From Zancudomyces culisetae HAW-14-8 (taxonomy: Eukaryota; Fungi; Kickxellomycota), in NCBI GenBank assembly GCA_052426225.1, contig JBNJNM010000015.1:186001-250000 (forward strand): a stretch of DNA of 64,000 nt, read 5' to 3'. Positions 1-64,000 of this stretch are shown here, piece by piece (positions within the stretch are counted from its first letter, which is position 1; each line of letters starts with the position of its first letter). The position numbers were made by a program, and so were the translations under genes. The notes below the pieces were generated by a model, which worked only from the letters and a program-made list of their open reading frames with translations, ran no database searches and was not told where the DNA came from.

Positions 1-1304
1 GAACAGCAAATGTAATGCTGTCAGCGGATGAAACGTACGCAGACATTACTCCTGTACGGTTGGACGAAAACAGTGTTAGTGCGTTTTTGAGCATAATGCG
101 TGGATGCAACAATATGTGCAGCTATTGTATTGTTCCATTTACAAGAGGTGTAGAACGGAGTAGGGATGTGGATAGCATAGCAGGGGAAGTACATGGGCTC
201 CGTGAACAGGGCGTCAAAGAAATAGTTCTACTAGGTCAAAATGTGAATTCGTACAGAGATACTTCAGTGAGCAAGCTTTATCCGAGCCTTCCTGCGTTAA
301 ATGATACTACGGATGTGAATAATGATGGCGGTAACCAATTGAGTCGAGGATTTACATCCCTACACAAGAGAAGAGCGCATGAAAACACGCGCTCATTTGC
401 GGATCTGTTGGAGGTAGTAGCAAAAGTAGACCCAGAATCACTCCGAGTTTCATTCACTTCGCCACATCCAAAAGACTTTCCTGATAGTGTTCTCGCGACC
501 ATCCGGGATAATGTCAATATTTCAAGAAATATACACCTTCCCGCACAGGCAGGAAGTGATACTGTGCTACAAAGAATGCGTAGAGGATACACGTTTGATT
601 CGTATTTAAGATTGGTTGAAAATATTCACAAATTCATTCCTGACGCCACGTTGAGCACAGATATGATTGTCGGATTTTGTGGCGAAACGGACGAAGAGTT
701 TAAACAGACACTTAGACTTATGGAATTGGTTCAATTCGATATGGCATACATGTTTGCTTATAGGTAAGATAATTTCGTACTATCGAATAAACTATAACCT
801 TATACTGGATTTCATACTCGATACTCCATCAAGAATATATATAAATATACATTAACTGTAAAAAATACAATTTAACAAAATATAAAATAATAAAATAATA
901 AAATAAAATAAATCAAAATAAATAGCTTGAGAGAAAAGACTCACGCACATAGAAATTACAAAGATGATGTGAGTCCAGAGGTGAAACAAGAAAGGTTACA
1001 AGCCATGATAGAACTATTTCACACCTTGGCCAGGGAAAAGAATAAGAAATACATCGGGAATAAAGTACTGGTATTAGTAGAAGGTGCGAACTATAACCCA
1101 AATGACCACAAAAGCGTCTATGGAAAAGACCAGTATAACCACAAAGTGTTTCTCCTTCCAGATAGCAATAATCCTACTTCATTTAGCTCGTTCAAAAGGG
1201 GCGATTTTGTAACCGCCAAAGTTATCTCGTCTTCCTCGACTTCCTTGACAGCAGAAGCTATACAGGCGTCGACAATTTCCCAGTATTACAACGCACTTGT
1301 TTGA
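1..1304 (+). CDS. CDK5RAP1: tRNA methylthiotransferase CDK5RAP1/MiaB-type (radical SAM + TRAM), 5'-partial; intron 764..925
   Basis: Motifs IMRGCNNMCSYCIVP (CxxxCxxC), LLGQNVNSY, TSPHPKDF, IHLPAQAG and STDMIVGFCGET. GTAAGA donor at 764 and TAG acceptor at 925 give FAYSLREKTHAHR, followed by a TRAM-like C-terminus. The frame is open to the window start. Confidence 0.93.
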
Positions 1305-1368
1305 AATGGTATTTAGAACTACGAGTAACTTTGCCTTCACCCATCCCCTCCTCTCCTCACATTCTTTT

Positions 1369-1851
1369 TTAAAGCATAGTCATCAACTGACCATTATACC
1401 TTCTAACCTCGGTCAGAATCTCGTCCAGTATTTCATTACACTTTGTTAGTACGTCTATCTTACTAATAAACGTCCTTCTCCTTATCACTATGTATTCTTT
1501 ACCATGTATCATCATGATCTCTCCCATATTTCCTCCTAACAACGATTCCATGATTCCGATTGTCTTTTTTTTCAGTTCTGTTGCTATGATTTTCATTTCG
1601 TCTAATTTACTCACTGATATTTCTAACAGGATTGTCTCCTTTTTGTTACATTTAATCACAGAGTTTACGTTATCATGAATAATTCTAATCTCATCCAACA
1701 TTTCATCCGATGCTTGATTGTTTACCAAGAAAGCATTATTGACCAGGGCCTCTAAACGCTCCACTACTGTCATTGCCCTTTTTACCGAGTTCACATTAGC
1801 ATTTGCCTCTACCAAGTGTTTTATTCGTCTCAGGGTCTCCAGATATTCCAT
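1369..1851 (-). CDS. hypothetical helical protein, 160 aa
   Basis: ATG-initiated ORF with protein-like composition, convergent with CDK5RAP1; no recognised motif. Confidence 0.5.
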   Translation of the reverse strand: MEYLETLRRIKHLVEANANVNSVKRAMTVVERLEALVNNAFLVNNQASDEMLDEIRIIHDNVNSVIKCNKKETILLEISVSKLDEMKIIATELKKKTIGIMESLLGGNMGEIMMIHGKEYIVIRRRTFISKIDVLTKCNEILDEILTEVRRYNGQLMTML

Positions 1852-4800
1852 AATCTATTTTAAATTCGTGTTAACAGTATGCAATTGAATTTTATTCTTT
1901 CTTGGCTATAATCTGTAAAAATCGGATGAACGGAAGAAAGCTTTACCTGGACTATATCAAACGTTGATCCAATTTTAAATTCTATTTCTGTTGGATCTGT
2001 GCTTTTTTGATCTTTGTCGAAAATGTATATCAACTATACATGTTTTAAGTGTATTTATTTGTCAGAAAAAAAATTAAGGTTCCTTGCTCTTCAGACCACT
2101 TTCCTTTCTTTCTTAAAATATCGCTACCATTACTACCACACAAAACTTAATATCTTACCAAATTTTTCATCTGACAGCCGAAAAGATCAGCTGTGCCTCC
2201 ACTTTTCTCGGGTACCTCATTTTCGTTAAGAGATCTTTGGAGTTTTTTTTTATAATTGAAAAATACAAATACACTCATATTAGGATCAACTGTAAAGGGA
2301 ATATATATAAATTTTATTTAAATGGTAAAATGGCAAAGCAAAAAAAAAAACAATAGAATCTTACTCTTCTGGATTGAATATCATAGTACAGTTTTCGTTA
2401 CTATCCACAATGTCGATACACTATTTAGATTAATCGTTCGTTCAGTAAAATGGCACATGTTAAAGTGCTATTCAGACTTTTTTTTTTGCTCTGGGATGAA
2501 CAATGTAGTTTTGCTTTACCTCTATAATTCGACTCTTTATCCACTCCAGGTTTTTGGCATACATCTCCCCAACAAGCCATTGGACCTCCTGAACCTAACA
2601 TTATGCATTGAATTACAAGGTTAAAATGTATGGATAAGGACAAACTCCAAGTAAGGTATCTCAATCGTATTCGAATATCGTCTTTACACCAGTTATTCAT
2701 ACAAAGTCCTCCTAAAGATTCAAATAGGCATAATGCCGTTAATGGTGGAAATTCATGTTGGCTTACCTTGGAAAATTCTTCTTCCAGCATTTCTTTCGTA
2801 TTTTTTTTTTTTTGATAGTGTTTTTTTTTTTGTAAACTTCTCTTGGACAATTTCAAGTTTATCGTATTTATTCAAGAGTAAAATAAAACATCCTAAAGCA
2901 GGGAAATAAAGCTCAAGTTCAGATATATGCACTTGGAATAAACCAATGTGTTGTATTTTTTAAGTGTTGGATGTCCTATTGGCTGCATTGCACCATTTCT
3001 TATTTTTGCAATTTGAAATTACCAAACTAGCCAATGGCATGTAAACAGGGGATTTGTAAGCCAATACGGTTAAAATCGATAAAATGGATACTATTTGATC
3101 AGCGCTACTAAAATGTTCGAGGAAACAGATTTAGCCTACCACTATGTGTCTGCTAATAAGCGTATCAAAATGCTATTGTAGCTACCTTTTGTTATTATGC
3201 GAGACTAGAAACTATTCAAAGTATTACTTTCCATTCATCATAACTGTTTGCTTTTCAAAAAAGAAAAAGTGAAAAACAGAACAAAATTATATTTTTGTCC
3301 AAGTTTGTTTGTATTCATGTTTTTTGGAAACGGAAATAAGTGGGCTCAGCTTGGCAAAACATGGTTATAAACCCTGTAAATACCCAACAATCTTTGGAGG
3401 ATACATCACAGAAAATTTGTATTAAAAAGCTGGGACAGTTGATTCTTTGGTAAGCTAAATGTTAAGATCTACCCTTGGTTCAACGTATTACAATGTAAGC
3501 AAACTTTACTCTGGAACATCAGTGAACATGTCACTTCCAACCACCTGTAGGTGTTGATTGACACACTATTTATTAATATAATACAATCCTCAGAGTAAGC
3601 TGACTCTGGTTGCAAAAAAAAAAAAGACATGGAGCCAAATACAATTCCCTTTTATTTCCTCAGATACCAACATATAAAGCAAATCGATCAGAGAATCAAG
3701 TAGACTTCTAATTGGTACATTTGTATATCTCACAAGTGGAATGTACCTAATATATTATGTGTATTACATTGCTTCTTCTTTTCTTTGTTCACGACTATTG
3801 CTCTAAAAGAAAATGAATCATTATGATGATGTTTCTATTGTACTCATCATAAAGATTTGCTGTGTTCAAAAATTACATATTCTGAGTCTAAATGGAAGGG
3901 TCACCTGGGTATCAATCCTAGTTCTCTGAGATTTATCTCTTCAGTGTTTTTATTCTTGCTTTCTTTTTCACATGTATGAAATGGATGTACCAAAAATGGT
4001 AGGATCGACACTCTCAAATATATTGTATTGCTTGAATTGACAGTCACAAAAACAGAATATCTAATTGTACTACAAATAGGTGATGTGGTATTGCTTCTAG
4101 GAAACAAAGTATGAATACCTTTGAAAGGTCGCACTACTCTTGACAGGCTCTTTGGGTTTGTTTTTATTAACAAAGATTTTATCACTATTTCTGGGAGATA
4201 TCTCCAGAGATACAATCATCCCCTATTAAAAAAAATTTTTTTTTGTTTTTATACGCCAAATAATTGGCAAGATGTTGGTTTGAAGTTCAGGCAGTTATTA
4301 TAAGTATCTCCATATTGAAGCAACATAAATGATAAATTAATCATTACATTAGTCTGAGGGTTATTTTTACGTTTTAGTTTCTTGATTGCTTGCACAGAAA
4401 CACATTCTGTAGTTACCCAAACCGACCGGATCATATCAGCTTTTATTGAATAAGTAACATTCTTGCATTCTTCTTGTACCTTGCACCTAGAACTAGAGTT
4501 AAGCTCAAATGTGAACAAACCCTCCTTTTATGCAGGCTGTTTCATTATTTTGTGCTATAGCTCAATTTCTGGTTCATTTTTTTTTGTTGCCCAAGCTAAA
4601 ATATGACTGTTTGTATCCAAAATTGAGCTGCCCTATATTTAACGACGATCTTGCCACTTCGGGTACTCCCTTTTCCACCTATTTCCTATAGGTCATTAGT
4701 GGTTTGTTAAGATTTGAACACCTAATCATATTCATATCCTACCCACTCTTTGCTACATTCTTTATTTTTTTAGATAATCCCGTTCATTATGCTAAACCTC

Positions 4801-6038
4801 ATAGTTTTTTGGTCTCACAGAAATTAAAAAAATGGATTGGCAATATGATTGGCTTTAATTAATAGTTGTCGAGACATTTAAATGCCAATTCCAAATTAGT
4901 GAAAAGGTGGCCGGATACTCTCTTTTACGTTCCGCTGGTTCGTTGTTTTGTTACTGTGTTATTGTTTGAATTTTTCCCTTCACTTTCCCCAAATTAATCG
5001 TAGACAAGTAAAATTCATATCTCTTTAACCGAAGAATTAGTAGATGCGAAACTGGAGCTTATTATGATAACAAATCCCCTTGTTTGTAGTCTGGCAGTCA
5101 CTTTTTTCTGCATTCTTCTTTCTGCATTGAATCCTTTCGCATTTTTTTGCATATTTTCACATATTTAATCATATACATATATATTTAGAAAAGTATCAGT
5201 TGAAGTTGCTGGAAAATCAGTCCCTAGAATGTGATTATTTATAACCAATAAGCCCTCCATCAAGCATCAAACATCAAGCACCAGGAGGTAAGCCACCTTT
5301 TCTTTCTACATTCGTAAAACACCATAGTACAACCTTCACACAAACAAAAATCGCATCAAATATCATTCGACGCCTAAATATAGCCTTATTAAATATATAT
5401 ATTTTTTAATTTTGCGTAAACATGGGTTATGGTTGACGTTTTGTGAGCTTTTAAAAACGTATAGATTTTTAATTTTGCAACGTTCAGTACACAAGTCTGT
5501 ATACACAAATCGTTACTCTATCATAATTTTGGCGAATTATTATATTTGAAATCCAAGCTTTTTATTATTATTCAAACCATTAAAAGGTCTGGCTTTTTTT
5601 AATTTTTATGTCTAAATATTAGCGATGAAATAACCTAAATATAACTATAGTTTTGTAATGGCTGGTAATCTCCATTTAATGAATTTTTTTTTTTTACTTT
5701 TGCCTTTGCCTTTGCTCAGTTCCAATTAATTTCATCTTCGTTTCTGCGCCATTTGGTCTCATTTATTAAGCCTCGAACACCAATATTTGTTGCTTAATGC
5801 AAATACATGCACATCCAATTGATTATGGAATAACAGGCAATTTTTTGTTTTTTTTTTGCTGTTGTATATTTCCCTAGAGAAACTAAAAGTATTTAAATAT
5901 CACTTTCCCATTTATAGACCTTGAAACTAAAAAGGTCATTTGGAACTATTCTGTTTTTGTATTTATAATTTATATTTAGATCCCCGTTTTTTCAATTGTA
6001 AGGGTACCAAACCTGTAAGTAAATATTAAACTTGAAAA

Positions 6039-6170
6039 ATGATGAAACTAATGTATGATCCAGAAGGCATGAAGAACAATAATATCGAACAGGAGCAAGA
6101 TTATCCGGTAGTTAGAAAGCCGATGTCAACACCAGATGACTATGTATATGGCCCCTCCGGTCACCCATAA
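6039..6170 (+). CDS. small ORF A, 43 aa (MMKLMYDPEGMKNNNIEQEQDYPVVRKPMSTPDDYVYGPSGHP), paralog of 24412..24531
   Basis: Translated by hand; 11/19 identical core residues with ORF B, 6 of them encoded by synonymous variants. Confidence 0.65.
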   Translation: MMKLMYDPEGMKNNNIEQEQDYPVVRKPMSTPDDYVYGPSGHP

Positions 6171-6303
6171 CAGAAAAATTTGATGTGCGGAACCCTCTGT
6201 CACTTTGACTGATACCGAGTATGGATCTGAAGTTGTTTAAGCTCTATTTCATTGAAAGGGTTTCTAGCTACCGACAAAGATCGGGTGTAGGTATGGTAAA
6301 ATG

Positions 6304-6338
6304 AATAGATAGGATAGATAGGATAGATAGGATAGATA
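6304..6338 (+). repeat. 9-nt tandem repeat (ATAGGATAG) about 3.5 copies
   Basis: aatagataggatagataggatagataggatagata read directly. Confidence 0.7.
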
Positions 6339-9300
6339 CACAAGTTGTATAAGCAGCGATAGAATACAGAAACAGTTTTTTTTTAAAGAAAGAGTAGACC
6401 ACTAAATTCTATAGAAAATGAATTCCGTTGTAGAAGTCGGTGATTATACACAACACATATTACGATATTTTTATTTGATTATTTTAAACAGTATACTTGC
6501 CGGTATTGATACTCATCCTGTATGTTTCAGAAGTAAGAGTGCCATGGCTACCTTAGAAGTGATGATTTGTGATCCACTTGCAAAAATAAAATAAAATAAC
6601 GGATAAAACGAACAGGACATATATGAGATATCAATATTGGCAAAAGATAGTTAAGCCTTTTGATTCAGATTACTCCCATTTATAGTGCATTAATATCTTG
6701 AATACGACTGGTTTATTTCTTACTAATAAAAGTTAGCTATTGTATTAACCCAACATGCTTTTATCTATTTATGCTTAATCAAACCATTAGCTGAAACTGC
6801 CTATAGCCATTTCATGTATATAAAAAAAAGAATGGCAGAATATAGTGCACAGATAATAGTACTAGTTATGATTTCAGCTCATGCTTGTGTGAGTGTTGCA
6901 CCCCCAAACCTTCATGATGGTCTTTTATCTTTATTTTTGTTTTTGTTTTTATTTTTACAAAAAACGAGAACCTATGAAACTATATCATTTCCGTTTTTGA
7001 GTAAAGTCAGCTCATTCCCACTTCTCCATGGTATTTTAACAAATAGACTTGTAATAATGCAAATAAAGTGGGGGGGAAAGGAGAGGAGAAAAAGTTACCA
7101 ACAGGAAATGCTGGTATATAGATGAAAGTGTTAATCTTGTGGAAGAGCCTACCAGTTTTAGCGTTTTATAAATCCTGGTAATTAACTTATATTTACCAAT
7201 TTTACCACTTCTACCCAACAATAATTGTCAGTATTTATTATTTTAGTAATTACTCATTTGTGTAAACATCAAGAAATAAAAGTAGCCTAAAAATGACCTC
7301 CGAAAATTTCCTATTCCGTAATTGTGCAATGATTTTGAGCTAGAGATAAAGTTGACCTCCTCTTTATATGTGAACCGCTTAATTCTTGGTTATACGTAAT
7401 TTAACCTTAATTTAGCTACAGGGTATTAGCAAATCAAGCCAGAGTGTTGTAAAACGTTGATATCATATTCCCATTTTTGGCTTGTTAATAATCTGCGGCA
7501 AATATAATAGTATCATTTGATTTGAATTACGTTTATTTATAATACGGTGATTCTGATTATCTTTGCTCAGACAAAACTCGGTTAGCTTATTTATTGTTGT
7601 ATTATATGCATTTTATAAACCATGCAAAATGTAACAGTTTGAATTCTAACTTACGAAGCAACCATTTATTTCATTTGTTACTTAAAGTTTTATCAAAAAA
7701 GAAAAAGAAAAAGCACTACATAAAACTAAAAAGTAGGATGAATTATCTTTTGGATTAATTGGCCGACGTTGATATTACACACTTTTTTTGGTTTACACAA
7801 GTCAAAGTCACGTACTTTTTCGAGAACAAAGCAAGAAATATCAACAACAACAACCGATTTACTTGGCCCAGCTTTTTATTTTTCCAACTTTCACCCTCCA
7901 CAATCCTCTACAAATTTATCTCTGTTATCTTTTGAGTTTTTCCTGGAACTTTCCTTATATTTAAAGACCAAACCAATTTTAATAGTGTGTAATTTAGTGC
8001 ACAGCCATGGAAGGGATGAATGGACAGAGTTATGAATGATAAATAACTAAAACCCAGCAAGCTAGTATCGACATAGAATATACAGTACAATGGTTTTTTT
8101 TTAAAAAAAATATTGCATGAGTTTGGATGCAAGCCACATTTTATCTATAGACGAATTAAACGTACAGATAATATCGAGCCAAATAAAAGCGTCAGTAATG
8201 TTTGGCTAGGCAACTCGGGAATTTCGATGCTCAGCATTTTTGCACATATACACGTATAGGCAAATGCTTGGGGGCAGGTAAATAAAGCTGCTTTTAATTT
8301 CGTACATTTTGTATTTATGGTTTTTTTGGATTGTACGCAGAAAAAAAAAAGGGAGCTAAAAAAAAGTCTCAAAAACAACGTCATTAGAGCTGTTACTCTA
8401 CACACGAAACTCATATTTGTACATCTACACTGTTCATTTCTTTTTCTAGTTGAGTATCCAAGAAGGAGGGTGTGTGCGTGTAAAGTTAGGAGAGTCTGCT
8501 TTGTGAGTGACATCACAACAGTGCTTACGAAAAAGTGCTTTTTTCCCGTTTCCTCCCCCTTTTTTTTCCAAAACTGGTGGGAGAATAACATCTCTGTATC
8601 CTTTTTTTTTCTGCTGGCTGTGTGGACTAGTATTTACCAACCAACCCTCTCCTCTTCCCACCACTCTGAGTTGTTTTTGTAAAGCGTTATTGATAATTAA
8701 GTCGATTCGTTATACAAATATTTCTCAAATGAAAAACAAAAACCCTATTAACGTGTATTTTTGAAAAGATGAAGTGCGCAATTTAATTGGAAAATAAATT
8801 TATAGAGGTGGTGTGAGATTGCAGGCTCATTAGGTATCAAGCATAGTGTATATTGCCTGTATTGTTTACTTGGAACCACTGAGGTTAATGTACAAATTAT
8901 AACATGAGTGTGACTTTTAAAATGTGCATATTAAGTAAGGTAAAAGAAAATGAAGGGATAGACTATGTTAATACAAAGATACCCCGAAAGATGGAAAAAT
9001 ACCTTGTCATCAACTATCTTTTGGCTTCAGTTCAATAAGCGTATAAGCTTTTTTTCTTTTAAATTTTTTAAAATCTTTTTTGAGGTAAAATCAGCGCAAC
9101 AAAGTTCAAAGTCAGATGGTAGAAATAAAGAGGAGCCAGCAAATAGAAACACTAAGATTAGTTATTTATTTGCGTACATTTCAACAACAAAATTTATATG
9201 TAAAGACTTGCAAGCTAGAAGATTTGTGTTTTGCACCAATTGGTGGCCAAACAGATAAAATTATTAGAACACTAATTGATTTAAAAATGCCTAGTTAATA

Positions 9301-9493
9301 TATCCTAGTTTGTTTCCTAAATACGTGAAAGATTGGTATTTTGTCTAATGTACAATATTGTAATACTAAACCAAGCAAACAGCTAGGAATAATTCAAAAT
9401 AGAACCAACAACGCAAAGGTCAACAGAAACCTCGAGATAAGGCTGTAATTGTAACTTTTAAATAAATCAATCGAGAAAAAAAAAAGGAAAAAA

Positions 9494-11887
9494 ATGTATT
9501 CGGAGGGAGGAGGAGAAAATGCAGAAATACGAAAATATGCAATACAAAGGTTGGCAAAACTGTTCAAACATCAAGATGATCTAAAGTACAAATTAGATAC
9601 ACTGAAGAATAAGCTGACACAAGAAAAGTTGCTAATCGATGCACAGCTGAGTGCGGATGTGCAGCGACAATTTGATGATGTACAGGAAGGACTAGAATTG
9701 CTCTCAGCAACAGGAGATCAAATAAAGCTTGTGAGAACAGAAATGAAAGAGGTTGATGCACTTTGTTTTGATGCACAGAGTTTTTTGTCAAATTACGACC
9801 GAATCAAAAAAATCTCAATAGTGCATAAAAATTTTGAACAAGCAGAGGCCTTTTATGTAAAGTTTAAAAACTTTAATGAGCGGTGTTTAGGAGTTGGCGA
9901 GATGTTACGAGAAGCCAACATTAATATGGAAAAGTATGATTATAATTTGTTGAAGATGCACTACCAGATTTATCAGCTCGAGGATTTTAGAGAACAAGCT
10001 GTTACTTTGACTGTAGATTGCGATGAGGATGTAAGAGAGACGTTGACAGATGTGTTTTTGGATTTTGATAATATTAGGGTGGCATTTGAACACTTTTTTT
10101 GGGAGGTGGCACGCAAATTGTACGAGCTAGGCTCGAATGGTCAACAGGCACTTATAATTCAGTTACTAAAAGTGATTGAGATGGAGGAGCGGGCAGATCT
10201 GCAAAGCAAAAAAGAGCAGGAGAAAATAAAGGAAAACAACAAGAAGATGGGGACGAATAGAGTGTATGGTACAGCAGGATTAGGAGGGTTTGGGGGTGGA
10301 GGAGGAATGACGCGAGTCAATGGGAGACCCGAGCGCAAAATCAAGGGATATAAAGAGAAGTTTCTTGGAATAATAGGCGATATTGTCAAGGGAAGAATAG
10401 AGGAGTTTTTCCAGGAAGTGGCAAACGAAGAAGAGGAAGTAGTGAACTCGACAGGACTAGTGATAGATGACCTAATGTTTGTGACAGAAAGCATAGCACC
10501 ATGTTTTCCGGCACACTACGATATTTTTAACATGTTTGTAATGAAATACCACAGCGCAATAATTGGCGAGGCGAACACAATGGCAGAGGGCAGCCATATA
10601 GAGGGACGGACGATTTTGCAACTGCTGCGATGGGCGAGAGAATACCATTCGATGATGAGGAAGGAACTTGGAGTCAGCAAGGAGATACTGGTTCCGATGT
10701 TGTTGGGCGACCGCGAAGAGGACCTGGTGGCACAGTACTTGGGTTTGGTTGTGGGAAAGGTGCATGAATGGGTAATGAACCTGATGCGTACTGAGACAAA
10801 GGAGTTTTTGGAGCGATCCAAGCCACCAGAGACAGGCGAAGGAGGCGGGCAGTATGTGATGCAAGGTAGTGTGATTATGTTTGAAATTATCAACCAGCAA
10901 ATTGACTTGGCAGTTGAATCTAACCGCGGCAAGCTGCTGGTCGACTTGGTTGTTGAGTGCAACAAAATATTCAAGGCAACCAATACTCAATGGTTGGAGA
11001 TTATCAGTGCTGAAACCACAAAGCAGATAGATCGACCTGACGAAGCAGCTGAAGGCCTGGTGGACTATCTGATGGCCCTAGCGAATGACCAGTTGCGGTG
11101 TGTTGAGTTTGCTGAAGCTATTCTGACACGACTATGCGAACAGTTGAGCCGTAGCTACCAGGAACGGTTGTCGACCGAGCTGGGGTTGGCTATGGAGGGG
11201 TTTATGGAGGTGGCGCAGCGGGCGATTGTGTCGCTGGCCGAAATTGTGTTTAGTGATCTCAAACCCATTTTTACAGCGCAGTTTTCCAATGAATGGTATG
11301 GCGAAGATTTGTTGCAACCAGTGATTGAAACTTTGCGAGATTATTGTAACGATTTCGGCGCACATCTACATGAGTTTTTATACAGCCGGATTATGGCTGA
11401 GTTGTTGGAAAAATACGTTGCTAACTATATCGATTCTATTCACCATAAATCAGTGCGGTTTAAGAAGGGCAAGTGTGTAAACAAGATCAATAACGAAATC
11501 GAGACTATGACAAGTTTCTTTGCCGAATACATGTTGCCTGCGGATAGCAGCGAGGATGCCGAACAGCAGCAGCAGCGCAAGCTGGAATCAAAAGAACTGG
11601 TTAATAAATCGATGCTTGCCTTGACCATGCTGGTATCCATTATCGATGCCACACCTACCATGATCTTTCTTGAATACTTTTCAATGCTCAAAACTTTCCC
11701 CGATGTTCCATTAATTCTGATAGAAGACATTCTCACCAAACGTGACGATATGGAACGCAGCCAGATCAAGTCAATTATGGAAAACCTCAAGGCAAAAACC
11801 AGTGCTGAAAGCAATACTGCCATGGCCAGAAGTGCCGCAAATGCCAATACGGTCTTTTCAAAACTGATTCACTACAACTTGGCTTAG
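9494..11887 (+). CDS. SEC6: exocyst complex component Sec6/EXOC3, intronless, 797 aa
   Basis: N-terminal A.QRLAKLFKHQDDL..KL...K..IDAQL pattern, LL..HY.IYQLE.FRE, LMALANDQLRC and the overall length match fungal Sec6. Confidence 0.9.
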   Translation: MYSEGGGENAEIRKYAIQRLAKLFKHQDDLKYKLDTLKNKLTQEKLLIDAQLSADVQRQFDDVQEGLELLSATGDQIKLVRTEMKEVDALCFDAQSFLSNYDRIKKISIVHKNFEQAEAFYVKFKNFNERCLGVGEMLREANINMEKYDYNLLKMHYQIYQLEDFREQAVTLTVDCDEDVRETLTDVFLDFDNIRVAFEHFFWEVARKLYELGSNGQQALIIQLLKVIEMEERADLQSKKEQEKIKENNKKMGTNRVYGTAGLGGFGGGGGMTRVNGRPERKIKGYKEKFLGIIGDIVKGRIEEFFQEVANEEEEVVNSTGLVIDDLMFVTESIAPCFPAHYDIFNMFVMKYHSAIIGEANTMAEGSHIEGRTILQLLRWAREYHSMMRKELGVSKEILVPMLLGDREEDLVAQYLGLVVGKVHEWVMNLMRTETKEFLERSKPPETGEGGGQYVMQGSVIMFEIINQQIDLAVESNRGKLLVDLVVECNKIFKATNTQWLEIISAETTKQIDRPDEAAEGLVDYLMALANDQLRCVEFAEAILTRLCEQLSRSYQERLSTELGLAMEGFMEVAQRAIVSLAEIVFSDLKPIFTAQFSNEWYGEDLLQPVIETLRDYCNDFGAHLHEFLYSRIMAELLEKYVANYIDSIHHKSVRFKKGKCVNKINNEIETMTSFFAEYMLPADSSEDAEQQQQRKLESKELVNKSMLALTMLVSIIDATPTMIFLEYFSMLKTFPDVPLILIEDILTKRDDMERSQIKSIMENLKAKTSAESNTAMARSAANANTVFSKLIHYNLA

Positions 11888-12009
11888 CTTTATAATATTA
11901 CACTCTTCATTATTATTTTCGTTTTTCTTGCTTATTGAACTATTTTATTTATTTAATCTCTCGAGTACTTTTAAAAGGAAAAAAAAAAAAGACGATTAAT
12001 TAATTTAGT

Positions 12010-15000
12010 TTATTTCTTTGCAGGCGCTCTTTTCCTGGGTTTTGCTGCTGGTTTTGCTGCTGACTTTGCTGCTGACTTTGTAGATGTTGAACTGCCCTTG
12101 CGCTTATTTTTAACACTAATTAAAGTATCAGTACCGGGTTCATCTTCACCATTTCCATTCGTACTGTCGTCCTCTTCTTCTTCATCAATTACATCCTCAA
12201 GGTCTGGCTTAGCCATCATCATTCCACCGCCCTTCTTTGCTCTACCACCCTCCCCTCCTCCAGAACCAGCCGAACCTCCTTCTGCAGTAAATCTATGACT
12301 CTTTGTATTAAATGTTCTAGTAAACGCATTCTTCACTTTAGTTTCAATACCCGTCTTGATGTATTGCGAAAGTAGCGCTTTTACCATATCAATCCGCCGT
12401 TTTATTTCCTTGTCATGTTTATCATTTCCAGCAGAATAAAAAATGTTGACAACTGATTTGACCATCAAAAGCTCAGTAATTGTGTCAAAATCCTGTCGTG
12501 TCAAATTGTATCCATCCATTATGTCAATCACGTGCTCAATGGTCTCTTTCACATCACCATGCTTGCCAGCTTGAACCAGCGGCCACACAACCGCCAAAAA
12601 CAGTCCACCCAAGTACTCTTGCCGCACTTGCAACTTGTCTGCTGTAACACTTGATCGCAAATGGCCTTCAAGCTCACTAGCCAACCGTAAATTCTTATTG
12701 CGACTCGAGTTTTTGCCCAGCCATGCTGGGAAGTTGTACATTGCGTTGCGGCTGCCTGTTGCAAAATACGCAGGCCGCACACACGACAACACTGAATGAC
12801 TAGGCATCAGACTCCAGTTCTGGCTTGTGTGGATCGATGTCTCTATTAGATCGGATTCTGAAATCGAATCAGCCGCCCGGCTCAGCATCTCCAGATTTGC
12901 TACATCATACGGAATATTTTTTTCAGCTGCAAATGACCTTGCCAGGCTGGAATTGTTACTCAGATAGTTTTCTTGAAGCATCAATGGAATAATCATATAG
13001 TCATTGAAGTACAGATTGATCTTGTCGCTCATATTTATATTTTGGAATGCACCCGCATTCAACAGCTCACCGATAACATCAAATGGACCTGTTTTGATTT
13101 CTTTTTTACTGACTGCTGAGCTATTTTATTTTATTTTATTTTGTTTTGATATTTCAGTTATTAGTTAAAATAAATACACTATATGTCTAGACTTAGAACT
13201 TACAATTGCTTTCCTTGGTCATACGTCATGGTATCGTTAGACAATTTCCACGTCGATAAAATATTTAACATTTGCCTCATATCGGACCTTGTTGATGCAC
13301 ATAACTGGTCCAACGCATTGGGATCTGCTTTTAGTCCCTCTCTGAAACAAATACTCATCAGTCTCGACCTAAGACTTGCAGCTTGTGGCCTAATTTGTAT
13401 ATTTTTCATATCATTATAAATAATTTCGTTTTTTATTATTATTGCTATTTATTAATTTATTTATCTACTTGGTTGTTTAAACTTACTTTATAAATTTGAT
13501 GTCTTCGCAATAGTTTGCTAATGTCCGCATTTTCGGATCCATTCTGTCATTGCATATACAGATGATTGGGACTTTAGTTTTCTGTATCATCTTACTCAAC
13601 TCCGCTGTACCACCTCTGTCACCACTTGACATTCCATCCACCTCATCCATGATCACTACCACCTTTTTACCTATCGCTTCCTTTTCGTGTGTATCTTTGC
13701 GCTCGATGTTACCACTAAAGTATTCAGTTATTGTGTGGTTTCCTGTCAACACTCCCAGTTGATTCTACGTTTCGTTTACAGTAACAAATATCATTTATCT
13801 TTATCTCTTGATTCTTCACACCGTTTATTTATATATCAAGTTTCTATCATTACCGAAATCGAGCTTTTGTTTCTAACATCGCTGGCGTTATACTCAATAA
13901 CATCCATTCCCAAATCCTTCGCCACCAACCATGCCGCTGTGGTTTTTCCTATCCCTGGAGATCCCGAAATTAGTACTGCTCGTTTTTCTGGTGGCACAGT
14001 GTAGTTCCTAATCAGTTTTTTTTCTTTTAATAATCAATATTCTCTCTTCTCTCTTCTCTCATTCTTTTTTTCTTTTTCTTTTGTGACCATTAGAAACATA
14101 AAAGTGAGTAAAAAAAGCAACTTACCAACTAGACAACCAATTATAGACTCTATCTATTGCAGTTTTATTTCCACAAACTTCTTTTAGCGTCTTTGGCTTG
14201 TATTTATCCACCCACAATTCACTGTCTGCAACCATCTCCGGCTGCTGTTGATTTTTTCCCCCTTGCTTCGTTGACTCGGCTGGCTCCTGTTTAGCCTCAC
14301 GCATTTCTTCTTCCCTAATGCTTTTATCGATAACTATTTTTTCCACAGCTTTTACCAGCTCGGTCGCACTTTTCTTACCTACCGTGGCTATCCCTTCTGC
14401 TTTCTCCGTTTTTATATCTTGTGCATCTTTCGTATTAGTTTCGTCAATATCCATTTGATTTGAACCAAGATCCTTTACATTTTTGTCTTCACCGCTGTCC
14501 TCTCTAAAGCTCTCAACAAGCCCAACGAATCCATCCTCATCCAATGCGCTGACATTGTGTTTTTTTGCTGATGTTATTTTGCTAGAACCTGGGCTGTCGC
14601 CCAAAATCAAAAATGTTGTCTTTGAACTAACTGCAGAGGTGACTCTTCCACCATACCTTTTGATTACGTCTGCCACAGTCTCGCGCGAATATGAAGGAAG
14701 CTCACCAGTTATCACAAATGTCATACCCTATCCACGTTTAATTCTACTTTTAATATCATTCCCTATACATATCCCGGAGCTACACATCCAATCGTTCTCT
14801 CACCCCACTGCTCAAAACAAAATCAAAACTAAGTGTGACTTTACCTCTAAGCATCCGTCTGCCCCAACAGGAACTGCCCTATCTTGCAGTGAATCTGTTT
14901 TCATCTGCTTCCCTGCCCAAAAACTATTCGTGTTCATACCCATAGATGTAATTACATACTTTTATATACGTACGCCCACTGATATATACATATAGACTCA

Positions 15001-15998
15001 GTTTTAATAATATGTTTCGGTCGTACTTGAATGTCGATTTTTCTACTTCTGGTAAATCCTTGCAGAGTATAACTTTAACACCCGCATCTATTGCCTCCTT
15101 AACTATCAGGTCTCTGGTATTAGCACCCCCCTTTGCTCTCGACGGCTTTGTTGCCTTCGCAGGTGACATCTTTCTAAGCTTCTTCTCTTCTGGCTCCCTT
15201 TCACTATGCGAATGCACATCTTTACCTTGTATCTCTACCACTGGATTTTCTGGCCTCTTCTACTCATCAATTACACACAAGTTATATCCTTTGTATATCA
15301 AAATGGACCTGTCTTTTGTTTTCTAGACAATATAGGATTAAACGTAAACCCAATAGCTGGATTTCTCCTTACTCTAGATTTTCTGGTCGTTGTATTGCTG
15401 AAATATTCCTCAGGGTTTACTTCCTCCAATTCCTCCTCTTCTTTTTCCTCCTTCTTCTTTCTACCACCCCGCTTTGGTTCTTTAACATCAGGCTTAACCG
15501 CAGCGGGTTTGATGAGTTTTTCCTCACTCTCGTCTTCACTATCCCTATATTTCATCAAAATTGTTTTGAAGAATTCTACTTTATCTCTTTATCAGCGTTC
15601 TTTTTTTTTTAATCTCTCAGTTACTTACATTACTATTTTTTTTATACACATAAAAACTGTTATTATGAATGTTCACACCTTTATCCCTCATTCATATTCA
15701 GGTTATCTCTATTTCTGAGGGTAAACAAATATATCACAAAATACCTTTTATCTGCCTCCTTCTACTTGTGGTACCTTTATTTTTTGTTTCTTTTTCCTAT
15801 TTTAACCAATTTAATTAATTCCAAATATGTTCACTCATTCCGCGCATAAACAGCACGACGACAAGCAAAAAAATAAAAATAAAAAACAAAAAAAAACGAT
15901 GAATAAAATGGCTTATTTACCTCTACTGGGGGCTCCCTCTTGACTCTGCCTTTCCGACCCTTTGATTCATCTTTGTTAAAATAATCCAACAAGCCCAT
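12010..15998 (-). CDS. RFC1: replication factor C large subunit, multi-exon (exon borders approximate)
   Basis: BRCT domain (TFVITGEL..YGGRVTSAVSSKTTFLILG), WVDKYKPK, Walker A SGSPGIGKTT, YNASDVR, Walker B IMDEVDGMS.GDRGG, PIICICND and RFC1 C-terminal FPAWLGKNS. Probable start MGLLDYF at 15998. Confidence 0.93.
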
Positions 15999-16873
15999 TA
16001 TTCGTTTTCTTTTATTTGTTATATATCTCTAGATATATAACCTTGTGTGAAATGCGTGAATTTCTTAGTTGTGTTTTAAATAGTTGTCTCTTATTAAGAC
16101 TGGTGTTCTAGTAGATCCTCTTTGTCCTGTAGTAAGTTTCGCTTTCAAAGTTTAATTTATATATTTATATGTTTTTGTTTTTGTTTTTGTTTTTGTTCTT
16201 TTCTGTATTATGCCTTTAATTATTCTGCATAAATTAATAAATTATTAGTATATTTTAGTAGAATCAAAGACCTAAAAAAATATTAAATGCGATTCTCAGC
16301 TACTTGATTCAACTTTATGTGTATAATTGCATACAAACAGCGATAGTTATGATTTCAAATTTGTTGCTCATATCCCGTTTGTTTACATTAGCACCTTCCA
16401 CAGTTTGATTGTACTTTTATTTGCCGAATCAGTTGTTTTTTTCTCCCTTTTATTTTTTATTTTGATTAATATAAGCACTTAATTGTAGCGAGTTGTTGGC
16501 AACATTCGTAATCTCTAAAAAATGATGAACAAATAGGACGTCCCTAACAGCAGCCCTCGCCTTTACACATTTTGATCAGTTCAACCAAATGATCAATTGG
16601 GTTTATTAGACGATCTACATTAACAAACATAACAGTATTGACCTTAACTCAGTTATTAATAAGCCCGATACACTTTATTCGAAAATGTGTAAAATTCGTG
16701 CTTCAAATGTAGTTTATTTTTGCGCAAAGTTAGAATTCTATTTTACCGAAAATAACAAAAAAAGTTCTTAAATTAGTTTTAAATTATAATCGCCGTATCA
16801 TAGTAATATTATTTAAACAACCCATTTGAATGGAGTGAAAGTGATTCCGACTCTTCAGGGGAGGAGACCTTAT

Positions 16874-18145
16874 CTAAACCAATCTCTTCTTTCCAGATCT
16901 AGATTTAGCCTTTGATTTTTTATTGCTACTTTTTCTGGGACCTTTGGGCACCCTTGTCCCCTCTGGCCCATCCGCCACAATAGGTTCCTGTAGAGGCTTT
17001 TCAGTACTACCTTCGTTTATTTTTGGGGTAGATGGAACTGGTTTGCCAGTGCTTTTTGCAGGTGCTTGGCCCCTAGATACCATTGGCGGGCTGTTGCTAT
17101 TTCTTACTCGCCGTTTACCCACTCTATTGGTCTTTTTGCTTAGTGAAGCGGGTTTCTCTTCACTATCATTCAAGTTGTTGCTAGACCTCTTTTTCAAAAT
17201 GGAACCACCTGTAGTTCTTCCTTTTTTGCTTTTATTATTTCTTCTCTGATCGTTCGGCCTCCTATCAGACTCGAGAATGGCTTTAGCACCTCCAGAGGCA
17301 CTACTTTTCCCGTCAGTAGATCCAGTGATGGGCACCAATGCTGGATTGAGCTTGTTAATACTTGAAGTATCAGCTGAATCATGCAGTTTAGTCTTTTCGG
17401 AGGCGGTTTCGCTTGCAGTCGCCACACGCTCAAAATACTCTCTGGAACTTTCCACCCTTTCCCCAGGGTTGGTAAGGAATAAATCGTCTTGAAGCACGCT
17501 TTGTGGTTTTACATTTGGTTCTAAACCTTTAGCCCCTTCGCCTTCAAAATATTGTACGCGTTCCTCAAAGTTTTGAAATTCAACAGATGTTTTTTTTGAA
17601 ATTCGTCCAGAGTTGTGGGTATGATCGTCGTGAGAGCTCCCACTTAGGTTATATCCTTCCTCGCCTATTTTGTATTCAAAGTTTTTTATCAGGTCTCCGA
17701 CCTTCCCAGGTGATTTTGTTTGTGGTGTGCCGCTCATTAGCCCACCTGTAGCGTCCGCATTATCACTTGTGCTAACTTTACCGTCTAATAGATTTACAAT
17801 TCTTGAGCGCTGTGAGCCGACAGATTTCCTTTCGATTTTCTGAATTTGTGTACCGAATCCTGCATCTATTTTTATTCCACATTCTTCATTAGTTCAAACA
17901 ATACCAAGATTCAAAGGCATACAAGTAAAGTATCGAAAAAAAAATGGTACGAGAATGGCATGCATATAAAAAAGGGGTCACGAACCTATAGTGGCGTATT
18001 CGAGTCCATTTGTTGAAATACCCTCGTCGGGTTCCGCCGCTAAAGGTTGTTGATTTTCTACCTGAACCTGGTCATCTATCGTTATTGCCACAGAATTATA
18101 ATCCTGGTCTTGCTGATTACCCAATAGGCCATCCACTATTATCAT
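16874..18145 (-). CDS. hypothetical low-complexity Ser/Lys/Gly-rich protein, two exons (intron ~17867..17985)
   Basis: ATG at 18145, GTTCGT donor and AATAG acceptor join in frame to the 287-aa ORF; no domain recognised. Confidence 0.65.
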
Positions 18146-20468
18146 TTTACGTTTTTTTTTTGTTAGTATTCACAATTTGTTCTGTATAGAGATAGTTAGA
18201 ATAATGTATGAAAAAATACACAACTTTTTCATTTTAGTATCAGATTTACAATATCAGTAGAGCTCTGGCATCAAAAGGTACATTATTTGCCCTTTAATTC
18301 ACAATTACCTTCATTTCCATTCGAACTGTATGCTGTACTCACTTTCCAATAAAATGCCACCCAAAACAATACAAATACCACAAAAACTGCCAAAAATATT
18401 GCCAAGAGCATTGCGTTATCTCTAATAATCTGCGTTCACGTTTAATAATTATCTAACCCTATGTACAACAACAAGAATATTTTGTATTTTTTTTTTATTT
18501 GCATTTTTCAAAATAGTGTATCAACCACATACATACATGCCATTTCTAGACCAAAATCATTTTACAAAAAAAATATTTTCTTCCATTCTTTTATTGGTCA
18601 ACTGTTTCACGAGCTTTGAACCTTTTCCTTAATAAAACTCGAGTAAATTGATTTAGGTTTTAATATGTGTTTTACATCAAAATAAAAATTTCATTTTTCT
18701 TAAACTGCGATTTGCGTAATTTACTAATGCACACATGGCTTTACCAATTATTTTTTGGTCCCCTTTTGTTTGATGAATCTATATGTGGTAATTAATAAGT
18801 TTTATATTTGGTTGGCTCTTTGCCTAATTAAAAACACCTTTTTGAGGTCAGCCATTTGCTTAAAAACTTGGTATCAAATTTTGCAATTATTTGCAATTAT
18901 TAACGAGTTCAAAGTCCGAGCACATTTCTTTTAGTTTTTTACAACTTTATTGTCATGTAGATATTAAAAACACTTCCCCTCCTTTCAGCTGGTTTGACCT
19001 TCAAGATATCTATGGCAGTTGAATAGAATAATTTATTTAGAGTAATGGTTTAGTCTTTAATGTTCTTGTGGTATTTTCTCGAGTTTCATAGAACTGGCGC
19101 ACCTTGCTCATTTTTCGTATGTATTATGGCTGCTATCACCAAATTGATGCTATAAAACATAGAAAGTGATAGTAATTGTTAAGAAAAATACGAGTGCACA
19201 CAGGACTCCATCAACTCTTAACTTTGCGAACTGGTTAACCAGCTCTCCTTCAAGAATGTGCACTGTGCATATGGGTTGGTTATTTGGGTGTGTGTGATTT
19301 TTCAATTGTTTCTTTACATACAATTAGATTCTCATCTGGCCCTGGTTATGTACTAACCACGCAATCTAGATGCAATAGTGGAAAATGCACACTTATTAGT
19401 ATTTATAGTGCTGAAAATATAGTTTTATGTCTTTGGATAAGTTCAAGGCTTTTGGTGTAGTACATATTCTTGGATTTCCTTTGCTTTACTTGCAAGTGAC
19501 CAGATTAACAAAAACGTAAACTGAGCAATTATGTCATGTGAAAAAGTATGCATATCCCTAAATGACAAAAAAGAGCTATTTAGTACGTTTATTTACTGTG
19601 CACACCATCCTTATTATTAGTATCTCTGGTTTCCTCCTATATTCTTCTATAATTCACCACTTCTATCATATCTGTTCTATCTTAGAACCTATCAGTAGAC
19701 GTCTACATCTTTTGAAGTGAATATAATTGCTGTGAATAGAACGCTTGTGGTTTTGAACACTAAGAGCTGTTTGTGTTTGAGTTCTGTTGAAAAGAAAAGA
19801 AAAAACATATTTTATCATCGTGTTCACCCACACATAGCTAGTGGCCTCTATCGAATTATATCATGAATGAACTTTTATCTCCATTATTACCTTTTTTAAC
19901 TGTTTTATGTAATATTGTAATGGCTTATAAAAGCAATGTCAAAAATGGAACAGAGGGATTTATAGAACATCAGAATAAATAGAACAATAAAACAATAGAA
20001 CACTAGAACAATAAATAAATAGAATACGAGTAAATGGAAATGGAAATTGTGGACTAAATTCCAATAAAAAATCCCAAACCCCGTGATAACCCACCAAATC
20101 CCCCATAAAAAAACAAACATTGGTATTGAAACAGATCTTGTCACACACTTTTAGTTCAAAAAAGAGCACCAAGGTTTACTTCTAATTGATCAGCTAGTGG
20201 CCAATAGCTTTTTTCATATATTAAAACCAGCCCTCCCATTTAAAAAAGGGCGAGGTAAAAGTAATAAATATAGCTACATTCTTTCTCAGTAAATACAAAA
20301 TAGAACATAGGTTTGATAGCCGGCGTTCTAAGTTCGTTTTTTTGATTATAATGCTTTTATTTGTTATGTCTTTTTTATTGCTGCCACATACGTTGATCTA
20401 GCATGAACTTTTAACGACATACAATATGGCGCATTTTACCAGCATAATTTAATAAGCATTTTACAAAA

Positions 20469-20471
<3 letters not shown>

Positions 20472-20506
<35 letters not shown>
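20472..20506. repeat. (AC)n microsatellite
   Basis: About 17 AC units read directly. Confidence 0.9.
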
Positions 20507-20509
<3 letters not shown>

Positions 20510-23500
20510 ATCTCCTCACTAGTCTCTGAACAGCTATTAAGCAGTAAGATACACATAAAGACCAAAATTCGATAAAAGCAAACATTCTATTGCTGCGGAA
20601 GTTTGCTGTGGTGGTTTATACTCTTTTCCCATTTTTAAAACATTGTTTAACTATCGAAACTAGAAGTAAATAAAAAATTTAGAAAAGATGATTCATACGT
20701 TGTAGTGTTGACTTTTATAGCAACCTGTATATCAGATTGTTTTTTAGAACTATTTTCCGCTCTTCTGCTTTGCCTGCCTTCCTAGATGAGGCAATATTGG
20801 CTTTTTTATTTTCAAACTTGTGGTATATTTAAAAACACATCCATCTAAGGACCATGTATGCTCAAAAAAGAGGTTTTGAATGCATTTAGATGACATTGTC
20901 TATTTTCAATAATGCCTTTTGAGGTAAATACGTATGTGCAAAGGTTGAGTGGTGTTACAGCCTCATGAAAATTTTATAGGGGCTGCACACCTATTAAGTG
21001 AGCATGAACTTGGGCTTAGATCCAAACATTAATTTGCTCGTTTCTTTGTAGAACAGCGGTTCTATCAAGTTTTTTTTTCAAATAAATAAAAAAAGAGCAA
21101 AAAAATTTTATCCGCATTTTGCTAATCAACGTATTACCATAGTTTTCTTTAGTGATTAAATAAAGGACATATTATTAAAAAATCGTGAAAAACCAAGTCC
21201 AAAAAGCCTCAGATTCAAGGATTTACAATATCAGACTTTGTTTGTATCCTCATTTTAAAAAATAAAAAAGACCTTATGTTCTTAAACTGAATAGGAGCTA
21301 AAGTAACATGTATGTATGATGGATCTATCCATTTGAGCTCACATTTCGACTCGCAGTTTACGTTTCTTTAGAGAAATCGATAAAGTGAATACATACTAAT
21401 TCTGCAAACACTGGGATCGGTCTTTTCGACCGTGAGAATCGTGTACGTCTCTCTACTTACTTTATCTATATTTAGGCCCAAATGATTTTTTTTCACTGCT
21501 ACTACTTTTTGCTCCTCTTCTTTTAGATACACGCGATGCTATACAGTTTATGTATGTATAGCTATGCAAAGTCGCTTTCGCTCTAAAATCCTGGGCACAA
21601 ATTGAAGAGGAGCATGACCCTACTAACTCACAGCTTTCAACCATGATGTTTGGGTAACAATATTAAAAAAAGGATATGATGAACAGTGGATGATACATGG
21701 TCTCAATATTCCAATTCACTAAAATGATGCAAAAACTCGGGAATGATTCACTTGTGTAAACCATAGCTTCATGTTCTTATATCAGAAGAGAGTGTTTTTG
21801 ATGTTATTATCTCATAAGGCCCGTTATGTATAAAACAGATATTGTGAATTTACACAATTCTCTCTGGAGATTCTTAATTCTCACTCGTTTTGGCTCACAC
21901 TAGGTGTAGTTCTATAAAAATCAATAACAACAACGTGTAATGAAATGATGTTAAGAGAAAATAGTATATCCACACCGCAAACATCACCAGGAGTAACTCG
22001 GTTGCAATCAATGAGTTTTTTTTTTTTGAATCAAATGTAATGATTCGAATTTCTCTGTTTCTTTTATTAACTATTCTGCACTTTTTTTTTGCATTTATGG
22101 GATACTTGATGGTATCAACAAAGTTATATGAGAGCATATACATTGATGGGTGTATATTCTCAAAACCAAGACTAACCAGGTGGATAGATTTGCAAGAGAT
22201 TTTAATGTACTTCACATAATATCTGCGAGTAAAACATAGTGCAAGTGAATATTGAGTTTTTCACTCTTTTTTTTTGTAGTAATGGTAATATCAAGAAATA
22301 AATATTTCTGATATTACCAGTACACGTGTATAATCAAAACTAGTAGCAGGCGACTTGATTACAGGCTCGTGAAAATTATCTTTACATACTAAAATAATAC
22401 CAAAAAAACCACATTATAGTTGTGGTGCGTTTACCTTGGTCACTCGTGCGCACGATTTTAATATACTTTGTTTTGTTTGCTTATACTTGTTACTTTAATA
22501 ACTTGAACACTCACTATCCAAGTCACAAATAGCGGAAAATTTGTAAGTTTGCCTGTCATTTGATAAATTTTTTTCCGTCATGCTATTTTTTTAAAAAAAA
22601 AAAATTACTTGCGAATTGATGGCGTTCTGAGCCCTACAATGACGAGAATATGGAACAATGTTTGTAAAGCGGGTATGCTGACCACACCATATGTGGGGAT
22701 CTGTAGAGATTTACACTTTACAGCAAACTTCAGCTATCTTTTAAAAACCAACATGCTGTCTCCCTGTTTGAGAAAGTGATATCACGCATTCCCTGCTTGG
22801 TGGTTACACTGTATTTTTTATGAGTAAAAATAACAGCTATTTCAATTTGTGTAGTTTGAGTATTTTTGAAACCAGGTGGTAATAGGGATGTGAAGGGTAA
22901 CAGATATATTTTTAAAAAAAATCTTGTATACTGTTCGGTTCATGAGGGATCGTAGTGAAATAATACTACTCATTTGGTAAAATAAGAAACATAACAGTTT
23001 ACTAAATGGCCCAGTATCATCATTGCTTTATTCAAAGTTACACACATTACCTTCATCCTTCTTAAAAAAAATTCACACAAAATCTTTGGCAGACTCTGCT
23101 CATCCTTAAAGTTTGTTCATTTTGCTTAGACAGGCCATACAACAAAGAGAGTGCGGGTGCGGGTGCGGGTGACGACGACTGTTGGTTCGGTTGTGCTATA
23201 ATAGTATTATTCTAATTTTCGAGGCATTTACTGTTTGAGGGATTTGCATACTGATTGGAGAAAATTACTGTTTCATTCAGCTAGTATTTGCTTTTAATAC
23301 GATGAGAATATGTAATTCTGATAGGACAATCCAAACGTGTGGTCTTGTTGGTTCTTTAGTAGCATTTTTTTCAGTCCAAAGCAGTTTAAATATACAAAAC
23401 TAAAATAGACAGTCAGATGTTCTAATTAGTGCACTATAAACGAACAAATCGTGGAAACGATGGTGCCAAAATGGAAAGAAGAAAGAAGGGAAATACATAT

Positions 23501-24411
23501 GTAAGTACGTATGTGCTGTGTTCTGCTGCATTGAGCAGGTTTTGTTAGAGAAAGCTGGACTGAGGAAAAGAAAGGATAAATTTACCAATATTTCCATGGA
23601 TACTTGTTGGTGATAAGCGCAGGATGTAGAAGGAGAGTATAGCCCGAAGAAAGGAAACTTAGAATCAAGACCAAAACAACTAGTTAAGCTTTAGTTCTCT
23701 TAGTAGTAAAAGCAAGCCCCCTTGTACAAATAAGAATGTAGATCTATTACATTTGCAAAGGTCATATTTTGAGAGATATGAAATATTACAATAGTGTTCC
23801 GAGACAATGTGAACATTTCTACATGCTCATTTTATTTGCTTGTTTTACTCTTTTTTTTTGTTCAAATTTATCCGTGAATAAACAGAAAAGTCGAATTCTT
23901 TTTTTTAGAGAGCATAAACCAGACTCCCAAGGTCTCGTATGTCAGGCCTTTCTGAGTTTTGCAAAGACTTAAATGTCTAACAGTTTTTTCCTTAATCTTT
24001 TTTTTTTTTTTTAGTCTGTTTTGAGCTTTTGTTCTTTGCTTTCAGTTCTGGACTAAAAAGAACTAAGCTAAAATAAGTATTTTAGATTCTAGAACCTTTG
24101 TCTTCAGTTAACTAGCAGTATGTAATGATCTCATCTGTAATTATTTTTTTTTTAAAAAAAGATTATTAACGAAACCTAAAATTGCAGTATTGTAATTTAT
24201 GGGATATCTAGTTTTGAAAATGTATATAAATGGTATGTAGTTCGCCTTTTCTTTCCATCCAGAAAACAAAAATAAAATCACCAGTAGATTCAAAAGTATT
24301 ATTTGTCTTTTGGTATTTACATTTGTACCAAGCAAATATAAAATAAGAAAATATTAAGCTTAATCTAAGGCATAGAGAATCACGGATTTGTAAATAGTAC
24401 GGCATACATCA

Positions 24412-24531
24412 ATGAAAATGGAATATGGTTATTTAAAAGCATATATGAATGGTGGAGAACTCGTTGACGAAAGAGACTATCCGGTAATAAAGAAGCCCAC
24501 ATCCATACCTGAAGACGATGAATACTTTTAA
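24412..24531 (+). CDS. small ORF B, 39 aa (MKMEYGYLKAYMNGGELVDERDYPVIKKPTSIPEDDEYF), paralog of 6039..6170
   Basis: Translated by hand; shares MKxxY and ExDYPV[VI][RK]KPxSxP[DE]DxxY with ORF A. Confidence 0.65.
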   Translation: MKMEYGYLKAYMNGGELVDERDYPVIKKPTSIPEDDEYF

Positions 24532-26883
24532 AGCTGGAAAACAAGGATGTGGTGCCGTTTGATCGAAGCTCTTACTCCATCACCCCTCTTTCTATGCCAA
24601 AAAAATATATGAGCAAGTATAGATGCAAAAACAAAGAATAATAAATCATTAACTATACAATCAACACCAGAAACACATTTTGTACAAGTAGACTCCTGTT
24701 TAGCGCAAAGAAAACAAAGTACCCTGCGATTTTTTGCAACAAAAAACTGTTTATATCTGCAATGTGCTTATATATACTAGAAGTTTATCTAAGAGATCCT
24801 CTCCACTTTCCCTTATTCAATCTCTTTCCTCCTTTGCGGTGAACCGGTACAGCTGTATTATCCGGCTAAGTTGGGTTAGACTATGCACAATCATTCTTTT
24901 ACCCTCTTTTTTTGGATAAAATTTTATTTATACATCTTTATTTTATTGTTCTATCTGTAGATTTTTAATCAAAGCCAATAAAGCAACATAATTTGTGAAA
25001 AGTGCAAAAATGTTTGAAGTAAAAAAAAGATGAATATAATACACAAAGGTTCAAACCAGATGTGGGCGGAGAGTAATAGATGGAGTTGAAACTATTGATT
25101 GATGATGTTTATCATATTGTATTTTTACAAGCGTCGAAAAAAGAAAGGATGAGGACAATGTTGGTGAATAGGCGGGGGATATGAACAATGGTGGTACTAT
25201 TAGAAAAGTAGATGATGCGGACTCTAAACTTTTATCTCAAAGCGGGGGTATGAGCATGAAAATGAGTAATGGTTTGATGTTTTGTTTTATGTTTTATGTT
25301 TTGTTGTTTTGTTTGTTTTGTTTGTTTTGTTGTTGCTTTCTTTTTCCATGCTCTAATTTGAAATTGGAGCAGAAATCGGAAAAGAATCTGCATCTGATTC
25401 AGGGCTTACTTTTTCCAAATTCACAACTTTATTCTCTTATCCGGGCCAATTGGGTTTCTCTATCTGGCAAAAAAAGCATTTGAAATGTGTATTGTTTTAG
25501 TTGACATGGTCCCCGAGTGTGAAAAAATAATATTCTACGTGACTCAGGTAATATTGTTGGAGTTATTATGTTGACGCGCATATCGGTTACTTGTACGGTC
25601 AAAATGCTTGGGTTTAATGTTTGCGCACTGCTTATGTATGTACATAAAAATGAGGTTTTAATCTTTTATTTTGCATTTAATTATATTCAATAAATATCCA
25701 CTTTTAATGAGAAACACAAAAGCATAAAAAAACGGAAACACAAATTGGGGGATGAGGGAAAGAGATGATATGACTAACCTGTGTGTTACAAAAATATACC
25801 TGACTAAACTTTTAGAAATTTAGAAAAGTTCTTTTTTTTTATGGTGAGTAAAACGTTCTTGTGTGGTAGTCATTTGACACTTAGGCTAAAATCTGCAATT
25901 TACCTTTTTTTGGGGAATTTATCACAAATAAATCAGATATGTACGTATATATAAACTCAGTCATGGATAATTAAATCTACATCTTTTTTTGGAAAGAAAA
26001 ACGAAAAATAACGGACAAAATGCAAATAAGAAAATAAAAGCGCAATAAAGGCGCTAAAAAGTAGATTAATTAAACAGTCAAAACAATAATGACATCAGAC
26101 GACCAATTGGACAAAAAAAAGCGCTATTACTTATTGTACTGTATCAAATACAAATTAAAGGCTTTTGGCGTGAGTGTTTGTGGTGTGTTTCCTGAATGAG
26201 GTTTTTCTGTTTTGCGAGAAACATTTTTCTTTTGGGTATTTTTAAACAAAAAAAAAAGCCAAATTGAATAATAAACAAATTGCGCTACAGGAAAGCAAAA
26301 AATTGAAACAGTGAGAGGTGTGATTTACAAGTGTGGTTTAGCTTGTCAAAGCTCTTACATATGTATATATATTATTTAATACGTATTAACCGGTTCGATT
26401 TTATTGGTAGTGATAAAAAAAGCGTAAATTATGGAAATGCGGTAATAAAGATGAAGATAAGCAAACATTGAATACATCCAATAATGTTTAAAAATGACTT
26501 TAATGGCTGGATCGGTAGATTGAAACATTTTAATGTATTGCTACTAAAGTTCACAAGTAAACATTGTCGTATTTGTTATGTTTGTTACCTGGATGAGTCA
26601 GTTTGTTCGGAAGTAGATATATGTGTGACACAATGAAAATGGCGTAGATTATTCTAGTGTTAAGACATGTTCTTGTTGCCATGACTATTCAAGTCATTAC
26701 CATGGAAAATTTGAAACGATAATCTGAGTAATATTTTCTATTTGACAGGTAATCAAGCTGACTTGAATAAACAAATACATAAAACCCAATGTGAAACCTA
26801 AAAAAGCAGAGTTGAAACAATAAAAGAAGCAAAAATAAAAAAAATAAAAACTAGGTAGAAAAAAAATAGAAACGGGATATGGA

Positions 26884-29800
26884 TTAACATGATATACCAA
26901 TGCTATAATAGCTAGAATGTTCAGGATTCATAACAACATCAACGTGATAAATGATACCAGACTGCTGTATTTGCAGGGGTGTAGCGGAAGATGGATCGAC
27001 ATCATCATTTCCTACAAAGGATGATGGTCGACACATATAGCGGCAGGCAAAAGTAGGTAAAAGCAATTTACCAGGTCGCAGGGGAACCAATATGAATTGT
27101 GATGTGAATTCATGTGTACTTTGTAACTCTAAATCGCTAACAGGTATGTTAAAATAGTCAAAAATTGGACCAGAGACAAGCCAATCAGTTTGGGAAAAAT
27201 CCAGCGTCGAGAATATATGAATAGATTGGCCAGCAGTACTATCGATATTATTTTTGGCGCAGGTGTTTTTGTATTGCCCGCGTAGTTGGTCAGAAGTTTG
27301 AGACAGTATCAAAAACTTTGCAATTAATGATATAGGCTGGCCAACAACAAAGATAGTGTAGTCACTAATTGCGGAATTTGTAAAGTAACTGGATGGAGGG
27401 TGTGGCAATGAGGAGAAATGATCCGAGGTGGGAGTTTTGACTGCTGTGGTGATTTTTGCCGAAATGGAGGGTGGTAGAGGACTGAGATCAGTAGGACTAG
27501 TGGTTGCAGGAGGGGGGTACTGCGTTGACATGGGAATATTAATTCTATCAATAACACAGCATGATGATGGGTCAATGTCTTCAAACTGATCAAACAAGGT
27601 GGTGCTATTGTTAAGGCGGGTGATCGTATAGCTGACCATTTCTCTTAGTTTTTGGTTAAATAAAGATAGTTCAGGAATGGTAGATGTGTATTTGTGACTA
27701 TTGTATGCTAAAAAGTGCGAGTTTTCGCTGAGGAAAATCGGAAAGTCACTGAAAAACACAAGTTTGAAGCTTGACTCTAGCTGTTTGTAATCCATAGTGG
27801 ACACTATATGCAGGAAGAGCAGCTCGGCGACATAGCTAGAATAATTTGTTCTTATAAAGTCGCTAATAAGACATTTTTTGTGACCCAATGACGTATCAAG
27901 GCATTCCAGAATTTTTAAACGCATAAATGCCGAAAATCTGACGTACTTCAAATTAATATTTAATTGCGAATCCTTGTCTGCGGTATTTCCATCAAAGTCT
28001 TTTATATTTTGGTTGGTGGTTGGTGGTAAAACGGAAAGCAAACTTGTGAATTGGTCCGGTTGGTTAAATAACATGTTTCCAAAGTGGTCGGGAGACCAGT
28101 CAACATATTTTGATTCAACATCCACTATTCTAAGTGGTAAACGGGATGTATTTTTAATGTACAAGGTATTTATAGCGAAGTCAGACAAAGGGTTGTGAGT
28201 GTATGAGATATCTATGCAAAGAGGGTTCCCTAAATCAACTAGATTTTGGCACAAAGTAACACCGGTTTCGCATGTTGGTTGATTTGCAAGTTCATTATGA
28301 TTAAAGCAATACTCAAAATTCACGGATAGCAGCAGTAAATCCCGGAATATGTCTATAGGAAGACCAGATAGGGTAATTTCAAGAACAGAATCCGGTTTTA
28401 GTTCCGGTATAACTATATAATCATCGTGAATGACGATCTCGCTATTTGTTGGGTTACATGGTTTAATTCGTATCGCATCAGTGGTGAGTAGTATACTCAG
28501 GTCTTTTGTGGCAACCAATCGTAAAGATCCGTGAAATATGTGTTTTTTGTTGGAGTACACCACAACATTCATTTCCATGGTGTCCGAGGTAGATAAGTCA
28601 TGTAACTGTTCGTTTCCCTCGCTCAAGCATCTGAATTCCACATGTGGTAGGCTTTTATTTTCTGACAGCCTAACAACAAAAATCTCTTGTGAATCCAAGA
28701 CTAGTGGGTCGTATAATTCACTATCCGAGCTGCCCAAAGTCTTGGAAAATATTCCATTTGATATATTAACGCATATTTTTGTCACAACGTAACAGCCAGG
28801 CGCTGAGATATTATCATTTCCTACAGCTATTTTGTTTAACCCAGGCATAAGCGTGATTCTAGAGGTGTTTGTAGATTCCTCTGAGGAGCCACTACTAGAT
28901 TGGATTAATGATGGTGACATTTGGATTGAATTAAGAGGCCTTTCAATATCTACAAGCTCTATAACTATATCTTGTACGTCGATGCCAACATTATGTGGTG
29001 ATGTTATCTCCAAAATAATATTCTGGTTTCCTCCTGAAGAAAAATCTGGGTATACAGCCTTGAGTTCAAGTAAACAGTCGAAATCAATTTCGAGCTGGTC
29101 ATCAAGTTTGGTTTCGATAGTATCAACTAATTCTGACACAAAATTGGAGTACTGGTCTGCTGAGTAGTCTTTACTCAAAAACTCGCTAAGGAGCAATGAT
29201 AGGCAGTCAACATATTCAACCCAATTTCCTAACTTTTTTAGACAATACGATAGATCAATAAGCAGAGATGTATACATTGGGAGCCAGGATTCGTTATCGA
29301 TAATCTTGTATCTTTGCAACGGAATAACCCTACCCAAATAGTACCGAGCCCGGTCGTATCTCCCCCTTAGCAAATGTAAATGTGCAATATCCCTCAAAAC
29401 CATGTCCCGATGCCTATTTCTACCGCACTCCTCGTAGTATTCTACTGTTTGCTCACTTGTGTTGTTGAATATCTGGTCAAATCCCAAATCGCTTTTTATT
29501 GCTTCTAATAAGACTGGGTTGGTTATCGTTGACTTTACATCGATTGTCTCTGCTTCGTCTCTGTATTTCTTTAAGCCAGAAAAACTCTCGCTCATTGAAA
29601 AATAGCCCTCTGGAAGCCTTCTATATATATATCCTAGCTTTTCCAACTGCCGCCTGCTCTCATGCAGTAATTCTGCCTTACAAGCTGACATTAAGCGTGT
29701 GTGTATATTGTCTGGTGTTAATAGCTGTGCGTTACTCTCGCATAACTCAACAGCGCTTTGACATGCACTGTAGGTCCAGGCACATATAAATTCTTCTGAA

Positions 29801-31239
29801 GTGTTGGGCTCAAATTCGGTAACCCCTTTTACCACTGATCTCACAAATACCAATATTCGCTGCATAAATTCTCGTATACTTCCTATCCGAACCATCAATC
29901 TTGCTTGACATCCAAACAAATATACTCTAAAATCTAGCAGTGTAATCTTGTTTTCCATTATCTGTTGCCTGCACTTCAATATATTTGGTCTCAAAATATC
30001 AACTCGGTCAGCTCCGCTTGTTGCTGTGCCTACGCGGTCAAACCAGCTCAGCCTTTTACTGTCTAGTAGTTCCAAGAAAAGTGCTCCCAACTCATCATAT
30101 TGCTTCAATGCTTCTTCATATACTCCCATTGTGTTGTATAACTGCGCGAATCCCTCTTTCAAAATAAAATATGAGCAATAGTTCCATCCTGGTAACTGGC
30201 GCATATTTGCCATTCGTCTTGTATCCTCTTGAAAGCTGATTACTCTACTTTCAAAACTCACCATCACCAGCTCCTTGATTTTGTTGATCAACTCGACCCA
30301 GCTATCCTGGACATCCCGTTTTAACATGATTATTCGGTTTGTTTCTTTTTTGTTTTGAAAGTCAACTCTTAGTCGCTCTAGGTTAGATCCGCGTATCGTT
30401 AAAAACTTTGTAGCAATGCCCTTAGATTCTTCCTCTGTAGTTACGTAAACTATCAACCATTCTTGGTTTTTTTGATGGCATACTTGGTTATGCCATTGCT
30501 GAACTCTTGGTTTTACCAGCAATTTGTAGCTTTCATTGTCAGCCTAATACAAATTCATAAATACATTTTCGTAAACACATATCCACAAACACATAGAATA
30601 CAAGTTTCTGAGAAATTAAGATGGGTGATTGAAAGTCTAGTGCGACTCTTGCCATTGAATTGCAAAAATGAGCAATAGTTTAATTAGCAAGAAAAATTAG
30701 ATGCAAATATATATTTAAAAACTTACACTGTATCCTATAAGCATTATATTCACAAAGGGTCGGGGTTGGTGTTTGGGTGCTCCCCATTCCCTATTCAAAC
30801 TATCCTCTAATGTTATAAAATCCAATTCTAGCTTTGGAACAAATCTTGTCTTTTGACCATATGACGCTTTCCAAACCAGGTTTTTTAGCGGTAGGTGGTT
30901 CTTTAATTCGCCGCCTATTTTGCTCCAGATTTCAAACTCATCATGGTCTATTTTATTTAGTAGAAATAGTTGGTGAGTTAGCCATTTGTCCGCCCTTGTA
31001 TTTTATCAGACTATCAAAGCTCAGCTGTTTTTATTCTTTAGTTAAAGTCTTTTTATCCTTTGTGACAATATCAGTCAAGAGAGAATTTGAGCTGAAAAAG
31101 TCATGCCTGGATTGGACATGAGTACTGGGAAAAACTTTAAATAGTATCCAGCATGACTGTGGGGTAAAAGTAGAGCACAAGGAAAATAGGTATTGTACTT
31201 ACATGTCAACAAAGCCTTGGTTTCGGAGGGTTCGATCAT
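26884..31239 (-). CDS. TRS130: TRAPP II subunit Trs130/TRAPPC10 (large exon 26884..~30540; 5' exons approximate)
   Basis: EWLIVYV, RQLPGWNYCSYFILKEGFA....EEALKQYDEL, LLDFRVYLF..Q and C-terminal WLVSG...LVPLRPGKLLLP. Probable first exon MIEPSETKALLT followed by GTAAGT. Confidence 0.88.
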
Positions 31240-31696
31240 TATTCTGCCTTTTTATCGATTGTATTTATATTATAAATTCAATCTCGTAGTGTGGGCTAAA
31301 TACACTCTTTAAAAAAATCAATTTCTTGGTATATGAATGTTTGTGTTCCTATGTCTTGGTTTTCCTTTAATGACTAAAAAGAATCCACTGTTTTCAAAAT
31401 AATTGCGGATTATAAAGCGCAATTGGAGTATTTGAAATCCAGTAGTTTAAGAATTTGAACTCCTTTAGTACCAATGACTGCCAACTCTTTATTTTCGCTT
31501 TGGCAGCAATTAGGTGTTGAATGCTCTAAATGGAAAAAAATGAAAAAAAAAGGAACAAGCTACCACCAAAGCGAAACACATGCTTTTTGTATGAAACTAC
31601 ATTTGATTATTTTATTTTTTAATTCATTTTTATTTTGAGGAACATGTTACTAAATCAACAAAAACAACAAACAACGCAAGAAAAATACAAAGGACA

Positions 31697-32722
31697 ATGA
31701 CGGACAAAGCGCTATCCAAATTGAAGGTGCTCTGCCTACATGGATATGCACAGAACCAGGAAGTATTTCGCAGCAAATGTTCCGCACTTAGAAAGATCCT
31801 AGGCAAAAATGTGGAGTTTTTCTTTGCCAATGCTCCGCACACAGCCACAAAACATGTCGATGAGATCAGCAAGAAACAAGGTAGGGGCCTTGAAAATAAC
31901 CTTTACAGTTTTTCTTTTCTAATATTGCTTTGATTTCATTTTCGTAAATGCCAATATTTATTTCACTAAAACAGCAAAACTCGGAGTATATAAAAACTAT
32001 CCTGACTAACAGCTACAATGTTTTTTACGATGTAAAAAATTCAACTTGTAGATGGACCTTATAATTCTTGGTGGAATTTTGCAAATGCTGATAGATGGGA
32101 CGATATCGAACAGAGTCTTTTGTACTTGTCTAACATTATCAAGACACATGTAAGACATATTTATTTATTTTTAGTACCAATCACATTATGCCACTCTGAA
32201 GGTTCCAAACGATCAAAATGACTAATACGAGTGTAGAAAATATTAAAAAAGTCAATAATGGATTTAAAAAGTTGTAAAACTATGAAACAGGGCCCATTTG
32301 ATGGAATATTAGGATTTAGTCAAGGTGCTTGCATGGCATCGATACTCCAATGCATCATAGAGATATCTATGCTACCTATAGAACAGCAAAATGCTGATAC
32401 TGAGGTACATTCAAGAGCCGGTAAAGTTTTAGACGAATACAGGCAACTTGCCGGTAACCAATGCAAAATAAGATTTGCACTTCTGTTTTCTGGGTTTAAG
32501 CCAGTAGACCTATTTTGTCGGGGTATGTTAGACAGATACAAAATAGACATGAAAACTTTGCATATAATTGGGAACAGTGATACTATTATCCCAAAAAAAG
32601 ATACCCTGGAGTTTATAGACCTTTTTTATAAAAACTACCAGGTGGCCTATCATGAGGGAGGTCACTATACACCAGCGAATGCTAGCTGGAGGGATGTCTA
32701 TGTGAAGTTTATCATGGAGTAG
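31697..32722 (+). CDS. FSH1/OVCA2-family serine hydrolase, 3 exons (~31697-31880, ~32052-32149, 32291-32722)
   Basis: LKVLCLHGYAQN, SWW, GPFDGILGFSQGA (nucleophile Ser), LHIIGNSDTII (Asp) and HEGGHYTP (His). Confidence 0.9.
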
Positions 32723-32987
32723 ATGATTCATATGTCAATATATTTTACTGTATTTAAACAGTAATGAACATTTGTCAAAATCAGATTTAATGTTATTAAA
32801 AAGTAAAGCAATAAATTACCTTTTTAAAAATACACGAAAAACGTGGTGGAACCTGGGTCTTACACGAGGTTAAAAATAGTGAAAAGTTATCAAAAGCAAT
32901 TGGGATACCAGGCGCTGAGTAGTGCATAAAAAATATATGTTAGAAATGGAAAAGTAATCCGCAGCTGAGAAAAAAATAAAAAAAGGT

Positions 32988-33069
32988 TGATGACTGTGGG
33001 GTTCGAACCCACGCATGCGAACATATCAGGGCCTAAACCTGACCCCTTGGACCACTCGGGCAAGTCACC
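32988..33069 (-). tRNA. tRNA-Leu(UAG)
   Basis: GGTGACTTGCCCGAGTGGTCCAAGGGGTCAGGTTTAGGCCCTGA...GGGTTCGAACCCCACAGTCATCA; long variable arm; T-run terminator downstream. Confidence 0.95.
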
Positions 33070-33074
33070 ACCAA

Positions 33075-33146
33075 CTCTCGGACCGGGAATTGAACCCGGG
33101 TCTCCAATGTGACAGACTGGGATACTGACCACTATACTATCCGAGA
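33075..33146 (-). tRNA. tRNA-Asp(GUC)
   Basis: TCTCGGATAGTATAGTGGTCAGTATCCCAGTCTGTCACATTGGAGACCCGGGTTCAATTCCCGGTCCGAGAG folds as a cloverleaf. Confidence 0.95.
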
Positions 33147-34866
33147 ATTTTTTTGTTATGTCGTAGTATTCAAAACCCTGAGAGTTCTCAATACTAGTCT
33201 CTGCACGTGACATACCGGTTCGGGTATAATCACTGGATATTGATGCACTGCTACCCCGTAGCGTGATGTGCATCAAGGGAGGCTCAGTTGAGCTATTATC
33301 CCTATACAATGTCGGTGAGATAGTACTCACGGACATTGACTCCGGGCTTCTACGGATTCGAAGTTGACGAACACTTTCCGTCAACTCCCCAAGTGTTCGG
33401 GGGCTTAACACCCCTGTCTCTTGGTCCATGCTACTGCCCCTGGTGCTGTTTGATGAGATGGAAGAATCTCTCCTAGATTCATTCGCACCTGTACCAAAAA
33501 GATAGTTGATCATTATTTTTTATTTTACTTTTGTTTTTGCTGTTTAAAAATCTTTATTTAGATAATCTTTATTACTAATCCGTATGGTAGGACATGGATG
33601 ATGGTTTTCTTTTCCACCATGTATCCTTTAAATATAAACTATAAAATCATTTTGTTCTCTAAATAGACTATAAACATGATAAGGTATAACTAATAAAATA
33701 ATATTTAGGTTTGATAATATTGATGTAGTATGAACATGTATGTGAACATTTCTCATACTACATTCATCATTATTGCATGGACGCAGTATGAAGAATTAAT
33801 TTCATGCTGAGTCCATTAATTTTCATTTTCTTAATTTTTTAAATTATGTCCACATTTTAATTCAAACTATGTAAATATGGTAATGTATATCCATGCATTA
33901 ATACTAGTTTAATAGTTTTACTCATTCGACAGTTAACAAACTTAAAATTATATATAGATAGCGACTAAATTTAACTACTTTGTGATTTTTTTGATGCATT
34001 TATTGTTGAAATCATAATAAAAATAAAAATATTCAATATCTAAAAGTACAAAGTAAATACTTTCAGAGAGTTGGCTGATTTGAGTGTAACATTTCCAACT
34101 AGTAGTAAGCTGGATACGAGTATAAAGGTTTATGATGTTCACATACCTCCAAAACACTGCCAACAACCAAACTGAAGTGAGCAACAAAACAGAGTCATAC
34201 TAACCAAACCCCACTCACTCTCTTTCACTCATCTCTCTCTCCAACTCACTCTCTCACGCACCACCATTTCAATTCATTTTTTTTCTTTAAATAATAAGAC
34301 TGTCAGAATCTACATCCGTCCATGCCAGCAGCTTTTAACACCACTTGGCAAGATCATCAACGAGTCAGAAAAGGCGTGGTAGTCTTCCCTTCTTTCAAGG
34401 CCTTTCTTCAAAGAAGCGAGCTTCTCCAAAAAAAGTCCCTCATAAAAAATGAAAAACACCAAGTTGCCTTAAAACTCACACTTCCCTTTTCAGACAGTGT
34501 AGTTCCAATCATCGTCCAGTCTTGTTTGCATGACTTTGTTCGGAAACAAAGACAAAGAAGTGTACTACAAACTAGATCCTTGTAAGTACAGTCTGATTTT
34601 TTCCACAGTTCCCGGATTTGACGGCGGTTTTATACGAAAACCGAGTAAAAAATTTTTTGATTTTGGATGAAATCAAAATTATGGGTATTTCAACTGCCGA
34701 ATCATGCTCAATAAAAAAAAACATCAAAAAAAATTTTACAAAAAGAAAAAGATCATAGTTAAAACTTTAAAATACAAAATTGGTAAAGCAAAAAAAAAAA
34801 GAGCTCAGGTTGGATAAATGATTAAAAGATTAAAACAAAAAGCTATCACAAAAACAAAAGCTTAAT

Positions 34867-34938
34867 CGCCCGATGTGGGGGTCGAACCCACAGCCTTGAG
34901 GTTAAAAGCCTCACGCTCTACCATTGAGCTAACCGGGC
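34867..34938 (-). tRNA. tRNA-Lys(UUU)
   Basis: GCCCGGTTAGCTCAATGGTAGAGCGTGAGGCTTTTAACCTCAAGGCTGTGGGTTCGACCCCCACATCGGGCG. Confidence 0.95.
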
Positions 34939-35658
34939 TACGAGCGTTTTTAGTTTTGTAAATATCTGTTTCTACTATACTACAATTGTTAAGCTAATTT
35001 ATTTGTTTTATTTAGAATACTATGTTACTGTTTCTGGAAACACATATAGCATGGTGTCTACATCTGTTAGTGTATATATTATTCAACCCTTTCATGATAT
35101 TTATAGTGTTTTTTGTAAAGAAAAAGTTCTAAAAATTAGTTTGTCAATCGAAATCGAACTTATAAGTGCTCTGGTCTGAACCATGAATTATACTTCCAAC
35201 TTATACCATCCATTTGGCTTTTGATTTGTTTGTAAATGTTAGCTAAGAAGCTTATAAGTACAGAGTTAGTATAAACACAATATATTAGAGATTACCACAG
35301 GGTTAGTATGCTATTTATGTGAATGTGTAACAAAATAGGTTGTTTAATTACTAAACCAGATATATATTGCAAGTCACTGTTAAATAAACACCCTGGTACA
35401 TATAAATACCAATAATAACCGAAATATACAACAATCTGTAACTTTTGGTCATTAAATAAAAGTTTTCAAACATGTTACATCAAGTTCTCATGTATACCAC
35501 CCAATCCTTTATACGAAAACTGTTAACAAACATTTTGTTATTCTTATAATTATTTGTAAAGCATTAAATGCATCTTTTTATTATATAAATACTCATCTAC
35601 ATACTTTAAAATACATTCAGTTATCACAATTAATAAAGATAATAAACATTTACGTAGC

Positions 35659-35810
35659 TAAGTAAATTTTTAAACAATCTCACATAAAACTACAAGAAAC
35701 AAAACCATATAAATCTAACTAGCTAAACACACACACCCTTTACTTTCCCCTTATGATAACATTACTCTGAGGAAATACTCTACTCCCATTGGGCGTTGAT
35801 TCAGGAAATC
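35659..35810 (-). mobile_element. degenerate LINE 3' end related to family B
   Basis: taagtaaatttttaaacaatctcacataaaactacaag resembles taagtgaatttattaaataaatatcccataaaactacaaa at ~52987; also carries cccattgggcgttgattcagg, matching cccaccgggcgttggttcaagg at ~53087. Confidence 0.7.
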
Positions 35811-36250
35811 CAAATATTTTTTAACGATCCAAGCCATATACTATGAATGTTGTGTTGGTGGCTTTCTATTTTTGGATTAAGGCAAAACATCGTATCACGA
35901 CTCTTCCTGTCCTCCGCACGCCTTGAGAAAATTTTGATTGAAAATTAAACTCATCTTCACTGGCTCATTTAATCACTCTTGAGTCACTCGTGTTATTACT
36001 AGTTCCACCAAGACTTCCGAAACTGAGGGATTGATGTGAATAACACTGATTTTACTAATTATTTCCAAGCAGAGAGGGAAGGGAAAGGGGAAGAGTAGAC
36101 AATAGGAGCGGAGTAAAAGCAATGCTTTATTAAAATAATAAATCCTAAAAATAAATAATAAAATAATGAACTAGATTACTTGTAATTATATTACAAATAT
36201 AGACACCAACCCATCATCCTTCGTATTAACTAGTAGTTTAATAAAAGAAA

Positions 36251-36835
36251 CTAAATGGGACAATACTCCGAAATCAAACAAGTATTAAAACTGTAGGTTT
36301 TACCATCTATCAAAATATTATTACTTTTTATATATCTCGATTCGCTCTTTATAAATAGCTCTAATTCGTTAGCCGCTGTGGAGGAATCCAGCCAAAAACT
36401 TGCTCTAATATCAATAACATCACCAATTTTATTACTTATAGCATCAACTAGAAGATGTAAATCATACCACCCCTCTACATGCTTTGAATTCAAAGTTAAT
36501 CGATGAAGGCGATGCTTCGTCGATACATATAATTTTTCTATTATAACACTATTGGAGGCCAGCGATATTTTGCCCAAGTAATCATCCTTATCCTTGTCAT
36601 TTGAGAAATATACTCGAAATTCATTTGAATCATTTCGTTTAAGGATACACACATAGTCTTTCAGTGATTTTACAACGTCATTCTCATAATTGTATTTCTC
36701 ATCCGAGGGAACCAGAATTTGTACAAAATTCCTATCCATGTTTATAATAGATTTACGATGTTTATAAAACTCCTCTTTAATTGAAATAGTATTGATTAGT
36801 TTTTTCTTTAAGAACTCGTTAATTCCCATTCTCAT
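36251..36835 (-). CDS. LINE ORF1-like (RRM-type) orphan protein, 194 aa
   Basis: By-eye alignment to ORF1 at 62043..63674: FRVYF/LFVWF, IGDVIDIRA/YGEVADIMA, NELELFIK/NSLKVLIK. Ends at YCPI*, where the zinc knuckle begins in ORF1. Confidence 0.5.
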   Translation of the reverse strand: MRMGINEFLKKKLINTISIKEEFYKHRKSIINMDRNFVQILVPSDEKYNYENDVVKSLKDYVCILKRNDSNEFRVYFSNDKDKDDYLGKISLASNSVIIEKLYVSTKHRLHRLTLNSKHVEGWYDLHLLVDAISNKIGDVIDIRASFWLDSSTAANELELFIKSESRYIKSNNILIDGKTYSFNTCLISEYCPI

Positions 36836-38674
36836 AATGATATTGTGTTAAAACAACTCTGACTGTATATTTACTTGGATACCAATGGTAAAATAATGTC
36901 AATAGTGACCCCTGCTATTGTGTAGGTTAGGGAACTGAGGAGGAGAAGGGGTTTTTATACCTTTTAATATAAATTTTTCTTCACAAGATTTGTTTTTTAT
37001 GTATTTTTTAATAGAATAATACAAATATAATACTCAATATGTACCATCAAAAAACTGAAATTCAAGCAAAGCGGAGTTTGTGGACAGACTTTATCATTTA
37101 TTCTTAATCGTACACAAAATATTCTATTCGAGAATAAGAATAAGAAAAAAGTAGACTTTGTAAATATGCAAACAAGAATAGTTTAGAATAAAGTTGAAAT
37201 ACTTGAAACGTGGTAGTAGTAGTAGTAATTATTTATCTTATTTCTGGAGGGGGGGTAGGGAGTACAAAAAATAATCATTTTCGGGTTATCATTTGTTTTT
37301 TCTTTTTTTCCATATTCGAAGTTTTGGGAGGTGAGAAAAGAAAAAAGAAAGAAAATGGAAAAAGGAAAAAAAAAATGGAAAAGAGAAAAAGAGAAAAAGA
37401 GAAAAAATAAGCACATCTTTTTTATTAAACACGATGGGTTTGTTACATAAATCTTCAAAAAACTACAAAAAATAATATTACACAATATTTATCTAGCCAA
37501 TCCCCCTCATTCATTATAGGAACCCTATACCTATCAGATGATGGATCAAGGACAAATCTCAGTTAAAATTTGAATTGTTCCAGAATCATCAAAAAATATA
37601 TCATCAACACGTGCTATTAAAAAGGCGTGTAAATATCTGAGAATGCTCACATTCCCATAAAATTAAACTGTCTTCTTCCGATCAAATACTCTCCCAGATT
37701 TTCTAAATATCCACAAAGTTGTGTTTGCCGCTGTATAAGGCGCCGCGCTAATTGATCCAAATCCAGTTCCTCTTTCCTTTACTCTAGGATCCTACTATTA
37801 CTTTCTCTACCATTTCCTTTTCTCTCGTCTTTCCATATTGCTTTTAACTTTGCATTTCAGGCATTTTAATTTGAATAAAATATATCTAAGATATATAGAT
37901 TCTAGGAAGCAAATGACTGAAATTTCCCAAATGTTTAAAATCAGTATTAGCAATATGTTAGATTTTTACTTGTCTGGTGCGATCATACTAGAGAATAAAA
38001 ATATATAAAAAAAATATACTGAGGTCCTTGCATACATATATTAGCTATTTCATGCAGTTCATCAATACAATCCATTCATTAATAATTTTATGTTTCTATT
38101 AACACAAAACTCGAGTAAGTTATTCTACCTTGTTTATATTATTAATATCAAACAGTGCAATTCCATTTTAGTTTATATATAGTTAAATATATAGAAATAT
38201 ACTATATTTATTTTTATATACACCTTAATTTGCACTATATTTCTATTCCTCTAAATAAGTAATCATTGAGTCAAATAAACAGATTGTTTAAACCAAAATA
38301 CTTGAAAGAAATTGTACTAGCGTTACAAAAGTAGTAGAAACACCAACTTGTGCAGCTCATCAAAGAAACGAGAAAGGTCTACTAATATACAGGCTGAATA
38401 TTTAACTATTTATATACATCCGCCAATCAAGAATTATCTAGCAACGTTGAACTAGAAAGATTATTAATAAGGAATGGCGATAAATTGATACCTTATAATC
38501 AACAATACCCACATGCGTGCCAATCAACCCAATATATATATAACTTAAATTCAGATAAAGAATTTGTTTATAAAATAAACAAAATAATGTGATATACCAT
38601 ATGACAATATATGTCATTAATTTTTCAAAAATAAAATAAAATAAAATACACCAGTCCTCATACGACCAGAAAAA

Positions 38675-41600
38675 CTAATCGAAACCCCAACCAAAGATTT
38701 TCATATCAAATGGCCATTTCCCTTGTTTAAGTTTGCTCACTTGAGTTCGGAAGTAGTCAATCAAATTTTTATCATTTGGATTATCAACAAGCTCCGCGAT
38801 AAACTCAATAAACTCACTTGTGTCAACACCATGTTTAATCAACAGCTTGATCATTTGTACGTTGTAATGACCGTATGCTTCTTTTAACCCATAATTCTGG
38901 TTTAGTACCAAATTTGGATCTTTTTTCAACAAGAGTTTCAACATTTCCAGGTTGTTTTTTCTACAAGCCTGAATCACTCCGCTATTATACCCACTTTTTA
39001 TCACTGTTCCCTTTTCAAACAATAGTTTCAGAATCTTTATATTGTTACTCTTACATGCACCGAGCGCGTAATTATATTCGTTGTCATTTAAAGAGACGGT
39101 ATCTTTTAAAAGTAACCTAACTGCTTCGAATTTGTTGTTCTCAATAGCAGTTTGAAGCAATTCGGCAGATTCACCAATATAAGAACAGTAAAAAAGGAGC
39201 AGTTGCAATATTTTGACATAATCTAGAGCTACGTTCTTTAAATGAGGCGAATCTCTTTCTACCTTTGCATCATGGTACAATAACAATCTGATAATTTCAA
39301 CGTTCTTTGTTCCAAGTGCTATATCTATGATTTCTGTGTTATCTTTGACATTAAACCCATTCTTCAAAAACAATTCTACCATCTCGACATCTTCATTTAT
39401 TATCACTGGTTCCAGTATTTTAGGATCTCTACTGAAATCGATTTTGTACGTTAATAATATTTTCAGTATTCCAATGTTATTCGTTTTAATTGCAGTTTTT
39501 ACTCCATCCAATAAATCGGTGTTCTGGATTGGTTTACCTCTTAAGTAAAATTTTGACAATCTTGTATTCTTCAAAACATGTAAAGTTTTCATTATCAAAA
39601 CAAGAAACACCTTTTACTTTTTTCTCCTTTTTTGCGTTTTTGTTGAATCTTCTCTCCAATAACCCCAAAAAAAACATAATACTCAAGAATTACTTTTATC
39701 AGCTCCGTATCTTTTTTCATATATGCGTACTCCAATTGGTACTCACAAATATTTCCCACCGCAGCATTATTATCCAAGAGATATTTCAGCGTCCTTTTGA
39801 GACCCAATCTACATGCGATTCTTACTCCATTACATTCCGGATCACTCAAATCAATTCCATTTTCCACCAATAGTTTAACCACTTTAAAATTACCTAGTAA
39901 ACACGACATGTTAATGCAAGGATATTCTGAATTCTTGGGTATCACACCGCCATTTTTTATCCAATGTTCCAACACCTCAGTTTTATCTGATTTACAAGCC
40001 TCTTCAAACCCATCTGACTCTCCGTTTAACTTTGCACCTTTACTGATAAAGTAATCAATCCATTTGATGTTACCCGCTTTGTATGCTGTTCTCAAAACTA
40101 GGCTACCAGTTGAATTAATGTCTGCTCCATCTTCTATCAGGAGTTTTAGAATCTCAAAGTTTCTGTTAACCAATTCTGACTTCACTAGCTCGTAATGCCC
40201 ATCATTCAACCCTTTATCCTGATTTTTGTACTTTGTATTGTTGGACACATTGTAATCAGTATCATTGAATATGCGTTGCGAATTATTTTCAATAATATGA
40301 CCTATAATCTCAACAACTATATAATAATCATTTCTTATAACATGCTCTGGTATTATGAAACTGGTACGCTCCGCAAAATATGAAAAAATGTTATCAGTGA
40401 TGTCTTTTCTTTTTGAATTGATTATCACCATTAACTTTTCGTATAAATCCTGATGTTTAAAAAAATCCTCAAATTCGAAACGATTGATTTCATAAGGAGC
40501 AAAATAATGTAGATTTGTCCCAATAAGACATAGAATTGTTTTGTTAAACTTCACTTTCTTTTCAACTTAGATCCTTTTTTTTGAAAATTTAGATTTAGAT
40601 TCAGTTTTATGATTATAAAAAAGCGCTATTAGTCGTTCTCCTATTTCGTAATTTTTAATGCTACACAACTTTTCAATAACATCCTGAACTGTTGGACCAA
40701 ATGGTATACCATTTTCTAATAACAACCGTAACATATCCATTTTAATATTTTTTTTTGCAGCTTTTATTTTCGCAAATTCCGACGCTTTTAAATTCACTCC
40801 AGCTTCGATAAGTAGTTTGACAATCTCGACATCCCCACTTTCCACTGCTTCCTCTAAACATGAAATACTCACAGTCTTTGGATACCTATTAAGAACATCT
40901 TTTGCTAGATTGTAGTCGTTATTCTTTATGGCCGTTTTCAATGCATACTCATCTAGGTCCCCCTTTGGATCATTGTTTTGGTTTAATAGAAGTCTTATAA
41001 GCTCGACATTACCATACCTGTGCGCCAACTCTGTCACTTTTCTGATATTTTTAGAGTTTAACTCGACTTTAAAAATGTATTTCTCCACTAAATCCGTTTT
41101 TTCATGAAATATAGCTGCATCTAACAATATCTGCTGGCATTTGATATCGGAGTAGTTATCTTCGAGGAATTTTACCAGTTCTTTCCTATCCCAATAAATT
41201 GAATAGAATGAAAATAGAATTTAGATCAGCTGTTCAATTTTAGAGCCATATTCATATTTCTCAAGAAAATCAACAGGTATCCTTGATATTTGAACACTAA
41301 AATCCTTTACGTGTGATTTCAACTCTTTAAAAGTGAACTTTGTGTTGATCTTTAAATATAAAACCCGTTTCAGCAATTCAAGGTTGTTCATTCAGCAGAT
41401 TATATATACAAAACTAAATATGTAACAGACAATAGCCTTGCTATCAACTAATTCAACATTCATCTCATCGAAACCTGTTAACTCTACAGGAATCTCAATT
41501 TTACTATTGCAGATATCTATTAACATTCCAAATTCCTCTTTTTTCAAAATTGTATCCGTATTGTAAATTGTATCGTATCGCCCCCATATTATTGAGTATA

Positions 41601-42144
41601 TCTTACTTGTAGCAATTAGTGGTTTTATATAAAGATGTTCAGATATACTGATATTTATATGCTCTATTAGCAATTCGTCCTTTTCCGAGAACAAATCATC
41701 AATGTCAATATCCAAATATTCACCTTTGTCCATAAATAAAGTATCCTTGTACACGATCTTTGAATTATTTTTATCAATCACTACATACATCTTGAACAAT
41801 CTGATTAATATGCTCCTCCATTTGTACTTGATTGCCATATCTAGAGCTGTTTCGTATCTTAGGCTCTTGATTTTCCTCAAAACCAACATTCCAATGTCTT
41901 CGTTCATACGTATTCTTGTGTATTTTTCAAAGATAAATCTCAACCTACACTGGAAATCGGCTTCTGTTTTTTATAAGACATATTTAATAATGTACTTGCT
42001 AATATTTTCCACTTTTTGAGAGGCTTTGTACATGTTTTTGTTCAAAAGTGAGAAATGGGAGTTCTGGGCAAGTACAAATATGGTTGACAAAATACTGACT
42101 GGGAGTTTGCTAAAAAGACTAATGCCGTTGTATTCGAAGCTCAT
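38675..42144 (-). pseudogene. F-box-like + multi-ankyrin-repeat protein, disrupted
   Basis: ATG at 42144 gives LFSKLPVSILSTIFVLAQN (F-box-like); in-frame TAA at 41971-41973. Further fragments (41392..41943, 40567..41127, 39595..40554, 38675..39610) follow, with many ankyrin repeats in the last three (AVESGDVEIVKLLIEAGVN, GNFKVVKLLVENGID, ACRKNNLEMLKLLL). Confidence 0.85.
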
Positions 42145-42798
42145 TGTGTTGTAAGTTGCATTATTCTTAATCCTTCTCTAACTTTGTAAGAGTAGTAAAA
42201 TAAACAAAATGGTTAAGCCCCGAATTGCAAAATCTTGGTTTAATACTATTTTGCTGATTTTTTAGATTTATTTTTTCAGTAAACTACACCAATTAAAGTG
42301 GTCATTTTATTCGTTGATTGAAAATATGAATATTGTGTTTCAAGTAATAGGATGCTACCAGGATTAACCACATCAAACCAGGAAAATTGATCCAATTCCA
42401 GTCCAATTATTTAAACTTTTTTGTGAGTTAAAAGATGAATTTGCCAATGGATCAAAAGGTCACATCAGATTGACAACATAAATTCGTTCAAGTTCCATTA
42501 TCTTTCACCAAGATCAAACTGGCCATTCCATCTGTCATAATTGTTAGTATATTTATTGGAGTATTCGAAATAGGGTTGTATATTAGGATCAGTAACATAA
42601 CATATACTTTGAGCTTAGATGTATTTAGTAGATTGTTGAGTAGTGTGAATAAGTTGTAGTATTATACTTGAATCAATCAGTGCACATTCAACCAATTTAT
42701 TAAATATATACTAACAAGTCAAATATAATTCTGTTCAACAGCCAAACTATACTCTAGATGATGTTCGTCGATTAAATGTTGTGTATTATGCTTCATTG

Positions 42799-43084
42799 GC
42801 CAGATACAATTATGTGTTACCAAATCTTTATTTAATTTCGAAATCTTTCCTAGATACTAAATACTTTAACCCCAAAAAATTTTTCAAATGTTCCAAAATG
42901 TTCGAAATTTCGTAATCTGAAATTGAAAACTCAAGAATATTCTAGAGAGTTCGAATTCAGTACTAAAATTTCTTTGAAAATGTAGGGGTTAAAAGTATGA
43001 AAAAATTTTCTTAAAACAAAACAAAATGAAAATAAAAGTATATAAACCGTCTGTTTTTCCAGTTTTCTTGAGTTCCTTACCATC
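42799..43084 (+). repeat. DIRS left inverted terminal repeat (unique left extension 42784..42798)
   Basis: Reverse complement of 46949..47234 with one mismatch seen. Confidence 0.95.
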
Positions 43085-43148
43085 TTTTCTTTCGCTAGGT
43101 ACACAACCAGCATTTATATACATATAATAAATATAAATAAAGTCAATC

Positions 43149-43985
43149 ATGAATAATGCAAACATTTCGCAAGAAATGCTTCAGGAAATCCTCAACAGAC
43201 TTACTGTTCTGGAGGAATCAGGTTCACAGCAACAGGCAGCATCAGTCCCAGAGTCAGTGGATATGGATCCGCCAGTTTCTCATATCACAGAAAGGCCACA
43301 GCCCGCCGACATGGAGCTTTACAAAGAGCTCCAAGAAGCTCTTCCAACCGTTACGGAAGACTTCTTCAAGTCCCCTCTGTCCGACATCAATCGGAAGAAG
43401 TTTTTTGCCGCCGTCCCCAGAAACTCCGCCATGGACTATGACCCTCCCGCGGTCAATGTCAAGTTGTCCAGCTCTGCCAAACGCACCGACGCCGCCATGT
43501 ATGATGCGCAGTACAGGTTATCGGCAATCACCAGGCCGATTGACTTCTTTGTGCATGAGTGCATTCAGGGTGGCAGCCAAGTGCCAGTCTCCAAGGTTAT
43601 TGAGTTTGCCAACTCAATCAGGATTCTCTTGGCTGATGCGGCAACGCACCTCAGCCAGTGCAGAATCAATCAGGCATACAGAGATGCGGGTGTTGAAACC
43701 GACACGCCGCAACTCTATCCAGAAACCAAGAAGTCCCTTGTCGACACAAGCCAGATTGTCGAAGCAAAGGCCAGCCAGCAAGCGGCCCAGAGGGCACTCA
43801 AGAGCTACCAGCCACGCAGGCCCAGATACACCGGTCAGAGAGCATTTCCAAGCCTCATGGGAATGCAGCAAGGCCAGCAACCACAGATCCAAGAGCCACA
43901 GCAGGTCCAGGAGCAGAGGCAGCCCCGTTTCAATGCTCCTAAGAATAATTTTCGGGGTGGCAGCAGCATCAGACCCCGAAAGTAG
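43149..43985 (+). CDS. DIRS gag-like ORF1, 278 aa
   Basis: First ORF after the left repeat; PRN..MDYDPP and YDAQYRLSAITRPIDFFVH resemble fungal DIRS gag. Confidence 0.85.
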   Translation: MNNANISQEMLQEILNRLTVLEESGSQQQAASVPESVDMDPPVSHITERPQPADMELYKELQEALPTVTEDFFKSPLSDINRKKFFAAVPRNSAMDYDPPAVNVKLSSSAKRTDAAMYDAQYRLSAITRPIDFFVHECIQGGSQVPVSKVIEFANSIRILLADAATHLSQCRINQAYRDAGVETDTPQLYPETKKSLVDTSQIVEAKASQQAAQRALKSYQPRRPRYTGQRAFPSLMGMQQGQQPQIQEPQQVQEQRQPRFNAPKNNFRGGSSIRPRK

Positions 43986-46827
43986 GGGGCAGACTGAAGC
44001 TCTTCCAGGAGGCATGGAAGAAGCTTACCGATCACCAGTGGGTACTCCAGGTGATCAAGGAAGGGTTTCGTATCCCCTTCAATGCGCATCCTCCCACGGT
44101 CAAGCAGCCAAAGCCGTGCGTGAAGGACTTAAAGAAACTTCCGGAAAAGGTCGTCGAGCAGGAGATTACAAGTCTCCTCTCCAAAAAAGCTATAGAGGAA
44201 GTTTCAGCAGCGCAGCCAGGATTCTTCTCAAGGACATTCACCGTCCCAAAGAAGAATGGAGGAACACGGATGGTCCTCAACCTGAGACCTTTAAACCAGT
44301 ACATCCCCGAGCAGCATTTCAAGATGGAATCACTCAACACCATCTCACGAATGTTGCGAAAGGGCGACTGGATGACAAGCATCGATCTCAGCGATGCTTT
44401 CTTGCACGTGCTCATCAACAAGGCGTCAAGAAAATATCTCAGGTTCACGTGGGGCCATCGCATCTACCAGTACAGGGTACTGCCATTTGGTCTGTCCTTA
44501 AGCCCGCTAGTATTCACCAAAATACTAAAGCCAGTTCTCAAGTGGGCCAGAGCTCGAGGGATCCGAATCTCGAGCTACTTGGACGATTTGCTGGTCTTGG
44601 GATCAACCAAAAGCGAGTGTACCAAGTACACTGCGATGGTTGCAAACAAGCTAGCCAAGCTAGGGTTCATTATAAACAACGAGAAGTCGTCAATGAACCC
44701 CAAGCAGTCAATCAGCCATTTGGGTATGGACATCAACACCCGCCAAATGAGCTTCAGGATTCCCAAGCAGAAACTCAGGGATCTCACGCGAGAGGCATCC
44801 AAACTGATCAGGAATGGGAAGACGACGCTGAGATGCTTAGCATCTTTCATTGGCAAGACACAGGCAGTGAACATCGCTCTCCGTCCAGGCAGACTCATGA
44901 GCAGGAGGCTTTTGGAGCTCAAGAATGCCACCCTGCGGACCACGCGGGATTGGAGCACAGAAGTATCTTTGGATCAGCCAGCTCTAGACAACCTGATCTG
45001 GTGGAGAGATCATCTGAAGGAATGGAACGGCCTGAGCTTCCTCCCAGAGATTCCGGAAGTGGAAGTCTACACAGACGCGAGCGACTTCCATTGGGGGATA
45101 GTTATTGGTCAGAGCCAGTACTCAGGAATATGGACCAAAGCACAGTCCAAGCTCCCGATCAACGCCAAGGAGCTACTAGCCATATACAAGGCTATCAAGA
45201 TGCCCCAGGTAAAGGGCAGGAGTGTGGTTGTATACTGCGACAACAACACCTCCATCAGCTATGTCAAGAAACAGGGAGGGACCAGATCACCCAACCTGCT
45301 AAACATATCGGAACTGATGTGGAAACACTGCATCAGCAACGGGACCAGGGTACAGATCCAGTACGTACCATCCATTGTGAATCCGGCAGACGCCCCATCC
45401 CGGCTTACTTTGCAGACCGAATGGTCGATATCGGAAAGAGTGTTTCAAAGGATTCAAAAATACTTTGGTCCTCACGATATCGACATGTTTGCGAGCAGCA
45501 CCAATCACAAACTGAACACATTTGTGAGTTGGAAATACTGCCCCCAAGCAGTCAGGATCAACGCCTTCAACCACAGTTGGACAGTGTGGAAGAATCCATA
45601 CATGTGTCCACCGTGGAATCTGATCCAGCGTACCATCCAGAAGATCCGTCAGGAGAGAATCACGGCGACTCTGATCACGCCGTTCTGGAGATCAGCCCCG
45701 TGGTATCCGGACCTAAAGAGCCTGTCAATTGCACCGCCAATCAAGATTCATCCGTCAGCAGTTATCCCAGACCCGAGAAGCGGAAAAGCAGCGACAATGC
45801 GCAACAAGACATGGTCACTTACGGCTTGGCGGTTAAGCGCGCAAGGTATCAGGAAGCAGGATTAGATGACCAGGTCATCAATTTGATGCTCGACAACACT
45901 CGAGTTAAGACCAAGCAGAAGAAATATCTGAGCCCGAAGACCAAGTTCCTACAGTGGCTTTCTACATCTTCAATCTCCATAGAAAACGTAACAGTCGTTG
46001 ACGTTATCAACTATCTGGAGCAGCAGCGGAAGGCGCTAAACTGGAGACTCGGAACAGTCAAGAACTACAAGTCCGCCATTCTTGACATAACCAGTGATTG
46101 GGCTTCTTTCAGTGACGATCCACTAATGAAAGAGTATCTCAAACAACTATCTTCATCAAACGTCAGATCCTTTGACAATCCGCTTTACGACATCGGTCCA
46201 ATCATTGACCACATCAGGAAACTTGGGCCTAACTCCAGAATGTCAAAGTATGACTTGACAGCAAAACTATGCTGGCTCATAGCCATCTGTGGCTTTCTCA
46301 GGCCAAGCGACATTGAGAGGATTGACGACAGCAAGACGTCAGTGACAAGAGAATACATCAAGTTTATTATTGTTGGACCAAAGGAGAAACGCAATGGAAC
46401 TCCAATTGAAAAAGTTTCTATAATCCATGCACACTCTGACAAAAAATTATGTCCGGTTGAAACTTATCAGGTTTACAAAAAGCGGATTGCGGTTACACCT
46501 TGCGTAAAACCACATCCTTTGCTCGACGGAAACTCAATATCCTATCTCATCAGGAGTCTCAAGGACCACAGTACTAACATTGGAGCACAGCGTATCAGCA
46601 AGCACATTAACAAACTTATGTCGCTTATACCATTACCGCCAAACGCTAAAGTACCAAAAGCAAGAGCACTTGGATCAACTCGTGCTACTTCATCAGGTGC
46701 AACATATGATGATGTTATTACCCAAGGATTTTGGGCAAGCAGAGGAATATTTGATACATACTATCAGTTATCACGTAGAACAAGAGAAAATTTGACTCTA
46801 CACGTATTAAACTCTGAAGCAACATAA
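43156..46827 (+). CDS. DIRS tyrosine recombinase ORF (YR domain in the last ~330 aa; N-terminal ~900 codons overlap gag and pol)
   Basis: GFLRPSDI, PKEKR, LCPVETY, PKARALGST and GFWASRGIFDTYYQ. Confidence 0.92.
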   Translation: MQTFRKKCFRKSSTDLLFWRNQVHSNRQHQSQSQWIWIRQFLISQKGHSPPTWSFTKSSKKLFQPLRKTSSSPLCPTSIGRSFLPPSPETPPWTMTLPRSMSSCPALPNAPTPPCMMRSTGYRQSPGRLTSLCMSAFRVAAKCQSPRLLSLPTQSGFSWLMRQRTSASAESIRHTEMRVLKPTRRNSIQKPRSPLSTQARLSKQRPASKRPRGHSRATSHAGPDTPVREHFQASWECSKASNHRSKSHSRSRSRGSPVSMLLRIIFGVAAASDPESRGQTEALPGGMEEAYRSPVGTPGDQGRVSYPLQCASSHGQAAKAVREGLKETSGKGRRAGDYKSPLQKSYRGSFSSAARILLKDIHRPKEEWRNTDGPQPETFKPVHPRAAFQDGITQHHLTNVAKGRLDDKHRSQRCFLARAHQQGVKKISQVHVGPSHLPVQGTAIWSVLKPASIHQNTKASSQVGQSSRDPNLELLGRFAGLGINQKRVYQVHCDGCKQASQARVHYKQREVVNEPQAVNQPFGYGHQHPPNELQDSQAETQGSHARGIQTDQEWEDDAEMLSIFHWQDTGSEHRSPSRQTHEQEAFGAQECHPADHAGLEHRSIFGSASSRQPDLVERSSEGMERPELPPRDSGSGSLHRRERLPLGDSYWSEPVLRNMDQSTVQAPDQRQGATSHIQGYQDAPGKGQECGCILRQQHLHQLCQETGRDQITQPAKHIGTDVETLHQQRDQGTDPVRTIHCESGRRPIPAYFADRMVDIGKSVSKDSKILWSSRYRHVCEQHQSQTEHICELEILPPSSQDQRLQPQLDSVEESIHVSTVESDPAYHPEDPSGENHGDSDHAVLEISPVVSGPKEPVNCTANQDSSVSSYPRPEKRKSSDNAQQDMVTYGLAVKRARYQEAGLDDQVINLMLDNTRVKTKQKKYLSPKTKFLQWLSTSSISIENVTVVDVINYLEQQRKALNWRLGTVKNYKSAILDITSDWASFSDDPLMKEYLKQLSSSNVRSFDNPLYDIGPIIDHIRKLGPNSRMSKYDLTAKLCWLIAICGFLRPSDIERIDDSKTSVTREYIKFIIVGPKEKRNGTPIEKVSIIHAHSDKKLCPVETYQVYKKRIAVTPCVKPHPLLDGNSISYLIRSLKDHSTNIGAQRISKHINKLMSLIPLPPNAKVPKARALGSTRATSSGATYDDVITQGFWASRGIFDTYYQLSRRTRENLTLHVLNSEAT
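43949..45865 (+). CDS. DIRS pol: reverse transcriptase, RNase H and Dam-like methyltransferase domain; no ATG before the RT core
   Basis: VGGRLKLFQEAW upstream of the track start, IDLSDAF, LPFGLSLSP, YLDD, YTDAS, INAKELLA, YCDN, NPADAPSR, DMFAS and YMCPPW. Confidence 0.93.
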   Translation, partial: FSGWQQHQTPKVGGRLKLFQEAWKKLTDHQWVLQVIKEGFRIPFNAHPPTVKQPKPCVKDLKKLPEKVVEQEITSLLSKKAIEEVSAAQPGFFSRTFTVPKKNGGTRMVLNLRPLNQYIPEQHFKMESLNTISRMLRKGDWMTSIDLSDAFLHVLINKASRKYLRFTWGHRIYQYRVLPFGLSLSPLVFTKILKPVLKWARARGIRISSYLDDLLVLGSTKSECTKYTAMVANKLAKLGFIINNEKSSMNPKQSISHLGMDINTRQMSFRIPKQKLRDLTREASKLIRNGKTTLRCLASFIGKTQAVNIALRPGRLMSRRLLELKNATLRTTRDWSTEVSLDQPALDNLIWWRDHLKEWNGLSFLPEIPEVEVYTDASDFHWGIVIGQSQYSGIWTKAQSKLPINAKELLAIYKAIKMPQVKGRSVVVYCDNNTSISYVKKQGGTRSPNLLNISELMWKHCISNGTRVQIQYVPSIVNPADAPSRLTLQTEWSISERVFQRIQKYFGPHDIDMFASSTNHKLNTFVSWKYCPQAVRINAFNHSWTVWKNPYMCPPWNLIQRTIQKIRQERITATLITPFWRSAPWYPDLKSLSIAPPIKIHPSAVIPDPRSGKAATMRNKTWSLTAWRLSAQGIRKQD

Positions 46828-46916
46828 TTGTATCTGGCCAATGAAGCATAATAATAAGTTTAGTTGAATATAATGAAAACTTATTATTATTATGCGAATG
46901 CCAGATACAATTATGT
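46822..46916 (+). repeat. DIRS internal complementary region (ICR)
   Basis: The first part is the reverse complement of 42784..42815 and the second part is the reverse complement of ~47218..47276. Confidence 0.93.
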
Positions 46917-46948
46917 CCCACCCAGTCCCGCCCTAACCTAGCTCAACC

Positions 46949-47234
46949 GATGGTAAGGAACTCAAGAAAACTGGAAAAACAGACGGTTTATATACTTTTA
47001 TTTTCATTTTGTTTTGTTTTAAGAAAATTTTTTCATACTTTTAACCCCTACATTTTCAAAGAAATTTTAGTACTGAATTCGAACTCTCTAGAATATTCTT
47101 GAGTTTTCAATTTCAGATTACGAAATTTCGAACATTTTGGAACATTTGAAAAATTTTTTGGGGTTAAAGTATTTATTATCTAGGAAAGATTTCGAAATTA
47201 AATAAAGATTTGGTAACACATAATTGTATCTGGC
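46949..47234 (-). repeat. DIRS right inverted terminal repeat (right extension 47235..47276)
   Basis: Reverse complement of 42799..43084. Confidence 0.95.
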
Positions 47235-47466
47235 ATTCGCATAATAATAATAAGTTTTCATTATATTCAACTAAACATATTATTATTATATCACTAGCTA
47301 AATGGATATAACCGAATTATAAAATAGTACAAAAATAAATTGCAAATTTGAGAATAAACTTGCCAGTTAATAAGTTGACTGAAATATCTATATTACACAG
47401 ATATCCATATATTTTAGTTGTGGGTATACCCTATTACTCATTTTTTCGAGATTGCTGTCCACTTTA

Positions 47467-47615
47467 TTTTTTTCGGTAGAAAAAAAATTTATTTAGAAAA
47501 TAAACAGTTCCTAAAAAAAATAAAAACAATCTATAATCTAAATTCATCATATTCCCCTTCGACTCTCTAGAGTCTTCGTACTCGATAAGCATTGGTTCAA
47601 GGGGAGTGGGACTAC
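47467..47615 (-). mobile_element. 5'-truncated LINE family A copy (~150 bp, diverged)
   Basis: T-run followed by cggtagaaaaaaaatttatttag...ggggagtgggactac, matching ~58114..58262 with several substitutions. Confidence 0.9.
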
Positions 47616-48569
47616 GTCAATGCCATGAATATGTCATCATAAGATTTTGAATTAGTATTACAACAATGATGTTCAAAAAATTTATTTAAGTGGAACCTTT
47701 TGTTTGTTTAATAGCTATTTACTTGTAATATTACTAACTCAAACTCAAAATTATAATATAATACATTTATTATTACAGAATTACCAAGTTACAAATATTA
47801 GATTGCTTATTTAGTTGGTATTAACAAGTTATATATAAAGTAATATTATTCTGAATAAAATACCAATTTCGAGCAAACTAATATTACCTAGTGTCAGTTT
47901 TTTCAACTTCACTATGGTATCTATTTATATTCAGCCTCACAGACTTCTCATGCAAGTCGATTGCCTGCAGGCATAGTATTCTTGAATTTCATTCGATAAA
48001 AGATAATCAAATCCATATCTTTTATTTTTTATTGAACATATATTGTAGGAATGATCAGGTTTATTTTTTTAATTTTTCTGATTTTTACTTATTCCATTTT
48101 TCAAAGCACTAGTTTATTTTCTAAAAAAATTTAGATTAGCAAACATATCTTAAAATCACCAGTTTTTGTTCTTTTGAAGCAAGATGTATTGTATTGTTTG
48201 ATATTTTTTACAAGTAAATATTATTCTGTTTTTGTGGCGGTTAAATTTTCGTTTTATCAGTTTCAACTGCTTTTGTAATTAGTGAAGGATTTATATCTAG
48301 TAACATTGTTACCCTTTTATCAACAAATATTTTTTGTAGTTTATAGATATCAAAAAAATACTTAATTAAATTAAAGTAAAGCTTGATACATTGTTCATTA
48401 CGCACTATTATTTTTACCGTTTCTTTTTTTTCCACATTTTTTTTCTTTTCTCTTCTTTGCTTTGCATTATTCTCATATTTTTTTTCTAGAGATTGAAATC
48501 ACATTGATTACCCTTAATTTAAATAACTGTTGATCAAAGTAATAAAACAATATGCAATGCACTACAATA

Positions 48570-50261
48570 TTAACGAATCTTAAAGTACAATCCCTTGTTT
48601 ATGCAAAAATCGCTAAGGGATGTATAGTGAGAGAATGCGGCTTGTCCATGTTTATTTTTTTTAACTGAATAATTGGCATGCACCTCGTATTTTCTAATTA
48701 TCATCGCCAACATCAGCTTCATAAGTGCAGCAGCATACAATCTTGCTAAACAGACCCGATTGCCAGCACCCCACATTAAATTAGCCAGCGAAGCATCAGT
48801 TAGCTTCAGACCAAGACGAATGTGTCGCTTGTAGTCGAATTCATTCGCATTTGGTCCAAATATTTTGGGATCCCTATTATGCGCCTGAATGTTAAAACTC
48901 ACATATTGATGTTTAGAAATGGTCACCCCATTGGACATCACTACTTCCTGAGTCGTACAACGGGGCATAAATGGATCCGATCCCGAAAGCCTGATCGTTT
49001 CTTTAATGAACGCATCCAAGTACACCATTTCGTCCAGCATCTCAATTGTAATATGGTTGTTACCACCATTCTTTTTAAGTAGATCTTGTTGCTCACGCAG
49101 CAACTCTTTGTAGACGTCAGGCCTTAAACTAAGTTCTACTAATAGGTTGAATATTCGCCTTGATGTCACTTCCACACCAACAGCTATATTTGTCTGTATG
49201 CAATACGCAACGCTCGTTAGCTCCGCTTGGAAAATGCTAAAATTGTCTGTAAAAAATTGTATTATATCAGTTGGTTTACTATATTCGGGAAGGTATTTTC
49301 TGCGGCTCGACTCAAGTTCAAAATACTCATAAAAGTAGTTATTGCCCAAATACCCCGCAGTAAATAGTGTTGAAAAAAACTCTTGATTATTTACGTTTCC
49401 AAGCCTGGTCGGCTTCGTCACTTTTTTCAAGCTTCCAACCAAATCCTTGTCTCTTATTGCGTACGGGCCAAAAAACCTAAATACTATAGCAAACCTAACC
49501 ATATTTTTTACTGTTTCATACAAATTGTTGACCACAACTTCATTTCCATTATACACGTTTCCAGAGGATATAATCTCTTTCCTGATTACACGTTCCAGGG
49601 TCGGTTGGATTGCTTTTATCGATTCTTTTAAATCAACATACGAAAGAAAATGTAACAAGTATCTATTGTATAGGATATCGTTTGCATTCATTCCTCTGGT
49701 TAATATTGTGTATTTGTGGTGGTTTCTTAGAAAAGCCCGGTTTTTATTAAATATCGTCTCTGGATGCTTTACATATTCTGATGAAAACCTTCCACCAATC
49801 AAAATACTTCTTCCTTGCTCCGAATTAACTCTGCATATAGTTTGATTCATGTGCTTCCCGTAAACCTCACGTTTGTCTCTGGATCCTTGCGAAGAACTGC
49901 GGTTAATACTTGCCTCTATGCATTTTACTTTTTTTAAACCATAGGGCACGGCTAGTTCCTTTAGCATTTTTTTGATTGTTCCTGATATTTGGTAGAAGTA
50001 AAGAAAAGGCAAAACTAAGTTCTTAATAAAAACCAGTATTTCTTGTAGCCATTGATCCGAGACGACGTATTTTAATAGCCATTTTATATCACACACCAAT
50101 AATGGTAGATAAATAAGATTTGTCAGTATGTGTCTATATTCGCTCTCTGTTACAAAAAACACAAAGTCATCAACAAACTGTATTGAAAATAATACACTCA
50201 GAATATAGTCGTGTATGTAAAAACCCAACCCCAGAACTGATCTTTTCATCCCACCCATCAC
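48570..50261 (-). CDS. divergent cytochrome P450
   Basis: K-helix YLDAFIKETIRL (ExxR), HNRDPKIFGPNANEF, heme loop WGAGNRVCLAR and a hydrophobic N-terminus; start position uncertain. Confidence 0.85.
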   Translation of the reverse strand: MMGGMKRSVLGLGFYIHDYILSVLFSIQFVDDFVFFVTESEYRHILTNLIYLPLLVCDIKWLLKYVVSDQWLQEILVFIKNLVLPFLYFYQISGTIKKMLKELAVPYGLKKVKCIEASINRSSSQGSRDKREVYGKHMNQTICRVNSEQGRSILIGGRFSSEYVKHPETIFNKNRAFLRNHHKYTILTRGMNANDILYNRYLLHFLSYVDLKESIKAIQPTLERVIRKEIISSGNVYNGNEVVVNNLYETVKNMVRFAIVFRFFGPYAIRDKDLVGSLKKVTKPTRLGNVNNQEFFSTLFTAGYLGNNYFYEYFELESSRRKYLPEYSKPTDIIQFFTDNFSIFQAELTSVAYCIQTNIAVGVEVTSRRIFNLLVELSLRPDVYKELLREQQDLLKKNGGNNHITIEMLDEMVYLDAFIKETIRLSGSDPFMPRCTTQEVVMSNGVTISKHQYVSFNIQAHNRDPKIFGPNANEFDYKRHIRLGLKLTDASLANLMWGAGNRVCLARLYAAALMKLMLAMIIRKYEVHANYSVKKNKHGQAAFSHYTSLSDFCINKGLYFKIR

Positions 50262-52655
50262 TCCTCTTTAACTGCTGTTGTCTATATACCTACTAGAAAT
50301 TTTTATAGAAAAAAATACTCTCTATCAATTTAATAAGATATCACTGATGTGAAGCCTAGAGCTATTAGGATACCTTTCTGTTTAAAGTGCAGATTGAAGA
50401 TAGCATTTTTCAATTGCTTTTATAACATCTTTTTTCTTTTTTTCGTATATCATTTTTTATTATTAAAGTGTTTATTCATTCAGTAGCCTAGTACAATATA
50501 AAAAGTTGTCTAGAAAAAAGTTCTATTAGTATTATATTGTATATCATTTTTATAAAAATTCATTACAAAAGCCACATTAAGTTTGGGTGTTAACTAAAGA
50601 GTATGTGAAAATTCTTTCTATTTATAAAATCATCTGATTTACAAAATCCTTCGATGCATTTCAACCAAACCACTTCCATTTAAATGTTGTAGTGTTATTT
50701 GTGACTGTACAATATGGCTACCAACAATTTCTTGTGCTATGTTTGGTATATATTGATTACTTAAATTAACCTATAGTATGTATTATCAAGTATGAATATC
50801 CATTTTTTAAAAATGTAATAGAGAAAGATAAATGAATAAATGTGAAGATCTAATAGGAGCAAGAAAAGTGTTTTGATATTTCTCACTGTAAAAAATCCAA
50901 GAGTTTAAAATTAGTAAATAAGGATAATGTTATAACATTATATATATATGTATCCCTAACTTTTCAACCACCTATTTGTGTCAGTATTAAGAAAAGCGAT
51001 ATGGAATATCTTGTAAAAAAAAATACTGTGTACTCTAATTATAGTGTATCAGTTCTGCAAGTATTCTGTACAATTTTCGTTATCTTTTTTGACATTGATG
51101 AAGCCCGATAACTCTTTAATCGAATATTTTTACAGACTGACCAGTTTGACCGTTTAAAGGCTGGCGAAGCCGACAAAACCTCTACTCTTGGAAAAGCATT
51201 TATTTTTTTGGAAAAGGGCAAGGAAAATAAAGCCTATTGCATATCAAGAAATGTAAATTATTTAAACTGTAAAGTAACAACGATTCAGGATTGAATTTAA
51301 TAGGACCAAAAGTAGTTTGATGGTTCACCAGAATCATGTATGGAAGATTTTTTATATTAAAAAGGACAAAAAGTCACAAATGATTGAGAAGGTGAGGTCA
51401 AAGTAAATAATACTTTAGCTTACATCAAGGAGTGATCGATTCACTCAGATTGAGAAAACACCTTTCAAAAATGTGCAAAAATGTATTGTAAAAAATAAAC
51501 TTAAAGAAATGGTACAATTCTCAATCTCACATCACACTAATCTAACCTAATTGTCGTCAACACAAAACCAATAGTATTTTTTTGATAGTTTAGATGGAAT
51601 CAATTAGGAAAACTGAATATCGAAGATAAAATTAAAAGGCATGTGTACCCATTAAAGCATGGAGGTAACAACTGACCCAGCTTGGTCAAAATGATTTGGA
51701 AGCTCAATGATTCCCAATTTGAAGGTTTGTAAATATAATCAAATTGATGATATCACGTACAAGTTAGAGTGCAAATGATTACAATCTTCTGAAACCTAAT
51801 TCATCGACTTTTCACATTGCACTTGTCATAGCCAAATAATAGTTCACGATAATTATAACCAACGCAAGTTGGATGTCACCAAGAAACAATGAAGAGATAA
51901 GGAAAATAAGAAAAACCTACTTTAAGAGAACAGAGTTAAATATTCATAAAAAATACAATTGATAGACAGAATGTTATAGTTAGGTAGTCGAATAACAAAA
52001 TGATTTTAAATAAATAAGAATACAGTATAAGACGCAACGTGACATATTTATCAAAAAATACTGTACACAAATTAATGCTTGAAAAAAATCAAACTGAACT
52101 GCGATGAAATTTTATCAGTGCCAAAGATTAAACATCGCACAAAACTTTACAAAATCCATATAGTTAAGGCAATTCGGGGTATTTCCAGAGCGCACACAGA
52201 CGAATTGTTAAAGTATTCTGTAATTTAAACTCACAGGAGTCTACTTTCAAGTTTTGTGTTAATGTACGCAAATAATATATATTTCACTAAAAACGGCAAA
52301 GCGCTGTAGATGACTTTTTTTGTTATAAACTATATAAAAAAATCACATAAAACTTGAAAGTAAAGTAGATAATATTGTCTACAGAATGATAATAATCATA
52401 AGTATTTATAATTATGTTTAAAAAAGGATAATGACATTGTACTTGGTTTGTATATTTTTGTTTTTATGGTCAGTAAAAAAACCAAAATTTTTATTTCCTT
52501 TTGTAAACACTTGGGACTCATTTGATTGTATAATAATAAAATAACTATAATTAAATCAATTCAAGACAGGTGAAATACCTGTTTCAATGACACTATGGTT
52601 CAAAAGCTTGACTACAAACAGCTTTAAAATAAGATGGATGTAAAATACCAAATTC

Positions 52656-52977
52656 TTTTTTTTTTCGGTAGAAGAAAAATTTATTTAGAAAATAAACAGT
52701 TCCTAAAAAAATAAAAACAATCTATAATCTAAACTCATCCTATTCCCCTTCGACTCTCTAGAGTCTCCGTACCCGATGGGCAATTGATTCAAGGGGAGTG
52801 GGACTACACTAATGTCTTTCAACACTAGGTAGCGAGGTAAAAAGGTCTCGTTAAGAAACCGGGCTGTGGAAACCACTGCTCTAACGCAAGTGGCGTTTGG
52901 ATCCCGAAGAATCCCAGGTAGTTTGAGCTTTAACTCCTCCCCCAGGAGGTTACCCACGATTTTCCTGCGAAGCTCAA
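52656..52977 (-). mobile_element. 5'-truncated LINE family A copy (~320 bp)
   Basis: Near-identical to 58105..58431, with poly(A) tail and one frameshifting insertion. Confidence 0.95.
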
Positions 52978-54076
52978 TTTTTTTGTTAAGTGAATTTATT
53001 AAATAAATATCCCATAAAACTACAAAAAATAATCCTATAAAATATCTACCTAACCAATTCCCCTCCGTCCCTCTAGGGACTCCATACCCACCGGGCGTTG
53101 GTTCAAGGAGGCTGTTTCTGATCTAAGTCGGTCTAAGATTTGTATCCTCGTTCAACATATTCCGTCCAAAAATTGTGCCGTTACCAGCTCAACCAAAGAC
53201 GGTGCTTCGGTTTCTCTCTTCTTAACGGAAAGAGTAACAATTCTTTTTGACTCCCGTCCAAGGAGTCGCTCTACAAAAAAATTCCGCCATCCTTCACTAC
53301 TACCTCTCTCCTGACTTCCTATAATTGACATATCTGGGATACGTTCCAGAGTTTTATACCTAACTCCAGCCCAGTATTTACAGTCCAGTAGCATGTGTTC
53401 AGTGGTTTCTGCGCTGTTTTTTTTTACAAAATGGGCACCTGGTCTTGAACTTTTCATCTATTATCTCCAACTTTGCCAGCCTCTCTGCTGTCCAGAACCT
53501 ACCTGTTTTTATTCTCCCTATCTCCATAAGCCCCTGCTTATGCTCAGGGTATATAAGTTGTAGGTAAATCAAATTACTCATTCCCTCGAGATTCCTGTCT
53601 AATAACCATCTCGAGATTTTAGACTTGTCATTATGAGAGTATCGTTCTAATAGTACGCTTCTCGCTGTTTTGTCCTTCTCCGATCCAATATGTTTTTTCA
53701 TCCATTTTTTCGTCCCCGTAACCCAAGTGTTGGATCTGTTTGAAATTGGATTTAATATTAAATCGGCAATCTATGTTTTCAGTGTCAGCCATTTCAGAAT
53801 TGCTCTTTCCCGTGCCGCACTAGCTTTTAGATTTACTGTGGGAATTCCAAGTTCATTTCGCAATCTATTCAATGCCGCAGATTTATCCGCTCTCATCATC
53901 GTTCGCATCGCATTGTCAATTACAGTCTGAATTTTTTTCCTTCTAGTTTTGCTCATTCCAAAGAGTTCACCTCCATATCCTCCTATGGGTAGCAAAACCG
54001 CTTGTATAAATTTGTATCTTATTGCAATTGGTATACTACTTTTTTTCAAAAATGAATAAGTCCCCCAAAAAATCAT
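52978..54076 (-). mobile_element. 5'-truncated, mutated LINE family B copy (ORF2 C-terminus + 3' UTR)
   Basis: YGGELFGMS, LKT*IADL (family A has MKTWIADL), GRFWTAERLA, CPFC...EHMLLDC with a frameshift; ends LNQRPVGMESLEGRRGIG*. Confidence 0.92.
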
Positions 54077-54642
54077 TTTTTGTTCAAAAGTTTGATTTCA
54101 GTACTCAGTACTCAGCATATCATATATCAGTACCATATAAAATACAAACTACTGTATAGAAAAATACTCTTAGGTTATAGTTTTACTGTTCAGTTTTGCT
54201 GTTGTGATATATTATACACTTTCCCGTTGTCCTTTGATACAATAGTAAAAAATGGTAGGGGATGGAAAAAAAAATCGGGATAGTATGCTTAAGACGCACA
54301 TATACCTCATACTCAAACTGAGGTATCAGCAAAGGTATGTATATTATAAGAGAAATGAATATTACATGCACATGACAGGACCTGGTCTTTATATGTTTTA
54401 ATTATTTAAATCATTTTTTATTATGAATTTATATATTTCGGTTAACTAGGTATAATCCGTGGTAGAAAATCAGACAATTTAACGCCTCTTTGAAATGTGG
54501 TACTAGGCCCGGCACTGAGAGTAAAAATAAATAAAATAAAGCTACGTTAAGAATTAATAAGCCTTATGCTTAATGGTATAGGTTTCGCGTTTGCTGGTAT
54601 AAGTTGTCCACCACCTCCGCCATTACCATTACTATTTCTTCT

Positions 54643-55959
54643 TCATTTGTTGCCATTTCCATTGAAAAATCCGTTGTTGAGGTTACCATTTCCACTTCCT
54701 TTGTTGAAATTACCATTACCGCTTCCGGTGTTGCCATTTCCATTCAAAAATCCTTTGTTGAGGTTGCCATTTCCACTTCCTTTGTTGAAATTACCATTGC
54801 CACTTCCGATGTTGCCATTTCCATTTAGAAATCCGTTGTTGAGGTTGCCATTTCCACTTCCTTTGTTAAAATTACCATTGCCACTTCCGATGTTGCCATT
54901 TCCATTTAGAAATCCGTTGTTGAGGTTGCCATTTCCACTTCCTTTGTTGAAATTACCATTACCGCTTCCGATGTTGCCATTTCCATTTAGAAATCCGTTG
55001 TTGAGGTTGCCATTTCCACTTCCTTTGTTAAAATTACCATTACCGCTTCCGATGTTGCCATTTCCATTTAGAAATCCGTTGTTGAGGTTGCCATTTCCAC
55101 TTCCTTTGTTGAAATTACCATTACCGCTTCCGATGTTGCCATTTCCATTTAGAAATCCGTTGTTGAGGTTGCCATTTCCACTTCCTTTGTTGAAATTACC
55201 ATTACCGCTTCCGATGTTGCCATTTCCATTTAGAAATCCGTTGTTGAGGTTGCCATTTCCACTTCCTTTGTTAAAATTACCATTGCCACTTCCGATGTTG
55301 CCATTTCCATTTAGAAATCCGTTGTTGAAGTTACCGTTGCCACTTCCTTTGTTAAAATTACCATTGCCACTTCCGATGTTGCCATTGCCATTTCCACTTC
55401 CTTTGTTGAAAATACCATTACCATTTCCGATGTTCCCATTACCATTACCATTTGCACGGCTTCCTCCGCTCATTTGATTACTTCCACGTCCCCCACTAAA
55501 TCCACCGGCTCCTCCCATTCCTCCTCGACCTCCACTAAATCCACCAGCTCCTCCCATTCCTCCACGTCCCCCACTAAATCCACCGGCTCCTCCCATTCCT
55601 CCTCGACCTCCACTAAATCCTCCTCCTCCGCCACCACGACCTCCACTAAATCCTCCCCCACCTCCTCCACGGCCACCACCGCCACCACCATTTCTTCTTC
55701 GGTAGTATTTTGGACGAACCTGTGATTGATACTCCTCTGTGTCAGTCTTTTTGTCTGAGTCATATGATTCATATGTGCTGGTTACAGATTCTACATAAGT
55801 GGCAACTGGATACACATCTTCTACTGTATGTGAGTATTCCGTATCCTGAGATGTAGATGGTTCATAGTCTCTAAGATGCATTGGCTCATGGCGTATTGCG
55901 GCTGCGTTTACTCCTACTCTCAGTGAAGAGAGTATCAGCGTGAGTACTAAAACTTTCAT
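54643..55959 (-). CDS. secreted Gly/Asn-rich repeat protein, 438 aa
   Basis: Signal-peptide-like MKVLVLTLILSSLRVGVNA, acidic Ser/Thr/Tyr segment, RRR, GGFSGGRGG repeats, then 27-aa Asn/Gly repeats. Confidence 0.85.
   Translation of the reverse strand: MKVLVLTLILSSLRVGVNAAAIRHEPMHLRDYEPSTSQDTEYSHTVEDVYPVATYVESVTSTYESYDSDKKTDTEEYQSQVRPKYYRRRNGGGGGGRGGGGGGFSGGRGGGGGGFSGGRGGMGGAGGFSGGRGGMGGAGGFSGGRGGMGGAGGFSGGRGSNQMSGGSRANGNGNGNIGNGNGIFNKGSGNGNGNIGSGNGNFNKGSGNGNFNNGFLNGNGNIGSGNGNFNKGSGNGNLNNGFLNGNGNIGSGNGNFNKGSGNGNLNNGFLNGNGNIGSGNGNFNKGSGNGNLNNGFLNGNGNIGSGNGNFNKGSGNGNLNNGFLNGNGNIGSGNGNFNKGSGNGNLNNGFLNGNGNIGSGNGNFNKGSGNGNLNNGFLNGNGNIGSGNGNFNKGSGNGNLNKGFLNGNGNTGSGNGNFNKGSGNGNLNNGFFNGNGNK
54646..55455 (-). 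repeat. 81-nt coding tandem repeat, 9 units plus a degenerate lead-in
   Basis: aatccgttgttg recurs every 81 nt from ~54669 to ~55316; unit NGNGNIGSGNGNFNKGSGNGNLNNGFL. Confidence 0.95.
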
Positions 55960-57729
55960 TTTTAAATGTTGCTTGTGTTGGTCCTATTGATATATAAGTT
56001 AGTTTAAGCTGGTCTGCTGAAATATAATTTACTTGTCTTTATTGCTATTGTAATAATGAATAAACCTCAGAGTAGAGTATACTTGTGAAGCTTTATGCTG
56101 TTAAGTAGTGATGTCGATGATGGCCTATTTATACTTTTTTGCAAGCGCATATATTACTCGTATTTGAGAGTGCAAACGCTTAAGTTGAGTTATATCAATC
56201 CGTCACAAATACAACGTATCTTCTAAAAACACAATGCTTTCAACTTTGGCAGCTATTTTTCTGTAATGTGCTCTCAAAATAACATGTATCGTATATTATT
56301 TTAAACCAAGTGTTATGATGTAAATAAAGAACTCTTTTTTCCCCATTTTTACTAGGTTACAATCCAAATCGTTATTTCGAAAAATGCGGTTTTGATATTG
56401 AATTAATGTATCACTTTTTGAGGCTTCGAGAATTGACCATCTATTCTCTTATAATTGCTGAAATTCACTTTTCATTGAAATTTGGTCTAAAGAATGCTTT
56501 TCGCAAAGTATGAATGAATGCTAATCTTTACAATACATACGATCTATTTTGAGCTTTATAAACAAACCAGAAAAAAATTAATAAGGTTACATTTTTTAAC
56601 TGGTTTTAAATTGACTGCTTTTTTATGTACGATGGCTAATAATATGCTGTAAAAAAGCGATACCATAACTTAACAGTTTTAAAAGCGGAGATAGAAGAAT
56701 GATGTAGGATAATCAAATCGAGCTGAAATCAAAATTCATACTTCCTAGCAAAAAATTTATAAAACAGTGAAATATGCAACACGAACTCTTGTTAGCAGTC
56801 AAGCTAACTACACCACTCTTTTCTTAACCTGATTTTCACCTATAATGATGGTGTATCAACCGAAAAAAAGCGACACTTAAAAAATAAAATCGTATGATCA
56901 TGTTAACTTGCAAAAAATACAACCTGCGGATTCTCTTTTTTGTTGTTATATTGTTTAGAACAGTGATATTGGGATGATAATTGTTATGGGTTTAGGAAAA
57001 TGAACCAACCCTAATTTGAGATGACAAAAAATGGATGCAAGTATATGGAAAAACAGAATGCTACACAAAAAAATAGTGACTCTATAAGAGCCCAATGTTT
57101 ATAGAGTCCCAAAAAAGTATAAAGAAAGTGAAAAAATGGAAAAAATAGAAAAAATGGTAAAGATGATAAAAAAGACAAAGTACACAAAAATCGACAAAAT
57201 GCCCAAATCACAAAACCAGTTTGGTGCAACCCATGCCTACTTTCTTGTTCCACTCAAGTCCAAGTTTAGTTGTTCCATTCTAACCATATCCTTTATGAAA
57301 GCTTTAAAAGCGCTGTTCACTTTTTTTTTCATTGCTGGCTACAAGGTCCCACTTTTTTACCGGCTTCTATTCAATTAACTCCAATGCTAACCAACCTGGT
57401 TTATGAGATTTTAACCATTTGACACAAATCGCTCAATAGCTAATATATACACTAATAAAGTCATACATCAGATACAAGATAGTTCACCTGAATACTGAAT
57501 TATGGTTAGTAATGAACCACTTGAGAGTTGTGTGCCTTCAACCAACATAAATTCTTTTACAAAGCTATGCAACAAAACTTTTTTTTTTGGTAAAAAAGTA
57601 ACATACCTGGCCACAAACGTGAGTGCCTGAGCACTAGTGGCCGTACATTTTTTATCAACATAGTATGCTATGAATTTTTTATACCAAGTTACTTATTACA
57701 AGTCAACAATAGGTTTATCTAGCAAATAC

Positions 57730-58104
57730 TTTTTTTTTTTTTTTTTCGGTAGAAGAAAAATTTATTTAGAAAATAAAAAGTTCCTAAAAAAATAAAAACA
57801 ATCTATAATCTAAACTCATCCTATTCCCCTTCGACTCTCTAGAGTCTCCGTACCCGATGGGCATTGGTTCAAGGGGAGTGGGACTACACTAATGTCTTTC
57901 AACACTAGGTAGCGAAGTAAAAAGGTCTCGTTAAGAAACCGGGCTGTGGAAACCACTGCTCTAACGCAAGTGGCGTTTGGATCCCGAAGAATCCCAGGTA
58001 GTTTGAGCTTTAACTCCTCCCCCAGGAGTTTACCCACGACTTTCCTGCGAAGCTCAACACACTCGGAAATCGTGCTAGATAAAAAAGAACTATAAAAATC
58101 TATA
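57730..58104 (-). mobile_element. 5'-truncated LINE family A copy (~375 bp) abutting the poly(A) tail of the long copy
   Basis: Near-identical to 58105..58478 with a handful of substitutions; has its own poly(A) tail. Confidence 0.95.
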
Positions 58105-58189
58105 TTTTTTTTTTTTTTTTCGGTAGAAAAAAAAATTTATTTAGAAAATAAACAGTTCCTAAAAAATAAAAACAATCTATATTCTAAAC

Positions 58190-61100
58190 TCATCCTATTC
58201 CCCTTCGACTCTCTAGAGTCTCCGTACCCGATGGGCATTGGTTCAAGGGGAGTGGGACTACACTAATGTCTTTCAACACTAGGTAGCGAGGTAAAAAGGT
58301 CTCGTTAAGAAACCGGGCTGTGGAAACCACTGCTCTAACGCAAGTGGCGTTTGGATCTCGAAGAATCCCAGGTAGTTTGAGCTTTAACTCCTCCCCCAGG
58401 AGTTTACCCACGATTTTCCTGCGAAGCTCAACACACTCGGAAATCGTGCTAGATAAAAAAGAACTATAAAAATCTATAAATTCAGTAAGTAAATCCTTCC
58501 TAATTTCGTCCCATCTGCTGCAATCTAATAGGTAATGTTCAACTGTTTCTTTTTCTTCTTTCTTACAGAACGGACATTTGGCTTTGTAATCTGGATCTAT
58601 AAAACCCGAATTTGCTAATCTCGTGGCGGTCCAGAATTGACCTATTCGAATTCGACCTACGAAAAGAATGTGTTTCATGTACTGTGGAAAGGCCGCTTGT
58701 AAGTCGACCCAATTCCTTTGTCGGCCTGCTCCAACTTCCTTTATCCACTTTGTAATATTCGACTTGTCTTTCAGCCTGTTGTTTATCTCGAGTGTCTCTT
58801 TGGTTTTTCTTACCTCTCCGGTTGGTGAATTGTCAATCTTGATCCTGTTGAATCTGTTAGACCACCTTGTGTACCCTGTGACCCAAGTGTCCTTCGAGTG
58901 TTTGAAGGGGTTCTGTATTAAATCTGCTATCCATGTTTTCATGCCACTCCATTTGTGGAATGCTCTGTCTCTAGCTCTGGTCGTTCTACTGTAAATATCT
59001 GTTATATTTAATTCTTCTCGCAATCTCCTCATGCATGTCGATCTGCCCACTCCCATGGCTATTCTCAATGTGTTGTCCACGGCTTGCTGTATCGGTTTTA
59101 CCCTTGCTTCAGACATGCCGAACATTTCACCTCCATAACTAGCGACCGCAATGACTATCGACCTAATTACCATCTTTTTCATCAACAGTGGTGTATTTCT
59201 GTCTTTGAGTAGATAGTAGTTGCTCATGGTTGCTCTTTGTACTTTTTCTTTCCTCTCCTGTATGTGTAGCTTGTTATTCCAATATTTATTGAATATAACA
59301 CCCAAGTATTTATATTCATCTACTTCTGGTACTTTTGCATTTCCCAAAAAGTATTCTGGAATCGTAATTTCAATATTATTGTTATTTTCGTCGCTTGTTC
59401 TATTCACTGCTTCAACTGTCATAATCGCACTCTTGCTAGCATTCACCTTCATGTCCCACTTCTGACACCATTGCTGCATCATGTTAAGTGCTTCTTGCAT
59501 CTGTTCTGGAGTGTCTGACAATAAAACTGTATCGTCTGCAAATAGTAGTCCCGGAATTTTTTCTTGAATCCCTGGCACTTCTATTCCCTCCATTCCTTCA
59601 AATATATCGTTGATAAAAATATCAAAAAGCATTGGTGAGGCTGGGCATCCTTGGCGAACACCTCTTTCGAAGTTCATCGCCTCCGATAATCCATTTCCTA
59701 CCCTCACTTTTATCTTTGCGTTAGCGTATAATTCTTTAATTACTGTTAGCAATTTACCATTTATTTTGTTCATTTTTAATTTTTTGAATAATAAATTGTG
59801 TTGCACTTTGTCGTAGGCTTTTTCAAAATCAATAAAACAAATTATGGTTTTTGTATTATTAATTTTTCGCCTTTTTATAATTTCGTATAGAGCTGTAGCT
59901 TGAGCTACGCATTCCTCCAGTGTTCTGAATCCCGCTTGCTCTTTTGCTAATAATATATGTCTATTATCTATTAATCTTAATTTATTAGCGACTATTTTAG
60001 CTATAAGTTTGGTTATGGTTGGGATTAGCGAAATCCCCCTATAATTGTTTGGGTCTTTAGTGTTTCCTTTTTTGAAGATAGGAACGATTACGCTAGTATT
60101 GTTTTCACTGTTTAACTTTGGATTATTCCAGAATTTTTTAATTATGGTTAATAAAAGTACTGCAAGTTCCGATTCTGCATCATCATCGCTTTGTGTACTT
60201 TTCCAAACTTCGCTTGGAATGCCATCCTCTCCAGCTGCTTTATTTCTCGGTGTCTCCTTGAGTGCTTCTTTTATTTCTGTCCATGTTGGCTCTTCGTCGC
60301 ATTCTCTGAAGTAGTCCACTTCCTCCTCTCTTTCTTCTGGGATTGTGTTTAATGCTGAGTTTTCATTCTTCGATAGCTTGTAGAAATGTTTTATCCATAC
60401 TTTGAGTTTTTCTGCTTCCTCTGTTATCTCCCTTCCTGATTCATCCAGGACTCCTCCATTATTGAAAACAGATTTTTTATTTAGAGCCCTCATTTTTAAC
60501 CATCTCCACATCGTCTTGGCATCATTGCCTTTGATGTGTTCGCATAGTTTAACTAACTCCTTTTTTTTATGTAATTTTTGGTCACTTTTGATCAGTTTTG
60601 TAGTTTTGGACTTCATCTGGACGTAGTCATTATAAAACAGCTCTTTCTCGTGTTCATCACAAGTTCTGAGCATTTTTTTGAACAATTTGCAACGAAGTTT
60701 GATCATTTTTCGCGTTTTTTTACTTAAAAAATGTTGATTTTTTTTGGCTTCGGAATTTTTTTCGGCCAATTTCTCATTATTTTTTGGGTTTGGATTATTT
60801 TTTCTTGTCATCTTATCCATCAATTTTTTAGTCTCATTGACGGTTTCACTGATTAGTTCGTCAGTTTCGTTAAGAGATGTCAAAATTGAAAATTTATTGT
60901 GAGTTCTGAACAGTTCTGATTTTTGGTCCAATAGTTTCCGGTTGACAATTTTTTTTTGCTGCTCTGGTTTAATTTCCTCAATGGTAAAGTTGGCTGTAAT
61001 AGCCAGATGGTCGCTGAGGTCAATTTTTTTGTGTAGTTTTGTTGTCACGAATTGTCCTACTGTGGGGGTATAAAAGATGTGGTCGATGGTGTTCTTCAGT

Positions 61101-61936
61101 CGCTTTTTTGTTATCCTTGTCCCGCTTCGTTTCCTTGTCGGGGCTCTCCTGACTATACACCTGAGTTTTTTTAGCCAAGGGGTTACTATACTTGTCCTCA
61201 TATTGAAGTCGCCGCATAGTATTATTTTTATTTCCTTATTTTTCCCGTATTCCTTGTTGATAAAGTCCTCTACCTCCTTCTTCATCATAGTTCTTTCTTT
61301 TGGTTTGTGTGGCGTGTGTACATTCACTACCATCACTTCCAGTCTTTTATGCTCCTTTTCTGTATATCCATGTATTTTTGCGGCCATCCAGGTATTATTA
61401 TTTTTATACTCCTCTATGTGCCAGCCAATATTTTTTTTTACCCCCACTAGAAGACCAGAACCCGTCTTTAGTGTCGGCCTTTTTGACTCTACACATGTGT
61501 AGCCATTTATGTTCATCCTCCCAGACTTCTCCTGCAGGTGGGTCTCCTGCAAGCATAGTATGGTTGGATTTACTTTGGTTAAAAAATAATCTAATTCATA
61601 TTTTTTATTTTTTATTGAGCATACGTTGTATGTCATTATTTTTAGGTTAATTTTTTCATTTTTTTTTTCAATTTTTTTTTGGTATAAATTTTTTGTTTTT
61701 TTGTTTTTTAAATTTTTCTCTCTTTCATTTTTATTTTCTTCAACTTTTAGTATACACTTTAATTTTTTTTCCAACTCCAATTTTTTTAGGGCGGACAATC
61801 GAATCAAGGACATATCGATTTTTTGGATTTCGAAGCGGTAAGATTTATTTTTCTGTTTAATTTTTTTGACGTGTAGATTTTTTTTTTCGATTTTTGTGAT
61901 GAACGAAAAAAAATATTTTACAGTTTTCTGAGACAA
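58190..61936 (-). CDS. LINE ORF2: AP endonuclease + reverse transcriptase + C-terminal CCHC (first ATG at 61813)
   Basis: MTYNV, LCLQET, GDFN, IDHI, SDH; KAAGEDG, NYRGISL, QAGFR, FIDFEKAYD, GVRQGCPASP, LFADD, YKYLG; CPFC...HYLLDC. Confidence 0.96.
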   Translation of the reverse strand: MSQKTVKYFFSFITKIEKKNLHVKKIKQKNKSYRFEIQKIDMSLIRLSALKKLELEKKLKCILKVEENKNEREKNLKNKKTKNLYQKKIEKKNEKINLKIMTYNVCSIKNKKYELDYFLTKVNPTILCLQETHLQEKSGRMNINGYTCVESKRPTLKTGSGLLVGVKKNIGWHIEEYKNNNTWMAAKIHGYTEKEHKRLEVMVVNVHTPHKPKERTMMKKEVEDFINKEYGKNKEIKIILCGDFNMRTSIVTPWLKKLRCIVRRAPTRKRSGTRITKKRLKNTIDHIFYTPTVGQFVTTKLHKKIDLSDHLAITANFTIEEIKPEQQKKIVNRKLLDQKSELFRTHNKFSILTSLNETDELISETVNETKKLMDKMTRKNNPNPKNNEKLAEKNSEAKKNQHFLSKKTRKMIKLRCKLFKKMLRTCDEHEKELFYNDYVQMKSKTTKLIKSDQKLHKKKELVKLCEHIKGNDAKTMWRWLKMRALNKKSVFNNGGVLDESGREITEEAEKLKVWIKHFYKLSKNENSALNTIPEEREEEVDYFRECDEEPTWTEIKEALKETPRNKAAGEDGIPSEVWKSTQSDDDAESELAVLLLTIIKKFWNNPKLNSENNTSVIVPIFKKGNTKDPNNYRGISLIPTITKLIAKIVANKLRLIDNRHILLAKEQAGFRTLEECVAQATALYEIIKRRKINNTKTIICFIDFEKAYDKVQHNLLFKKLKMNKINGKLLTVIKELYANAKIKVRVGNGLSEAMNFERGVRQGCPASPMLFDIFINDIFEGMEGIEVPGIQEKIPGLLFADDTVLLSDTPEQMQEALNMMQQWCQKWDMKVNASKSAIMTVEAVNRTSDENNNNIEITIPEYFLGNAKVPEVDEYKYLGVIFNKYWNNKLHIQERKEKVQRATMSNYYLLKDRNTPLLMKKMVIRSIVIAVASYGGEMFGMSEARVKPIQQAVDNTLRIAMGVGRSTCMRRLREELNITDIYSRTTRARDRAFHKWSGMKTWIADLIQNPFKHSKDTWVTGYTRWSNRFNRIKIDNSPTGEVRKTKETLEINNRLKDKSNITKWIKEVGAGRQRNWVDLQAAFPQYMKHILFVGRIRIGQFWTATRLANSGFIDPDYKAKCPFCKKEEKETVEHYLLDCSRWDEIRKDLLTEFIDFYSSFLSSTISECVELRRKIVGKLLGEELKLKLPGILRDPNATCVRAVVSTARFLNETFLPRYLVLKDISVVPLPLNQCPSGTETLESRRGIG

Positions 61937-62042
61937 TTCTGGTATGTTGAGTACCAGTAGTTTATCAGTTATGATATTTGTTGTTATTTTTGTTTGTGTT
62001 GTTGTTGTTATAATGATGTAATTCTGTTACTTGAATAGGATG

Positions 62043-63674
62043 TTAATCCATTACATTTATCGGAGATGAAGGAGGGTCTTCCTCCATCTCCGCATCATGG
62101 ATGCTGGGACCGATTTGATTGCTGTTGTCTTGATCCGGAGGTTTTCCGGTTCCGCTGTCTTCCGCCTCGCCGTGTGGTGCCTCTTGCTGGTTTTGCGTTT
62201 GATTCTGTTCCTGTGCTTGCTGTTGTTCTTGTACTTGGTGTTGTTCTTGTACTTGGTGTTGTTCTTGTACTTGGTGTTGTTCTTGTACTTGGTGTTGTTC
62301 CCGTGCTTGTTGTTGCTCCTGTGGTTGTGTTTCCATTGCCACTTCCCCTTCCAACGTAAGTATATTTATTTCGGTTCTTATAGCTTCCTCCTTTTCTTTA
62401 TTTGCAATCTTCTGCGCGAGTATTAAGAATGCTTTGTCCTCTTTAACTTTCTTTTGTTTGTTGTTTTTTTTGTTTGTTTTTTGTTTCAATATTTTATATT
62501 TTTGTGTGTTTGTTTTTTTCCTGATTATGTTGTTATTAAAAAGAACATCATTAATAATATTTTCCACTTCCATGTTTTCTTGTTTCAGCTCATGTTCTTG
62601 TCTTAGAACTTCCTCTTCATCTTGTTCTTGCTTTTTTTTTTGTATTTCCGAGTCGTATCCTTCATCCATAAGGTTTTCGTAGTTATCAATAAAATTTGTG
62701 TTCACCATTTCTTTTTCTTGTTGTACCTCTTTCTGCTCCTGATGTTGAGCTGAGACTCGATCTTTTTTTTGTTTTCCCTTCTGTTCTTGTGGTTGTGGTT
62801 GTGCTGAGGCTTGGTCTTTTACCCGTCCCTTTTCTTTTGTTCTTTCCTTTACTTTTTGATTTTCTTGTTCGCTCCCTTTTTGTCGCTCTTGTTCGATCTG
62901 GTTTTTGCCTTTTTCGATGATGTTCATCATCTCCCTGTACTTGTCCGGTCTGCCTCTTTTCCTTAGTTTTGCCAGTTCAGGGCACTCGCTTTTCCAGTGG
63001 CCTTCCTTCTTGCAGTATGTGCATGAAGCTGGGGCCCCATCCCAGATAAGATTGACCTTCTCATCTTTTACTACTAACGTGGTGGGCAATATGGCTAAGT
63101 CGTGCATCTTAATCAATACTTTTAAGCTATTGACAAAGAAATGGTTGTTGCCCGGCACCCTCAGTGCCATTATATCTGCAACTTCACCATACTGACTTAG
63201 CTCTTCGTACAAATTCTTCACAAAGCCATGTATTTCATCATTCTTAAAGGATGGTATAGTTACCACCTTCGTCTTTTCTGAATGTTGGAAAGTGTTATAC
63301 AGGTTTAGCTCCTTTCCTGTTATTGTTTCCTCAATTTTTCTGGCCTCTTCTGCTTCTTCCAGTGTTGTGAACCAGACAAACAGGACGCCTCTTTCTCTAT
63401 CTTGGTCAAATGAGATTTCAAAATCTTTTAAGGTATCAGATATCTCTCTCACTGCCGCGTCATAGTTCTCATTGATACTTCTAGTTCTGATGGCGAATTT
63501 TCGCTCATCTCTAGTTCTGCATACCATCATGTTTCCTACATTGGGTCTCTCATCGACCCAGTATAGGACGGAGTATTGTTGGTAGAGCACCGCTCTTCCT
63601 CCCCTTGCAGCTTGGTAGCTGCCACTTTGCGCAGTTTGCGCGTAAGACTTTTCTTTCGTCTGCGTTGATGCCAT
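62043..63674 (-). CDS. LINE ORF1 (RRM-like region + CCHC zinc knuckle + Q/E-rich tail)
   Basis: CTYCKKEGHWKSEC knuckle; located upstream of ORF2; SYAQTA N-terminal motif. Confidence 0.92.
   Translation of the reverse strand: MASTQTKEKSYAQTAQSGSYQAARGGRAVLYQQYSVLYWVDERPNVGNMMVCRTRDERKFAIRTRSINENYDAAVREISDTLKDFEISFDQDRERGVLFVWFTTLEEAEEARKIEETITGKELNLYNTFQHSEKTKVVTIPSFKNDEIHGFVKNLYEELSQYGEVADIMALRVPGNNHFFVNSLKVLIKMHDLAILPTTLVVKDEKVNLIWDGAPASCTYCKKEGHWKSECPELAKLRKRGRPDKYREMMNIIEKGKNQIEQERQKGSEQENQKVKERTKEKGRVKDQASAQPQPQEQKGKQKKDRVSAQHQEQKEVQQEKEMVNTNFIDNYENLMDEGYDSEIQKKKQEQDEEEVLRQEHELKQENMEVENIINDVLFNNNIIRKKTNTQKYKILKQKTNKKNNKQKKVKEDKAFLILAQKIANKEKEEAIRTEINILTLEGEVAMETQPQEQQQAREQHQVQEQHQVQEQHQVQEQHQVQEQQQAQEQNQTQNQQEAPHGEAEDSGTGKPPDQDNSNQIGPSIHDAEMEEDPPSSPINVMD
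62205..62320 (-). repeat. 18-nt coding minisatellite (QEQHQV) in LINE ORF1
   Basis: tgttgttcttgtacttgg repeated four times plus degenerate units. Confidence 0.85.
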
Positions 63675-64000
63675 ATCTTCGCAGACGTTTCTTGGTTTTT
63701 TTGTTTTTGGATCAGTTAAATTTGGTAGATTTGGGTTTAAATTTATGTTCAGTTGGACTAAATGTGTTGAGATCAGTACTAATCTCGGTTTAGACGTGTT
63801 TTTTATGAGTTTTTTATGACCTTTTGGGTACTTTTTACTATGTTTTTTGGGTTTTTTATAACTTTTTTTGTTATCTTTTTGTTATCTTTTTATGTTTTTT
63901 CTTATGTTTTTTTATTGCTATATATCTTTTTTTTTCTTATGGTTTTTAATGTTTTTAGGCTTGTTTTAAAGGTAATATTTTATTTAAGATGTTGTGTGAT

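Follow-up and report, generated by a model that had tools for sequence, protein, structure and literature searches.

Small open reading frames (sORFs) of fewer than 100 codons in intergenic DNA have been accepted as micropeptide genes or orphan small genes in fungi. Such genes escape annotation pipelines and lack detectable homologues in other lineages, and their products are hydrophilic and probably disordered; the accepted fungal micropeptides have transcript, footprint or peptide evidence. Conserved-peptide upstream ORFs (uORFs), such as the arginine attenuator peptide of CPA1/arg-2, keep the peptide rather than the DNA, and may sit in a leader beside an intron. Fungal pheromone precursors are likewise tiny, fast-evolving, often duplicated, intergenic and overlooked by annotation; the a-factor-like ones carry a C-terminal CAAX box, and the alpha-factor-like ones carry a signal peptide and Kex2-flanked repeats. 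At the level of short motifs, 14-3-3/basophilic-kinase phospho-motifs are of the RxxS/TxP type.

Here, we were interested in two sORFs, named A and B, which lie 18.4 kb apart on the plus strand in strain HAW-14-8 of Zancudomyces culisetae, a harpellid gut fungus (Harpellales) of mosquitoes. The whole stretch of DNA that was analysed, 64,000 nt of contig JBNJNM010000015.1, is referred to as the window. Its sequence alone had given rise to the original prediction that A and B belong to a micropeptide family. The reading favoured below, to which we give about an even chance, is that they are a species-restricted pair of paralogous small genes, predicted to encode acidic, probably disordered peptides of 28-43 aa with the motif [RK]KPxSxP[DE]D.

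The window and its two spacers

The PacBio-HiFi assembly of HAW-14-8 comprises 27.2 Mb in 26 contigs with 35.56% GC and 8,484 genes; the reference annotation is RNA-supported, and the RNA-seq data were deposited under PRJNA1254182 (PMC12611240). The Z. culisetae genome that was searched for further copies comprised 27.09 Mb in 25 contigs. The window is AT-rich, with a GC content of 35%.

ORF A is housed in spacer A (1851-9494), which extends to Sec6 (9494-11887, plus strand; 56% identity to Furculomyces and Smittium Sec6). ORF B is housed in spacer B (17737-26884), which extends to TRAPPC10 (26884-30522, minus strand; 99% identity to a Z. culisetae protein). Both spacers contained only junk-like ORFs, none of them credible, so that the surroundings of ORF A were indeed gene-poor as had been described. 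Each spacer was single copy in the 27-Mb genome. In the older NCBI annotation, spacer B is blank, TRAPPC10 and its nearest neighbour having no gene in between.

Because the older NCBI assembly of Z. culisetae showed 98.4-99.4% identity to the window over 17458-33000, it could be used as a second strain. Between the window and this assembly, SNPs amounted to about 0.3-0.4% over 22309-33000, in spacer and TRAPPC10 coding sequence alike. The interval 17458-22506 was more divergent (98.4% identity), and an 18-nt T/G-rich insertion was present at 25304 in the older assembly. ORF B was unchanged in both strains, with the closest strain differences at 22992 and 24630. This identity carries no weight, because the SNP density was only about 0.3%.

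Several other elements of the window were recorded. Downstream of Sec6, RFC1 begins after about 120 nt (11887-12010) in Z. culisetae, and the zf-CCCH gene of about 200 aa, which is located on the minus strand just past Sec6 in Furculomyces and three Smittium species, is absent there. In one Coemansia species, the annotation fuses Sec6 and a CDK5RAP1-like radical-SAM gene into one protein of 1319 aa. A cluster of small-RNA genes occupies 32988-34938 on the minus strand, with a pair of tRNAs separated by 5 nt (32988-33069 and 33075-33146), a U3 snoRNA (34297-34595) and a third tRNA (34867-34938); a 207-aa ORF that reads through the tRNA pair (32890-33513) is probably spurious. At 38675-41127 on the minus strand, three ankyrin-repeat ORFs stand in tandem (311, 319 and 186 aa) and form a local paralogue cluster with 22-28% mutual identity.

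Two types of mobile element were also seen. A DIRS-like retrotransposon at 42700-47320, which is GC-rich (50%), contains a long ORF (43156-46827), an overlapping reverse-transcriptase-like ORF (44051-45865) and a gag-like ORF (43149-43985), and its inverted terminal repeats (about 42715-43180 versus 46845-47316) are 83-100% identical at the peptide level. A LINE-type element at 58190-63674 has an ORF2 of 1248 aa, preceded by an ORF1 of 543 aa, and truncated copies of its 3′ end are found at 52706-54097, 57787-58136 and 47467-47616, with 72-98% identity. Between these elements, a 438-aa ORF (54643-55959, minus strand) with a signal-peptide-like start and two types of long tandem repeat, Gly-rich (GGRGGMGGAGGFS) and Asn/Gly (GNGNIGSGNGNFNKGSGNGNLNNGFLN), looks like a secreted or wall protein.

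Two small ORFs with a common peptide core

ORF A (6039-6170, plus strand, stop included) reads as 43 aa, MMKLMYDPEGMKNNNIEQEQDYPVVRKPMSTPDDYVYGPSGHP, and ORF B (24412-24531, plus strand, stop included) as 39 aa, MKMEYGYLKAYMNGGELVDERDYPVIKKPTSIPEDDEYF. A TGA at 6033-6035 stands in frame upstream of ORF A, and the open frame of ORF B begins at 24394. The view that the two ORFs are not tails of a longer ORF was borne out.

The two translations share a core of 27 codons, running from a shared Met to a shared Tyr, at 6069-6149 in A (MKNNNIEQEQDYPVVRKPMSTPDDYVY) and at 24445-24525 in B (MNGGELVDERDYPVIKKPTSIPEDDEY), both on the plus strand. The cores could be aligned without gaps and contained 12 identities among 27 residues, including DYPV, KP, S, P and D, with a BLOSUM62 raw score of 71. 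For an inner core of 19 residues, the original prediction had listed 11 identities, six of them with different synonymous codons. Both counts and all six codon pairs were correct exactly as listed, and the ungapped match proved to extend to 27 residues. Both frames reach a stop 1-6 codons past the core, A ending in GPSGHP and B in DDEYF. Each ORF is intact, with start and stop, and stays below 100 codons: 43 codons for A and 39 for B, or 33 and 28, respectively, when counted from the shared Met.

The flanks of the two copies were compared by blastn and tblastx, and nothing in common was found between spacer A and spacer B outside the core. The best blastn match between the spacers was the core itself (51 nt, 72.5% identity, including an exact TATCCGGTA). 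These results agree with the earlier statements that the flanks lack similarity and that the resemblance is one of peptides, restricted to the ORFs. The N-termini of both peptides are hydrophilic and no repeats are present; no signal peptide was found, as had been noted. The hallmarks of pheromone precursors, i.e., a C-terminal CAAX box or a signal peptide with Kex2-flanked repeats, were not found in the A and B peptides.

Similarity and composition compared with chance

Six-frame ORFs from the non-repeat part of the window were compared all against all. The A/B pair was the top pair after a true ankyrin paralogue pair, with a score of 71, and the next non-genic pairs scored 58, 54 and 53. When the window was shuffled with its dinucleotides preserved, 2 of 210 runs reached a score of at least 71. 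When the tail in real sequence was extrapolated, crudely, up to about 0.3 such pairs were expected per window. Because the real tail gives about 0.3 per window and 451 genome windows were read, the similarity alone is only borderline.

The main rival explanation is chance, i.e., that unrelated short frames in AT-rich non-coding DNA happened to have similar hydrophilic translations and were noticed among many windows. A hand Karlin-Altschul calculation and the real all-against-all tail place such pairs at about 0.07-0.3 per window, and the shuffles at about 0.01, so that several chance pairs would be expected from 451 windows. No relatives were found in word, profile or metagenome searches (see below). 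The codons of the identical residues also fit chance. Five of the 11 identities used the same codon, against about 4.6 expected by a hand estimate from codon usage, indicating that the DNA retains no trace of common descent above chance. The different synonymous codons had been taken as the pattern of purifying selection. The codon facts stood but the conclusion did not, because any pair chosen by peptide similarity gives the same pattern and the argument is circular. The codon pattern is compatible with saturated ancient paralogues and also with a chance pair picked by translation.

The composition of the two ORFs, on the other hand, argues against chance. Codon log-odds were calculated for in-frame codons versus intergenic trinucleotides, and reached +12.9 bits for ORF A and +11.3 bits for ORF B, the five other frames being negative in each case. 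The conserved part contributed 8.2 bits in A and 12.4 bits in B, and the N-terminal extensions 3.9 and -0.1 bits, respectively. Among 397 non-genic ORFs of at least 30 aa, A and B were the 4th and 5th by codon log-odds. The first two ranks were held by ORFs at or near exons of flanking genes, namely 17981-18169 (minus strand), likely the first exon of the neighbour gene, and 30718-31002 (minus strand), just upstream of TRAPPC10. All other chance-level pairs were hydrophobic, low-complexity junk with negative log-odds. Among the top pairs of shuffled sequence, both members had at least 11 bits in 4 of 300 (about 1%), and in none of the 29 pairs scoring at least 60. Moreover, both ORFs coincide with GC islands (0.42-0.48 versus 0.22-0.33 in the flanks; for ORF A, 0.42 versus 0.27-0.33). 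By these measures both ORFs look protein-coding.

Coding-like composition and shared architecture, including the candidate introns described below, discriminate between the two explanations where similarity alone is borderline. A rough estimate of the joint chance of the pair over all criteria was 1e-4 to 1e-3 per window, in which the codon test and the intron parallel were discounted, both having been defined after the data were seen. With these points on either side, we consider a chance pair rather unlikely.

Candidate introns before the conserved Met

Candidate introns were found at the same place in both copies. Candidate intron A (6015-6063, plus strand, 49 nt) would run from GTAAGT at 6015 through ACTAAT to AG at 6062-6063, and candidate intron B (24390-24439, plus strand, 50 nt) from GTAAAT at 24390 to AG at 24438-24439. 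Each ends 5 nt before the conserved ATG. An alternative pairing for intron A would join GTAAAT at 6019 with AG at 6066. The splice signals originally suggested farther upstream of ORF A, at about 5287 and 5979, are likewise putative. Under a strict definition, the intron-before-ATG configuration was present at 4 of 850 intergenic ATGs, including A and B, and under a loose definition at 3.8%. Introns of the 50-nt class do occur here, because a 58-nt intron is annotated in neighbouring TRAPPC10. The shared intron-like configuration, in the same register and before the same Met, is a further point against chance.

Candidate junction A joins T to AA, which gives a stop in the peptide frame. Intron A, if used, would therefore be a 5′ UTR intron. 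Splicing would remove the upstream ATGs, which are not conserved, and would make the conserved Met the first AUG. In the spliced model the ORFs would be 6069-6170 (33 aa) in A and 24445-24531 (28 aa) in B. The sequences appear compatible both with this model and with the unspliced one (43 and 39 aa).

The same region bears on a second alternative, that A and B are no stand-alone micropeptide genes but belong to something longer, either as terminal or internal exons of unrecognised multi-exon genes or as parts of long non-coding transcripts. The similarity starts right after an AG at both loci, as it would at an exon boundary. Relative to the mean gene spacing (27.2 Mb for 8,484 genes; PMC12611240), the spacers are 2-3 times as long, and they contain other coding-like segments on the same strand, e.g., 7067-7165, 23129-23179 and 25172-25279. 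However, the frame upstream of candidate junction B consists of 14 open codons without an ATG, and junction A gives the in-frame TAA, indicating that neither core continues an upstream coding exon. The earlier concern that a 6015..6063 intron might make A an exon of a longer gene was not borne out, and a longer ORF through this intron was rejected on account of the in-frame stop at the junction. The stop that follows the core within a few codons in both frames also speaks against longer genes. Furthermore, no second conserved segment was detected between spacers A and B, and nothing in the spacers was conserved with related species. Exons of longer genes are, in our assessment, improbable.

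Substitution pattern of the core

Cores A and B differ at 32 of 81 nucleotides, with 8, 8 and 16 differences at codon positions 1, 2 and 3, respectively. When the same 32/81 differences were simulated neutrally, a peptide score of at least 71 was retained in 0.03-0.14% of runs, and the frame stayed open in only 26-35%. This P value (≤0.0014) applies between two paralogues, in a pair originally picked by peptide similarity. In the A/B DNA alignment, frame 0 scored 71, and the other five frames scored 5-53 and contained stops. Given homology, the substitutions were far more conservative than neutral drift, and to this extent the earlier claim of selection on the peptide was supported.

A shared RNA fold of A and B was sought and none was found, the consensus reaching -1.2 kcal/mol with 3 pairs and showing no covariation or compensatory pairs. 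Rfam gave no match at either locus; its matches in the window at the gathering threshold were the three tRNAs and U3 elsewhere. The simulation, the scores of the other frames, the absence of a shared fold and the Rfam result together suggest that, should A and B share an ancestor at all, it was the peptide that was preserved.

These tests also address a third alternative, that the two copies have no peptide function today, being the decaying remains of a duplicated gene or of regulatory DNA, or else an RNA or DNA element that is conserved as such. The finding that the core is also the best blastn match between the spacers would suit such an origin, but neutral decay at 60% nucleotide identity very rarely keeps the score, and keeps the open frame only in a minority of runs, in the simulations above, the RNA searches were blank at both loci and no parent gene was found elsewhere in the genome; we regard it as very improbable.

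Two other origins were rejected. A snoRNA had been considered since ATGATGA at 6039 resembles a C box, but copy B does not have it and Rfam is blank. A transposon or repeat origin is excluded by the single-copy spacers, by peptide matches numbering only two and by the absence of a Pfam match; the original prediction had named a transposon fragment as a possible alternative, and the single-copy state of both spacers speaks against it.

Search for relatives

Peptide, profile and degenerate-DNA-pattern searches of the 27-Mb genome found no third copy. The number of copies is two, and the label of a family was not sustained. Searching with the core in this genome and in related fungi had been proposed as a check; in the genome and at syntenic loci of four related species, it gave no match beyond A and B.

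The exact 43-, 39- and 33-aa products had no database record; the exact products of Sec6 and of the neighbouring 160-aa ORF had none either. A protein word search with the A+B alignment found no relative, and a profile search of 1.84 billion representative proteins gave nothing at E ≤0.001. The peptides had no match in Pfam at E up to 10 and no relative in the ESM Atlas. A metagenome scan with the degenerate DNA pattern gave 0 matches. These blanks weigh little, because gene prediction seldom turns short ORFs into protein entries.

The comparison with relatives covered five syntenic loci of four species. For Furculomyces boomerangus, Smittium mucronatum, S. simulii and S. culicis this was the CDK5RAP1-Sec6 spacer, and for Furculomyces the TRAPPC10 locus as well. 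The CDK5RAP1-Sec6 synteny is kept in S. simulii and S. culicis. At none of the five loci did a peptide match reach an E value better than about 1, nor was any segment of the spacers conserved. This result is also of little weight, because the relatives are distant, as the 56% identity of Sec6 indicates.

Discussion

The reading that we favour is that A and B are anciently duplicated, lineage-restricted small genes of Z. culisetae. The product would be 39-43 aa long if the transcript is unspliced, or 28-33 aa if a 5′ UTR intron of roughly 50 nt is removed. Selection would have kept the C-terminal core, [ED]x[DE]YPV[VI][RK]KPxSxP[DE]D..Y, while synonymous sites and all flanking DNA would have diverged to saturation. 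The similarity, the coding-like composition, the single-copy surroundings and the non-neutral pattern of substitutions are what the sequences show; transcription, splicing, translation and a function would be consequences of this reading. Against a pair of paralogous genes stand the two copies in one species, the lack of any homologue and the blank annotation in spacer B.

As for what such peptides might do, the core serine is preceded by basic residues at -3/-4 and followed by a proline at +2 and, at +3/+4, by acidic residues. We take this context to be akin to basophilic-kinase and 14-3-3-type motifs and to a CK2-type S-x-x-[DE] site. The serine might tentatively be seen as a phospho-acceptor within a docking site, and because its context fits such a site, the peptide might have a partner, e.g., a kinase or a 14-3-3-type reader, which it binds or competes for. 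A short-linear-motif peptide of this kind would conceivably dock on the kinase or 14-3-3-type reader or keep other ligands from it. A bolder extension is that A and B represent a Harpellales-specific family of roughly 30-aa peptides, encoded by tiny two-exon genes in intergenic deserts. In this obligate symbiont of insect guts, their docking core would be phospho-regulated and would titrate a partner of the kinase or 14-3-3 type. We regard this as a long shot.

If the pair is real, trichomycete gut fungi would have their first described small-ORF peptide genes, and an RNA-supported annotation of 8,484 genes (PMC12611240) would still miss this class of gene. If it is not, the pair may serve as a calibration case, in which a peptide match of about 32 bits in one 64-kb window is only borderline. 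It would then show the need for independent criteria, e.g., coding log-odds and shared gene architecture.

The pair can be set beside the known systems. With pheromone precursors, A and B have in common their tiny size, fast evolution, duplication, intergenic position and absence from annotation. They differ from them in having no CAAX box, signal peptide or Kex2-flanked repeats, and in the acidic nature of the conserved part. With 14-3-3/basophilic-kinase motifs the resemblance is one of pattern only: in both cores, [RK]-K-P-x-S-x-P precedes acidic residues, and the residue at -3 is Lys, not the Arg of the RxxS/TxP motif.

The likeness to conserved-peptide uORFs lies in the conservation of peptide rather than DNA, and in the candidate layout with an intron alongside. 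As to location, Sec6, which begins at 9494 and is the next gene on the same strand, lies 3.3 kb downstream of ORF A, and ORF B is followed by no same-strand ORF of at least 110 aa before 32258. Among the uORF peptides known in Pfam, none resembles the A and B peptides. Compared with accepted fungal sORF micropeptides, for which transcripts, footprints or peptides are at hand, A and B are defined by paralogy within one genome. They share with these micropeptides and orphan small genes a length below 100 codons, an intergenic position missed by annotation pipelines, homologues confined to their own lineage, and hydrophilic, probably disordered products.
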